Shown here: piece after piece, positions 1 through 64,000 of the stretch
How the letters are laid out: each line of letters opens with the position of its first letter
How positions within the stretch are numbered: the stretch's first letter is position 1
Source of the DNA: Amphiscolops sp. MND2022
Taxonomy: Eukaryota
Reading direction: 5' to 3'
Assembly (NCBI GenBank): GCA_964187785.1
Contig: OZ076409.1
Location: forward strand, 57,972,001-58,036,000
Length of the DNA: 64,000 bases
Position numbers and translations under genes: made by a program
Notes under the pieces: generated by a model
Told to the model about the DNA's origin: nothing
The model's input: the letters and a program-made list of their open reading frames with translations, nothing else
Databases searched by the model: none

Positions 1-2470
1 TTCTTCCCAGGAATTCGATTTGGGTGACACCAAAGTGGCATTTTTCAATTGTGAGTTTTAGTCCTGCCTTGCGGATGCATTTGAAGACTGCTCTGATGTT
101 CTTAATGAGTTGTTCCGTTGTGTTGGCGGCAATTCCAATGTCGTCCACATATTGGGCACACTGGTCTGCTTTGATGACGGTGTCGAGGTATTCCCGCATG
201 AAGCTCGAAAAGGCTGACAAGGCTCTACTAAGTCCTTGGGCTAGCCTACGATAGGCAAACGTTCTACTAGCAAAATTAAATGCAAGAAGTTCTACTGACC
301 TTTGATCTGCCATTTGGAGGCAGTGATAGGCTTGTGAGCAATCTAGTTTGCAGAACAGCTGCTTCCCCGCTAGGTGTTGTGCGGCATCTGAGAGGGTGCT
401 GATGGGGTGGTTGTTGTTTATGTAGTCATCTGAGATGAGGGCGTTGATCTTCCGTAAGTCCACTAGGAGCCGTAGTTTGCCGTTAGGTTTGCGTTGCGCG
501 AAGATGGGGCTGGCATATTTCGAGAATGGGAGGGTTGTGATGATCCCGTATTTGTGCATCAGTGCCAATTCTACTGTGAGGTCGTCCTTGAGGTTGATGG
601 GTACGGGGAGACTCTGTGTATATACCGGTTTGTCGTTTTTGGGAGTTAGGCATACCTTGAACTGGTTGTTCATTCCGATGTCCAGTCGGTGACGTGCAAA
701 AATGTCATTGAATTCGACTAGGGTGGACTCTAGGTTTTCACGGTCTTCTCCCGTTATTAGTGAATCATTCCATTTGAATAGCGAGAGGAATTGTGTTCTG
801 GATTTTTCGTCTTGTTTGGGGTCCAGTTCTTCTAATCTTTGTAGTTCGCGTAGTTCTCGTAGAATGCGTTGTTGGATGGGTTCCGATTCATCTCCGGGAT
901 TTTCGGGAGTTGGGAACCAGAATTTCTCTTCTGTTTGTTCTGACGAATCAACTTGCATCAGTGCATTAACGTACGCAACAACATCGTCGTGTTCGGTGAG
1001 TAGATTGAGGGCTGCTATATCTACTGCTCGTATCAATTTCGTTTCTTCAGGTTTCAGTATTTGTAATTCTGCTAGTTTCGTATGTGGCGTTACTGTATAG
1101 GGGAAGTCTGTGGTGTTCGCTATTTTTATCGCGACTCGTTTGTCTCGGGCTGTTGTTATTGCTGGGGCTACTATGAGTTTTGCATTTTCGTCGAATTGTG
1201 GTAAAGGTTGTACTGTCCCAGTTATTGAGTGGTCATTGCTTGTGGTGATGGAAGCGTGGATGATCCGCGTGGCTTGGGCTGGTATGGTGTGTTTTTCTTC
1301 CGTCTTGATAGTGATGGGTTTGGGGTTGCACTTTTGTCTTTCATCTTTTAGGGCTAGAGTGATTTGTATTTTAGGAAAGTCTATTGTTCCTTGTGCAGTA
1401 TCTAGGATTGCGGAATGTTTCCGGAGGAATGCCAGGCCAATGATTGGGTAAGATGTTTTGGTCATGATGATGAAAGTCTCCTCGAACGTGTAGTCACCGA
1501 TTTTGAACTGCATTGTGTATGTTGCACGGGCTTTTTCGATTTCTGTGTTGGCATATTGTATCTTGAAAGGGGGTGGAGGTGCCTTCGCGATTATGGCTGC
1601 GTTGGCTTCAGTTTGTATCTTGTCTGCGTCTCTTTCGCTGATGACGTTGATGTAGGCTCCCGAGTCGACTAATGCATCAATTCTAGTGTTTTCAAAGTCA
1701 AGAGGAATAAAGAGCATTCTTTTCTTCTTTTTGAGGGTAATTGCTGACATTAACGGAATGTAGTCGTCGTCTTTATCATGTTGTATGAATTCTTTTATGA
1801 TGTTGAGATCATATGGCAGTTGTTGTGGGCATTCCGTTACTTCGTCGTCTGCATGATTGTTGTCCTGAGTTGGCAATTCGGATGCTATTGTTGGTGGTGA
1901 TACTGTTTGATCATCTACCCCGCGTTGTTTTTTTGCCTGTTGTGTCCATATTGTTTTATCCTCGATGCAGATGATGTTCTCTGCATCTATTGGTGTGGAC
2001 GTGGTGGTGACGGGTGTTGGCGAGGACTGTGTTGTCTTTTTTAAGATTGGTGACGATGGTGGTGGTAGGGTTGTACTCTCGGTGAATTGGGCTTGAGGGT
2101 TTGAAACTTGGATCTTGAAGGAGAGTTTATTTGTGTCATAGATGGTTGGTTCATCCCAGGGGTCACATCTGTAGTCTCTATCATATATGTAGGTGCGTTC
2201 AGTCTTTGATTCTGGTAAGGGTCTTTTTAGTGTCGCGTAGTTATCGGGTGAATCTGTTATCCATTGGGGTAGTGGTGTTGGGTCTTCTGGGTGTCGGGCA
2301 TTGTGTCTAAGTATCATGCCTACGTTCCAACGGCGTTGCCAGTCCTGAGTGGGTTCCTCATTGCATTCTGTGAGGAAATCTTCTTCATATCTGTTTGGGG
2401 GGTCTTCTATTAAGTACGCCCTTGCGTCTACCGTTTCCCCGAAGCGGAGGCGCGGCGTTCTTAGTTTTTT
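1..2470 (-). CDS. pol: Pol of element A (partial; protease, dUTPase-like linker, reverse transcriptase), in the -1 frame relative to gag
   Basis: Manual translation from the slippery site gives KKLRTPRLRFGETV...DWQRRW, matching C's PHLRFGETV...DWQRRW. ALVDSGA at about 1660-1680 and CAQYVDD at about 140-160; the YVDD codons are in the expected -1 frame. Probably missing from the ORF track because it runs off the window. Confidence 0.88.
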
Positions 2471-3774
2471 GGCTGGATTTCAATGGAAGGGATTGGTTGT
2501 TCGCTGATTTGGTTTGTGGGTATGGCGAACTCGTGTCGTTTCTTCCTAGGGTCATTCGCCGCGTTAGCTCCGTACCAGCAGTTCTCGGTTTTGTGGAGCT
2601 TTCCACAAGTGTCACACTTTGGTTTGGGTGGTTCAATGGTGTTGGGGACACCGTTCTGTGCTTTAGTTTCGTAGTAACGATCTTTTCGTAATTTGCGGCA
2701 TTGTGCTTTATAATGCCCCTGTTTGCCACAGTGGAAGCAACTTCCTCGATGGGTGAGTTCCTTTTTTGGTTCCGGTGGGACGACGTCGACCGTATTTAGT
2801 GGTACTAGTGTGGTTTCGTCTGGGGTTCCCAGGCCATTAAGGCGCATCTCTCGTTCGAGATGTAGGACAATATCGTTATAGGGTTTGTCCTCGAGGTAGG
2901 CTCGGTTAAGAATCTTTTTGACGTGGTCCGGCATTTTGGCGTATATGGCTTTGTCTATAAATTTTTGTGCTTCTGAGCCGAACGCTTCCTTAGCCGTTTT
3001 TTGCAGTGTATCCAAAAATTCATGTAATTTTTGCTTGGTTGGGTCAAAATGTAGCGAGTCCCATTCACATCTCGCCTTGGCAGAAGATTGAAAATCTCCG
3101 AAGCGCCGTTTAAACGCCGTAATTACCTCCTCTAAGTTATCTTTTTTGGCATCGTCTAAGTTGCAATATGCTTGTAGTTCGAATTTTTCTGACTTACCAT
3201 CGAATACAGGCAATGATGCAGTGAGTGCTTTGGGCATTGAGGGTAGGTGGGGCGGCTGGTGTATTTCCGGTTGGGGAGCGAAGAGTAGTCGTGATGTCGA
3301 AGGACATTCGTTGGGTGGCAAACTTTGTGGGCGATGCGGTCGTGTTTTCTTCTTTCCGAGGTTCGTTGAGTCATTGAGGACTCCTGTCACCATGTTACGA
3401 CTATTTATCGGGGTGATTTTACGATTAGTCGCAGTGGTTTTATTTTTGATTGGTGTTGAAGTTGCATTTTCCGGGATATTTTTGGATTCAGAATCTGTTT
3501 CTTCAGTAGCAGTTATGACGGTCTGTTTTTTAACAGGAGGAGCTATTAGTTTTAGCATCTCCTTTTGATTTTCAGCTAAGATTTTAGTAAGATCAGACAT
3601 GATCTCTTTCCTCAGTGAAGACTTGATTTCCTCTAGATTTTCAGCGAGTACCCTAGGAGATTTACTCGTTCCCGCTACAGGATTTAGGTTTTGGTTAGTC
3701 TCAGGTATTGGGGTCTCCATTTCGGTAGAAACTAGTTCTTGAACAGCTTTTCTCTTCTGACTTCTAGTAGTCAT
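2461..3774 (-). CDS. gag: Gag of element A (starts in LTR; in-frame internal deletion in capsid region)
   Basis: ORF 2461..3789, first ATG at 3774. Zinc knuckles CFHCGKQGHYKAQC and CDTCGKLHKTENC. HLEREM motif shared with B and C. Confidence 0.9.
   Translation of the reverse strand: MTTRSQKRKAVQELVSTEMETPIPETNQNLNPVAGTSKSPRVLAENLEEIKSSLRKEIMSDLTKILAENQKEMLKLIAPPVKKQTVITATEETDSESKNIPENATSTPIKNKTTATNRKITPINSRNMVTGVLNDSTNLGKKKTRPHRPQSLPPNECPSTSRLLFAPQPEIHQPPHLPSMPKALTASLPVFDGKSEKFELQAYCNLDDAKKDNLEEVITAFKRRFGDFQSSAKARCEWDSLHFDPTKQKLHEFLDTLQKTAKEAFGSEAQKFIDKAIYAKMPDHVKKILNRAYLEDKPYNDIVLHLEREMRLNGLGTPDETTLVPLNTVDVVPPEPKKELTHRGSCFHCGKQGHYKAQCRKLRKDRYYETKAQNGVPNTIEPPKPKCDTCGKLHKTENCWYGANAANDPRKKRHEFAIPTNQISEQPIPSIEIQPKN
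3380..3392 (-). promoter_or_regulatory. Primer-binding site of A (TGGTGACAGGAGT, probably tRNA-Leu)
   Basis: TGG directly after the LTR-terminal CA; identical to C's PBS. Resembles the complement of a tRNA-Leu 3' end (canonical TGGTGTCAGGAGT). Confidence 0.8.
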
Positions 3775-4840
3775 TTTTAGGCAGAGCAAGAGAGTGATTG
3801 TTCTTTGGAAAACTTGAATTCTTCAAAGAAATATGGTTTTCAAAACGAAGTATTAACGGAGTAGATTAGGAAACAGATTAAACAGATTTACAAATCCTTA
3901 GGTATATATACTTTCACAGCATCATTTGTTCCTCACCTAAAAATTCCTAGGAATCCTTAAATCAGTTTTGTTCATCAAAATTGCTTAATCATCCTTATTA
4001 TTTCAACCTTTCAATTAATTGTTCACGATTTAAAATTCCTAGTTACGGCTCCCTTACGGAGTACTTTGTTGAAATCATTTTTGTTCATTATCATCATTTC
4101 CGGTTTGATCGCGGAAAAAGGCGGCAAACTGAAAGTCTAGTTGAATTTTCATCGAGAAAGGCACGCTGGCGTGATCAATGATTCATCTCGAGACTAGTAA
4201 AATCGTCTGTTCACGATAAAAGAATGACAAGCAAAACTGACTACGGAAATATCTCGGAGTGATTTTGGATAAATGTGCTGAGAATATTTTGAAAAGAACA
4301 AAAGATGCTGGAAAACGGTTAATATCGATCAAGAGCTGAGATAGCAACCAACACAAAATCATTTTGAGCTTCTGAACTAATTTTACATGTATTGGAACAT
4401 AATGGTTTGATTAATACAAATCAGTGGCTCATCTAGCCCAAAGAACATAACATAATAAATGTACAAAACATCCTTTTCCGAAATGAAGGAAAGCACCTTT
4501 TCTTTTAATGATTTCCTTAATGATGTTTTAATCTGTAGTACGATCATTTTTATTAGGTATTAAACGGGAACAATTCGGAAAGGTATTATTTTAATGTTAT
4601 GATATTTTGAACATTCCTTTTCAGTTCCGTATAGCATAGGGAGTATCTTGATGTATTAGGTATTAGAACAATTGTGATCTTGTAGCATTTCTTTTTAGTT
4701 GTCCTGTATGTATTAACATTAGGCATAACCTTTTCATTTCACAATTTGCTCCGTAAGCGCTCCGTACGTATTAAGATTAGGTATAGCTTCTTCGCATTAC
4801 AATTTGCTCCGTAAGCGCTCCGTACGTATTAAGTTTAGGT
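3393..4840 (-). repeat. 5' LTR of A, major segment (remainder at 21824-21874)
   Basis: Inner boundary set by the PBS. The about 58-bp tandem unit at 4720-4840 resumes directly after element B's target-site duplication. Confidence 0.75.
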
Positions 4841-6669
4841 TGTCGCCGACCTACCCGTGCGAGATATCCGGGGTGCAACATCAGTGAAGCAGTCAACGCT
4901 GTTTACCCATCATCGTAGCTGTCTACCCGAATATGGACAGGAACTCAATGAACATTTCAAATTTTAAACTTAAACAATGTTGGTTATTGTTCGTTTAATA
5001 AAATGTTGCTTTCGTTTGTACATTTCATCTAAAATGATGATTGCTGAATGTCGTTACTGTTGTTATTGTTTCACCCATAAGGTGCTTTGATTAATTGAAA
5101 AATAACTGGAAAGGTAACACCTAAGTTACCAATACAGTGCTAAACCTTTGTTTTACCATCCTAAATCATAGAAAGGAATTAAATCCAATGGTCTTATATA
5201 TCTGTACCACATCAGAGCGTTTGTAGTTCAATCATGAAGAAAATGATCAAAAACAGTATGATGATTCATTTAGAAACCAGCATAATGATCTAGTACATCT
5301 ATTTGATACTGATTATGCGGCATTATGCGGTTTTCATGAAGCAGCATATGCGGTTTTGTTAAAGAAACAGCATATGCGGTTTTATTAAAGAAACAGCATA
5401 ATGATTATATGCGCAGTGTAGTTCATGCTTTGTATTGCATTATGCGGAAATTCAACAAAAACAGCATGACGACTTGAGTTAAAAACAGCATATGCGGAAA
5501 TCTAGCAGAAACAGCATGACGGTTCAGATTGGAAACAAACAGCATATGCGGAAATCCCGTGGAAACAGCATGACGTTTCAATACGGGAGCAGCATATGCG
5601 GAAACCTGACAAAAACAGTATGAAGTTTTAACTGAAAAGCAGCATAATGATTCTTATTTCAGTTGGTAAAATTATACTGCATTATGAGGATTTCATGAGA
5701 CTGCATATACTACATTATGATGTAAAACAGCATAATTTGCAGAATTCTTAGTGCTATGCTGTTGTGAGTCCCAGTGCTATATTTAGACCTTCCAGGAGTC
5801 TGACGTAATATCATATTTTTAACATTTGACCCTAGATATATGACGTTATGATGATTTGAGTAAATTTGATGGTCATGCAACTAAAAATACCGCCCAATAA
5901 AATCACTTGAGAAGGACCCCCTTAAAAATCATTTTTTCCACGATCATTCGCAACATAACACTCGAACAGAACAGTTGTTCAAATTCAAACCCAAACAACT
6001 TTGCAGTTTCTGAATTTACAGTTCTCTTTTCTGTAAAATAATTCCCAACTTTCATTTCACCCTATATCTTTGAAATTCAAAGATTTTCTTCAATCAAAAC
6101 TGTTTTCAACATGGGGAACAGGAGGAATAGAAGGACAAGAAGAACTACATCTCAGTCTTCAGACAGAGACGAAAATACACCAGAAACTAGTTTCGCACAA
6201 GGTAATGCGACTTTAAATAATGTTTCTGAAAATGTTAACAATATTTTTGACAGGAACTTAGGCAGTGAACTAACAGAACCGTCTCAAATAAGCAATGAGA
6301 TAGAAGTTATTTCGCAAAGACTAACAGAACAGAACAACGACAAGATGTCGCAGATTGAAGAGCATCTAAATAACAAATTTGAAGAGATACTTAAGGAGAT
6401 TAGAACAAACAAAAACTACATAGTAATAACTGATGAGGAGGATGCCGAGAAAAACCAACCTGGTCCTTCTAACTCTAAAAATAAGGGTCTCAGAAACAAA
6501 CACGCATCAAACACAGCTCTAGACAAAAATAAGAATCAGGATAATCGGTTCTATCCATCTGAAATGAGTGAATTAAGACAACCATACACTCCCCTTGGGA
6601 TTACTGAAAACACATTGGACGAATCCATCATTATAAATGAAAACAGACATGAGAAGGCCGATCATCACA
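4841..6669 (+). repeat. 5' LTR of B
   Basis: TGTCGCC...CATCACA. Direct repeat of 19990-21818 with about 6 substitutions seen by eye. Confidence 0.97.
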
Positions 6670-7775
6670 TGGTGACAGGACCTACCAAGAACATTCTGAG
6701 ACAAAGTTCGACTAACTCCAACATCACAAATACACAAGGACCACACGCACAAACTCCTCTCGAGCATCCTGAGCAAACAGATCCCGTCAGCCAAATTGCC
6801 ATAGCAATCGAAAATCTTGCACGAAGAAATACAGAACCATCTCTTTTCCACCCGAAGAATACGCTTACTTTCAACGGGAAATTAGAGAAAAATGAAAAGT
6901 TCGAGTATTTTGAAGACCTTTTCCACACAACACTCAAAATGCAACCACACCTCACGGAGGACATGAAAATCAACCATTTCCATGCTCATCTAAGAGGACT
7001 AGCATTGAAAACTTTCAAAAACATTCAAAGAACTCCGACAACAACACTTGAAGACATACTAGTAGTCTTCAGGAGGAAATATGTTAAGCCCGAATCCAGC
7101 GCCTCAGCAAAACACAGATTTAACAGACTTATGTTCCAACCAGAAAACCAAAAACTACCCGACTTTCTTGAAGACCTCCAAGAAAGCGCTGAAAAAGCTT
7201 TCGGTGAAGCAGCACCACAGATGATTGAGAGCCTGATATATGCAAAAATGCCCCCTCATCTCAAAAAATCAATCAACCAGGCTTACTTCGAAAACGGTAC
7301 CTATGAACAAATAGTGAAACATCTAGAAAGAGAGATGGAGCTCAATGGACTCGAAGCGGATGAGCCCCTAGTGAAAACTCAAATGACGGCAGTCAAACAA
7401 ACCAACACCCAAAACACTAAAACACCCTCACAAAACACAAAAACAAAAACAAAAACCCCAAACACAGTACCCAACAACACACTTCAAGATAACCAATGCC
7501 GATACTGCAAGGATGAAGGCCACATAGCAAAAGAGTGCCCAAAACTTGCAAAGCGACAAAAAATGGATCAAGATCCAGATGCACCAAGATGTTCCCATTG
7601 TAACACTCCTGGTCATGAGGAACCAAACTGTTACTTTGGAGCTAACATGGAAAATCGTCCATCTAAATGGACACTCACTGAAACCCAGAAAAAACTAATC
7701 GAAGAATATAAAAAATCAAACAAACCAATCAACCCTCGAACTCCGAAACCTTCAACATCGAAGGATTTAAACTAA
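6111..7775 (+). CDS. gag: Gag of element B (554 aa; first 186 codons inside the LTR)
   Basis: Capsid-like FEYFEDLF...HLEREMELNGL; knuckles CRYCKDEGHIAKEC and CSHCNTPGHEEPNC. Confidence 0.95.
   Translation: MGNRRNRRTRRTTSQSSDRDENTPETSFAQGNATLNNVSENVNNIFDRNLGSELTEPSQISNEIEVISQRLTEQNNDKMSQIEEHLNNKFEEILKEIRTNKNYIVITDEEDAEKNQPGPSNSKNKGLRNKHASNTALDKNKNQDNRFYPSEMSELRQPYTPLGITENTLDESIIINENRHEKADHHMVTGPTKNILRQSSTNSNITNTQGPHAQTPLEHPEQTDPVSQIAIAIENLARRNTEPSLFHPKNTLTFNGKLEKNEKFEYFEDLFHTTLKMQPHLTEDMKINHFHAHLRGLALKTFKNIQRTPTTTLEDILVVFRRKYVKPESSASAKHRFNRLMFQPENQKLPDFLEDLQESAEKAFGEAAPQMIESLIYAKMPPHLKKSINQAYFENGTYEQIVKHLEREMELNGLEADEPLVKTQMTAVKQTNTQNTKTPSQNTKTKTKTPNTVPNNTLQDNQCRYCKDEGHIAKECPKLAKRQKMDQDPDAPRCSHCNTPGHEEPNCYFGANMENRPSKWTLTETQKKLIEEYKKSNKPINPRTPKPSTSKDLN
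6670..6680 (+). promoter_or_regulatory. Primer-binding site of B (TGGTGACAGGA)
   Basis: Immediately follows the LTR-terminal CA; same core as A and C. Confidence 0.85.
7766..7772 (+). promoter_or_regulatory. -1 ribosomal frameshift heptamer T TTA AAC at the gag/pol junction of B
   Basis: X XXY YYZ pattern immediately before the gag stop; the -1 frame matches the pol ORF frame. Confidence 0.8.
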
Positions 7776-10700
7776 TAAAGCCACGTCTTCAAAACGAAAC
7801 ACCACAAAAACAACTCTCAACTGATGACTGGCAGCATCAGCAGAGCCCAAAACCAATAAAAACCACAGTCTTTGATCACCACACTAATAAAAACGACTCT
7901 CACACTACAGACACCCAAAATACCATTCCAAACACTTCAACGGAAGATCTCTATGACTTACTCAAAGATGCCCCAGATAATTATCTACTACGACATATAT
8001 TCGAACCCGAAATTGAACCCGAAATACAAAATCAGCAACCCACAATCTCACAACCCCAAGAAACACAAACTGACCAATCAAACGTACAATCTACATCGAC
8101 AACCCAAACTGACAATGACACTACATCGGAATTAACCAAAACTCTCTTCAATGCGTCTCCTGGAAAACAACCTCTCCTTGATGCTGACGTTTTCAATCAC
8201 CTCACAACAGACGAAGGTAATAACGTCGCATACCTAAACCTTTCCACAAACCTTACCCTTAAAAAGAAACGTCATATGTACTACTTCCCAATGGATTTCG
8301 AAAAACTAACTCTGGATGGACTTATTGATACTGGCGCTCTTACTAGTGCCATCTCTGAAGAAGACCTTAACAAAATAAAGCTCCTTTCAAACGAAGCCAT
8401 AAAAGATACTGGTCCAGCACCCAACTTTCAAATCATGGTAGCCAATGGTCAACTTGAGCGACCTATCGGCACCGTCTTACTCCAGTTTGAAGTAGCAGAC
8501 TTCCAATTTCAAGAAAACTTCATCGTCATGAAGGTGCTACCCAACCCATTAATCGGCCTGTGTTTCCTACAAAGACACAACGCTATGTTTGATATACGAC
8601 AGGGGATTATTACCTTCCCCTACTTGTCCATGCAACTACGACCAGATCACACAACAAATACCCGAACAACAACACCTCTTCTAACAGAAACTTCATATAC
8701 CCTACAACCTGGCGAAACCCTTGCAATCTCCAGCAAAATGCCACACCTGATAGATCACAATGCCACAGGCATTGTAACTCCGTCTTCACACATGGAAGAA
8801 CATGAAAATATTTTTATTGCATCTTCCCTGAGTACGGTTAATAACAATGCAGTGGGCTACCAAGTGATCAACTTTTCGGATATGCCCTACACCATCCCAA
8901 CGGATACACACATGGCAGATTTCCGAGTCCTCACGCCCGAACAGATTAAACACATCAAACCTGTTGATCCATCAACCCTCACATTCATGATGCACCAACA
9001 CATAGAAAACACAGATTTATACCTCAACCAATTGGTGAAAACAAATCAATCATCAGACGAACAAGAAACTTACTGGTTCCCAACGCCTGAAGAACCTGGG
9101 GATCCAGACACATATACTCCAATACAACAACGCATATATGATGAACTACTAGAACTCAAACAACTAGAACAATTAAACCCAAACGACAACGATGAATCAA
9201 GAAGGAAATTTCTCAGTCACTTCGACTGGACAGACACCACCCTGAGCCCATTCGAAAAACAGCACATAGAAGACATTCTGGTACAATATCACGACATCTT
9301 CGCTAGACATCGTTTTGATATAGGTACCAATAGAGAATTCAAGGTCAAACTGACTCCGAATGATGACCGACCAGCCTACAGTCAAAGTCTTCCTACTCCC
9401 ATCAACCTCAAGGACGACATAACTGTTGAACTGGCCCTTCTTCATCGTTATGGAATCATCACGACCCTACCGTTCTCTAAATACGCAAGCCCTATTTTTG
9501 CTCAGAGGAAACCAAATGGACGTCTTCGACTTTTGGTGGACCTCCGTAAAATCAACAACCTCATCACTCAAGACTACGTGAACAACAATCACCCAGTTAG
9601 CACGTTGTGAGAAGCAGCACAACATATGGCTGGTAAAAAACTTTTTTGCAAACTCGATTGCTCTCAAGCATACCATTGTTTGCAAATGGCAGACTATCAG
9701 TCCATACAGATGCTAGCCTTTAACTTCGCGAGCCGAACATTCGCATATCGTCGCCTCGCACAAGGACTCAGCCGATCCCTGTCTGCTTTCTCATCCTTTA
9801 TGAGAGAATATTTGGACAAGGCAATCAAAGCTGATCAGTGCGCTCAATATGTTGATGACATCGGCATTGCTGCAAATGATTCTACCCAACTTTGCATCAA
9901 CATCAAAACAGTCTTTGAATGCATACGCAAAGCAGGACTCAAGCTTACGATGGCCAAATGCCATTTCGGAGTCAAACAAGTTGACTTCTTGGGTCGAACA
10001 ATTACCCCACAAGGAGTCTCACCCCAAACCGAAAAAGTCAAACAATTCCTTCAAAAACTTAAATTTCCGAAATCCAAAAAAGCACTCCAAAGATATATTG
10101 GGTTTCTCAACTACTACAGAAACTACATCCCTCGCCTATCAGAAAAACTAACTCCTTTTTTCAAATTGCTCAAACAAACATCACAATTTTTCATTCCGGA
10201 TACAATTCTAGAAGCATTCAAAAATCTCAACCAACAACTGGAACAATCATGCAAACTTGCTCTCAAACAATAGATTAAAAATAAACAACTCATATTGATG
10301 ACCGATGCCAGCTTCACAGCTGCAGGATATGCAATCATGATTGAAGATGACCCCGACCAAAAGCTACAATCTATAAGAAAAACCTATGCTCCAATAGCTT
10401 TCGGTTCAAAAACTTTTAACACAACCCAATTGAAAATGTCAATATACGCAAAAGAGTTCCTAGCCATCTATTTTGCGTTTTCTGAATTTGGACACTTAAT
10501 GTGGGGAAGCGTCTTCCCTGTTATCGTCTTCACAGATAACAGATCCGTAACACGCTTTTTCCAAACAAAAATCATTCCTCCGGCTCTTTGGAACGCATGC
10601 GATTACGTCCTCCAATACAACTTCGTCATTGCACATGTTGCCGGAGCCATGAATACGGCTGCAGACTTCCTATCGCGCGCTGAATGGAACCCTACAGAAA

Positions 10701-12757
10701 AACTTGAAATGAACATCCGTAATGATGCCAATACAAAAGCAATAGAAGTTAACATACAGTCCACTGGGGTCGCCGAAGAGGAACTCCTATATATACTCCC
10801 CGTTGAATGCCCCACAGAACAACAATTATGGGAAGAAAAAGAAGCAATTCGTCAATCAGCAAAAACCGAAACCCACAATGAACCAGAAAATGAAGTGTCT
10901 GAACTCCAAACCTTCCACAAGCCCACTGCGGGAACCATCAACTATAGGGAGGGACACTTCAAAGACAATGCAAAAATACGTTTAGAACAAAACAATGATG
11001 AAGTTCTACGCAATTTGAGAGCCAAAATTGAAGGCGAACCCTTCGACGAAACCCAATTCACACAAGACTACCGATACAAACATTATCTACAAAACATCAC
11101 AAGGATTGAAATCAAGCAAGATGTCCTAACAAGAAGATACTACAATGACACTGGGTTGATATCCCATTATCAAATCCTTTTACCCAAACAACTCCTGGAC
11201 GAATTCCTTCATGCCCTTCATGGTCATAACGCAAATCATCCGGGAATAACCAAAATGATCCAAGAAGCACGACAAAAATACTACTACCCGTGCATCGCCA
11301 AATATATCCGAAATTGGGTGACAAAATGTCAAATGTGCATCCAAAACAAACGGATCAACAATGACTTACTTAAAACGGAACTACTAAATTGCCCCGAATG
11401 GGATTTGGGCCCAGAGGACATCCTACAAATGGACATCCTTCCCAATCTCCCACCAAGCGGAGGATATGACAACATCATCACCGCAATAGACGTGTTCTCA
11501 CGCTATTTGTTTGCCTACCCAGTCACGAGAATCACTGCTCCAGCAGTGGCAAAAATCATCATGGACATTTTGTGTAAACACACATATCTACCCACAACAA
11601 TTATTACCGACATGGGCACTCAATTTAATTCTCAGGTAACAAAAGAAGTAGCTGCAGTCCTGAACATAGAACTGAAACATGCAACGACAAAACACGCCCA
11701 AACAATTGGACTGTTAGAACGTACTCATGCATCAGTTAAAGCGCACCTTAAGGCAGCCACTGGCGAATTTAGAAACAATTGGCACAAGTTTCTACCATTG
11801 GCAGTCTTAAACCATAATACAACCTACCACGCAACACTTGGATTTGAACCTACTCGGGTCTTCCATGGAAGAATTCCGCACAACATACTAGACTTCAAAC
11901 TGGGGTATAACCCAAATCCTCGCTTCCAACCCCAAACGGAGGTAGCAGAGGAAGTACAAAGAAGGATTGCTTTACTTCACGATCAAACGAAGAAAAACAT
12001 CATGCAATCTTACCTCAAATATAAAGCATATTACGACAGGAAAGCAAAGGCATCACCTCTAACGACAGAGGATTATTGCTTTATCCTGAATCCAAAAGCT
12101 GACACACAAGCAACGAAGATACCTTTTCGTGATTTTCGTTGGGTTGGTCCCTATAAAGTTGAAAAGGTCCTTCCGAACAATAATTATATTGTTCGTAGAT
12201 TGGGCACGAATAAAACCCAACTACTCCACCGCATTCGACTACGAAAATATACTCCACAAGCTCCTCTCGCCGATAATTTTGTCAGAGAAACTGACTGGCA
12301 GAAAGAGGATACACTTGTCTCTCAAGATGACTTATATGCCCATGCTTGGGACAGTAATTTTGGCAGCAGTCCATTCGATCCTGACCACGAAGTCTGTGAT
12401 CAACAGGAAGACACGGTGGATAATGAACCTACTCCTCAACCAAAAATATACCACCCTCCCGCCCTCGATAAATCAAAAAATAGTGGGGGGATCCCAGCAG
12501 GACAACCTGCTGCGAACGACACAGAACCTCAAATAACCGAAAAAACTTCCTCAGAAAATGAAAACCATGAGCCCATTCCAGAAACTTCCAGAAATCCAGA
12601 AGACATTCGAGAAAACCCTACCCAAAATTCCCCAAAAACTCCCGAAATCAACCCAGAAAATGACGCACAAATTGAAGAAACCATTAACACAAGAGGCGAA
12701 AAATATAACCTACGCCCAAACCCTAACCCAAACTACTCAGACTCATACAGATATTAA
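7766..12757 (+). pseudogene. pol: Pol of element B (PR, RT, RNase H, integrase) with two in-frame nonsense codons (9608-9610 TGA, 10271-10273 TAG)
   Basis: ORFs 8276..9610, 9626..10273 and 10295..12757 are in one frame. Motifs LIDTGA, QYVDD, MTDAS, HPG...CQMC, IITDMGTQF, WVGPY. Confidence 0.93.
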
Positions 12758-13049
12758 AAAACAAATCAAGAGACTCAGAGACTGAATTATATACTATGAT
12801 CTCCTTCGTCTTTCTTTCTCTCATGTTTTATCTTCGTTCTTTATCTCACTTCTAGTCAAAATTGGAAGCTATCATTTTTTTCTCTCCAAACTGGAGGTAA
12901 ATCAAATGAGGCAAATGAAAACATCAAATGAGGCGTAATCAGCCAAAAAAGAGAAAATAATCATACAAACAAAACAGACATCAAATCAGCAAAATATAGA
13001 AAATTCAAGAGTCAAGATGAAACATCAATGGTCAATTCAAGTCAATTCT

Positions 13050-16000
13050 TCAGTTCTTATCTCCTTCTTTCCTTCGGACAACTAACTTCTTAACCCCAGC
13101 AGGCTGGGACTCTGGCAAGATCGGCACGTCCGCTCTAAATCGGGGACTCGAAAGGGCAGATGTTGCAAACACAGGAGATTTTCGGGTGTTCTTGCTTGTT
13201 GCCCCTGTTGGCTCTGGACCGCTCTGAATGGGAGTAGGAGCAACAAATTTGGAAGGCCTAGGGGACTTAGGAGATTGAGCGGGACTTGAACTAGCTGATT
13301 GCGGCTTATCATGAAGCGCTACCCAAGATTTCTCTTCATCGGAAATAGTACAAGTGTACCGAGAATCGAAATGGTTAAATATAGGCCGCCGTCGGGACGA
13401 ACATGACGAAGTAAGGTCCCAGACTGACAGATAAGCGTCTTCTAGTAGAGCCCGCCCTTTTCCGAGCAAAGAAAAAACAGAAGAAACAGTTCTCGGGTTG
13501 GCATACAATTCAGACACATTGGGCACTCCAACCAAAGAAGACTGAATGCTCCTAACACAGGACTGGAATTCACGGAAATCAGATGCAAGTTCGGGTATTT
13601 CAACAGTAAAAACAGGAGGGATAACGTGGACCCCTGACAAACTCAGAGTACACAGCTTGAAGACTGTAAACAAATTCTCCCGACACTGAAGTTCATAATA
13701 ATTCGACATAAAGCTGATCCATTCTCCCTCATAAGAAATGTTTTGGGATCTGAATTTCTCCGCAAACGCTCCATACTCGCTCAAGACCAATGGTTTGGTT
13801 GTGTGAGATATCCATTTTTGCTGCACCAAGTAGTCACAAAGTAACTCAGATTCATGGGCATAGTCCTCCTCTTCTCCGTAACGGACAACGGCTTCATCGA
13901 ACACAGAAAATCCTCGGACAAGCTTAGACTTGGAAACTTTATGCTTCAGAAGAAGGATGCAGAAGTTTTTATAAAAACATATTGCTTGTTCAACGAACCG
14001 AGTGGGGGTCGGCAAATCACTTTCTGCAACAAGTTTGGCAAAGTCCTTGTTTTGCATGAAATCCGCAACAGACTTTATAGGTAGATCTGGAGAAGTGAGA
14101 TCAATGGACATAAAATGATCCCAATTGGAGATGTTGCCAAGGAAGGAGTCAGGTAATATAAATTGTAGCTGACTGTAGACAAATGTAGTAAAGGCGCTGT
14201 ATACTCGGAAACCGTCAGGAGGGGAAACTCCATTCACCCCTTCGAAAGCAGAGTTGTCTGAACACAAGTAACGATTAAAAACAACCTGAGTAACAGTATC
14301 AAATACCGACCAAAATAAACTACCGCGAAAAGAGAACTAACAGTGTAGAAGCACATTTCGGATCAAGAATAACTTGGCTGCGTATGACTTGTCTTTGAAG
14401 AAAGTTTCGTCAAGACTCTTGGGCTGGAAAAATAATAAAAACTGAAAATCAGACGGAAAAGGAAAGCAGAATGGAGGAATAAACTGATAATTACCTCTTT
14501 CATATGGTACTTAAATGCCTTCAATCGGTCGGCAAGTCGGAGATGGGAGATGACTTTGCTCCAACTTCGACACAACTGATCAAGAACCACAACTGACTCA
14601 ACAAGACTGTACTTGAGGCTGGAGATGGCCTAAAACAACAATGTTAGAATGATACTACGATAACGCTTTAAAATGCGGAATAAAATCTGCAATTCTGATG
14701 CATTATGCGGTTTTCCGAACACCGCATAGAATGTCAACCAGTATACAGCATAAATAATGCACATTATGCGGTTTCCAGAAGAAAACAGCATAAACGAACA
14801 AAATATATCGTCTACACCGTTTTCTAGAGAAAACGGTATAGAAGGATGCATTACGAAGAAGAAATCAGCATGAAAGAAACCATTATGCAGTTTTCTTGAG
14901 AAAACAGCATAAGAAGAAACCATTATGCGGTTTTCAGGAGAAAACAGCATAAGAAGAAATCATTATGCGGTTTTCAGGAGAAAACAGCATAAGAAGAAAT
15001 CATTATGCGGTTTTCAGGAGAAAACAGCATAAGAAGAAATCATTATGCGGTTTTCGGGAGAAAAGAGCATAAGAAGAAATCATTATGCGGTTTTCAGGAG
15101 AAAACAGCATAAGAAGAAATCATTATGCGGTTTTCGGGAGAAAGCAGCATAAGAAGAAACCAGTATGCGGTTTTCAGGAGAAAACAGCATAAGAAGAAAC
15201 CATTATGCGGTTTTCAGGAGAAAACAGCATAAGAAGAAATCACCATGCGGTTTTCAGAGCGGAGCATAGGAACAAATATACCATATTATATGGTCTATTC
15301 GTTATGCTGCTTTATGCGGTTTTCAGAGCGCAGCATAGGAACAAATATACTATATTATATGAATCCCCTGACAGTGATAAAACAGTTGAATACGGATTGT
15401 GAATGACCAACAACGAGCAATTTTCTGTAGAAACCTTGAAACAAAGCCCAAAAGGGTAAGAAAGAAAAATTACTTTGCGGAGTTCAGGAAGGTCGTTCAA
15501 CCAAGTAGACCCAGAAGCGGTTCGCAACTTCATCAGAAGAAACTGCAGTACGCTGTGATAGTCATAGCGGTCCAAGATCTTGACAGTGGGTCCCGCTAAC
15601 AGTTTGTCCAAATCTTCGTGCGAAAAGGTGGGCACCACACACACTGTAGGTACCTGAACGGATTCGGTAATGATTGTTTTGGTGGTACGTCCATCAAAGC
15701 CAAGGAGTGAATAAAGAGGGGGTATACTCGGGAATGCAGCAAGAAAAGAACTGACGATCTGAAGAATTTCTTTCGCAATCATGAGGCTGTTTGGGATTTC
15801 AGCTAGTAAAAGATTGTTGAATACGTTTCCAGACCAGAAAGTTAAGACCACTTGGGAATTATCCTGATTGGAGTGAAGTTGGAGTGAGAATTGACCCGAC
15901 TGACCAATCGCAGTAACTGAGTAAGACAATAAAGTGCGGAACATGTGGACTAAGATTCCCTGCGAAAACGAAATGTGGTTACCTAAAAGAATGATAATTA

Positions 16001-17740
16001 AAAAGACAACCAAAACGATAGGAAGAGACTTACAAAAACGCGATCTTTATCCCAGCTGTATTGAGGCACCTTGACTGGTCCTCTGACTTCAAGCCCGAGA
16101 TTCCCCAGAGGGAAGTGAGAGTATGTAAGTCACCGCCATACTTCAACCCAGTCAACAGAATTCGTATTTGGCAGCATATTGTGGTGCTTGGGTCTAATTC
16201 ATCAGTCGGCACAGGAAGTTTGCGCTGTCCAGCAAGTAGGTAACATTCCCCAAGAATAGGAGCAATGGGAATTTCCAGTTCAGCCTTCTCTCGTGCCGCA
16301 ACTAAATCGGACCCAGTGAGCTCCAACTCATTTTTTCCGTAAAGTGGCATGCCAGGAGTTTCCATCCTGATGCGGTGTTCGCGGACTAAATGGGCGTCAG
16401 TTCTATAATGGGAAGGAATTTCGAGAGAACCTTTAGTCTTCAATGACAATTCTATATGACAAACTCTGCAACGCCACTTATGAGGGTTGTTGGTGGAATC
16501 AATTGGTGCGGTTACGAAGAACTTGAAGATGGGATGTTTCCTGTACATACTCCCTGTCAATTGCATTCTTGGTCGCGGCCGCTTGGAAGCTGAGTGTCGT
16601 TCACCTGGGTTAGTACAGGCTGTACTCTTTTCTCTCGCCCTAGTCTGTCTTCTCCCTTTGCGAGAATGTCCTGCGGGGGGTGTGGTTTGGCCCCCTGTTG
16701 TACTGGCGGGTGACACCATCAAGGATGACTCCATATTCGTCACACTGGTTTCCGTCCCTGTTGAGGTCCCAGGAGGCTGTGACGCGGGTACGGTAAATTG
16801 TTCTATAAGCTTTGAACTAATAGAAGTGGTCAATTCAGAAACCATAACTTGCATGCGCTGTTCTAACGCCAACAAGTCCAGACTGGTAACATAGTTACTT
16901 GAGGAAGTAAGCTGCCCAGCTTCGGTTGCGGTGGATGTTTGAGCGACAGGGGATATAGCTCTTGGGGTAATGGCCTGTGAGGTCCGATTGAGGAAGGTGG
17001 AAAATGGGGAAAGACAAGTTTTACCCACTTGTGAAGTTCACCCTGAAGAACCACTTGGTTCAACTTCATGATCGTCCTTCTCTGAATGACCCGTAGCATG
17101 CAAGGAAGGTTGCTCAATATCATCTTTGGATTGGGGATTAGTGTCATCCCGTGAAGCAGATGCAAGAAAGCTAACAGTGGTTTCTCTACGAGGCCCATCA
17201 GAACTTGAAACATGGATGCTAGTATCAAAGGAATGCCTTATACCGTCTATATCGACAAAAGATTTTGAACCTTCATTGCATTCCATTTGATGATCTGGTG
17301 TCGAATGATGAGTTGGGTTACCAAAGGGAAGTAAAGGGGTGAAATCAGCTGTGGAGAGGGGATCTTGAGCCGGAAAAGCAGAAGTGAGTGTAGCTGAAAC
17401 AAATATGAAATCAGCAAATATAGAAAATTGGGACAGCCAAAGAATTGACTGTTTAAGATAGTGGGAGCCTGATCAACTCTCACTTTAAACAAACAGGACT
17501 AGCTAGTTCGAAAAAATTATTCACGACTTGAAACAGGAAATCCAGAATTCAACCTGCGGATAGTTGGTGAAAACCGAAATTTGTTCAACAATCGGAACAG
17601 GATATTCAAAAGAACCTTCGATGATTGTGTGAAACCAAATCTTCGCCCTATTTTAATTAAGTTGGACGGAAAGAATCTCAAAAATACAGACCTTGTGTTG
17701 GCTCTTCGCTTCTTTCTTGGCCGGCGTCTTTCCCTTCCAT
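13050..17740 (-). pseudogene. Antisense multi-exon accessory gene of B: C2H2/BED-like zinc finger plus hAT-transposase-like body; damaged
   Basis: ORF pieces 17038-17286, 16030-17028, 15312-16013, 14363-14590 and 13050-14267 align collinearly with C's 817-aa ORF. Predicted GT-AG introns 17691-17394, 16033-15960 and 15473-14630, plus two short ones between 14494 and about 14286 (last frame unresolved). In-frame TGA at 17038 and a 1-nt frameshift near 16104. Confidence 0.75.
14881..15240. repeat. Tandem array of nine 40-bp units (CATTATGCGGTTTTCAGGAGAAAACAGCATAAGAAGAAAT), each an imperfect inverted repeat
   Basis: Units begin at 14881, 14921, ... 15201; degenerate copies extend over about 14690-15360. 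Confidence 0.97.
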
Positions 17741-19088
17741 TGTAGAATAAGTTTCCACAGAATAGAAATTGAAACCCCTTTGTGGTAAATCCAAATTTCA
17801 ATAACGAGAAGCAGCGGCACTCGAAAAGCGATTGCAACTGGTAAACGAAGAAGAATGGAGGTTTGGAAAAGACGAAAACTGTAAATAAATTTGACAAACG
17901 ATGGAAACTAAAAGAAATAAAGGAAGTAGAAGAAGATTGAAGTAAAAATCCTCGTGAGACTGTTAAACGACGAAGGAAAGACTATGAAAACACAAAGACT
18001 GTGAAAAGATAAAGACTCAGAAACTTGAGACAATATGTGAATCAAAGAAGAAACAATCTTGGAAGGCGTGGCAAATAACATGAAGGCAATAAAGCAAATG
18101 AATGACGTCAATTTCACAATATACACAATTCACCTTGAATCTGATTGGCTGAGAGAGTGTATGCGGCTTGGAAATATCTGCCAGTATGACCAAGTTAATA
18201 TGCATACGCTGTTAACACGCAGGAATTGGATTATGCGGAAAATTTACAAAGCAGCGTGATGCTGTTATGCGGAAAGTTTACAAAACAGCATAATATAGTT
18301 ATTTGGAAATCACAGTTGAACAGTACATGAAATTAAAAAGAGACTGAAACAACATGGCAGACAGGATGACAGCTTCACGCGGATACAGTGATAAACCAGC
18401 ATAATGGTTCGTCACATTGTGCGGTGAACTGCAGAAAACAGCATAAGATGGTTATGCGGAAAAGAATGATGAGCAGCATAACGAACTGCATAATGATGCA
18501 TAATGATAAACAGCATAATGATAATAGAACTGATGGATAGAATTATGATGCATTATGATGATTTCAGTATGCGGCGTATGATGCAAATGACTATTTGTTT
18601 TATATTATATGTCACGTGCTGATGAAAATATGAATCAAATTGGTTCGTCAAAAGAAGGTGTGAAAACTTTCACTTTGATAAACCTGAATGAACCTACGGT
18701 ATATTTAATTATGAGCAATTAAAATAAACCAGACGGAATGTGAAGACGGCAATCGGAACATGAAAGAAATTGAAAAGAGAATTTCAGAATAGGATGATTG
18801 TTTATATGATATTAACATTTTTACCGGTGCTATTCCCCTCATATCTCATGATAAATTACCTGAAAACCCGGGAAATGGGTAATTCGAGATATGTTTTGGT
18901 GCTATTTGTAAGAAAACCCCCGTAACCCAATAAAAAACTATAAAATCTTATCATTCTGATCAAAAATCTCCGAAAATTAGTTGCTTATTTTCTTCTTTCC
19001 ATTTGACAAATTCCTTGAGAATTTGATGATCATATTGTGCTAAATTTCTTGAAACTTGGCTGGAGCCAAATAAATCTAAAATCAAACA

Positions 19089-20036
19089 ATGGAAAGCACA
19101 CCACAAAACTCCATCGCTAGTAGAACTGACCCGATGAACCATGAGGTGGATCTGATCAACATTTCGAGCAGTTCGGGAGAGGAATTTATGGTGGAACCCC
19201 TCTCAGTGAATGACCTCGATGAAAGATTTAGAACTGCTCCATACCCTCTAACCGACATGTCCACAGCCTTTATGGGGGCAGCAGGTGCAATGCTATTCCC
19301 TAACAGTGTCAGTCCACAAGGAAGTGTTGGCCAACAAATCGATACCAGGGGCTCCCAGATTGAGAACGAGCTAATGGACCTCATGGATGATATATCTAAT
19401 ATATCCTCCCTGACTTTTATCGGTTCATCTTCAGAAGAAGATGATCCGTTCTTTGGTGCCAATTTCGCTAATGTGGAGCAGAATGGAAGGAACAGTTATG
19501 GCCGCCCAGTTCAAAGGGTACAACCCATGGTCAGAACCCCTCAAGTGACAAGGGAGACAGTAAATCCCCCTCTTGTGCCAAGCAACAGGAGCGCCTTCTC
19601 AGTAGTAATACCCGAACAACGAAGGGCTCCAGAAATACAAGCACACCCATCTATGCAAGCAAATTACTTACCTATGCCCGTTCCATTTTACCCAAATAAT
19701 TGGAACAATATTACACGTCCTCAACAACACTTCAATGGTCAAGCTCAGTTTCAGTCTCAGGGACCACCTAACGGACCCATATTGCAAATGAACCCTCCAG
19801 TGATGCCTGAAGTGGCAGGCTTTTGTGCAGGCTGTTCCAAAACTTATGACCAAATCGCCGTCGAGACGCTCACTCATTATGTTGCGTGGTCCGAATATCC
19901 TGACGAAACATTTCGCGATCGCAATGTGAGGTCAAGAGCATTTGTTGATGGGTTTGGAGCAGCGCTGATCTGCTTCAAAAATGCTGGACTGTCGCCGACC
20001 TACCCGTGCGAGATGTCCGGGGTGCAACATCAGTGA
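19089..20036 (+). CDS. Unknown 315-aa sense-strand accessory ORF of B; last about 15 codons lie in the 3' LTR
   Basis: Long ATG-initiated ORF with TATAAA about 150 nt upstream (18938). Acidic/Ser and Pro/Gln-rich N-terminal part, CxxC-containing C-terminal part. Confidence 0.7.
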   Translation: MESTPQNSIASRTDPMNHEVDLINISSSSGEEFMVEPLSVNDLDERFRTAPYPLTDMSTAFMGAAGAMLFPNSVSPQGSVGQQIDTRGSQIENELMDLMDDISNISSLTFIGSSSEEDDPFFGANFANVEQNGRNSYGRPVQRVQPMVRTPQVTRETVNPPLVPSNRSAFSVVIPEQRRAPEIQAHPSMQANYLPMPVPFYPNNWNNITRPQQHFNGQAQFQSQGPPNGPILQMNPPVMPEVAGFCAGCSKTYDQIAVETLTHYVAWSEYPDETFRDRNVRSRAFVDGFGAALICFKNAGLSPTYPCEMSGVQHQ

Positions 20037-21818
20037 AGCAGTCAACGCTGTTTACCCATCATCGTAGCTGTCTACCCGAATATGGACAGGAACTCAATGA
20101 ACATTTCAAATTTTAAACTTAAACAATGTTGGTTATTGTTCGTTTAATAAAATGTTGCTTTCGTTTGTACATTTCATCTAAAATGATGATTGCTGAATGT
20201 CGTTACTGTTGTTATTGTTTCACCCATAAGGTGCTTTGATTAATTGAAAAATAACTGGAAAGGTAACACCTAAGTTACCAATACAGTGCTAAACCTTTGT
20301 TTTACCATCCTAAATCATAGAAAGGAATTAAATCCAATGGTCTTATATATCTGCACCACATCAGAGCGTTTGTAGTTCAATCATGAAGAAAATGATCAAA
20401 AACAGTATGATGATTCATTTAGAAACCAGCATAATGATCTAGTACATCTATTTGATACTGATTATGCGGCATTATGCGGTTTTCATGAAGCAGCATATGC
20501 GGTTTTGTTAAATAAACAGCATATGCGGTTTTATTAAAGAAACAGCATAATGATTATATGCGCAGTGTAGTTCATGCTTTGTATTGCATTATGCGGAAAT
20601 TCAACAAAAACAGCATGACGACTTGAGTTAAAAACAGCATATGCGGAAATCTAGCAGAAACAGCATGACGGTTCAGATTGGAAACAAACAGCATATGCGG
20701 AAATCCCGTGGAAACAGCATGACGTTTCAATACGGGAGCAGCATATGCGGAAACCTGACAAAAACAGTATGAAGTTTTAACTGAAAAGCAGCATAATGAT
20801 TCTTATTTCAGTTGGTTAAATTATACTGCATTATGAGGATTTCATGAGACTGCATATACTACATTATGATGTAAAACAGCATAATTTGCAGAATTCTTAG
20901 TGCTATGCTGTTGTGAGTCCCAGTGCTATATTTAGACCTTCCAGGAGTCTGACGTAATATCATATTTTTAACATTTGACCCTAGATATATGACGTTATGA
21001 TGATTTGAGTAAATTTGATGGTCATGCAACTAAAAATACCGCCCAATAAAATCACTTGAGAAGGACCCCCTTAAAAATCATTTTTTCCACGATCATTCGC
21101 AACATAACACTCGAACAGAACAGTTGTTCAAATTCAAACCCAAACAACTTTGCAGTTTCTGAATTTACAGTTCTCTTTTCTGTAAAATAATTCCCAACTT
21201 TCATTTCACCCTATATCTTTGAAATTCAAAGATTTTCTTCAATCAAAACTGTTTTCAACATGGGGAACAGGAGGAATAGAAGGACAAGAAGAACTACATC
21301 TCAGTCTTCAGACAGAGACGAAAATACACCAGAAACTAGTTTCGCACAAGGTAATGCGACTTTAAATAATGTTTCTGAAAATGTTAACAATATTTTTGAC
21401 AGGAACTTAGGCAGTGAACTAACAGAACCGTCTCAAATAAGCAATGAGATAGAAGTTATTTCGCAAAGACTAACAGAACAGAACAACGACAAGATGTCGC
21501 AGATTGAAGAGCATCTAAATAACAAATTTGAAGAGATACTTAAGGAGATTAGAACAAACAAAAACTACATAGTAATAACTGATGAGGAGGATGCCGAGAA
21601 TAACCAACCTGGTCCTTCTAACTCTAAAAATAAGGGTCTCAGAAACAAACACGCATCAAACACAGCTCTAGACAAAAATAAGAATCAGGATGATCGGTTC
21701 TATCCATCTGAAATGAGTGAATTAAGACAACCATACACTCCCCTTGGGATTACTGAAAACACATTGGACGAATCCATCATTATAAATGAAAACAGACATG
21801 AGAAGGCCGATCATCACA
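19990..21818 (+). repeat. 3' LTR of B (contains the duplicated gag 5' ORF from 21260)
   Basis: Direct repeat of 4841-6669, followed by TSD TAGGT. Confidence 0.97.
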
Positions 21819-21823
21819 TAGGT

Positions 21824-21874
21824 ATAGCTTCTTAGCATTACAATTTGCTCCGTAAGCGCTCCGTACGTATTACA
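21824..21874 (-). repeat. Distal remainder of A's 5' LTR (TG terminus on the - strand at 21874)
   Basis: Another copy of the about 58-bp unit seen at 4720-4840, ending ...GTATTACA. Confidence 0.7.
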
Positions 21875-23927
21875 GTGCTTGCTTGCGGAGACAGAGCGGA
21901 CAGCGTTAACAAATTCATTCTTATTCTCTCGCTCAATTGGCGTTGCTATGGTAACTAGGGATGGTGAAAGACGACGCTATTGGTCCGTAAAAATAGAAAC
22001 ATCTACTTTTCAATCAAGCTTAGTGACGCTGCCATTACGTTGTAAATATTCTCTTAAGTTGCTTAACTGCATTCTTAAGTGGATATTCACAACTAATCAA
22101 TCATTGGAAAACAATTCCACCATTCTCTTTGTATGTTCTTTCATTTTAGATTGTATGAATTCCGTTGGGACCTCGGAATTGAATTTCATTTTGATGTTTT
22201 CGTTTTAGTGTGGAAAAGAAAAGGGTCCCAGAGTTAAGAATGTTTTTACTTTGTTATTTAGATTCGTATGGAGTTTTCAGTTGACGAAACCGGAAGTAAC
22301 GGAACGGTTACGCATGAAAACCTTATACCGGAAGTTTCGTTCTGTCTAAAATCACTTTTGAATATTTTGCTTATCGCATTCATTAGACTAAAATCCTTTT
22401 GTTCTGATTATTTGCTCGTACTACAGTTAAACAAAGGTAAGTGATCAGTTAAAGTTTTTTACCTAGTTTTGCGGGGTATTGCCATGTCCTCGGCCTCTTG
22501 CGAACTTCGGAATTCCTCCGCAACAGGAAAAATCCCGACCGGGAGCGGGTCGTTACAGTTGTACCAGACCGGCGGAAGTGGGCAACAGCCAAAAAGTGGA
22601 TGACTCTGAAGTGTAGAAAATGTTGTACGAAGCAGCAACTTCCAGAAAACAAATACATAAGGAACCCAAAACATCTGTTCTCGCCCCCGATGATTGGAAC
22701 TGGAGGTGCGCTGCTTCCGATTGTCTAGCTAGAACAACAAACTCCGTCGTAGGATGGCTGGCACTTCGGTATCCCATCCTACTTAACCGGCGCACATCCA
22801 AAACTTGGGAAGGTGGTGACAGTGCTACAGTCCTAAAAAAAGGACGCTGTCAATCAGAAAAAGTGATATTTGCAAGTATTGTCTGATCAACCTAGTTTGC
22901 CAGGTAACAAGTAACGTGACCTTGACGAAAAATAGAAAAGAATCATGGAATCCTACAGTGAAAACAATCCATTGCCATTTCAGAGGTCAACCTCATCACT
23001 CTTAGCAAGAAACGCAATCGTAATGTACTCCGTTACTATAATTTATTTTTCGACATATCACTTTAAATAAAAAAACTAATACGAGAATCAGGGCAAGATT
23101 CAAGGGTTATTCAATTTCTTTCCCGCCCTTACCCACTCTTCTGCATCCCCGGAAGTGGAAACCTCTTTACACTTGTTAAATATTTTGTCGTTTGATGTGC
23201 GCAAAATTCGAACGTCATAAGAAAGTTATTTTTTGTTTCCTTCTGCCTAAACTTCAGACTTTGATGTGTAAAGCGCTTCGGTCGAAACTGAAATTTAAAC
23301 CATGTCGTCCGTCGAAAAAACGATGAGACACTGAGATGGTTGAGTTCGCAGGCGTGTTGGTATATGCTGAATTAGATCAGACGCACTAAGAGTAATGAAA
23401 TATGGGGTGAATTGAACGTGAGGTGAAATGAATGTAGTGTGAAACGATTTCGGGATGAAAAGATAATGGCGTGAAATGATAGAAAATACGTTTTCTCTCA
23501 GTGAAAAAATTCGAACCCAAGCAATAAATTCATTTTTTTTCTTTCCTCCAGGAGTGAACATACCAACTCACATTGCCAATCATCTACCTATACAACATCA
23601 AGATGGTAGATTGGTAGTTTAATGTCATGTCTAAGCATTATTGCATATCTTCCAAAAAATGGTACAGCAGTCTTGATACTATAATATCGGAGTTTTTGAC
23701 ATTCTGATACTTTTGCGAGTCGCAACGAAGGCCAAGTGAACGTTTTTGGAAGTCTCTGAGCTCTGATGTTTTTCGTCGGCAAACACAAGAGAGTTCATTC
23801 TTCAAGCGATAGAAATATTTGAGTGGGCTGTTTTGAACAGCATTCAAATGCCAACGTATTAGCAATTCAACATATTAATCAACAAGACGCCGCTTAGCTC
23901 CGGAATATTTTCCGTCAAAAATGTAAC

Positions 23928-23998
23928 GCACCAACACGGGTTTAAACCCATGACCTCGTGTCTGCCAGGCAGACGCACTACCAACTGCGCCATGGTGA
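23928..23998 (-). other. tRNA-derived sequence (pseudo-tRNA or SINE head)
   Basis: Minus strand has A-box-like TGGCGCAGTTGG and B-box-like GGTTTAAACC at tRNA spacing; acceptor stem and anticodon arm imperfect. Confidence 0.6.
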
Positions 23999-24274
23999 CT
24001 AGAATATCCAAATTAGTAATTACTAAGTGGAGTAATAAAGTGGATATTAGGCAGAGTTTGGAAAAAAACGCATCACAGATTATGATTCTCCTCCCCCATT
24101 AAATGTGGACGGAAAGTAACAACAATTAGTCCCCAGATGAATTGGTTAGGAAGAGTCATGACATAGCTATGAATGATATGGTTTGATCCGAATAGGCGTA
24201 TGGAAAATGATGTCATTGTCATTTTGTTTTGTGAAGTGATATTGATTCTAAGTTCCATTTTAGTCACCTAGTCA

Positions 24275-26661
24275 CCCGGGTTGACCAGGCTTGGGCATTA
24301 TTGTATTGCAATACATTTTTTTTGCAAGATTGAAAGACAATCAATAATTGCAATAACTTCAATTTGTACAATCAATTATTGCAAAATTAACAATTATTGT
24401 CTTTTATTTGACTAACTAATTCTAAGTCCCAGAAATCACAGTTTATAGGAAGAAACTTACTGGATTCAAAATTAAAAGGAGTCATATGGCTACGATAAGG
24501 TGTGAGTGTCCATTTGCTTCTGCTAATAAACCCTTCACATATGTTGGAGGTCGCAGATAACCAATTCAGGTCGTAACTTTTTCCATCTTCCATTCTGGGA
24601 ATTTTGGCGGCAGAAGTGCTCTTTCAGCAAAGGAAACACTTTCATCGATCGGTGTTGAAACTGCCAAAGTTATTTCAGAAGTTTCGAAAATTTTCAGAGT
24701 GTCTTTCTCTGTGATTGTCAAGTTATCACAGCATCCATTGTGAACTTTCACCACTGCATTTTCAAAACTCGGTGAGTGCACAATTTTGGATGTTGCCGCT
24801 AATTATTTCGTCATTCCTTCACTGAAAATTGGATTTCCTTCGAATTCAGAAATCAAGGCATCGAACAACAATCGATCATGCGCGAGTGCAACTGTGTTGT
24901 GCGTCCACGCATCGAAAACAATTGCAAATTTTTTCAGTAACATTTTGGCAATCTATTCTTCGGTTTTCTCAGTTAATTTCTGAATGTAACGAATAAATGT
25001 TCCTCTAGAAATGGGCTCGAGTTTCAAATATTTTTTAACTAAGGCTTTCTCGCAAAAACTAAATTCTCGCTGCTCCATAACAATCCATTCAATCCAAGAG
25101 AAGATGTTCACAGCTTTTTTAGAAGAACAATGAAATCCAAAAGAAGCCAATGAACTAGTTGAGGGTTGACCCATTTCTGGTAATCTAACTTGTACTATGT
25201 CTTTTTGCTTGTTTAAATGCGAAATCAAGTTCTGATAACCTCTAGTTTTAACTTGCCCAATAATATTTGAACAAATGTTGCACTTCCATTCATCTCTCTT
25301 GCTTGAACTTTCAAAGAAATGCGCACACTTTTCTTTTTTTTGTAAGTTGACTGGCCATTGTAGGATTAGCAAACGTTCTGAAATATACGCGTGTACAACA
25401 GGTAGTTACATAACAAACTGACCAATCAGAAACAATCTGCTATACAATAGCCAAACGAGCCGAGCATCAGCGCCTGCAAAATCGAGTCTCAATATTGTAC
25501 AATAATTGTCTGGTAACAATTTATATTGCAATTGATTTCAATGAACAATCAATAATTGCATTTAATATCATTGCAATATATTGAAAATTGTTATTGCAAT
25601 TGCCCAAGCATGGGTCGACCATCTTGGCTGTCTTGGCAAGATCTTGCCAAATTCTTACTACATTTTGGCAACCATCGATCCCATGGCAAGATTCCTATTA
25701 AGATCTTACTAAGATAATACTTATTTCAAGATCGTATCTTATCACGATGGGCAAATTTTTAAGATTATAAAAAAACACTATACCTTCGGTACAAGCAGCC
25801 GAGACTCAATCTAAAGGCTCATTTCACCCAACAACGTCTATTTCTACTCGTTTTCATAATCAAAATGCTTAAACCTGCTGAAAAAGTTTTGCATGCAAGA
25901 ATGTGTGAAAAATTACGATAACGTAGTATGGCTTCCAAAATTTTGACGAGAATCCTAATAACTGCTCACTTGTTTAGGACTGAGAAATGCGAATGAACCA
26001 AATGAAAGGTCATTTCAAGGGCTTTCCAAAACTTGTCGATTCCAGAGGCGGAGAAATATGCTCTCAAACTTCCAGACCCACTATCGGAAAGTTACAAAGG
26101 ATAGACCTTAAAATCCTGAAATTTTTGTAAAAATCATATTTTCAGCTTTCTTTGAGCCTGTTTCAGCAGCCTTATTACTGCTAGAAATGGCGGTCATTGC
26201 TCTATTTTGGGTAATGATTCAGCTCAAGGTTTTTCTGACGCCGTTGTTGGCGACAGTTTTCCAATTGAAAGAACAATATCGATATCGAAATGGTTGTAAA
26301 AATCATTAGGTTATTTTGTTTTGAGTGATGTCTATTTTATTTTTCCATAACTCCTAATTTAGTGGTTTTCTGATTCTACTTTTTCTCGATATCGAGTAGT
26401 TCGTAGCATTTTTTTCTTGCCAGATTCGGCTTCTTAGTTAGATTTCTCTTGCCATATTGGGCTTCTTAGTAAGATTTTTCTTGCCATATTGGGCTTCTTA
26501 GTAAGATTTTTCTTGGAAACATGGCTCTCTTGATAAGATCTTACTATGGCATCTTGCAATTCTTGGCAATATCTTGTCACGATCTTAGCTAAGATTTTTC
26601 CAAGATCTTGGCAAGATGTTGCCGAGATCTTACTAAGATATCCATGGAGGGTCGACCCGGG
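24275..26661. mobile_element. Non-autonomous TIR element with CCCGGGT(C/T)GACC ends and 2-bp CA TSD (CMC/EnSpm-like)
   Basis: CA|CCCGGGTTGACC at left and GGTCGACCCGGG|CA at right; many subterminal AAGATCTT-type repeats at 25620-25740 and 26420-26640. Confidence 0.7.
24286..25612 (-). mobile_element. Internally deleted hAT DNA transposon (transposase pseudogene about 24387-25372)
   Basis: TIRs CAGGCTTGGGCA / TGCCCAAGCATG; imperfect about 8-bp TSD GGT(T/C)GACC; ATTGCAAT subterminal repeats; BED finger WKCNIC...HL; FDAWT first-Asp motif; C-terminal CEGFISR dimerisation-like segment. Confidence 0.85.
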
Positions 26662-26663
26662 CA

Positions 26664-27347
26664 GCGCCTTTTCCTTTAAAGGAAAAAAGCCCGAATATTT
26701 CAGTCACTATTTTTTTTCGTCAGACAGCAGAATGTATGCGTAGTGAACACGTTTTTTACAGAACTACTAAACTACTGGACCGGCAAGCGGAAACGCATCT
26801 AAGGTAGTGCAAAGGGTCCCTCCTTTCGTGTGCTCAATTTTTAACGTAAGATACAAAAGCGGACAGGATTATAGGACCCTTTTTCAATTTTTTTCGGCAC
26901 TGTTCGACTTTTATTTGAAATTTTTTTGTCTCCAAAGGGTCCCCCCTTCAAATTTTGTGATATTGTGCAACAAACTGGACTTTCAAAAGCCCAAAACGTC
27001 CCCTTTTTTACAATTTTTGAAACATTGCGCTTTTTGAGCCTTTAGATGTTTCCGTCTTGTTCTGATAAATGTGAGACAAGTTTTCGATTAAATATATTAG
27101 AATTCAAACAAAACAAAAACACGGCGCTGTTCGACTTTTATTTGAAATTTATTTTGTCTCCAAAGAGTCCCCCCTTCCAATTTTTTGATATTGTGCAACA
27201 AACTGGACTTTCAAAAGCCCAAAACGTCCCCTTTTTACAATTTTTAAAACATTGCGCTTTTTGAGCCTTTAGATGTTCCCGTCTTGTTCTGATAAATGTG
27301 AGACAAGTTTTCGATTAAATATGTTAGAATTCAAACAAAACAAAAAC
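26664..27347 (+). mobile_element. Helentron/DINE-like non-autonomous repeat with an about 226-bp tandem duplication of its 3' end plus flank
   Basis: Similar to the reverse complement of 48458-49055 (AGGGTCCC blocks, AGATGTTCCCGTCT hairpin-like end). About 26895-27120 is repeated at 27121-27347. Confidence 0.5.
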
Positions 27348-28365
27348 GGTAACTCGAAAACAGTCACACTCTAGCTCACTATAGTATAATAATTCAATAT
27401 TTAGTAGAATGTACAAGTGTGCTGGGATTAGTCAATCGGAACCCACTAAAACAAAACGAGTTCAGATCTTGAATTCTCATGTTATCTCGTGAAAAGGATC
27501 ACAATTGTTGCTCGAAGACTTTTTAAACGAATTTTAGAAGTTTATATTTATCACAAATATGATTAGAAACTTCATCATCAGAATAATAAGTGAAGAAAGT
27601 TCTCTGAAACACATCTACCGTCTCAGTTTCATTTGTCAATAATGCTAGTCTTTAACTTTATAAATGTAATTTTTCACCTCTTAAACTCAAAATCTTTATA
27701 TTCAAGTAGGCTTTCCTTTAATTTAAAATCTTCCCCAAGAAGCAAAAAATCTTTTTTTTTATTTTTCTGTGGAGCACTCGATCATTCACTACTCGTACAA
27801 CTCTAGTGGTTTTATTCCACTGATACCATTTAAAGCTAAATCTAAGCGAAACCCCACCAAAAATAACAGCCTGTCCCGCACAAGGCCTTTGTAAAATGGT
27901 CACAGGAGTAGGATGTCAGTCATTGGGATAGTATTTGGAGTTCGATGTTCTTGCTGATGAGCATCAAGCTATCCCCCTCTATTGATCGAATAGCGACATC
28001 AAGACCGCGTCATTTGTATCAACTTCAAAAGTCAATCGTAGCGGTGTCAACTGACAACTTCACCACAACTGACAAACCCAACTGACTTCGACCACTACAG
28101 ACAAAACACTGATCCGTTTGAGTTTTTTACTTTGCAATTATGGCATTCCGAACCTACAAAACTCTGCATCTTCCGCGCGCCCTTAGGTGTTCTACTTAGC
28201 TGATGGCTTTCAAGATCAAATCCTGTAGGCGATCAAATCCTATCCAAAAATGTGGTGTAAAACTGGTGGTGTATCCAAAAATGTGGTGTTCTATAGGTGT
28301 ATAACCATTGCCACACTCGGTACTTTCGTCACCAAATATGAAGAGTGAGGCTTGTAAAATGTACC

Positions 28366-31300
28366 CTAGCTGCAAATCACACTACCGTTCATGTCGTTTT
28401 TGTGTAGCTCCTTGTTTGCCTTTTTGGCGTCCTCAATAATACAGTCTATCTCCGTATCTACTATGTGTTCCGTCGTTATGGCTAGTGGGTCCATACTGTC
28501 TTGGCTTTGGTCCGGTTGCTGTTGTATGGGTGAGTCTCCTGATGAACCGACGCTTTGTCTGTTTCGGATTACCTTCCGCCGCCCTCTTCCGAATACCCCG
28601 CTCTTTTTCTGTGGCTGGTCCATTGTTGTTGGTGTTCTGCCAGTTGTGTTTCTGGAGTCCGGTTGTTGCTGTGTCGACTTCTGGTCTCTGGAGCCGCTGA
28701 CCGATTCCGGGTATTTGCAAAACTCCATGGATTTGGTGAATCCGCCGTTTGGTCCTCGGGGCCCAGTTCCTCTGTTGCTCGGTTCTTGGATTTATTCAAA
28801 TGGGTTTACTTTTGTGTTTTTAATGTAGAGCTCTATTTTCAGAGGTTATGAATGAATGTTTGGTGCCTGATGTCGCTATTTGTGGCCTATTGGATGATGC
28901 ACTATCAAACTAAGGTTTCGTTATATTTTTTCCCAAGGATTGTAAATACATAGTTACTAACTCCATTTGTCACTTTCTTCTATTTCATGGGTAGCTGTTC
29001 AGAAGCTGGGTTCGGTAGCTGCGTTGAATGAGTATACCTGTAGGGTATCTTGTTTTACCAAAATAGAGTTTTTGTTACCTCTCAGTTTATCAAGACTTAA
29101 CATGTTGCTAATCTCGAAGTTCGATTCACGGCCGAAATGCATTTCCAAAGCTAATTTTTGAGCCACGTATGACGCGTTTTCGATATTACGTCGAGGGCTA
29201 TGTCTAAGGCTTAACTTGGATTTTCCCCGGCTTGATGATTGTCAATAATGTTTAATTTAGTGCTCTTACTCCACCTTCGATCAATCCCGTGGGAATATGT
29301 ATATACGGATTTTCGTATAGGAGACTGACATGGCGGTTCTTGCGAAACTCCCGGAGCGTTCTACCCGTAAAGGTGGTGGTTTTCTCCGTTCAAATTGCTT
29401 TTGAGATGCCTTTCAAGTTTATGTACTGTTCTAAAAATCTGACACCCGTTTTCCGTCTGTTGTTCTACAGAAACTTGGCGCCGGCCTTACTATTTGAATT
29501 TATAGGAAGTAAAAAATAAAATCTTCGGCCCTTTTCAAAGATTGAACCGATGAAAGTTCGGTTTACTCAGTGCCGGTAGTTGATTTTCGCTGTTTTAGGT
29601 ATGTTCGGTGTAACATCAAGAGAAATATCTGGCCACCAAAGACGTTTTGTTCTTCCTGCAGGTAATGCACTGCTGGTACTCCTAATACCGATTCATTGTA
29701 TCCACCGTCCATTGTTCTTGTCTTCTCGTCTGCGGTTGGAAACCCTCCACTTGTTGTTGATTTTCTCTGCGTCTAGATTTCCTATAGCTTGTTGGAGCTG
29801 TTCCTCAATTATCCATCTCTTGTTTCTGAGGATCTTTGGCTCATGGTGTTTTTCCATCGACAACTGAATTCACGGTAATTACCGTGTTTTACAATATCGC
29901 GCCACCTTCCGAACAGATTCCTTGTTTCAGCGGACGTGTCCGCTATTTCGAGGTTGTTTGTTGTGGCATCCGTTTCAATTTTATTGTTGGATTTTGCGCG
30001 ACTGTTTCGTGTAACAATAAGGCAATCAAAAGCTGTTCGTTCACAGGTTTTGGTTTGTTGGTTGTTTTGTGTGATGACGTGTTGGATGTGCCTTGCTGTG
30101 ATTGGTTCAAATGGTTGCCAAGGCAACCATCTTTGGTTACGAATTTGTAATGCAGTTTGATAGTGTTTATCACGTACTCTTTTTCGTATACGTTATCCGT
30201 TAGCCGTGCTGTGGACGGAAATCTGCTGAGAAGATTCGTCAGCGCTAAGTGTTTACCGGAAAGTGTTAATTGAAAAGTTTTCTAATCGGTCAAGCCACCT
30301 CGTTAGGCGTGCGCTGTAAGTTTTCATTGATCAGTTACGTTTAATTAATGGTTATAATGCTTGGTGGTCTGTGAGCAACTTCATCGTTTTACCGTAATTA
30401 TAGAGACGGAAATGTTCCAGTTTCCAAACAACTGCTAGCAAGTCTCATTCGTTGATTGCATAATTCTTTTCCGTGTCAGAAAAGAGTCGAATGGCGAGTC
30501 CAATCGGTTTTTATCCACCGTACGGTTGTTTTTGCCACAGTGCGGCGCCCAATACGTTCGTACTGGCGTTCGTTGCTATTACGTTTGGGTAGTTTGAGTT
30601 ATTTTGTGCCAGACACGGTGAAGCCGTGATTATTTGTTTCAAATTATTAATTGCTTTGGTGTGTTTTTCGAACAATTCCAAGCACTGTCTTTCTTGAGTA
30701 GTTGTCTCAAGATATTTGTTCGAACTGAAAAGTTTTCAATGTATTTCGACAGGAATTGGATTGCGCTTAGGATCGATTTTAATTCCCTTTCATTTTCCGG
30801 TTTTTTCAGTGCCTTTATAGCAATTATTTTGTCTTGTAACGGTCTGATACCATTTTGGTTCATTTTATGTCCGATACATTCGACTTCTGATTTTAATATT
30901 TCTGATCCCCTTTTGCTCAGTCCGTTGTTTTCCAGTTTTGGTATTACGTCCATTAGTTCATCCATATGTTTTTGTTTTGAGCCTTTTGTTACCACTATGA
31001 TATCGTCTAACCAGTTCGGAAGTTTGTTTTCCAGTGTCTGGTCAATTTTTTCTTGGAATCTGGTTGTTATGTCGGCTAGTCCCTAATTCCCTTTTAAAAA
31101 TCGATATGATCCAGTGAAATTTCCTCCTGTAACTGCAGAATTGCAGAGTTCAATTGCTTTTTTTCAGAGCTGTAGCTATCCATTTGCGTAGTCTAGGTCA
31201 AAACTCAATATCCAGAATCCAGATTTCGTCCGCCGGTCCGTCCGCTATTTTTCTGGATATCTTTCACTTCAATTCTTCCATGTTAGACATTTGTGCCTTA

Positions 31301-32464
31301 CTTTTCAGCGTAAATTCCTTCTGTTCTTGTCAGTCCAAGTCAATTTTTACTGACTTGTCCTCTTTAAGTGACCACTGCGGAGCTGGCGAAGCCTTTTTGT
31401 TGTTGTTTTCTACCGTCTAGAGCAACGTTTACTGTTGTTTTGACCTGGCGATTTATACTGTTGTCATTCACGTCCCGGTAATTTGTCGTTACCGGATTTA
31501 TTACAGTTGAGCTATTGAGTTTTGATTTTGGAACGAGAGTCACTGGTGAGCCCGTGTCTATTATGAATTTGATTAGTCTGGTTTTGACCGCTAACGTCGC
31601 TGTATAGAACGGCGGACCGTTTTGCTTTGTTTGCACCCAGTGAATGGATCTTCTGGTGTATTGAATGTATTTTGTCCGGTGTCCAGTCATCTCCTTCCGC
31701 ACGGTATGTTTCTTCTTCCGCTACGAGATTTATTTTCCGTGAACAGCGGCAACCTTTAGCATAAAGTTCGATTTTACCGCACTTTACACAATTCTTTCTT
31801 CTTGCGGGGCACTCATGTTGTTTGGACCAGTTACGGTCTCCGCATCTATTGCAGTCCATTTTTTTGGACTTTATGATCCTGTCTATATATTTTTTAGTTG
31901 GCTTAATTTTCTCTTCTCAACGTGTCGGACTTTCTTCCCCTCTTCAGTTTCTGGTGAGTCGTTTAATTTCTCATATCTGTGTTCATGTATGTCTTCAATT
32001 AATGCTTCGATCGCCAGATCGCTTTTGCGTGTTTTTTTTTTCAATTCCAAGTCTCTCGTGGATTTTTTTATGAGTGATAAAAGTTTCAATGCCAGCAGTT
32101 TGGCAGTTATGACATTTTAAAAAATCGCATTTTTGCCAACTGTTAGTTTTCTTTTGCAGACGTCTGCTGCTGATTCTCGGTTTTCTCTCTTGAGATCGAA
32201 AAAGTTGTCTCGGCTGTGTTGTACGTTTCTCTCTGGTTTGTAGTGCAGTCTAATTAAAGTGTACCGCTTGTACAAAGGTGGGGAGGTAGGTTCTCTTTCC
32301 CTTACTGTTTCAGTCATCTCCATTAGTGCATTTTGTCTTTTTGGTTATCGCAAATTATCCTTGATTTCGGATTCTAGCTGCTTGTGGTATTGTTGTTTAT
32401 TATAGCTGCTCGCGATATTTCCTTCGAAATTACAATTAATGAGATGTTGATTTTTTTCGTCATC
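28366..32464 (-). mobile_element. Decayed Ty3/gypsy element D (gag-PR-RT-RH-IN remnants), interrupted by element C
   Basis: Fragments CNRCG...CVKCGK, FIIDTGSPV, WLDDIIV, ELKSILSAIQF and WWP; many stops and frameshifts. Confidence 0.85.
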
Positions 32465-34358
32465 TGTGTTGACCGTGATTTAACCGTAAATCATTCGGTT
32501 CAACCGTTCCGGGTCTAAAATATGTATTCTCCAAGTCTTCATCATCGGGATCGTGGTGTGCGTTGTAGGACGGTTTTTCTGCTAGAGTGTCTATCTTAGA
32601 GGCTAGATTCTCTATCATTTTTAAAATCTCACGTTGTCCGATTTCCGTGTCTTTAATTCTTTTGCTGACGGACTTTTCTATTTTTTCTGATAACTCGTTA
32701 AAATCCTTGTCAGACAAGCAAGGGGTATTCTCAGTCCTCATGCTGGAAGACTCAGGTTCGTCTACTGAATTCACTGGGGAATCTCGCCTAGCTTTCCTTT
32801 TCGAGCTTCTCTCGGGCATCTTGTTCAAGTTTAAATTCTCAATTTTCTTTAGAAGGAATCTAAGTAGAATCTTGAGCAGAGAAATTTGAAGTTTTGAAAC
32901 TTTCAATTATTTTCAACAAAAGACAATTGCTTGCGATAAACAACAAAATTTTAACTAAATATGGCCTCTTGGTCCCATCATATTTATACCTTCCGATCGA
33001 GGAAGCAAGGAAAAGACACGCACATACTTCACATTTCGTTCAGCCCGGCGTCCATCCGAGGCAGGGAAAACGGAAATTCAGTTCCGCTTAGTCGAACTCA
33101 GGCTTTCAGTTTGTTCATGCTTCCCGGGGAAAGCAAGCGTCCACTTCCGGCCTGAGTTGCGACTTCGCTTTCCTTCCTCTCCAATCTCCCGCCTCTTCGA
33201 GACGCCGAACTGAACAACTAGCAAAAACACACGCTGTGACTCATCAAACGAAGTTAACAAACTGCACTAAATTTGGGAAGAAACGATGACAGTCAAATTC
33301 CTTTTACAGATATTCTCTAATTAAAATAAATTAGCAACGAAATGATAGAAAATTAAATGGAAAAAGTATGATGAACTGCAAAAGGGAGAGTAGAATCTTT
33401 TCTACGGTGTATTTGGTGATGTTTTAAATAAAACGGCAAAGCCTGGTCCCAGGCCATGGTCCTGGACGGACAAATTGGTTCAACAAAATACAGTGATTAT
33501 AAACAGTGTATAGCATCAGAGACATTATTTTATGGAATAATAAATGCAATTAAACGGTAACATGTTTAGGAAATGGTATATGCATGCAATTAACCCTTGG
33601 TTTGCATTTTGACATTGAGCCTTTGGCTCAGGCCACGGTTCAGGCTTATTTACTGATTAGACGCCATTTACATGTAAAAGTACATTATATGTAATATTCC
33701 AATCAACAGAATTATTTAGGATCATCAGTGATGGCTATTAGAGTTATTTCGAAACAAAGTTACATGTTAGCATCAACACTTTCTAATTTTGCGGACAGTT
33801 CGCTGTATTTTCATTCTCAGGCCGCGTCTCAGGCCGCGGTCCCAAATATTGCAATGAATAGGCGCGGGAATCTCAATTATTGGTATATATACAAAACTGC
33901 ACTGTCGATGAAGCACTGCATTAGCCATTAGTTTGTATGCATGTATTTACTGTAAGGGAATGCTTGTGTATTGGTTTACAAATCTCAGGCCGCCTGCCAG
34001 GCCACCGCTTTAGTGAGCGCATTTGAGGCCGGCCGCCAGGCCGCAGTTCCGTTCAAGAATTAATTGACTGCTTGTCAGGTTGAGTGTTTTACGTAGTATT
34101 GATATTAGCACTATGTTATTAACATTATTAACTGCACTTTAGCTCCGTTATTTGTAAGTACGTATTTAAATAAGTGTACATTAATATAGTAATATTAATA
34201 TATATATTTATTTATTTAATTGTTTCAAATTTAGCGCCTCTGTTTCTAATTGTCCCTTTGTTGTTTCTTTCTTGTTCTTTCCTCTCTTTTCCCAATTTAT
34301 TCTTTGAAGACTGGGTTACACATGTTGCAATACTCACAGCTTATGCGGGGCTGTGACA
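32465..34358 (-). repeat. 3' LTR of C (contains the duplicated gag 5' ORF, ATG 32819)
   Basis: Direct repeat of 46104-47997; all ORF-track translations inside are identical. Confidence 0.97.
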
Positions 34359-34857
34359 GTCCTCGGCTTCTTTGCCCAGTTCCCTCTGGAAGAAGAAATT
34401 GGGAAATGGATCGGATCGGGGTGTCGAACAAGGTAGGTAAGTCATCTCTCATTGAGTCATAAGAGCGCCAAGTGGAAATGCTGGACCAACTGCTGCCTGA
34501 CCAGTATCCTTCGGAGCTGCTGTCGGTCTCGCTGACCGGGCTTATAAATGCGTCGTCAGGTATGACTGGGCTGATAAATGCGTCGTCAGGTATGACCGGG
34601 TTTTCAGTCGTGAAGCGGCGGATAACTTTGTTTTCTGCTTCTTCGTTTATCATCTGTGGTAATTGGCTGTCGTGTACCAAGACGATGTGCTGGTCTTCGG
34701 TTTTAATAATTTCGTAAATAGTAGGACAGCGTGCAGGATTATTTAACTGATAATTAGGCGGCGGTGTACCGGGCCTTTGGTTGGGTTGCTGCTGTTCATC
34801 TCGGTCAAGAATAAAAACATTTTCGTTTAGTTGGCTGCTTGAGTTTGCGTGATTCAT
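34297..34857 (-). CDS. Unknown 186-aa sense-strand accessory ORF of C, ending inside the 3' LTR
   Basis: ATG ORF at the same position as B's 315-aa ORF; TATATAA on the - strand at about 34981-34987; internal 30-bp duplication (PVIPDDAFIS x2). Confidence 0.62.
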   Translation of the reverse strand: MNHANSSSQLNENVFILDRDEQQQPNQRPGTPPPNYQLNNPARCPTIYEIIKTEDQHIVLVHDSQLPQMINEEAENKVIRRFTTENPVIPDDAFISPVIPDDAFISPVSETDSSSEGYWSGSSWSSISTWRSYDSMRDDLPTLFDTPIRSISQFLLPEGTGQRSRGLSQPRISCEYCNMCNPVFKE

Positions 34858-35075
34858 TGTAGTGTCAACTAAGCGTCAGTCAATTTTGTAGTACAACTGA
34901 TTTGCTCCGCTTGGAAGATTCGTTCACACGGTTTGTGTTAACTCCATGAATTGTTCAGCTGGCAGACTGAACAAATCTCCTTATATAGTAGATAACTTTT
35001 GATATTAGTAATTCCTTGTTTTACGCCACATCTTCTTTGGTTTTATGCTGATTGCTATTTTTAGATTGTTTGATA

Positions 35076-38000
35076 ATGAGTTCAACTGAAGAGGATAATG
35101 TCCTTCAGCGACAAAGTCGAGGAGCTGGTTTTATGGAGAGTGAGTTGGAGTCTGAGTCTGTCGGTGGGTCTATCATTCGAGGTGAAGAAGAAGTTACTGG
35201 TAGTGGTGGTCGGGATGAGAATGAGGAGGCTGGTGTCAGTGCTGCTGGTTCGAAAATACGTGGGTTCGGCGAGAAAGATGTGGATGATGACGAGGCCGAG
35301 TGTCCCGAGGAGACTGGATCTGTTCATTCGGATAGCAGTGATGCCCGTCATGAACTTGACTATCTTGCCAATAAGAAAGGTAAACTTTTCTAGAAATTGA
35401 TAGGTGGCCAGCCTTTTCTAGGTGTCTGCGAACGCGTTCTTTTTGATCTCTACTTTGTATTTAGTGTCTGATGATGAAACTGATGACGATTATCGCCCTT
35501 CCGGTAGTACCCAATCTCAGGGCAAGAAGAAGCGTCGTGCCAGTCGTGTGCCTTCTGTCGGGAGTGTGGGGCCTTCCAGACGGGTAAAGTTGGCTGATAT
35601 AATCTCTGGGTCTATGCCTGTGCCGCCTACACTGCGTGACAGTTCTGGGAACGAGTATGAGCCGCCTGTCATCAGCGCATCCAAGACTCTTGAAAGTAGG
35701 TATTCTTTCTTCTTTCTTTGTATGGCGTTAGGAATTTTATGGGTGTATGGTTTTGTGCTTTCGTCCATATTATTCCTCTGGTTGTGCACTAATTGTGATG
35801 TTATAGTCGTTGATCCTGGGTCTCAGGCGGTACCGGCGACATCGGAGGAGAGTGATGTCTTTGTCTGTGATCCGTCGCAGGAAACCCCGGCTGCAGAGAG
35901 TGAGGCTGTGTCCGTGTTGCCTGATTCTGGGGCTCGTTTTGAGAGGAGACAGCACTATCGTCCAGCAGTTGGCCTGGAGCCGTCCACCATCCACAATGAA
36001 TGGGAAAAAGGTATGTGTATTTGGTTTGTGTTCTTCCATACTCTGATACTGGTGGTTTTATTGTTGGATGTTATCTGTCATTCGCCTGTGAGGAGGGGGG
36101 TTTCTTCATTTGTTAGTTGTAAGGCAAGGTTTTGTCTTCTGTTTAGCTGGATTAGAGTCTGTGCCTTCTGGGTCTCCAGTCATTATGTCTGCCGCACAGT
36201 GTGTGATGTTCGCTCGATGTGCTGCCCGGAGCGAACGGAATGAAGCCATGAAGGAGACGAAGACTTTGGCTAAACGTAAGTTGTTGTCTGCAACTCTTTT
36301 TATCTGCTGTTCTATGAACTGTTTTGTCTGTATTTTCCGTTTGGTCTGTCCTTTTACTGCTGTTTGTTTTCGGGTTTGATTTGCAGTTTTGATTTCCAGT
36401 TGTTGTGGAGAGTGTTGTGTTTTAGAATTCGAGGAGTTGTCCCGGCTGTTGAAGTCAAAAGGCATTGATGCCAATGATCCCAGTCGTGTGTTAGATCCCA
36501 TTGAAGTGCGGAAGGAAAAACTGTTGGCCCGCGACGAGGAAAAGGCGAAACGGCAGTCTGAGCGTCATGTCTTGACAAAGGCTATGTGTCATCATGCCCT
36601 CCCGCGTTTGTTCGTGAGTCGCCGCAGTGACAAGAATCCCAACGGGTTCAACTGTGCCATCTGCCGCAAGGATGTCTCCTTTCTGTCCCGGGGTCCTCGG
36701 GGTATTTGGCGGCATTTCAAATGCAAGGGGCATTACTTGAAAGACCGAAGATATCGTTACGATCATGAGGACGTTATCTTCACAGAAGATTTTGACGCGA
36801 TTCCCGTGGGTGAGATATCTGCAGAGTTGCGGGAAGAAATTGAGAAGACGCCCCCTGTTACGCTCGGCAAAATGAACCCTTTCCTTGAGGACGAGGTGGA
36901 TGCACTGGTTGGCGTCCCGTCCAATGTGCCACCTTCGACGCTCGTGGGTTGTCTTCTGGAGCTTCTTAGGAGTGGCGGTTCGCAAGTGTTCTTACGCCGC
37001 TTGTGGAACCAGTTTAGAACCACTCTGCCGGTCGAGAGCCCGTACGCTTCTGTTACCTGGAGCAAAACTGAGACTCTTGTGGTGTTGGTGCAGACACTGT
37101 ACCCACGTGTGCTGAAACGTGTGAGGACTTGGCTGGGAGACAGTCCCTTTAGCCTGATACTACAGCAGTCCCGTTCCAGCGTGAGATGTTTTGTTCGGTG
37201 TTGCACAGATGACTCGACCCGTGAGATTTGTATCGCTGATGAAGATCAGGCTGCTGTTTCCTGTGAATCCGAAATTCAATGCTTGTCTCGTGCCTTATCG
37301 TTGGTGTCAACTCGTCGTGGACCCGTCTCTGTTGAGAATTGTTCTCCAGTTCTTTTCAACGCCTATGTCGATTGGTGTCGAGCAGTCGGGCGGCCTGTGC
37401 CTCTAGTTGCTGTGTCTTTTGATGGTGATCTGTTGCGGCGTATCGTGAACGATGCTGGTCTGTCGTGTGTGGGATCAGTGGATGCCTTCGCTGTGGTTGA
37501 GTATCTTGTGCAGCGTTTGAAGAGGGTCCGCCATCAGGCCTGGCTCCTGAATCTGCCCCAATTCCGTCTCTGCCTGGATAGTGGTGAAGTGTCATTTGCT
37601 GTTCTCTGTGATGTTCTGGAGGAGTTGTTGTCAAATTGGTCGGATATAAAGATTTGTCTTGCTAACGAAATGCTGCTGATGAAGAAGTCCATTAATGTGG
37701 TGGATCTTGATTCTTTGCTGTGTTCGGACCGATTGGGACTGCCGCGTCTCGCCTTGTTGCATGTGGTATTGCTGTGTTTCCGGACTAACTGTGCGAAGCT
37801 ATTTGATCCATCAGTTAAGGATTATGCCTGCAGGAACTTCGTTGACTTCTGTTTTTTCTACTGGAGTCTGCTGAGTAAGGTCAAGAAGGTGGGTCAGTTG
37901 CCTTCAATTGATTGTTGGTCTGAGTATATCGACCAGCCCTTAACAAATTGGCCCAACGTTGCTGCTGGTGAGTGTCTCCAAGGTGAGCCTAGTATCCTAA

Positions 38001-38842
38001 AGGCTCTGCGTGGGTTTGACGTTACGCCTCGACGAGCTTTCTTGAAGGAGTGTCAGACTTTCTTGCTGGAGTTGCTCAAACAGCTCAGGGCATCCAGTTA
38101 CGCCAGTTCTCGGGTCGCCCGCTCTCTCAGTTGCCTGAGTGTGGACATGTTGCTCGGCGGAGATGCAGGTTACGTTGTGGAGTTGTTTCAGGACTTGGTC
38201 GCCTGTTTCCAGGAAGCTGGTTATTTGGGTAGTCTGGATCGAGAAGCTGCTGTAAACGAGTTCAAGTCATTGGTGGTGGATCTTCGGCAGTTATCGACCG
38301 ATGCCTCTCAGATCAAGGACGTGTTCGTTTATCTGGAGGATAATACCAGTTATCAGTGCCGCGCCCATGTGAAACAAGTAGTTCGTCTTGTGCGTGTTAT
38401 TGTTGGGCCTGCTCCTGCTGCCATGCCTGTTGTGGACATCTCTATGAGTGGAACAAATCTGCCGCCTAGTGTTATCCGTTCTGGGCTGAGTGCTGTTCAG
38501 TCATTTGTTTTGCATCCAAAGTTTGTCGTTGGTGAGTTGCTGACCGTAGGGTGTCTGGAGGAGTTAAAAGTCAACCTGCCTGTTGGGCATCGGTTCCTGG
38601 CACGGACTGAGTTTGATCCTTGGACTGATGTATGCCGCCATTCTCGTGCTGGGATTTTTAATGACTTGCTCCAGTGTTATACGGCGTATTATACAGGGCA
38701 GGTTGAGGAGTGGAGGGCCCGTGTGACAACTGTTGGTGCTTCTACCAGTGCTGTTCCTGGGGGCAGTCAAAGTGGAGCTGGTTCTTCGTCAAAAGGACCG
38801 AAGAGTGGTACCCGGGCAACGCGGTCTGGGAAGTCGACTTGA
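35076..38842 (+). CDS. Antisense five-exon accessory gene of C (predicted 1,094 aa): acidic N-terminus, C2H2/BED-like zinc finger, degenerate hAT-transposase-like body
   Basis: Exons 35076-35379, 35465-35695, 35807-36010, 36147-36275 and 36426-38842 are joined by four phase-1 GT-AG introns that keep frame (3,285 nt). FNCAIC...WRHFKCKGH finger; homologous to B's antisense gene. Confidence 0.82.
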
Positions 38843-39199
38843 AGACATGATGATTTGAACTTTTGCTGATGGATTGATTGACTCCTTGTATATAGACTGT
38901 TTATTTATTTGTTGCTTGTATTAGCGGTTCCGCAAGTCGGTTCCTTTGTAGTGAATCAAAAATACACAGAATGATATGCTCTGGTATTATAGGGCAAAGA
39001 AAAAAAAAATCAGAAAAAACAGAGAGGAGAAGTTGAGGCAGCTCAGTGCTTTCCTGGGCTAATTAATTCAGTATTTAGCCTCCGAATTGTTTTCATCCAA
39101 GTCGTAGGGTATAGTAGTTTGAGTGAAAGCCATTGTGAAATGAAGAGATTTTGAGGTTCAGTTTGTAGGGATGCTGTCTAGGCCAGTGCCTGGGGCTAA

Positions 39200-42100
39200 T
39201 TAATTTTCTGATCTCGGGCTGCCGTCTGGGCCGAGGTCTGCTAAAACTTGAAATTCTGGGTCGTCGTCCAGGCTACCGGTTGATTGTGCCGGGCTTGTTG
39301 AGTTAGCTGTTAAGGCATTGTAATAGGCGTAATCGGGCTTCCAATTTGACGTCGGGTTTCTTCGAAGATTGTATTGGGATTTTCGGGGGGATTTAGGTGT
39401 ATCTGTGTTTTCTTCGGGTATATCATCTAGGTCGACTGTTGGGTCCTGTGTCTGATCACTTGGGTAGGTTGGGGTAGGTTCGGGTTCGTATGCCAGGTTA
39501 GGGCTTGGGGGTTCAGGGTGGGTGGGGGCATTGTCTGTTACGGGGGTTGGCAGTGTGATCTCGGGTTCGGGCGATTGTTTATTTTCGGGTTGGGGTGGGC
39601 ATTCGTTGTATAGCTCTTCCCACGCCATTGCAAAGAGGTCGTCGTGTTGAATTGTTACTTCAGTATCCTGCTGGTAATCTTTGGGTGGAACTGTAATGTC
39701 AGGCAGTTTTTGGCTGCTTGCAAAGGGGCGGAGTCTGATTCTGTGCAGGATCTGGGTGAAATTGGTTTGTAGCTTGCGTATAAGGTAATTATTGTTAGGC
39801 AGAGTTTTGACCACGATATATGGTCCCGTCCAAAGGTATTCTCTAAACGGCAGTTTCGTCGCTTGGCTATGCGCCTTTGGATGTAAAGCATAGCAGTAGT
39901 CGTTTACTACCAAGGGGTGAGCTGATGCTTTCCGGTCATAATAGCGTTTATGTCGGACGTAAGCTTGCATCAGGGCTTGTTGACTGTTGTTGAGGATTTG
40001 TTGTGTTTGCTTCAACACTCCCTCGGCTATTTCGTGGTTGATTGTGGAGGACGCCTGTGGCTTGATGCCGTATTTGAGGTCAAGTACATTGTATGGTACT
40101 CTTCCATGGAAAACTCGGCTGGGTTCACAGCCCAGTGACGTGTGGTATGAGGTATTGTAATTTAATACCGCCATTGGTAAAAATTGGTGCCACATCGTTC
40201 GCCTCTCTCCTGTCATGATCTTTAGGCTTTCTTTGAGGGAGGCGTGCGTCCTTTCCAGGATGCCAATTGTCTGGGCATGTTTGGTAGTGGCATGTTTCAG
40301 TTGGATTCCAAGGACAGCTGTTGTTTGTTGCATTGCCTCCGATATGAACTGGGATCCTTTGTCTGTTATTATCGTTGTGGGAAGGTAACAGTGTCTTGTT
40401 ATGATATCTGTGAGGACCCGCGTGACAGTCTTGGTATCGACCCTGGCGACACTATAAGCGAAAAGGTATCGGGAGAATACATCCATCGCTGTAATGACTG
40501 CGGTATATCCTCCTGATGGGTCGTCGAACGGGACGATGTCCATTTGTAGCGCGTCTTCTGGGCCCAGTGCTACTTTAGACATGTCGATCAGTGGAGGTGT
40601 GATGTTGGCATTTGGGGTCCTTTTCGTCTGCGCACATTCTGGACACTGTGTAATGTGCGTGGCTATGCGGGCGGCTAGTCCTGGGAAGTAATATTTTTCG
40701 CGGCACTGCTGGATGGTTTTGGCTATGCCTGGGTGTTTTCCGAATTTGCCATGGTGGTGTTGTATGAATTCATCGACCAATTGTTGGGGGAGCAATACTT
40801 GCAGATATTTGACTTTGCCTGTGTCGCCAAAGTATTGTCTGTACAGGAGCCCATCCTTGATGATGATGCGGTCGTCCTGAGTGAGGTACTTGGCTGCTCT
40901 GGGGTCATCATTCAGTAGTTGGGTGTCATATGGTTCTTTTAGGATTTTCAGTTTGAGGTTTCTAAGAACGGGGTCCTGGTCTTGGTGTGGTCTCAAACTG
41001 CGTGGGAAACTAGTGTCATTGTGTAGTAGACGCCGCTGTTCCTGTTCTGGGTCTTGGATGTTGTTACAGACCAGGGGTAGGTTCTCAGGTTGAGAGATGG
41101 TTTGGTCAGTTTCGTTCATTGGATCAGTGCTTTTTTGATATGGTGAATAGATCTGTTTGCGGGCTTGTTGTTTCCGCTCCCAGATGTCCTCTTCGGTCTC
41201 TGAGTCGTCCTCTGGTAAAAAATAGAATTGATCTTCCTCATGGATGTCGGAAGATTGGATGTTCACCTGGATCGGTGTAGTTTGTATATCTTCTCTGATT
41301 TGGAGAAGGACTTTTTCTTTGGGGTTGATGTCGAGACGGGAGAGGAAATCAGCTGCAGTATTCATTCTCCCTGGCACATGGGCGATCTTGAAGTGAAATT
41401 GTAATACGAAATCGCAGGCATTCCAGAGGGAGGGAGGAATCATCTTGGTTTGAAAAAACCTGGTGACTGATTTATTGTCAGTTAAGACAATAGTTGGTTT
41501 GGAGGAACCCCACAAGATGTGGCTGTATTCCATAAATGCAAAATAGATGGCCAAGAATTCTTTGGCGTAGATCGACATTTTCAGCTGGGACGGTGAAAAG
41601 GTCTTTGATCCAAATGCCACTGGAGCGTAAGTCTTCTTGGTGGAGGTGATCTTTTGTTCGGGGTCCTCTTCTGTCATCAAGGCATATCCGGCGTTCTTGA
41701 AGCTTGCGTCTGTCATTAGCACGTACTGCCGGTTTGGCAGTGGCTGTTTGAGCCAAAGGTCGCATGCGTTGTGCAGTGACTTGTTGATGGCTTCAAAGTT
41801 GGAAATGAGGTCTTGGTCGATCTTTACCGGTTTGTCTGATTTGATCAGTTCATGGAACGGGGCGATTTTCTCTGACAATCGGGGAATGTAATTTCTGTAG
41901 TAGTTTACAAACCCGATGTATCTTTGAAGTCCCTTCTTCGTTCGGGGGAATTTGATGGTTTGGAGGTGTTTCTGGATCTTGTGGGTCTGGGGTGCCACTC
42001 CTGCTGGGGAAATCGTTTGCCCAAGGAATTCGACTTCCTTGGCGCCAAACTGACATTTGGCCATGGTGAGCCGGAGTCCTGCAGCGCGGATGCATTGGAA

Positions 42101-44980
42101 GACCTCTCTCAAGTTGTTCTTCAACTCCTCGGGAGTGTTGGTGGCGATTCCAATGTCATCTACGTACTGGGCGCATTTGTCCGCCTTTATGGCTTTGTCA
42201 AGATATTCCCTCATGAAACTGGAGAAGGACGAGAGTGAGCGGCTCAGGCCCTGGGCTAGCCTGAGGTACGCAAATGTCCTGCTGGCAAAGTTGAAGGCTA
42301 GGAGTTGCACTGATTTCTGGTCTGCCATTTGCAGCACGTGGTAAGCTTGTGAACAATCAAGCTTACAGAACAACTTTTTGCCAGCGAGGTGTTGCGCTGC
42401 GTCGGTCAATGTGCTCACGGGATGATTGTTGTTAATGTAGTCATCGGAGATTAGGTTGTTGATCTTCCTGAGGTCAACCAGGAGACGCAGGCGGCCATTT
42501 GGTTTCCGTTGGGCGAAGATGGGACTAGCATACTTGCTGAACGGGAGGGTGGTGATGATCCCGAAGTAATGCATTAGTGCCAACTCGACTGTCAGATCCT
42601 CTTTCAGGTTAATGGGGCACGGCAAGCTCTGTGAATAGACGGGGTCGTCAGTTTTTGGGGTGAGCTTGATTTTAAAGTCGTGGTTGATCCCGATGTCTAG
42701 TCGGTGTCTCGCGAAGATGTCATTGAACTCTATCAGGATTTCCTCAATGTCTTTCTGGTCATTTTCTGTTAGCTGGGAATCATCCCATTTAAAGTTTTTG
42801 AGGAATGCCTCTCGGTCTTCAGTATTGTTATTGGGGTCCAGTTTCTGGATCTCTTCCAGTTCCTTGATTTCCCTCAGTATTCTGCTTTGAATCGGCGTGT
42901 GGGTACTAGGGTCGCCAGGATTGTCCGGTGTAGGAAACCAAAAGTTTTGGTTGTTTGATGGTTTTTCTGAGGTTTTCAGAAGCTCATTGATGTACACTAG
43001 CGCTTCTTCGGAGTCGTCTTCGGTCAGCACTTTAAGTGCTGCTGTGTTCAGTGGTCTGAGTTCTTTGGCCTCTTCCGGGGACAGGATTTTGAACTCGGCG
43101 ATTGTGGTGTTGCGTTTAATAGTGAAAGGTGTAGGGGTGGTGTTGGTGACTCTGATGTCGATTTTCCTGTTGGAAGCTGTTGAGATGGAGCTGGCTACTA
43201 CTAGGGGGTCACCACTACAATGGTTGGTAGCTGGGTTTATGACACCGGTTGTGTCAACGTTTGATGGTGTGTCTGTGGAGCCCGTGATTGTCTGTGTCGT
43301 TTCCGGGGGAATCGTGAGTGGGTTCTTGATCTGTACTTTATACAATTTCCTGTTACGTGTATATTCATCAGTTTCGATTGAATATGTGAGGTGGGGGAAG
43401 TGTAACAGGCCTTGGCTCACGTCCAGGATTGCGCTATTGTTTTTGAGGAATGTAAGGCCAAGTATCGGGCCAGTCAGGCGTTTGGCTACGATAAAGGTTT
43501 CTTTGAAGTTCCAGTCTCCGATCTCGAATTGGAGGATGATTGTTTTGGTAGGTGTCTCAATGTCGCCGTTTGCGACTTGAAGTTTGAAGGGGGGAGGTTC
43601 CAATTCTTTGACTACATCTTTGGGGGACATTTGGATGATTTTGTTGTAATCTGTTTCAGAGATGCAGTTTACGAGAGCGCCAGAATCGATGAGGGCGTCC
43701 AGGGTCAAGTCCTGGAAATCCATGGGTGCGAAGAGCATTTTCTTCTTCTTTTTAAGTGATACCGCTGAGAAGATCGGTATGCACTCTTCTTTGGTGATGG
43801 GGTCTCTCGTGAGGAATTCCGCAATCTGGGCCAGGGGGTAGGACTGGGGTTCGTCCTGGGATGGTGAGTCGTCTGCTACACCTGGGGGGAATCCAGATTG
43901 CGTGTTAGTTGCGGCAGAGGTGAGGGGTCGAGGGTCCTCGACTTCGTTTTCGGTCTGCCTGCTTGAGAGAGAGAGGTAGACGTTGGTTTCTCTGGTTGGG
44001 TTTTCGTTATTCCTCGGATATTCTGCAGTCTGCTGGGGGAGGTAGGACCTGGGAGTGTCCTGTTGTGGTGCGCCGTTTGCGGCACCTGAGGGCGATCCAG
44101 ACTGCATGTTGGTTGCGTCAGCCATGATGTGTCGACCAAAGTCGGTGTCGTCTTCTAGCTGGCTATTGAGGATGGGGTGTGAGACCTGGGTCTCGCTGAG
44201 AGTTGGTGGCTCCAAGAGTAGGGATCTCTTGATGCGTTTTGTTGTGGGTTTGGAGGTGATTGTCTCCGGATTGTGTGTATTTTGGGCTAGGTCCACGGCT
44301 TCGTTCGTGGTCCTGTGGGCGATGTCTTTGTGTTGGTGGCTATCTGGTGCCACGTCCATTGTTGGGGATCGGATGATGCCGGCTCTAATAGGGTTTGTTG
44401 ACTGTTCCCTTGATGGAGAATGGGGAGCAGTGGCATGTGATCCTTGGTTTTTGAGTATGGGTCTGAGATTGTCTTGTGGGAGATCAACTATGATCTTTGT
44501 CACATGTTCCGCGTCCTGGTCGTAATTGGGGATGGGTTGGACGGTTTTGGACCTGTGGCGTGGCTCGGTGGAAATGTTCATCCCTGTTGTTCTGATATAC
44601 TCTTCAAATGGCGTGCATTCCTGGTGTTTGAAGGTTAGTGTTGTTTTGTCGTATAGTTGAGGGTTATAGTAGGGGTCGCAGTTGAAGTCCGAGTCGTGGA
44701 AGTATGTTTCAGGGGTAGTGCTTTCTGGTAGGGGTCGTTTGGGAGTATTGTACTCAGTCGGGTTGTCGAGGTACCACTGGGGGTAGTCCTTCTTTGTGAT
44801 GTGTCGACGGTTGTATTTATGGAGCTTATGGATCTGCCATCTTCGCTGCCAGTCGAGAGATGGTTCTTCATTTCGCTCAGTGTTTCCTTCTTTGTCGTAT
44901 GAATTTGGGGGTTCAGATGTTGTGTACTGTCGCATTTCGACAGTCTCCCCAAATCGAAGATGTGGCGATTCTAGTTTTTT
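39200..44980 (-). CDS. pol: Pol of element C (PR, dUTPase-like linker, RT, RNase H, integrase), -1 frameshift from gag
   Basis: 1,911-aa ORF with LIDSGA, QYVDD, MTDAS, HPG...CPEC, ITDKGSQF, WTGPY; frame open up to the A AAA AAC heptamer at 44974-44980. Confidence 0.97.
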   Translation of the reverse strand, partial: KKLESPHLRFGETVEMRQYTTSEPPNSYDKEGNTERNEEPSLDWQRRWQIHKLHKYNRRHITKKDYPQWYLDNPTEYNTPKRPLPESTTPETYFHDSDFNCDPYYNPQLYDKTTLTFKHQECTPFEEYIRTTGMNISTEPRHRSKTVQPIPNYDQDAEHVTKIIVDLPQDNLRPILKNQGSHATAPHSPSREQSTNPIRAGIIRSPTMDVAPDSHQHKDIAHRTTNEAVDLAQNTHNPETITSKPTTKRIKRSLLLEPPTLSETQVSHPILNSQLEDDTDFGRHIMADATNMQSGSPSGAANGAPQQDTPRSYLPQQTAEYPRNNENPTRETNVYLSLSSRQTENEVEDPRPLTSAATNTQSGFPPGVADDSPSQDEPQSYPLAQIAEFLTRDPITKEECIPIFSAVSLKKKKKMLFAPMDFQDLTLDALIDSGALVNCISETDYNKIIQMSPKDVVKELEPPPFKLQVANGDIETPTKTIILQFEIGDWNFKETFIVAKRLTGPILGLTFLKNNSAILDVSQGLLHFPHLTYSIETDEYTRNRKLYKVQIKNPLTIPPETTQTITGSTDTPSNVDTTGVINPATNHCSGDPLVVASSISTASNRKIDIRVTNTTPTPFTIKRNTTIAEFKILSPEEAKELRPLNTAALKVLTEDDSEEALVYINELLKTSEKPSNNQNFWFPTPDNPGDPSTHTPIQSRILREIKELEEIQKLDPNNNTEDREAFLKNFKWDDSQLTENDQKDIEEILIEFNDIFARHRLDIGINHDFKIKLTPKTDDPVYSQSLPCPINLKEDLTVELALMHYFGIITTLPFSKYASPIFAQRKPNGRLRLLVDLRKINNLISDDYINNNHPVSTLTDAAQHLAGKKLFCKLDCSQAYHVLQMADQKSVQLLAFNFASRTFAYLRLAQGLSRSLSSFSSFMREYLDKAIKADKCAQYVDDIGIATNTPEELKNNLREVFQCIRAAGLRLTMAKCQFGAKEVEFLGQTISPAGVAPQTHKIQKHLQTIKFPRTKKGLQRYIGFVNYYRNYIPRLSEKIAPFHELIKSDKPVKIDQDLISNFEAINKSLHNACDLWLKQPLPNRQYVLMTDASFKNAGYALMTEEDPEQKITSTKKTYAPVAFGSKTFSPSQLKMSIYAKEFLAIYFAFMEYSHILWGSSKPTIVLTDNKSVTRFFQTKMIPPSLWNACDFVLQFHFKIAHVPGRMNTAADFLSRLDINPKEKVLLQIREDIQTTPIQVNIQSSDIHEEDQFYFLPEDDSETEEDIWERKQQARKQIYSPYQKSTDPMNETDQTISQPENLPLVCNNIQDPEQEQRRLLHNDTSFPRSLRPHQDQDPVLRNLKLKILKEPYDTQLLNDDPRAAKYLTQDDRIIIKDGLLYRQYFGDTGKVKYLQVLLPQQLVDEFIQHHHGKFGKHPGIAKTIQQCREKYYFPGLAARIATHITQCPECAQTKRTPNANITPPLIDMSKVALGPEDALQMDIVPFDDPSGGYTAVITAMDVFSRYLFAYSVARVDTKTVTRVLTDIITRHCYLPTTIITDKGSQFISEAMQQTTAVLGIQLKHATTKHAQTIGILERTHASLKESLKIMTGERRTMWHQFLPMAVLNYNTSYHTSLGCEPSRVFHGRVPYNVLDLKYGIKPQASSTINHEIAEGVLKQTQQILNNSQQALMQAYVRHKRYYDRKASAHPLVVNDYCYALHPKAHSQATKLPFREYLWTGPYIVVKTLPNNNYLIRKLQTNFTQILHRIRLRPFASSQKLPDITVPPKDYQQDTEVTIQHDDLFAMAWEELYNECPPQPENKQSPEPEITLPTPVTDNAPTHPEPPSPNLAYEPEPTPTYPSDQTQDPTVDLDDIPEENTDTPKSPRKSQYNLRRNPTSNWKPDYAYYNALTANSTSPAQSTGSLDDDPEFQVLADLGPDGSPRSEN

Positions 44981-46458
44981 GAGTGGCTGAGGTTCTGACT
45001 TGAGTTTTGGGGTTGAGTAGTCTGCGGGAGCATGGGTGGGTAGCCCGTTTGGCTATGTGTTTGGTTTTCGTATGTTTGCTGGTGGGTTGATGGGTTGTCC
45101 GAGGGGTATTGACCTTGGGCATTTTGTGGCAACGGGATGTTATTCGGGGGAGTTGTCTTAGGTGTCTTCCACCATTGAGGTCTATTTGCCCAGTTGGCTC
45201 CGGAATAACACTCTTGGGTCGTATGGCTTTTCTTGCCACAGGTTTCACATGGGTTTGTGATTTTGGTTGGTACCCGGTTGCCTCGGTTACGGGCTTCCCG
45301 AGCTGTTTTCCGGCAGTTCTTTATTACATGGCCTGGGTGGCCACATCCAAAGCACGGGCCTGCCGGTTTGGGTGGATTGGCGGTTTGTTGTGGGATGTCT
45401 TGTACATCGATTTGGTGTACTCCCGTTATGTTTGTTTCGCTTGGGGCTAGGAGTCCGTTTAACTCCATCTCGCGTTCCAGGTGTTGGACCATGAGGTCGT
45501 ATGACTCTGTCTCTAGTCTTGCCTGGTTGAGGACTCGTTTTAAATGGGCTGGCATTTTTGCATAGAATGAGGTTTCTATGAACTTTGGGGCGTCGTCGCC
45601 ATATGCCTCCTGTGCCAATTTTTGATACTGCTCCAAGAAATCTTGGAAGGTTTGGCGAGTAGGGTCAAAGTAAAGTTGTTCCCACTTACATCTTGCTGTA
45701 GCTATCGATTGTGGGCGTACATACCGTCTGCGAAAGGTGGCGATGATGTCATCTAGGCTGGTGCGGTTTGCATCGGTCATGTTGCGATAGGTTTGGAGTG
45801 CATCGCCTCTCAGGAGGGAGTGGAAATAGTGGATTTGCTCCTCTTCTGAGATGTTTGGGTAGACTTTGAGGCTCGTCATAAACAGATCTTCGAAATGCTC
45901 GAACTTGTCGTTGCGGCCATCGAACGTTGGCATAGTCGTTGAGAGTGCCTTTGGTAGTCTGGGTAATCCCACGTTCTGTTGTGTGGCGTTTTTTAAGGAT
46001 TCGAGTAGTTTGTCTACGATATCGTCTGGATATCTCATGTTGGGCGGCGGTAGACTTGATGACCGGGCGGGTATGTCCTGGGTTGTGGTAACTCCTGTCA
46101 CCATGTGTTGACCGTGATTTAACCGTAAATCATTCGGTTCAACCGTTCCGGGTCTAAAATATGTATTCTCCAAGTCTTCATCATCGGGATCGTGGTGTGC
46201 GTTGTAGGACGGTTTTTCTGCTAGAGTGTCTATCTTAGAGGCTAGATTCTCTATCATTTTTAAAATCTCACGTTGTCCGATTTCCGTGTCTTTAATTCTT
46301 TTGCTGACGGACTTTTCTATTTTTTCTGATAACTCGTTAAAATCCTTGTCAGACAAGCAAGGGGTATTCTCAGTCCTCATGCTGGAAGACTCAGGTTCGT
46401 CTACTGAATTCACTGGGGAATCTCGCCTAGCTTTCCTTTTCGAGCTTCTCTCGGGCAT
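44971..46458 (-). CDS. gag: Gag of element C (first ATG 46458, 118 codons inside the LTR)
   Basis: FEHFEDLF, HLEREMELNGL, knuckles CFGCGHPGHVIKNC and CETCGKKSHTTQEC. Confidence 0.95.
   Translation of the reverse strand: MPERSSKRKARRDSPVNSVDEPESSSMRTENTPCLSDKDFNELSEKIEKSVSKRIKDTEIGQREILKMIENLASKIDTLAEKPSYNAHHDPDDEDLENTYFRPGTVEPNDLRLNHGQHMVTGVTTTQDIPARSSSLPPPNMRYPDDIVDKLLESLKNATQQNVGLPRLPKALSTTMPTFDGRNDKFEHFEDLFMTSLKVYPNISEEEQIHYFHSLLRGDALQTYRNMTDANRTSLDDIIATFRRRYVRPQSIATARCKWEQLYFDPTRQTFQDFLEQYQKLAQEAYGDDAPKFIETSFYAKMPAHLKRVLNQARLETESYDLMVQHLEREMELNGLLAPSETNITGVHQIDVQDIPQQTANPPKPAGPCFGCGHPGHVIKNCRKTAREARNRGNRVPTKITNPCETCGKKSHTTQECYSGANWANRPQWWKTPKTTPPNNIPLPQNAQGQYPSDNPSTHQQTYENQTHSQTGYPPMLPQTTQPQNSSQNLSHSKN
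46091..46103 (-). promoter_or_regulatory. Primer-binding site of C (TGGTGACAGGAGT)
   Basis: Directly follows the LTR-terminal CA. Confidence 0.88.
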
Positions 46459-47997
46459 CTTGTTCAAGTTTAAATTCTCAATTTTCTTTAGAAGGAATCT
46501 AAGTAGAATCTTGAGCAGAGAAATTTGAAGTTTTGAAACTTTCAATTATTTTCAACAAAAGACAATTGCTTGCGATAAACAACAAAATTTTAACTAAATA
46601 TGGCCTCTTGGTCCCATCATATTTATACCTTCCGATCGAGGAAGCAAGGAAAAGACACGCACATACTTCACATTTCGTTCAGCCCGGCGTCCATCCGAGG
46701 CAGGGAAAACGGAAATTCAGTTCCGCTTAGTCGAACTCAGGCTTTCAGTTTGTTCATGCTTCCCGGGGAAAGCAAGCGTCCACTTCCGGCCTGAGTTGCG
46801 ACTTCGCTTTCCTTCCTCTCCAATCTCCCGCCTCTTCGAGACGCCGAACTGAACAACTAGCAAAAACACACGCTGTGACTCATCAAACGAAGTTAACAAA
46901 CTGCACTAAATTTGGGAAGAAACGATGACAGTCAAATTCCTTTTACAGATATTCTCTAATTAAAATAAATTAGCAACGAAATGATAGAAAATTAAATGGA
47001 AAAAGTATGATGAACTGCAAAAGGGAGAGTAGAATCTTTTCTACGGTGTATTTGGTGATGTTTTAAATAAAACGGCAAAGCCTGGTCCCAGGCCATGGTC
47101 CTGGACGGACAAATTGGTTCAACAAAATACAGTGATTATAAACAGTGTATAGCATCAGAGACATTATTTTATGGAATAATAAATGCAATTAAACGGTAAC
47201 ATGTTTAGGAAATGGTATATGCATGCAATTAACCCTTGGTTTGCATTTTGACATTGAGCCTTTGGCTCAGGCCACGGTTCAGGCTTATTTACTGATTAGA
47301 CGCCATTTACATGTAAAAGTACATTATATGTAATATTCCAATCAACAGAATTATTTAGGATCATCAGTGATGGCTATTAGAGTTATTTCGAAACAAAGTT
47401 ACATGTTAGCATCAACACTTTCTAATTTTGCGGACAGTTCGCTGTATTTTCATTCTCAGGCCGCGTCTCAGGCCGCGGTCCCAAATATTGCAATGAATAG
47501 GCGCGGGAATCTCAATTATTGGTATATATACAAAACTGCACTGTCGATGAAGCACTGCATTAGCCATTAGTTTGTATGCATGTATTTACTGTAAGGGAAT
47601 GCTTGTGTATTGGTTTACAAATCTCAGGCCGCCTGCCAGGCCACCGCTTTAGTGAGCGCATTTGAGGCCGGCCGCCAGGCCGCAGTTCCGTTCAAGAATT
47701 AATTGACTGCTTGTCAGGTTGAGTGTTTTACGTAGTATTGATATTAGCACTATGTTATTAACATTATTAACTGCACTTTAGCTCCGTTATTTGTAAGTAC
47801 GTATTTAAATAAGTGTACATTAATATAGTAATATTAATATATATATTTATTTATTTAATTGTTTCAAATTTAGCGCCTCTGTTTCTAATTGTCCCTTTGT
47901 TGTTTCTTTCTTGTTCTTTCCTCTCTTTTCCCAATTTATTCTTTGAAGACTGGGTTACACATGTTGCAATACTCACAGCTTATGCGGGGCTGTGACA
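46104..47997 (-). repeat. 5' LTR of C
   Basis: TGTCACAG...CAACACA on the - strand; TSD adjacent. Confidence 0.97.
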
Positions 47998-48002
47998 TCA
48001 TC

Positions 48003-48204
48003 ATCTTGTTTTGAACGAACTTACGCAACCACAGTTGGAGTTGTCATAGTTCCCCAGATTAGGTATGGTGAGCTTTTGGGTACAAGTCCGTTCTGCCGTT
48101 CTCGATGTTGTGTTGTTGAACGGTGGCTTTCTTCTCGAGGCTTGTTCCGTCAATTGATGAGATTGGTCACCGTTGCTCGGTGACGTGCTGTTTATGTCGT
48201 CCAT
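48003..48204 (-). pseudogene. Probable 5' gag fragment of decayed element D, displaced by insertion of C
   Basis: ATG ORF on the same strand as D's gag remnants, contiguous with them across the TCATC TSD. Confidence 0.5.
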
Positions 48205-48457
48205 TCCTGGAAACGTTTGGATAGTTTCTCCGCTGAATCCTAAGCTAAGAATTGGTTTGACTGCGGCATGTTGTATTCTTGTTCAACGTAAGATAATTCT
48301 TTTGCTTAAAATGTATTGTAAGCGCTAACTTTCTGTTCCTGAATGTAGCTTACATAATGATCACAGTAAAATTAGCAGGTACTTCAGATAGAAAAATTTT
48401 TTATTTATACTCACAACGTAAATAGTCTAGGCTAAAGTCTAGAGTTTGTCCTTTAGG

Positions 48458-49055
48458 TATACGGGAACGTCTAAAGTCGGCGCTATATCTAAGGCTCATA
48501 AAGCGCAAAACATTTTTTTTGGAAAAAAACTTCGAAATTTTTGATAAAATTTTTCTTTCGGAAAATGTCGCACAGTGACGAAAATGTAAAATAGGGGGAC
48601 CCTTTTTGATTTCCAAACATGCATTCTGTTGCAAAATAACAAAAAACTCAAAGGGGGGACCCTTTGGGGTCATTAAAATATTTTCGATAAAAAATTGCAC
48701 AGTGCCGAAAAAAATCAAAAGGGGGACCCTTTAGCCTCGGCCGGTTTTGTAGGTTACAATAAAAAAGTAAAAAATGAAAGGGGGGACCCTTTGGAGACAA
48801 AAAAATTTTCGAAAAAAAGTCGCACAGTGCCGAAAAAAATCCGAAGGGGGGACCCTTTAGACACGTCCGGTTTTGTATGTTTCCTTGAAAAAGTAAAAAA
48901 TGAAAGGTGGGACCCTATGGACCTTTTGCCTCGGCGGGACCTGGCCTTAGGTGGTTTCAGGATCAGTTTCAGGATGTGAGGATTGTAGTCTGAAGAAAAA
49001 AAAAGGTCACTGCTATAGTCGGGCATTTTCCCTTAAAAGGCTAAAGCGCCGACTA
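48458..49055 (-). mobile_element. Helentron/DINE-1-like non-autonomous element
   Basis: Subterminal inverted repeats AGTCGGCGCT...AGCGCCGACT, internal GGGGACCC repeats, T-rich flank, related copy at 26664. Confidence 0.55.
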
Positions 49056-49969
49056 AAAACGGTTTTCGAATCTTATGGGTATTCCTTCGGGTATTTTTGG
49101 GCTCGGTAAAAGTGATTTAGTTTTAACTGTAGTGCATCGTTGTATAAAGAAAAAGTGTATCCTGTGTTTTTTGGCACCAAGCGACAATGAATTGAAGTAA
49201 AAAATTTTTCAATTCGAAAAAAGATATGTTCGAGTCTCAAGGTACGCCTTCAGGTATGTTTTCGTTACAGTATGATAATCGAGAAGTTTCAATAGTTTGT
49301 CTTTGGATATTTAAAATTCTTCGCTGTTATTGAACCTTGAGGATGGCACTTGGGAATTGTGTGTTGTGAAAACAACGTTGAACTTTGCTGAGGATCTTCA
49401 CATTTATCCGACCATAGTTTTCAGACTCTGACCTCAATCATACGTTTGCAGTTTACGTTGGTCTTATCCATATGGAGCTGTTTTTGTGATTTTTTCTTTT
49501 TGAGAAACATTTATTCTAAAGTAGCACAAATTGCCATTTGTTTACGATCTTGAAATTTGTTTTTGTTGAAAATTTTGTTCTCATATTTCTTTTCTCAATT
49601 CCTGCTCAAGCAACCGTTTTTTGCATGTTGAATCGAAATAACTGAAGTAAGAAGTTGCGCAATTTTTTAAGCTGACGTTGCGGAAAAATTAGAAAAAAAA
49701 CTTTCTCAACGTCGTCCTCCTCTGTGAGTTTTCAGTTTCTTTTCTGATCTCTTCTAAACCAGACCCACCTCAAGTTTGATTTGAGCGCAGCGTTTTTTCA
49801 TTCGGTGTCTTCATTGCAAAAACACGATCAAATTAATCAAAAACGTTAAAAATTCTTTCAATTTCAAGCTGTTTTTCCGTCCTTTCACTGTGTGGTCGTT
49901 TAATAGCTCGGGCTTTTGTCTGATTCCCTGTTGTTTTCCGGGTTTATCGCTGACTCTCGGTCGTTCAGC

Positions 49970-50525
49970 CTTTTAACGGTATTGCCTGTAATCAGATAGT
50001 ACAGGATTATTTAGTCTAATTATTGGGTTTGTTTCCGTCAGGCGTTTTGATCTATGTAGGTTAATTGCTTTGGTATCTTGTTCTCTTTCTGTGCTTGAAC
50101 TTAGGTTACTCAGCGGTTCTAATTCGGATGTTTCTGAAAAATTATCTGTTATGTCTTCTTCCCCTCCGGTCGAAAATTTTGTGAGAGTTTGAGTTACCTT
50201 ACCGTTCATGTCGTTTTTGTGTAGCTCCTTGTTTGCCTTTTTGGCGTCCTCAATAATACAGTCTCCGTATCTACTATGTATTTCAACGTTATGGCTAGTG
50301 GGTCCATACTGTCTTGGCTTTGGTCCGGTTGTATGGCTGAGTCTCCTGATGAACCGGCGCTTTGTCTGTTTCGGATTACCTTCCGCCGCCCTCTTCCGAA
50401 TACCCCGCTCTTTTTTTTGTGGCTGGTCCGTTGTTGATGTTCTGCCCGTTGTTTTTCTGGTGTCCGCTTGTTGCTGTGTCGACGTCTGGTCTCCGGAGTC
50501 GCTGACCGATTCCGGGTATTTGCCT
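49970..50525 (-). mobile_element. Second fragment of the element-D family (pol C-terminal region)
   Basis: 50200-50525 is highly similar to 28385-28720 (GVFGRGRRKVIRNRQS...MDPLAIT). Confidence 0.8.
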
Positions 50526-53500
50526 GATGAGGAAGACTGTTCAAAAATCTCCTATTTCGAAAATGTTTTAAGATTTGTCAAACTTTTTTGATACATGACA
50601 ATATATTGGATGTTGAAAGATCCCAAATGCCACCGGCGCGCCAATTCGGTTCCCTTGGGTTTTCCCGGTACTATTGACGAGAATGCTTAACGCTTTGAAG
50701 TCATTTTACAATTTTTGAGCCTTAAGCAGGGCTCCGACAAATTTCGTTCCAGGCTTGTTGAGCTTTTGGTGGGGCGCCGACTCAAGGTGGTCCTGTTTTG
50801 TTCGAAAGTGTTTTATCTATTTTCTCTATGTTGGATTCAATAAAAGGATAACTACTGAAGTGGACCATGAGAAATTTTTTACCGAATGTAGAGAAACCTG
50901 ACATCGTTCGAAAAATGCTAAGAATTAGACTCGCTAAATCATCTTTAGAACCAGAGAAGAGCTCACTAAACAAAATCGAACCATGACCATGAGCTTCTCT
51001 AATCAGACGACAAGTGGAATCTATAAAAATCTTTCTGTTGAGACTTAAAAATCATGCAAAACCTTGTTGAAAAAAAATCAAAAGTTATTCGATTGTTTTC
51101 TTGCATTTTTGTTTACTGGTTGTTTCAGACTTTTTGAGGAAAGGTGATGTATCACCAGAAAAACTATGGCTACGAAAGAAAAACTTGTAGGAAATAAAGC
51201 TTGGAAAATATCAAAAAAGTCATTTACACTTTCTGAAATTCCGAGCTTATTATGAAAAAAAGATCAAAACGTCTGTATCAGAATTGACAGAATGGTAACT
51301 GCAGACTTCAGTTTACTCTTGATTTATAGGCGAGTGAAGTAAGACAAGCGATTTTTTGGGCCAAAGGTTTTCATTCAGTTTACGCGTAACACAGAATAGT
51401 TAACTTCGAACCCTCGCGTCACTAAATCTATGACAGGTAGGTGTTTGTTTCACTGAAATAGTGGTCAAAATTATCAACTTTTTTCGGAAACAGAAGTGTC
51501 GAACGAAATTCAATCGTCTACTTTTCCAAAAAAAAACGATTTGTTCTGCGTTTCAAGCTATATATATCCCGATACAAATATCTGGCATCGGTTAACGGTT
51601 TCTGTAGGATTTTTTAGATTTTGACGTTTCTATAAAAACTCCATCATTTTGTGCGGCTCACACTATAAATAGGATCGTTTTTGTTCCGTTTCGAGATTCG
51701 TAAGCTAGTGAAAGCAGCTGAAAAGGTTGACTGTTACGTGTTTTGATAATACTCATTTTGCAAAAATGATATTTACTTAGAAGACGGCCCTTGAATCTAA
51801 GTGAATGAGCGTCGCTGGCAGTGAAATTATTCGAATTGTCTAAGCCAGAGCTGGATCCCTCCCCGAGAGCGAATTTTACAAAATCCCACTTTTGGTCTAA
51901 ATTATTCTACGATCCAGCCAACAAAAACCAAACATCAAAAAATCGAAACCTTCACTCAGGTTTTTCTCGAAGACTGTTACTCGTAGAGACCTGAAATATG
52001 GTACACGTATATCTCAGCTGTTATGTTAAATGGAATAAAAATGGAACCGATCCGCGGCCACCAGTCCCGGTTTATTAGCACCGGAATGGAACCAGGTTGA
52101 CCCTACGAACTCGTCAGCGAAGTACGGAATAAGTCATCTAACACATGAAAGGATGGTCTATAGAATATTGGGCCTTTTGCGCATATTTTCGAAACACTGC
52201 GATGCGCGTAGGAGGAGCGCGTACCCTATGCAAACAAAGCCAGAATGTAATGTAAATTGCCACGAGTTGACCCGAGGATCATAAAATTTTCCTAAGATGT
52301 TCACCCACCAACCCTAAGTAACATACAGGGAAGATACCTTGATCGGCCGATGGCGCAAGAAGTAATGTTTGTTAAAGGCACGCGGGCCCGACCGATTAAT
52401 GACATTTGACCTTGGCTTGTAAGATCTCAAACGAACCGGAACGATGAATGTAGTCGTTTCCTAACGAGGATGGAACAGTATTTACAACCCATGCGGGGAT
52501 AACCACTTCAAGTAAACAAATAGTACGCATATCATGTAACAATAGAAGATTAGGAATAAATTAAAGGTCACAGGCGGACATCAAGGTCTTTTCAGAAGTA
52601 ACCCGGAACATGTGGAAAAACGTACAATAAAACATGTGAATCAGCGTCGTTTGCTCGATGATTTATGCAGTTCGACTAGGCGAGATGATTCTCAGTGAAT
52701 TGCGCTCAAAAGAACGTACCTCCCCTGTATAGAGGACATGTAAACCATGTAATTGAAGGTCATTGAATATTTGTCCGGAAATTAGAATTATCTCGGGTAA
52801 CTTGAATTATTAATGAAGCGTGGACCTCGGACAAGATGATGATATGTTTGTCGTTGGCGGTATACAGAATAGTCACAACCGAGTTAGAGGGCTACAAGCA
52901 GGTTGAGTCTCGCGACGGGCACAAGAAACTTGACTTAGCAAAAGGAACTGTTCGTCGCTAACTTTGTGAGCTAGAGATGGGAATTCTGCAAGTCGAGATC
53001 TTTATTTTGCATTTCCGCACAGTTGGCTGGATGGAAATTAGTTGTTGTTTAGTGATTATTGTTAAAGGACCAGATTCGACTTTCCTAATAAAAGTAATTC
53101 GATTATTACTTCGACTTTCAAATCAAATCAAGAGAGCCGAATAACTTGAGCTACGAGAGAGATTTCGCACACACGATAGAAAGAGCCGAACTTACTCACC
53201 AAAAAATTTCATCTGATAGAGTTAGATCCTTGGGAATTTCTCTTCGCCCTTGCAAACTAAATATTCTAGTTTCACAACTGATCAAGCTATACTCCGGCTG
53301 TTTTTTTTCGGGTGAGAACTGAATTCTCAAAGTGGTCCCTTGACATCATCAAGTTCATTACATCCGCGTCAACAACTTCAACACTTTTAGAACGTCAGTT
53401 CAATGGGCTATTTTGGTCGTGAGAAAACTTTCAGATGAAATTTTTTTGATTCAAACACATTGCTAGAATATTGTTTTATCGAAGTTTCCTTTTCAGTATT

Positions 53501-54812
53501 TTTGCACCGTTTTTCGGTATTTTCGGTATTCAACTATAAGCAATTGTTCGGCCACTCACTGTTCGAGGCAGTACACTGCGCCTCTACAGAACTAGATAAA
53601 CGGTCTTAAATCAAGAGACATTGAGAAGTTTCTGTTCTCATAAGTGTTTACCTGAGAAACGTTTTGTTTTCCGATAGTGATTTCTCTGAAGACATTCTGT
53701 GAAACTCTTTGAAACGATGATAATTTCCTTCAACGTAACGTTTCATGTAGGAATTCTTTAAAAATTGCATTCGTGCGTTTCAGTTAAAGATTTCGAATTT
53801 CGAGTAATCCATTTACAATTGAAAAAGATTTGTAATTAGAAAATGATGCGTTGCAATTGCGAAATCCAAAAACTTTTTCATAAAGCTCTCGGAATAAACT
53901 ACAAAATGTTTCCTCTTCAATGAAACCATAAGAATTTTCAACATTCGGAATTTGTATGGTTTCATGTAACCCTTCGTTTTTGTTCAGGGTATCTCAATGC
54001 AAAATTTTTGAAAATTTCTATTTGAACTAAAACCAAAACCTCAATGTTTTTTCACCTGCGACACTCTGAGTCATCGTCGACAAGACTTAAGCGAGCTGAA
54101 GTTTTTCTTTTTCATCTATCACTTTATCTCTCCTCCACTGCAAATCATCTAGTGGTTACGTGACTTTCACTCCGTTCAATTAACACAACTTGAAGTCAAA
54201 CATTTGTGTGCTTCGAATAAAACTTGGTAGGTTTGTACATTTTCGTAAACGTGTAGAAAACAAGGCTGCGCTCGAAAATTTGTATGAGCAAGGAAATTTA
54301 TCTTAGGGATTTACAAATTGGCAACAGAAATCGATGGGACCAAAAATGCGGGAGTTTGCGATTTGCGGAATTACATGTAATAAGACGCGACTTTGATTTG
54401 TGCTGACTATTTTGATCGAATTTAGATAAAAAATCTGCTGAAATATTTCCGTTTCAAATATTTGCAAGATTCTAATTACCAATTAAATACAATTTGGATG
54501 TTGAAAATTCTGGCATCGAGCTGTTCTATCTTAATTTATTTTAGGACAACATTTAGAAGCTTTTCTGATTTATATTCTGATTTGAACAAAAATTCCATCA
54601 TGCTCTAACAGATTTTCCAAGAAACATTTACTTTGATGCTTTTCCGGGATCGTAGCTGATTTTTGAAAATTTCCGAAAACATTCATCATCCGGAACGTTC
54701 CGGATTGACACCCCAGAGGTAGATCACTAAAGTCTTTGTCTGTCAGAGCTGAAGTGCATGCCTGTGCCACAGATTTTGTCAAGGTTTTTCCTGTCAGATC
54801 ACATATGGATTG

Positions 54813-57800
54813 TGTGAGAGAGTAAAACTAGACTCTCGAACTGACCTCTAATGCAATTAAACACCTAATGTACTTGTTGGGAAAACAAGCCGAGACTGGC
54901 CCAAGTTGACGCTCAATCTAAGGCTCAAAAATAGCAAAAGGATTTGAGAGGGAGAACGTTTTGAGATTTTTCATTGCAAAGGGAGGCTGAATGATGAAGC
55001 TGAATACTCAACAAGCCGACCAATTAGATTGCAGCACAGAAGAAAAATCTGAGAATAAGGTCGACAACGTAGAAGAAGTTTGAGCCCCACTATTTGTGTT
55101 AAAGGGTGAAAACAACAACAAACATTTCTCAGCGATGATCGAATCGGGTCACCAATAACAATTTTTACACAAAACGATCGTGTTACATAGGGGAAGATTC
55201 TGACGACGGATGAGACACTCGCGAGGCCGGTACCCGAAATGAAGATTTCTTTCTCTACAATGGAGAACCACTAAATCAATTGAGGCTTACGACAGGTGAT
55301 GATAAGATGGGAAGCAGTACATAAAGGAGCAAAGATTTTAAGTACGCGCGAGAGGAAGAAAACTCCCATCAGACGTGACTGGTTTGCGAAACTCTACTTC
55401 GAGGTAGCCGAGTCAAACGATGAGTGAGTGAACAAGTGATGTACCAAAGGTAAATAGTACAATAGTTAAAAGAGAGATATCACAAAATTGAAAAGAACAC
55501 AACCTTAATTTCCAAACATTTTCAGAAGACAACGAAGATTGAATTCCAAGATGAATGAATGTTGCCTAGCACAAGGGGCGACGAGTCTCATTACAACTAC
55601 AAAAAGCAGTGGATGCATCAATCAAACACTTGCTAGAAGCAGGACATATCAATCGATTCGACTGTTATTTCATTCGCCCGTAGTCATACCAATCAAAAAA
55701 GATCAATGCGTCGAAATATTTCTTGATGCTAATTCGCTTCACAATTCCAAACTGGAAGACAAGTATTGGATGCCAAATCAGGAGCGCTTGAAGGAAAAGA
55801 CTGCTGTAATCGTGAATGGAGAAGAAGAAACAGAGGCACGAGTCACATCATTGGATTTGCTATACGCATGCGGACAATAACAATTACAACCAAAATTTGC
55901 TACACACTGCAACTTCCACATCATCTAGCGAGAGATGACAAGGAGGTATGCTTTCAAAACAGCTGTTACAGGTTAACAATGAAGTCAGCGGAACGCCAAA
56001 AGATAATGGATAAAATCATGCAAAAATAACATGACGACATTTTCATTCATCGACGACATCTAAAGAAACATAACGGGAACAAAAGCGGATCTTATGGAGA
56101 CGTTGCAGGAAGCAGTGAAATCAATGAACAAAGCATGAATACGACTGAAAATGGAAAAGTGCAAGATATCAAAGACGGAAACAAAATTGCTGCGATGCAG
56201 ACTATCAGCAGATAGCATCAGAAAGTACAAACAGTATTTGACAAGTTGATGCCAAGAAACCTGAAGGACTAATCTCTATCGTCGGCACAAGAACGTGAAC
56301 GAATATATACCTAACCTACCAAACTTTTGGACCACATTGCTACCATTACTGAACAAACACCAAGACTGGAAATTGGGAAGCAGAACATGAGAGTGTATTC
56401 AATACGTTCGGGTATGCAATAGCCAAATGGCAGAGGCATCTTTTGTGATGCTAGCAAAGATGGGCTAGGAGCAGTGAGACAGAAGAAGTCCGATATTAGC
56501 AAACTACACATTTTTTAACAAGCTGGGTTTGGTAGTTTGAGGAAAAGTACTCTAAAAATGATTTGGAGTTATTAGCAGTACTATGGGATTCACACTGCTT
56601 CAGTTTAAGGTGGTACATGTTCCAGGTCTCACTATAGGAATGGCCGACTGTCTCGACACCGTCCAGCGTTTTCCGGAGGTAACAGCAACGACAGTAAAAA
56701 TGAAGCTGAGGTGTTTTGGCATAACTGGTTCACAGTGGACGCAACATCCAGAAAAGAAGTTGTTTCAGCTAATCCGATACTACAAACCACACCGAAGCAG
56801 CAAATCAGAAGGAAACTGGCAAGTGAGAACAAGCAGTACGTAAGCGAAATTTTGCAAAGTGGGGCGGATAATGCTAAAGCAAATGAACAAACGATTTTCT
56901 TTCAATGGACGAGCGCCTAAGTCTACCGAAGGGTCTGCGAACAAGTATCATGCTGTCACTACAAAATGGTTTCCTGGGTGTGACAGCAAGCTGGCACCGG
57001 TATCAATTGTGTGGTGGCCTAGGTTGTACAGAGAGGTGGTGTCCATAGCAAGAGCTTGCACGCAGAGTCAAGAGGCCGGTAGGAACGCAAAACAAGTACT
57101 TAGACAATAGCATATAATTAACGTGCTCGAATGCACTGAAAGTAACCACGATTTAGCAAAAGACTTTGCAGGCATCTTTTGAAAATGAACTTATCGCGAA
57201 GAAGTATCTTCCAGTGTTTTCATATCATTTTTCAGGTCGGCCAGAATCGAAAATCTCGAGAAAGCCATCAACGTAAACGGTAGTGAAGTTTTTAAAACAT
57301 TTATAGCTAGACACGGGAAACCGCAATTAAGGACAAACACGGCAAATCTCTTCTGAAGCACAAGATTTGAGTGTTTTTACAGAGAGCAGCTAATTGAACT
57401 TATATAATGGATGATGGCGACCATTTCAGTAACAGAAAGATAGAACAAAGAATAAAAGGATGTTGGGAAACAAGCGAGTAATCAAAAGAAAAGTTTTTTA
57501 GGCTTGTCAGAGATTCTCTTCGCACTAAAAATGTATGCTTCGCAAGTAACTATCGTCGAACAAGATACATACTGGCAGAGAACCGAATACTTTCCAAAAA
57601 AGTTATATATCCTTACAGGTTCATTTCAGAATCTTCAACAGTCCAACTAACCGGAACAGATTTTGAATTGGGGTCAAGAACTCAACAATTTGGCTGCAAG
57701 AGAGGACAAGGCTCCAATTTGGACGGTGCATACGAGAAGAGAACTGGGGTCTTGTTGGAGCACCCAACAGCACAATAAAAACTTTACCAGCAGATAGAAA

Positions 57801-58640
57801 GCAGGCAACGATATTCACCAAAAGAGACATGGGCAGTAGCGCGAACACACCGAAGAGCTGCAAGACTTTAGGAATGAACGATCTACTAATTTCGAGCGAG
57901 ATGGCTCATAACAGCGGGCAACCGAAAGAACATCTACAATCACCAATAATGGAAGTCCCTCCAGAAATGGCAAAAGAACAAAAAATGCAAGATTGTCAAG
58001 AAAGAACGAACCGGCCATTAGAGAGCTCAGGAAGAAAATGAGGAAACTGAAACAAGCCAAAAAAAGGCACGACAGGCAGAAATGATCGAATCAGAAATTC
58101 AGTAGCATGGGGAAGATACACAAAACCAAACACAGCAACAGGATATGAAAACAAGCAAAAGTGTCAAAAGTGTAGAGTCGAGAATGCAATTAGAGTCGAC
58201 TGATAAAAACGAAGAGAAACATGTGACAACGCCGTCACCGGAACCACCGCGACGATGAATGAGGAATGCGCCCAAGACAGATTTTCCAGACCACAACATC
58301 ATGATTTTGCTAATAAGCATGAACCCAGGATGCGGAGTCGAGAACACGGAAAACTGAAGAAGCATAGAAAACCAAAAGCCTAAAAATTAACAGTTAAACT
58401 CACCCGTGTCGTGCTAGCCAAGTACTTCAGTGCAAACATTGACTTCTACTGATTACATAGATTACATAACATAAAACATAACCTTTGTAAACGTACATGA
58501 ACTAACCCATTTTCGTTGCCTGTAAACCTGTTATGTTGTATAGTACATATATTTTTTTCTCTAAACTGGGTCGTGTGAGAGAGTTCGGCTAGACTCTCGA
58601 ACTGACCTCTAAGTTCTTCAAAAACAGAATGTAGTTCTTG
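54813..58640 (+). mobile_element. Old decayed Ty3/gypsy element E with diverged short LTR remnants
   Basis: TGTGAGAGAGT...CTAGACTCTCGAACTGACCTCTAA at 54813 and 58574; remnants MIESG(PR), FIDDI, IFCDASKDGLGAV, WWPRLYREV. Confidence 0.8.
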
Positions 58641-58974
58641 TCAAAGATATTTACAAATAGAAGTATATCAAGACAGAAATATACAAAAGATCATTTGTCA
58701 CAAGGTCTGGACATAGTTTAGTTAATAAACAATTGTCACCATATCCCTCTTCTCTAAGTGGCTAGCCAGCAGAATATTCACTCGTCAACAGGGTGTTGTA
58801 TTAGGAAGTCTCTGTGGTGGCAACCCGGGTTCCCGAGCAAAGATTGGGGACGGAACGATTGTTCACTCCGTTTATCTCTGTTAATACTGAAGAATTGACT
58901 GTACTGGATAATTCTTGCTATACAAAACATGATAATGTATTGATATATTTTTATCGAAGCCTTTTTCAATTGCA

Positions 58975-59012
58975 AAATACGATGAATTAATCATGATTAA
59001 TTCATCGTATTT
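58975..59012. repeat. Perfect 38-bp palindrome
   Basis: AAATACGATGAATTAATCA|TGATTAATTCATCGTATTT. Confidence 0.95.
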
Positions 59013-62000
59013 CACCATGTACATCAGATTTGAACAGAAAAAAAATTAGACTTCGAAAAGTGTCTTTTTTGATAGAAAATAATGTTCAAAAAAATAATAA
59101 TAAAGTAATTCTGGTAGGTGAATAATCTGACTTTGAAGTTAGTCGTTAATCATCATTGAATGCTGTGTCTTGTTTTAAAATCATGTTATCATACAAAAAA
59201 ATTGTATTTTCCTATTGTTACCCTGGGCGGATTATTTGCCAAGAAGTTCTCCATTTAGTGTATTGGTGTGCCCACGTCATTATAAAGTACTGTTCAGTTG
59301 TAGTTATTTAATTGCGAAAAATAAAACTGCTTGTTTCAGTAATTTTTACTATTTCTGATTACGCTGTTTTTTGTGATTGCGCAAATTTTTTCTTTATTTT
59401 TTGTTTCCGCGCAGATATCCACTTTCGAATTTAAATCAATTAAAGTGTAAACCTTTTCTTTCAACTGTAGTGTTTTCAACTGTACTGTTTTTTCGTTAAG
59501 AAACCCAGTTCAAACGTTAGTTGAAGTAACTCAAAAGATCCAATATTCGCGTTCAGCTTGAGTGACAATTTTAGTGTTAGTCAGTCCTGTAAATGGAAGT
59601 TGGTGAAAAACCCTGAAATGTTATCAATTTGCTCACATTTGGTTTGTTATTCAATTAACAAATTAGTCAAAACCACGCTTGACATGTGCTGGAACAGCTT
59701 TCTACTTTTACTTCACAAGTTTTAAAAGAGGTTTTTTCCCTCATCCAAGCGTAGTGTCGGCCTCGCCTCTTTATCTCACATGCTTTAATGTTAAGCAACA
59801 GAAGCTTTAAGTGAGCACAGAATTGTTCGCTAATTTCACTTTTAATTGTAATTTTCAATTTCAACTTGGCTATTTCAAGGATCTGTAAATGCAAACACGT
59901 GTCATTGCACTTCTCTTACCTACATATGACATTTCTCTTCATTTTTTTCAAAATTTGTTTACATTATTCATGTTTCTATAAATTCAGAAAACGTCTTTTT
60001 TTTCAAAAAGAATACATAATTCATTTTCCCCCGTTTCTTAGAGTAAAAAGATAAGAGCAATTAATCACAACCCACCAGTTGTGATAAAAGTAATTAATCA
60101 CAACCCACTATAAAGTCAGATAATTTTAATTGTTCTATTCTATATTTTTATTTTTAGACCTAGATCACAACTAATAAAAAACGAGAACGGTTAAATAGTA
60201 TTCTGTGGAAAGAATTGTAAGAAAACACGCAGTTGAGCGAAAATTTCGTTAAAAATGTTTCTTGTTTACTTTTCATTAACATTTCTGAATTGAATAAGTC
60301 AAATCCTAACAGAATGTGACTTAGCTGGGGAGCCCACTGTAATTTTTAAAATTGTTCTCAAAATAACAGCACCGATGAAAATAATTTCCAGTTTTCAAAA
60401 GTTTCTGAAAGCAGTTTCAACTTTTGCAATGAACTTTTAAAAAATCTTAGTTTATGTAAACAGTATCGAATCGATTTGTGTGAGCCATTTTAAGCTTTGA
60501 TGTCTGAAAAAAATTCAAGTTGACTGGAAAAAACAGAACAGTTGAATTCTTTGCCGAACATTCCGTATTATTTGTGATAGATCTCGAACTCAAGTTTTTA
60601 TAAAATGCAGTAAGCTTAAAAAGTTCAGAAAGAATAAAAGATTTCTTCATTGGTACAAAAAGACTATTGGCTGAATTCCATCAAAGTGATTTGTAGTGAA
60701 AGTGTCGGAAGTTTATATTATAGACTATCATTCATCTCTGAAACAATTCAAGCGGAACGGTAATAGAAGTTTCTGAAAATTTCTAAACTCATTAAAGACT
60801 TTCTATAAATAATTTACGAATCCGGAACTGTAACTAAGAACCGGTTCAATCCTCAACTACAAATTTTTGAATATTGAAGGAAATTTCAAAAGACTAACTC
60901 AAAGGAATTCATCAAACTCGCCGTAAAGCAAGTTCTAAATTCGGATATTTATCGCTGGCCAATTTTAGAAATTCGTTGAAAAATTCTTTCACGATTAGAG
61001 GAAATTGAAGTTGATCAGCTTTTGATCAGTACTTGAGCTTTTCTTCTACCCACAAAAACGCCGCTGCGGAGTTCTGAATCCTTAAGTTTGAGAAAACCAT
61101 TGAACCAAAAAACCAAATACCATGTTTCGGTAGACCTTATGTAACGAAACGACAAACGATGATCGCTTGGTTCGCCAACAATGGGAGGAGCTAGCACAAT
61201 GACCTATTGTTCGGAACTGACGCTTTCGGAGTACCGGACCATTTTACATCCGGTGGGTGCATGTCCCGTGGAAGGGGTTTCGTCTCACAAGGATGCTTTC
61301 TAAGTTAGAAATTCTAACCAGTCTGTAACAGTGGGCATCTCGCTTGACTTCGCAAAGACACATTTTTCATGTTTGAACTATTTTTCAAACAAAAGTTTTT
61401 CAATCACGTTTTTTTCCATTTCCAGCGCGTACAAAAATTCTATCAATCGAGAGTTCTCTGTTTTCAAATTAGGTTTCTGATTGTTTCTAAGACTTTCGTT
61501 TAATGTACGGATTAAACGCCCTACTTTGATGCTCCTCGGTTCTCGTGCACGGGACAGATAAAAACTTCATTGTTGTTGAGTTGTTCAGAACACTTTATCA
61601 ACTATTCGTTTCAGAATTCATTCCTGGTTCCAATGTCATTCCAAGCGGTACCTCATTTTGCACAAAATATTTTGTCAACAATGTCACAATTTTCTAGGTC
61701 ATTAATTTTTTCTCAAATAACAGGAATCTCTTGTTGCTAAATGCTAAGCAATTATCGATTGGGATCAATGAGTAACTTTCCTATAATTCGCGTGCCGGAC
61801 AGAGCTTCAAAATCAATTTCTGGGTTAAGTTAAATGATTGAGAACTTTTTCTGTTTTAAATGTTATGTTTTAACGTGATCGTATGTAATCTCCGCAGCGA
61901 CTAGATGTGGTAAATACATCAAGGTACAAACTGGGCCATCAATTGTCGTCTCTAGGTCTTAAAATGTATCACTCGTGGAATGGCCATTGTGTTTCAAGTT

Positions 62001-62311
62001 AAGATCTCAAGTTTGACCTGCCCAAATCAGCTGAAATTATTGACCATGTAGAGTTAAGGATAAACTACTACACTAAATGTGTTGCAACAATCTTGCCAGT
62101 GTTGGGAATCAGCAAACCGCCTCGAAATTTTACTGAATTGTTCGGAACATAGACGTACCTGAACTTTGTTGAAAAACATCTTTGCACTATGCCAAAGTGA
62201 AATAGTGAAATTTATAGTCGAAACAAAACGTGTTTCACGTGTTAAACGGTTGAATTGAAGAATGTCACTCTTAGAACCAAATCTCTTTCTTAATACTTAG
62301 GCCTTGTAGTA

Positions 62312-63508
62312 GTGGTAAGTTTTACGAGAGAGGAGACTCAGCAAAATCCCAGTGTTCGTGCGCTGCTGGGAGATCTGGAAGAAGACCCTGCAAACAAAAA
62401 AGAAATCAGTGTGATGTTTCTGGCCTTGGGCGACGCAGCACGAAAGCAGTTTATGGACAAGTATCCAACCACGGCTCTGTGGGAGTTAAAGGCACAGCAG
62501 CTAATAGCCCTATGCAACCATTGCTCCAGTAAAAAATCTGCCATTAGACCGTCATCGATTATTTTCAAGGCTCCAACAACATGGCGAATCGCTATTTCAG
62601 TTTTGGCACGCGTTGAACGGACTCCCGGCATTGTGCGACTTCGGGGATATAACAACCAACCTTGTTTTGTACGGACATGTGAGATAAGTCTTGAAGAAAA
62701 ACGAAATCTCGAGGTCGAGCAATTATTCAAAGAATTTCCAAAATTGTTCAAAAGAAAAGCCGCGTGAAAAGTTACAAAAATAAAATTAATATTAAGAGTG
62801 ATGCAAAAAGGCCGCAAAATACCTATTCAATTACAAGAGCAAGTAGATAAAGGAATTGAAAAACTGTTATAGATAGGGCATTTTGAGAAAATTGATAAAA
62901 TTCAAGATGACGTATTTTTTCAGCCGACAGTAAGACCCTTCCAGAAGGATAAGTCTGTGAAAATTGCTACGCTAGGATATTAAACAAATCAATAGCCAAA
63001 GATAAATACCAGATGCCGCAATAGACTATCTAATTAATTGCTGAGAGATTAGATGAGAAAGAAGGCGAGGCCTGGTACTCATCATTAGGCATGACATACG
63101 CTCATGGCGAACTCCTTTACATGATTTAACCAAAAGACATTTTAATATTTTAATTTTCAAAATATTGGGGGAAGTCAACAGGCACGTATCAATTCATAAC
63201 TGGATTTTACGATCTTACTGTAATGCCTACGGAGTTCCAGAAGTTGATGGACCTCCCTTTGGCAAAAACAAATAGTGTATTTGTGTATATAGACGATTTT
63301 TAAATTGCAACAAAAGGAACCAAGTAAGAACATGTAATCAAAATGTACAGTTGAAAGCTGAGAAATGCCAAACAGCGCAAGAGAGCATAGAATGACTGAG
63401 GTATAAATTGACCAGAACGGGCATCTCTCCGACTATTGCTAAAACACAGGGCATAAGCGATAAGTTGCGACCGACCATTTTGAAGCAATTACGCTCATTT
63501 CTAGGAGC
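62312..63508 (+). mobile_element. Decayed Ty3/gypsy element F (gag and RT remnants)
   Basis: FLALGDAARKQF gag-like segment; VFVYIDD at about 63276-63297; LRSFLGA at about 63490-63508. Confidence 0.8.
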
Positions 63509-64000
63509 AGTAGTATGGGAAATCCCGAGACGGGCCACAAAAACCCCAAAAATTGAAAGTCCTCAAAACCATTGATTTTAAGTACTTTTAGAAAACATAT
63601 CATTAAAATCAGTGGTTTTTTTATTCGGGCCACCGCGAAGCCCTGCAAAACCCCAAAAATTAAAAGTCCGCGAAGCTACGCCAAAACCATTGATTTTAAG
63701 CAGTTTACGCCAGTTATCACAAAACAATGGTTTTTTTACCAATGCAATGTAGAAGCATTGCAATGTCGGCTTCGCAATGTAAAAGCAATGAGTATTCACA
63801 CATAACAATGAAAAATAACTAAAAAATGAACTATTTATCATTCAAAGAATTTGTTGAAAAATACGGACTAAAAAACGAAGCAACTTCTAATGTGAAAATA
63901 AAAGAAATTCTTGATAGGCTTGGTGCCTCCAACGAATTAAATATTCCGTGTGGAATATACATGAGAGATGATAAGTTTAACACTACCAGTGGTATAGTTA
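63509..64000 (+). mobile_element. Probable left end of a Polinton/Maverick-like element
   Basis: Abrupt AGTAGT start interrupting gypsy pol, internal subterminal repeats, followed by a protease-like ORF. Confidence 0.6.
63826..64000 (+). CDS. N-terminus of a putative adenain-like (Polinton PRO) cysteine protease, truncated by the window end
   Basis: MNYLSFKEFVEKYGLKNEATSNVKIKEILD...IPCGIYMRDDKFNTTSGIV resembles the SN...G(V/I)(F/Y)MRD...GIVN pattern; catalytic residues not in the window. Confidence 0.55.
   Translation, partial: MNYLSFKEFVEKYGLKNEATSNVKIKEILDRLGASNELNIPCGIYMRDDKFNTTSGIV

Follow-up and report, generated by a model that had tools for sequence, protein, structure and literature searches.

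The arrays of a short, spaced dyad in element B, a Ty3/gypsy LTR retrotransposon, are family-specific constrained sites, and the zinc-finger protein encoded on the antisense strand of the same element is a strong candidate for their reader. We put at roughly 0.55 the probability that these arrays are bound by the antisense protein of the element itself, which would most likely work as a trans-activator. The wider proposal is more tentative and falls somewhat short of even odds: that a large Ty3/gypsy group captured a hAT transposase, lost its catalysis and uses it as a private, family-specific transcription factor, with fingers and operator arrays having co-diversified into many parallel codes within a single genome.

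Element B occupies positions 4841-21818 of the 64-kb window, that is, of the whole stretch of DNA that was analysed. Its parts are as follows.

4841..6669, plus strand: 5' LTR, 1,829 bp, with TG...CA ends; holds the start of gag
5258..5735, plus strand: motif array of the presumed U3, with six exact and several degenerate dyads
6111..7775, plus strand: gag, with a CCHC knuckle and a weak match to the Ty3 capsid
6670..6687, plus strand: primer-binding-site-like sequence (putative role), which begins TGG and abuts the 5' LTR
7712..12757, plus strand: pol (protease, RT, RNase H, integrase)
13050..14423, minus strand: last exon of the antisense gene, its limit predicted from splice signals
14630..15473, minus strand: predicted large intron, splice sites predicted, holding a 40-bp tandem motif array
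15474..15982, minus strand: predicted middle exon, conserved within the B superclade
16033..17472, minus strand: finger exon, with a CCHH finger near 16410-16490
18060..18600, no strand: predicted promoter region, flanked by the antisense gene and the sense ORF, with a small motif cluster
19089..20036, plus strand: sense accessory ORF, 315 aa, extending into the 3' LTR
19990..21818, plus strand: 3' LTR, with an array as in the 5' LTR at 20407-20884

The hallmarks of a Ty3/gypsy element are all present in B: paired LTRs with TG...CA ends (1,829 bp each and 99.7% identical to each other), a short target-site duplication (5 bp, TAGGT, at 4836-4840 and 21819-21823), and gag followed by protease, RT, RNase H and integrase. 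Two in-frame stops, near 9610 and 10273, interrupt the pol of the window copy. The LTR includes the first 140-190 codons of gag, 5' of the primer-binding-site-like sequence (6111-6669 in B; likewise in the neighbouring elements A and C), so that the start of gag is repeated in the 3' LTR in all three. A putative TATA-like box at about 5776 lies downstream of the U3 array, and the predicted promoter region at 18060-18600 holds what we take to be CCAAT-like and GC-box-like words. The sense accessory ORF has a conserved C-terminus with a CxxC that is common to clades B, D and E; it is under purifying selection within B (median dN/dS 0.15, 10 pairs) and had no match in Pfam or in the Atlas. Another sense ORF in the env position, likewise without known domain, is at 34297-34875 (minus strand), and such ORFs reach or enter the 3' LTR.

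The insertion point of B is the motif array in the 5' LTR of A (window 4702-4840 and 21819-22558; L019, L020). Element A is otherwise whole and has an antisense finger gene of its own. Elsewhere, the window contains tandem repeats of 227 bp (26895-27347), 126 bp (48642-48921) and 32 bp (26411-26639), the 227-bp and 126-bp units being mutually related in inverted orientation, as well as a pair of 91% identical fragments of another repeat family (28383-28718 and 50200-50523). The features of the two neighbours that bear on the argument are given below.

4702..4840, resuming at 21824-21880, plus strand: LTR array of element A, a 58-bp tandem unit with CTCCGTA pairs at a distance of 11 bp
33440..34070, plus strand: LTR array of element C, CAGGCC pairs 12 bp apart, with a copy near 47250-47650
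36380..38842, plus strand: antisense gene of element C, an 820-aa open frame and the basis of the fold prediction

The dyad TATGCGG-N(10-18)-CAGCAT has 23 matches in the window, compared with 0.01 predicted by shuffles, and all of them are on the plus strand and inside B (5324-20720). Six lie at 5310-5760, six in the second LTR, nine at 14765-15336 and two at 18266-18479. The earlier note saw no clusters outside B; the relaxed dyad occurs there once in the window, at 50256. That note had located the clusters in both LTRs, in the large antisense intron and at 18230-18580; the LTRs and the intron hold up, but the last interval has just two exact dyads, the remainder being degenerate. The array in the intron is a 40-bp tandem repeat of 10 copies with 94% identity (14704-15340). 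The window has far fewer than 23 independent sites, since one LTR duplicates the other at 99.7% identity and most of the intron array is tandem. The description of the dyads as having unrelated middles likewise fails for the second LTR, as a copy, and for the intron, as a tandem repeat. More generally the middle is not free: near-absence of information is limited to the central 3-6 bases of the spacer, at about 0-0.1 bits. The edges of the spacer are A/T tracts.

The spacer is N14 in 19 of the 23 window dyads, N11 in three and N13 in one. Across the genome (1.07 Gb), the exact N14 dyad has 1,966 matches and a reversed control has one; in counts covering N12 to N20, the other spacers gave 182 matches (N12-13) and 202 (N15-20 together). 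Of the 1,966 matches, the first 100 listed fall into 25 clusters. Nineteen of the 20 clusters that were fetched lie in B-type LTRs or elements, with L051 as the exception, and about a dozen of those 19 resemble solo or truncated LTRs at 68-79% identity. Four further clusters of the 25, the window among them, adjoin B-type finger matches. The dyad is real and specific to the B-type family, and the fixed spacing and family specificity that had been claimed from the window are both seen genome-wide. One subfamily of B (L014, e.g. G000 C1:55024060) has a recurrent 13-base spacer in its LTR and few N14 dyads.

Constraint on the sites is visible when diverged copies are compared. In 16 B-type loci, down to 65-70% nucleotide identity, the relaxed dyad has a spacer of 14 in 258 cases and of 11 in 49, and every other spacer accounts for at most 20 cases. 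With a single half-site as the anchor, two sets of 110 and 204 non-redundant sites had the partner at N14 in 47 and 85 cases and no partner in 32 and 71, respectively; some regions in this set had been picked around exact dyads, a bias towards N14. Across six diverged subfamily pairs, with the sites defined on one member, half-sites in U3 were identical at 369 of 418 positions (0.88), spacer centres at 111 of 192 (0.58) and other columns at 0.73. Site conservation in the promoter region was modest between subfamily pairs (half-sites 83%, spacer centres 70% and other columns 72% identical). Orientation is uniform, with one reversed site among 17 loci. The inverted half-sites reported earlier are indeed there, but the dyad is asymmetric, its right half near-fixed and its left half variable, except that intron sites are symmetric in three subfamilies. 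Clade B also has some 10-bp direct repeats.

The antisense zinc-finger gene of A, B and C is under strong purifying selection. In the finger, pN is 0.10-0.14 against a pS of about 0.9; raw values are given because corrected dN/dS failed by saturation for most finger pairs. The antisense homologues of the neighbours A and C are 26-31% identical to that of B in the finger region. Each finger query of the genome returned at least about 150 matches, and gag or integrase adjoins 76 of the 79 finger loci sampled. At some places finger matches follow one another at regular steps of 13.6 or 15.2 kb (G000 C10:2574468-2602204, C13:16095936-16126719, C8:18262145-18276215), which suggests head-to-tail elements with a common LTR. 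Three distant relatives have matches of only about 30-46% in the genome, suggesting that they belong to other hosts. The window copy of the B gene is broken by an in-frame stop near 17040 and by a frame change near the 3' end of the finger exon, so the window copy of B would rely on other copies; near-identical copies of the gene have a longer open frame.

A hAT origin of this protein, in line with the earlier note's comparison to hAT fingers, is favoured by the predicted fold of the homologue in C. The model of the 820-aa C protein has a pLDDT of 84.6. In Foldseek, the Hermes hAT transposase takes ranks 1-10 (best E 1.2e-3, none below 1e-3), and in VIA it reaches Z 13.0 (rmsd 6.0, 396 aligned), with the next match at Z 6.1. 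From this model the antisense protein is predicted to be derived from a hAT transposase. The last exon of B aligns with residues 471-783 of the C antisense profile (hhalign 98.7%, E 1.4e-16, 309 columns). The middle exon of B has no detectable match to the profile of the C protein, and we therefore infer the hAT core of B from the homology of the parts that flank it, the finger and the last exon. Alignment A1 has no conserved acidic column at the expected strand ends or E motif, the presumed hAT D, D and E positions being placed by secondary structure; the protein is predicted to be catalytically dead, with its DDE triad lost. Its gene sits in an LTR element with a 5-bp duplication, without the terminal inverted repeats and 8-bp duplications of hAT elements.

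The C, C, H and H of the finger are invariant in 38 of 38 aligned rows, and the finger alone is predicted to be of a two-strand, one-helix C2H2 type. Its fold matches are all weak, with RNA-binding matrin/U1-type fingers at Z 3.5-4.8 and BED fingers at Z 2.4-2.8. The antisense proteins had no match in Pfam, BED included, and a profile search against the sequences of solved structures gave nothing useful. In the Atlas, the leads for query P0001 were all below 0.9 and came mostly from hAT-related families.

The geometry of the motif shifts with the finger in a sister clade. In clade B the inverted N14 dyad is found in 14 of 14 introns, 17 of 17 promoters and 16 of 16 U3s; in the sister clade E, a 10-bp direct repeat of a related half-site is found in 22 of 22 introns, 22 of 22 promoters and 19 of 21 U3s, compared with about 0.3-1.5 in total per class in shuffles. 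No clade E locus has more than one N14 dyad, and 21 of 23 have none. The finger of clade E is about 55% identical to that of clade B; three adjacent finger residues are fixed in B (17/17), and two of these are different and fixed in E (21/21). The finger of clade D is about 59% identical to that of B and nearly identical around the helix. The sites of this clade are sparse, with four of 10 loci having one N14 dyad and seven of 10 introns an N11 dyad, and dyad searches in it found no dominant motif.

In the more distant clades, the U3 regions hold other words in same-strand pairs 11-12 bp apart: TACGGA (A and its kin), CAGGCC (C), GGGACG and GGACGT. At least two such pairs occur in 39 of 49 distant-clade U3 regions, and the other 10 have no repeated pair. 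By comparison, this was true of one shuffle in 920, one of the 19 other tiles of the window and none of the 9 tiles from gag-pol. The same test on the near clades gave 0 of 16 for B, 0 of 6 for D and 6 of 21 for E. Across clades, at least six unrelated words show this one-turn pairing.

Motif class requires a minimum of four changes on the finger tree and likewise four on the gag tree, so common ancestry explains the correlation equally well; in this comparison the class words were chosen by the analyst, the label of G13 was a tie, and the gag tree was a quick one without clades B, D and E. At L076, a G6-type finger is joined to an LTR that is 94-98% identical to that of G15 and carries identical sites. 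In L076 and L081-L084, recombination upstream of the finger exon has brought one finger cassette together with several LTR/gag types. Finger cassettes swap LTR types within a motif class, and class crossings number zero among 49 rows; this absence fits a compatibility rule and, equally, plain limits of homology. In some families, copied modules are common to U3, promoter and intron; they measure 115-155 nt at 67-74% identity in L115, and in B 64-100 nt at 70-77%. A concerted change of geometry between these three regions may therefore be partly mechanical.

It is unlikely that each family instead recruited host transcription factors to its arrays, with the antisense protein having another job. 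U3 arrays lying 5' of a TATA-like box look like ordinary LTR enhancers, and elements with different fingers carry one motif. ATGCGG resembles GCM sites and TGCGGT resembles RUNX sites, and the control regions of clade D have TGACTCA and CACGTG, which we take to be common host-type words. However, the dyad has no excess beyond its clade, since the one of 20 fetched clusters that lies outside is about what chance would give, and at least six unrelated words paired at one turn would require many host dimers of like geometry. Distinctly unlikely, in our view, is the explanation that tandem duplication and template switching in reverse transcription left the arrays behind as by-products with little or no function. 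The arrays are tandem repeats (of 26, 40, 54 and 34 bp) with modules common to several regions and with uniform orientation (one reversed site, 17 loci), all of which fit such an origin, and ancestry would account for the clade pattern. But by-products would hardly show half-sites conserved above, and spacer centres below, the surrounding U3, nor a spacer that holds at 14 though repeat periods and middles vary, over a divergence at which synonymous sites are saturated.

The motif might also act as RNA, forming a stem-loop that the finger would recognise in export, packaging or splicing. The halves could pair, over 7 bp with one mismatch, all sites run one way on the sense strand of the element, and the nearest finger folds include the RNA-binding fingers of TUT4, TUT1, SF3A2 and JAZ. 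We nevertheless consider this very unlikely: the left half varies without compensation (paired in 16 of 47 at one position and in 25 of 47 at another), there is little spacer pairing in the U3 and promoter sites, and the same-strand repeats of sister clades, at 10-12 bp, are unable to form such a stem. It is highly improbable that the reader is the protein of the sense ORF (19089-20036). That protein is conserved in B, D and E, under purifying selection and equipped with a CxxC C-terminus, but it has no known domain, and no B-type homologue of it was seen in A- or C-type elements, which keep paired sites.

Under the preferred reading, in which the antisense protein of the element binds the arrays, a hAT transposase that is predicted to be catalytically dead, and that carries a zinc finger at its N-terminus, would serve every copy of the family in trans. 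The fingers of an oligomer may read the half-sites at fixed phasing, much as hAT transposases do on subterminal repeats, and the A/T edges of the dyad suggest a Hermes-like need for an A/T flank and exact phasing. Array sites in the LTR would promote synthesis of genomic RNA, sites at the promoter of the antisense gene itself would give feedback, and protein from other copies would act on broken copies and solo LTRs. That the arrays lie upstream of the TATA-like box and at the promoter of the antisense gene suggests activation with feedback, comparable to foamy-virus Tas. If the protein does bind the arrays, its effect is probably activation or relief of silencing; repression or copy-number control would be considerably less likely, and a role in integration improbable.

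Anti-silencing through DNA demethylation, as in VANC, had been among the earlier suggestions and is weakly disfavoured. In 28 close pairs, transitions affect 480 of 13,217 CpG positions and 1,654 of 55,169 other C/G positions, a 1.21-fold excess at CpG, and CpG observed/expected in the window is 0.87. The methylase search of the genome gave five matches, among which no DNMT1/3-type gene was recognised. One match is presumably DNMT2-like and lies beside a frame that we take to be histone H2B-like (L121 6303-8789); a second, intronless cytosine methylase domain is located at L122 4586-5584. The weak CpG decay makes VANC-style demethylation less likely, but relief from chromatin or small-RNA silencing may still apply.

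For many families of a single genome both a protein and candidate sites are now identified, so that short oligonucleotides and isolated domains allow a direct test. If the preferred reading is true, a retrotransposon would have domesticated a DNA transposase for its own use, and a class I element would contain a VANC/Tas-like circuit made from a class II enzyme; the families would form a natural panel of finger-site pairs, and the circuit may help explain the expansion of these elements.

Plant DNA transposons and complex retroviruses are known to encode regulators of themselves that act sequence-specifically. For the VANC proteins of Arabidopsis VANDAL elements, which are Mutator-like, the accessible part of the source places the motifs in introns and upstream regions (PMC5735166). 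VANC and B are alike in having an element-encoded accessory protein and family-specific short motifs in one orientation, often tandem, in upstream regions and in introns of the accessory gene itself (PMC5735166), and dense family-specific arrays in non-coding regions are what B-type elements have. VANDAL is a DNA transposon whose VANC is not hAT and demethylates, whereas B is a retrotransposon with weak CpG decay and spaced, paired motifs. Pfam searches of the element proteins found no VANC or TnpA homology. Spm TnpA, in the available portion of its source (bioRxiv 10.64898/2026.08.24.746577), is likewise a transposase that lost catalysis and serves as a regulator, and its motif clusters follow family phylogeny. 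The TnpA systems described there are plant DNA transposons, whereas here a transposase that is predicted to be dead resides in a class I element; the main text of that source contains neither 'retrotransposon' nor 'LTR' as a whole word.

B has a layout like that of Retand, a plant Ty3/gypsy element for which the excerpts available describe an antisense ORF that separates pol from the 3' LTR, a transposase-named domain (TRP28), nearby family-specific tandem arrays and a proposed regulatory role (PMC11963269). Those excerpts confine Retand to flowering plants, describe no spaced motif or link between arrays and protein, and call the function of antisense ORFs and tandem arrays in LTR retrotransposons unknown (PMC11963269). 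TRP28 (PF04195) had no match in the element proteins at E 0.1. Other accessory genes of LTR elements, as presented in the accessible parts of PMC13547354 and PMC4402516, are different from the antisense gene of B. In the literature covered, which was mostly open-access, with repeat databases outside its scope, no LTR retrotransposon is described that combines a hAT-derived antisense gene with spaced arrays cognate to it.

The BED site of Hermes requires an A/T-rich flank and exact phasing, according to the part of the source available (PMC10368747), and the likeness to Hermes and other hAT transposases extends to the predicted fold, the N-terminal zinc finger and short, A/T-flanked, strictly phased sites (PMC10368747). 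The elements described here differ from hAT in that terminal inverted repeats are absent, the catalytic acids are not conserved and the finger is not clearly BED. Foamy-virus Tas, as portrayed in the accessible parts of PMC4929722 and PMC8670036, is a DNA-binding activator of the LTR and of its own internal promoter in a retroelement, and by analogy this is the circuit proposed here. Tas is encoded on the sense strand of a retrovirus and is not related to transposases, whereas the present gene is antisense and predicted to be hAT-like, and its activating role is proposed. The B-type system works like VANC/TnpA and foamy-virus Tas, has a Retand-like layout, and is a member of none of these groups.

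Follow-up and report, generated by a model that had tools for sequence, protein, structure and literature searches.

Domestication of transposases is known from hosts as well as from the DNA transposons that encode them. In the host-domesticated hAT proteins (ZBED5, FAM200, GTF2IRD2, EPM2AIP1; DAYSLEEPER) the transposase is reportedly retained without mobility. HBZ of HTLV-1 and APH-2 of HTLV-2 belong to the small bZIP-type proteins. These two are described as nuclear regulators encoded antisense at the 3′ terminus of an LTR element in a paper on the plant Retand/Tat elements (PMC11963269), in which an antisense ORF is situated downstream of pol, before the 3′ LTR, with tandem arrays in the same place, and for which DNA binding and regulation were proposed; the word 'intron' is absent from the main text of that paper. 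A plant mobile domain is described as common to gypsy and MULE elements (PMC5418596). For VANC of the VANDAL elements the account is one of family-specific motifs in tandem repeats of introns and termini (PMC5735166), and TnpA of Spm is presented as having evolved from a transposase, with transposases activating cognate copies (bioRxiv 10.64898/2026.08.24.746577). Bdelloid LTR retrotransposons carry captured, enzyme-derived ORF3s (DEDDy, GDSL) which are exchanged between retroelements and are described as not clearly deviating from neutral evolution within the genome; the main text of that paper does not contain the word 'transposase' (PMC5408684).

Here we analyse a window of 64,000 nucleotides from the animal Amphiscolops sp. 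MND2022. Our best reading, to which we give a probability of roughly 0.55, is that a Ty3/gypsy clade has domesticated a hAT transposase, which serves it as a DNA-binding regulator that can be swapped. The antisense ORF of the element that we call C is found between pol and the 3′ LTR, as in Retand/Tat, but Retand/Tat is plant-only, whereas here a whole hAT body with at least four introns is present in an animal (Wnt genes are found in the genome, and the host is thus not the flowering plant typical of Retand/Tat); a Pfam search of the C protein gave no match to TRP28 (PF04195) or PMD. The retention of a transposase without mobility is shared with the host-domesticated hATs, whereas the domesticator here is another mobile element, the gene is multicopy and comes in several versions, and there is no Pfam match to those families. 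VANC and TnpA are likewise element-encoded, with motif repeats in intron and termini (here in lineage B), although they belong to plant DNA transposons countering DNA methylation, while the likeness here is by description and the binding putative. The bdelloid ORF3s are similar in their animal gypsy-like carriers and exchanged captured ORFs, but the C-type gene is under strong purifying selection. HBZ and APH-2 are of unrelated origin, and an internal promoter seems likelier here than the 3′ LTR. We found no report of a hAT-derived antisense gene in an animal gypsy clade in the literature searched, which covered only a minority of subscription journals and repeat-database reports.

Element C and its antisense gene

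Element C (32465-47997) is a Ty3/gypsy LTR retrotransposon with TG...CA LTRs, a short target site duplication (TSD) and gag followed by PR-RT-RH-IN; as to a named clade, none of the 120 relatives listed bears a name. The 3′ LTR (32465-34358) and the 5′ LTR (46104-47997), both on the minus strand, are 1,894 nt each with 0 mismatches, and the 5-bp TSD TCATC flanks the element at 32460-32464 and 47998-48002. On the same strand, gag occupies 44971-46545 (stop to stop, its start inside the 5′ LTR) and pol 39200-45052, a single open frame of 1,950 codons encoding PR, RT, RH and IN, the last three of which are recognised by Pfam. A small sense ORF (34297-34857, minus strand, 186 codons) and the antisense gene are arranged head to head; a Pfam search with it gave no match, and 39-85% identical matches to it are found in L047-L049, L062, L063 and L065.

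On the opposite, plus strand, the antisense gene sits in the interval from pol to the 3′ LTR. Exon 1 (35076-35379) is acidic and of low complexity, exon 2 (35465-35695) contains a nuclear-localisation-like KKKRR run, and exons 3 (35807-36010) and 4 (36147-36275) precede the large exon 5 (36426-38842, 804 full codons). The four introns (35380-35464, 35696-35806, 36011-36146 and 36276-36425; 85, 111, 136 and 150 nt) are all GT-AG and phase 1, with a GC content of 0.36-0.40 and T of 0.41-0.51, and the exons have a GC content of 0.49-0.57. The predicted spliced frame of 3,285 nt comprises 1,094 codons and a stop, with 0 internal stops. This gene model had been put forward in the sequence-only reading, and its coordinates, lengths and phases were all reproduced, the splicing being predicted. 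Upstream of the ATG, conserved non-coding blocks (34920-35032, plus strand), including an 18-nt block invariant in 5/5 aligned elements, represent a candidate internal promoter. The N-terminal part of the protein is long, acidic and disordered, and exon 5 encodes, in order, a finger, an RNase H-like core (37148-37420), a helical insertion, hAT-like C-terminal helices (38333-38515), extra helices and an S/K-rich tail. The CxxC...H...H finger noticed earlier is located at 36653-36733 and reads C-x2-C-x16-H-x5-H (C76, C79, H96 and H102 of exon 5).

Conservation and selection

All 8/8 splice dinucleotides are intact in 20/20 close copies of the C gene, a set that includes L001, the window itself, and the 1,094-codon frame is open in 18/20. 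The four donor positions are the same in L046, L047, L048 and L049, and intron positions are retained in subfamilies with 46-74% protein identity. Intron 1 is 82-86% identical to C in L046/L047, above the exons; in global alignment of these two with C the introns (0.62-0.86 identity) and exons (0.62-0.73) overlap and the classes are not separated, and we therefore draw no argument from the divergence of introns. Exon 5 of C shows pS 0.80 and pN 0.155 against L046 and pS 0.79 and pN 0.173 against L047, with synonymous sites saturated in these pairs, and the lowest pN (0.07-0.10) is found in the finger and the region following it. Since dS is saturated in most pairs, where bootstrap intervals carry no meaning, dN/dS is reported only for the B lineage and pol; for the B-lineage antisense gene it is 0.127 (0.094-0.179) and 0.155. 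The finger residues C, C, H and H are found in 18/18 rows of alignment A1 and in 17, 18, 18 and 17 of the 18 rows of the distant set A5.

The gene adjoins pol in 20/20, 4/4 and 6/6 loci, as well as in elements A and B, and the trees of pol and of the antisense gene agree at depth. Both the selection test across genomic copies and the survey of related pol sequences, proposed at the outset as checks, thus came out in favour of a cassette kept by a gypsy clade: pN is low against saturated pS, and the gene is found in three lineages at the same position, next to pol at each locus examined. It is hardly in doubt that C carries a real spliced gene under selection.

Probable origin from a hAT transposase

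What is the origin of this protein? The predicted model of exon 5 contains an RNase H-like core with a large helical insertion, as in hAT transposases. In Foldseek, Hermes fills the first 11 rows with E-values of 2.7e-4 to 1.8e-3, the TM-scores being only 0.27-0.35 by query length and the rmsd 11-19. In VIA, Hermes is again the best match (Z 13.0, rmsd 4.9, 400 aligned residues; next chain 6.7), a Z close to the range in which the tool advises caution with helical models. The comparison with Hermes suggested earlier gave the expected answer with both tools. A control hAT from the same genome reaches Z 25.1 to Hermes and matches 26 chains, mostly integrases and transposases, at Z >=8; the exon-5 protein matches one chain at that level. 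BFVD gives a single match under 1e-3, to a hAT protein (E 1e-5). The Atlas look-alikes by language-model features are hAT/FAM200/ZBED5 clusters (0.90-0.93), and the host-domesticated hAT proteins are the nearest clusters with a name, at 0.89-0.92.

Like Hermes and other hAT transposases (PDB 8edg, 4d1q, 2bw3), the protein has, in order and predicted fold, a zinc finger, a long helix, an RNase H-like core, a helical insertion and C-terminal helices. In contrast to them, it is only 9-10% identical, has lost the catalytic Asp, Asp and Glu with CxxH and RW, and gains ~290 acidic N-terminal and 100 C-terminal residues, while the gene lacks terminal inverted repeats and is moved by an LTR retrotransposon. 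The CCHH finger stands where the hAT BED finger would, with no Pfam zf-BED score and a low pLDDT (near or under 55 in the finger region). For PF05699 the protein has no Pfam score and 5/5 control hATs do score; the equivalent C-terminal helices are present in the model. No family was matched in the Pfam search, no match was found in the PDB by sequence, including by profile, and when five Ac-like hATs from the same genome were compared in HHalign the probability was 0.1 (shallow 5-row profile). The PF14291 profile matched nothing, control hATs included, which makes it uninformative; the donor hAT lineage was sought by sequence routes and not found, and scans of JGI metagenomes and IMG/VR gave 108 and 175 pattern matches, none confirmed. 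The hAT origin claimed in the sequence-only reading is therefore borne out by predicted structure and language-model features and has no counterpart in the sequence and profile searches (Pfam, PDB, HHalign); judged from the models, the antisense protein very probably derives from a hAT transposase.

Loss of the catalytic residues

The catalytic sites were mapped via secondary-structure order and motif analogy, without residue-level superposition. Mapped in this way, the first Asp site is Q246 in C (37163-37165) and R8 Q6 K2 H1 L1 in alignment A1, with Asp in 0/18; in A3 Asp is found in 0/15 rows with a residue there, and Glu in 3/15. The second site is N304 in C (37337-37339) and G14 D3 N1 in A1, and Gly in 15/18 rows of A3. 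The Glu site is Val 668 in C and acidic in 4/18, and the helix which carries the catalytic Glu in the control hAT model is a coil in this one. Residue 670 is acidic (Asp/Glu) in 18/18 close and 18/31 distant rows. The CxxH motif is absent across the family rows, and the RW site reads P/S-F. We had considered the invariant W372 as the hAT RW tryptophan and dropped it, since the spacing to the shared NW motif points to F390 as the counterpart. Replacement of the first catalytic Asp, as noticed earlier, thus holds in all 18 relatives, and the loss is broader, extending to the second Asp, CxxH, RW and the Glu helix. These losses make it very likely that the antisense protein is catalytically dead.

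Elements A and B and the repeated motifs

Elements A and B, with pol about 50% identical, have the gene at the same place with different introns. A is a third carrier in addition to the two, B and C, named before; its gag-pol is at 2-3822 (minus strand) and its antisense gene lies past the left edge of the window (L055, G000:C1:57964501-57972000, 1744-4575, plus strand). B has a 5′ LTR (4841-6712, plus strand, end approximate), the other LTR (19990 to about 21861), gag-pol (6042-12757, plus strand, with two in-frame stops in pol of this copy) and the antisense gene (13050-17037, minus strand, 5′ end unfixed, one frameshift in the finger exon of this copy). This gene had been described as a collinear homologue of that in C. 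The motifs quoted are present in both genes, and homology stands, with BLAST E 2.9e-6 between the finger exons and the remaining parts bridged via distant relatives; collinearity of the exons does not, as B has four predicted introns within the stretch equal to exon 5 of C.

One of the predicted introns of the B gene contains an array of ten 40-bp units (14860-15257), which has AAACAGCA and TATGCGG in common with the B LTRs. The 5′ LTR has 8 copies of each, and AAACAGCA is found 8 times per LTR, 8 times in the intron region, once in the 6 kb of gag-pol and 0 times in the large exons; 6/6 diverged B-lineage loci have 6-21 copies. The LTR of C contains GCCTGAG 6 times against a resample maximum of 5, and no intron array was found in its gene; the region upstream of the L048 gene has no enriched 7-mer (4, maximum 4), and no such motif was found in the A gene region. 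A strong motif signal is confined to lineage B; in C, A and L048 it is weak or absent. As the LTRs of C and L046 are alike (98.5%) though their genes differ, motif and version show no visible co-variation. Outside the elements the observed/expected ratio of CpG is about 1.0, which makes a VANC-like DNA-demethylation route doubtful.

Exchange of versions and alternative explanations

Versions of the gene diverge far more than the backbones that carry them, and several deep versions coexist on one backbone. Among 38 integrases 97-99% like that of A, 26 are accompanied by a version only 46-49% like A's, where pairing was scored by coordinate overlap and shows presence only. C and L046 share an LTR (98.5%), and their genes are 74% identical (finger 85%). 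The swapped segment has sharp edges. The families are abundant and young, with >=150 integrases 96-100% like A, and identical LTRs in C. Version swapping between backbones did not figure in the sequence-only reading. Near-identical backbones with very different versions suggest a captured regulator in an arms race.

Anti-silencing achieved by binding host proteins or serving as a decoy, and not by recognition of its own LTR, with swaps that escape small RNAs or a host sensor, is the alternative that survives best, and we consider it unlikely: it would fit the excess of version over backbone divergence, the different versions with the same LTR in C and L046, and the long, acidic, disordered N-terminal part, but sits poorly with the finger and the next region being the most conserved and with the motif arrays of lineage B. 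A slightly less probable role is that of an integration or particle co-factor, which would link the integrase complex or the cDNA ends to chromatin and direct where insertion takes place. Retention of a scaffold that holds DNA ends in transposases, in a gene constantly adjoining pol, speaks for it, but a tight integrase contact is hard to reconcile with versions that are only 46-49% alike alongside integrases that are 97-99% alike. Coexisting deep versions resemble allelic incompatibility systems. Several of them on one backbone, and the regulatory nature of the HTLV antisense proteins as described (PMC11963269), could point to a factor that limits its own family or competes with others, acting as a repressor or incompatibility determinant that holds down copy number or excludes elements with other versions; this we regard as improbable, however, given how abundant and young the families are. 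That the protein retains nuclease or recombinase activity through an unusual active site is very improbable: the RNase H-like fold, the acidic residue 670 in the close relatives and the occasional acidic residues at the second (3/18) and first (3/15 distant) sites would allow it, but no acidic triad is conserved across lineages and CxxH, RW and the Glu helix are gone. Finally, the idea that a hAT DNA transposon sits inserted in the retrotransposon, or that the gene is carried along neutrally, is largely refuted in spite of the >=150 PF05699 matches in this genome and the sharp-edged segment, since site and strand are the same in three lineages, purifying selection is strong without catalytic residues, none of 17 short inverted pairs lies at both gene ends, the hallmarks of a hAT transposon (terminal inverted repeats, 8-bp TSD) were not found around the gene, no free-standing copy occurs among the loci read and the genome's hATs have no sequence match.

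Proposed mechanism and significance

We therefore return to domestication of a hAT transposase by the retrotransposon clade, and propose, with somewhat better than even confidence, that the antisense protein is a putative DNA-binding regulator of its own family. In an ancestor of the clade, a hAT transposase gene would have been acquired and, once the catalytic site had decayed, retained in an accessory role. Transcription would start at the conserved blocks (34920-35032) and run against the direction of the genomic RNA; since the introns face away from that RNA, they would remain unspliced before reverse transcription, so that an intron-bearing gene could persist in an LTR element. The protein may enter the nucleus via KKKRR and bind short repeated motifs in the LTR or non-coding DNA with its CCHH finger and DNA-holding hAT scaffold, and the acidic N-terminal part could then raise or protect transcription of its own family, an effect modelled on those regulators of DNA transposons that derive from transposases. 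Versions would be exchanged when reverse transcription switches templates, within the conserved flanks, from one co-packaged RNA to another, and their diversity may be maintained by selection from the host or rival families against common ones. More tentatively, and with clearly less confidence than in regulation as such, the gene may be a multi-allelic, freely exchanged module, in which each deep version reads its own repeated motif or host target, versions pass between backbones through template switching, and balancing selection maintains versions of <50% identity alongside one another.

Here a class II enzyme appears to have been domesticated by a class I element and retained, introns included, through reverse transcription. 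Young and abundant families whose near-identical backbones carry interchangeable versions offer a natural experiment on the accessory genes of LTR retrotransposons and on the counter-silencing of animal transposons. If the more tentative, multi-allelic reading is true, the gene would represent an animal, retroelement-borne counterpart of the plant anti-silencing systems, and may explain the mass expansion of the clade in this genome.

The antisense gene and its carrier elements

The window, G000:C1:57972001-58036000 of a 1.07-Gb assembly, contains three Ty3/gypsy elements. Its host is an animal, as seven Wnt matches show; each exceeds the Pfam threshold, and six lie on large contigs. Element C (32465-47997, minus strand) has two identical LTRs of 1,894 nt, the TSD TCATC, a gag and a single open pol frame with PR, RT, RH and IN. 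Element B lies on the plus strand from 4841 to about 21861, its pol interrupted by two in-frame stops, and element A (2-3822, minus strand) continues past the left edge of the window; pol identity to that of C is 49% for B and 48–55% for A. The gag frames of C (44971-46545) and B (6042-7775) start within the 5' LTR, so that each 3' LTR repeats the beginning of gag. Whole-element tandem arrays with common LTRs are found at C10:2574276, 2587915 and 2601554 (spacing 13,639 bp, exactly the LTR-to-LTR distance of C) and at C13:16095492, 16110653 and 16125814 (spacing 15,161 bp), and two pol relatives of the clade (P0253, P0258) contain a dUTPase (PF00692). Two repeat pairs flank C, ~21.8 kb apart (26865-27347 and 48642-48921; 28383-28718 and 50200-50523): tandem units of 227 and 126 bp that are mutually related in inverted orientation, and a 91–100% direct repeat. 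Another LTR element has left decayed gag- and pol-like fragments at 29800-31900 (minus strand), as judged by eye from translations.

The gene structure claimed in the sequence-only reading is exact: at 35076-38842 (plus strand) five exons are joined by four GT-AG phase-1 introns of 85, 111, 136 and 150 nt into 1,094 codons. Of 12,239 candidates genome-wide, 55 were scored as matches to exon 5 (36426-38842), 29 at 98–100% and 26 at 72–76%; a further subfamily near 49% has 53 matches and the B-type gene 122 rows. Among the best 20 of the 55 exon-5 loci, one of them the window itself, all eight splice dinucleotides are intact and pol adjoins the gene in 20/20, and the frame is open in 18/20. The four donor positions are unchanged in the diverged C-lineage loci L046 and L047 (73–74% protein identity) and L048 and L049 (46–49%). 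In B and A the gene has the same site and strand but extra introns within the part equivalent to C exon 5, and introns have therefore been gained or lost during its travel in the element. Intron 1 (35380-35464) is more conserved (82–86%) than the exons in L046 and L047 and contains palindromes, for example TTCTAGAA, possibly a binding site or RNA structure. Partial tandem duplications of the gene are seen at C11:32277029 and 32280262 (3.2 kb apart) and at C2:51194782 and 51196938 (2.2 kb apart).

The antisense gene belongs to the retrotransposon. The cassette proposed for related elements is indeed there: in loci chosen from gene matches, pol is convergent to the gene in 4/4 diverged C-lineage loci, 6/6 diverged B-lineage loci and A. 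No free-standing copy was found among the loci read, and no inverted repeats bracket the gene. Two trees of 13 rows, one built on 130 residues of integrase and the other on the finger region, agree in separating a B clade from C plus A (support 100/99) and in grouping the five C-lineage rows (96/93, 98/97); neither resolves the tips. None of the 52 scored matches of the database relative P0026 in this genome exceeds 50%, which suggests that P0026 comes from another host species.

Exchange of gene versions

Versions of the gene have been swapped between near-identical backbones. L046 is 98.5% identical to C over LTR and spacer and 95–100% over pol, but only ~70% over 35000-39000, with synonymous sites saturated. 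Integrase segments of B and the loci L056 and L057 are 100% identical while their fingers are at 72–81%; L058 and L059 likewise show 100% and 78%. In family A at least 39 integrases among the 150 matches listed have a listed gene match 1.2–1.8 kb downstream on the opposite strand. Among these listed matches, in the 38 pairs besides A itself, integrases are 97–99% like that of A, but the gene is 80–98% like A's in 12 and only 46–49% in 26. The exchange may proceed by template switching at conserved flanks.

A hAT-like protein with an altered active site

Searches of Pfam and PDB sequences and HHalign comparison with five ordinary hATs of this genome gave no match for the protein, and its database relatives (36 and 853, 150 of the latter listed) include no named protein where names are shown. 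Unlike these sequence methods, the structural evidence points one way, to hAT. AlphaFold2 models exon 5 (pLDDT 73, alignment of 18 rows) with an RNase H-like core at 241–330, consisting of a three-strand start, helix, strand and helix, and with a long helical insertion. The hAT derivation claimed earlier is borne out by this predicted model, which fits Hermes best in both comparisons: Hermes takes Foldseek rows 1 to 11 (E from 2.7e-4 to 1.8e-3, against 6e-2 for the row that follows), with TM only 0.27–0.35, and in VIA reaches Z 13.0 (rmsd 4.9, 400 aligned; next best 6.7). The single BFVD match under 1e-3 is a hAT protein, and the Atlas neighbours, a single source, are hAT, FAM200 and ZBED5 clusters. 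An ordinary hAT of this genome, used as a control, scores far higher (Z 25.1 to Hermes) and draws 26 chains with a Z of at least 8, and so the antisense-gene protein is, judging from the model, a strongly altered hAT body. An ordinary hAT transposase fragment at 24956-25405 (minus strand; zf-BED E 3.7e-5) does not match the antisense-gene family.

Sites were mapped by secondary-structure order against a control model, invariant columns of the control hATs and a Hermes alignment, rather than by residue-level superposition. The controls are five long frames keeping Asp, Asp, Glu and RW (CxxH in 4/5; two present as equal-scoring copies). The first catalytic Asp, thought lost, is Q246 in C and Asp in 0/18 relatives; the second is N304 (Gly in 14 and Asp in 3 of 18). 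V668 stands at the Glu site, where the helix bearing Glu in the control model is coil, and S389-F390 at the RW site, with a conserved Trp 14 residues downstream as in Hermes; no CxxH motif was found. The CCHH finger is invariant among relatives. With architecture kept and catalytic sites changed, the modelled protein would be built as a hAT transposase and yet fail as an active one, with the caveat that Asp/Glu at 670 is kept in 18/18 close but 18/31 distant rows.

Selection and regulatory anatomy

Codon-position identities of C exon 5 are 0.76/0.88/0.43 to L046 (pS 0.80, saturated; pN 0.155) and 0.74/0.86/0.44 to L047 (pS 0.79, saturated; pN 0.173). Constraint is strongest in the finger and the following 120 residues, and is also seen in the RNase H core, in the insertion and towards the C terminus. 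The dN/dS check across copies agrees: of four B-lineage pairs, the two that are not saturated give 0.127 and 0.155. Among 19 young copies, variants in at least two are 35 synonymous versus 14 non-synonymous, and private ones 26 versus 24.

A small sense ORF of 186 codons (34297-34857, minus strand), conserved in four diverged elements (39–85%), ends in the 3' LTR with CxxC and has no Pfam match. Non-coding blocks between it and the gene's ATG, common even to the 46–49% subfamilies, likely contain a candidate internal promoter, perhaps two-way. In lineage B, AAACAGCA and TATGCGG each occur 8 times per LTR, and the intron region, which includes a 40-bp array, holds 8 and 12 copies respectively; gag-pol has 1 and 0, and the large exons neither. 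AAACAGCA recurs in 6/6 diverged B-lineage loci (6–21 copies). This distribution matches that described for VANC targets (PMC5735166). C gives only a weak signal, with 6 copies of GCCTGAG per LTR against a resample maximum of 5, and L048 and A's gene region lack an enriched motif. CpG is not depleted outside elements, despite five DNA-methylase matches in the genome, so any anti-silencing need not act via DNA methylation.

Possible role of the gene

From the way LTR elements replicate, antisense orientation would conceal the introns from the spliceosome on genomic RNA, and the gene would thus come through reverse transcription intact, while its own transcript is predicted to be spliced. The predicted parts are an acidic head, a KKKRR run, the zinc finger and the dead hAT scaffold. 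We favour, at a probability of about 0.55, a protein that binds DNA of its own family and promotes or shields its transcription. A 2026 preprint describes activation of cognate copies by transposases, with TnpA derived from a transposase; its main text lacks the words 'LTR' and 'gypsy' (10.64898/2026.08.24.746577). That the same scaffold serves as a decoy for host proteins is unlikely, a co-factor in integration slightly more so, and a repressor or incompatibility factor is doubtful again by a small step. A nuclease of an unusual kind, even with the acidic residue at 670, is very improbable. Beside the constraint on exon 5 and the fixed place next to pol, a nested or neutral hAT is scarcely credible.

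Antisense accessory ORFs are already known from plant Retand elements (PMC11963269), and captured and exchanged ORFs from bdelloid elements (PMC5408684). A review of large transposons contains neither 'hAT' nor 'antisense' as whole words (PMC6431247), and among the titles and abstract beginnings listed in literature searches none describes an antisense gene of hAT origin within an LTR element. An accessory antisense gene is thus of a known kind; this one is unusual in where it came from, in its size and introns, in its animal host and in the swapping of its alleles.
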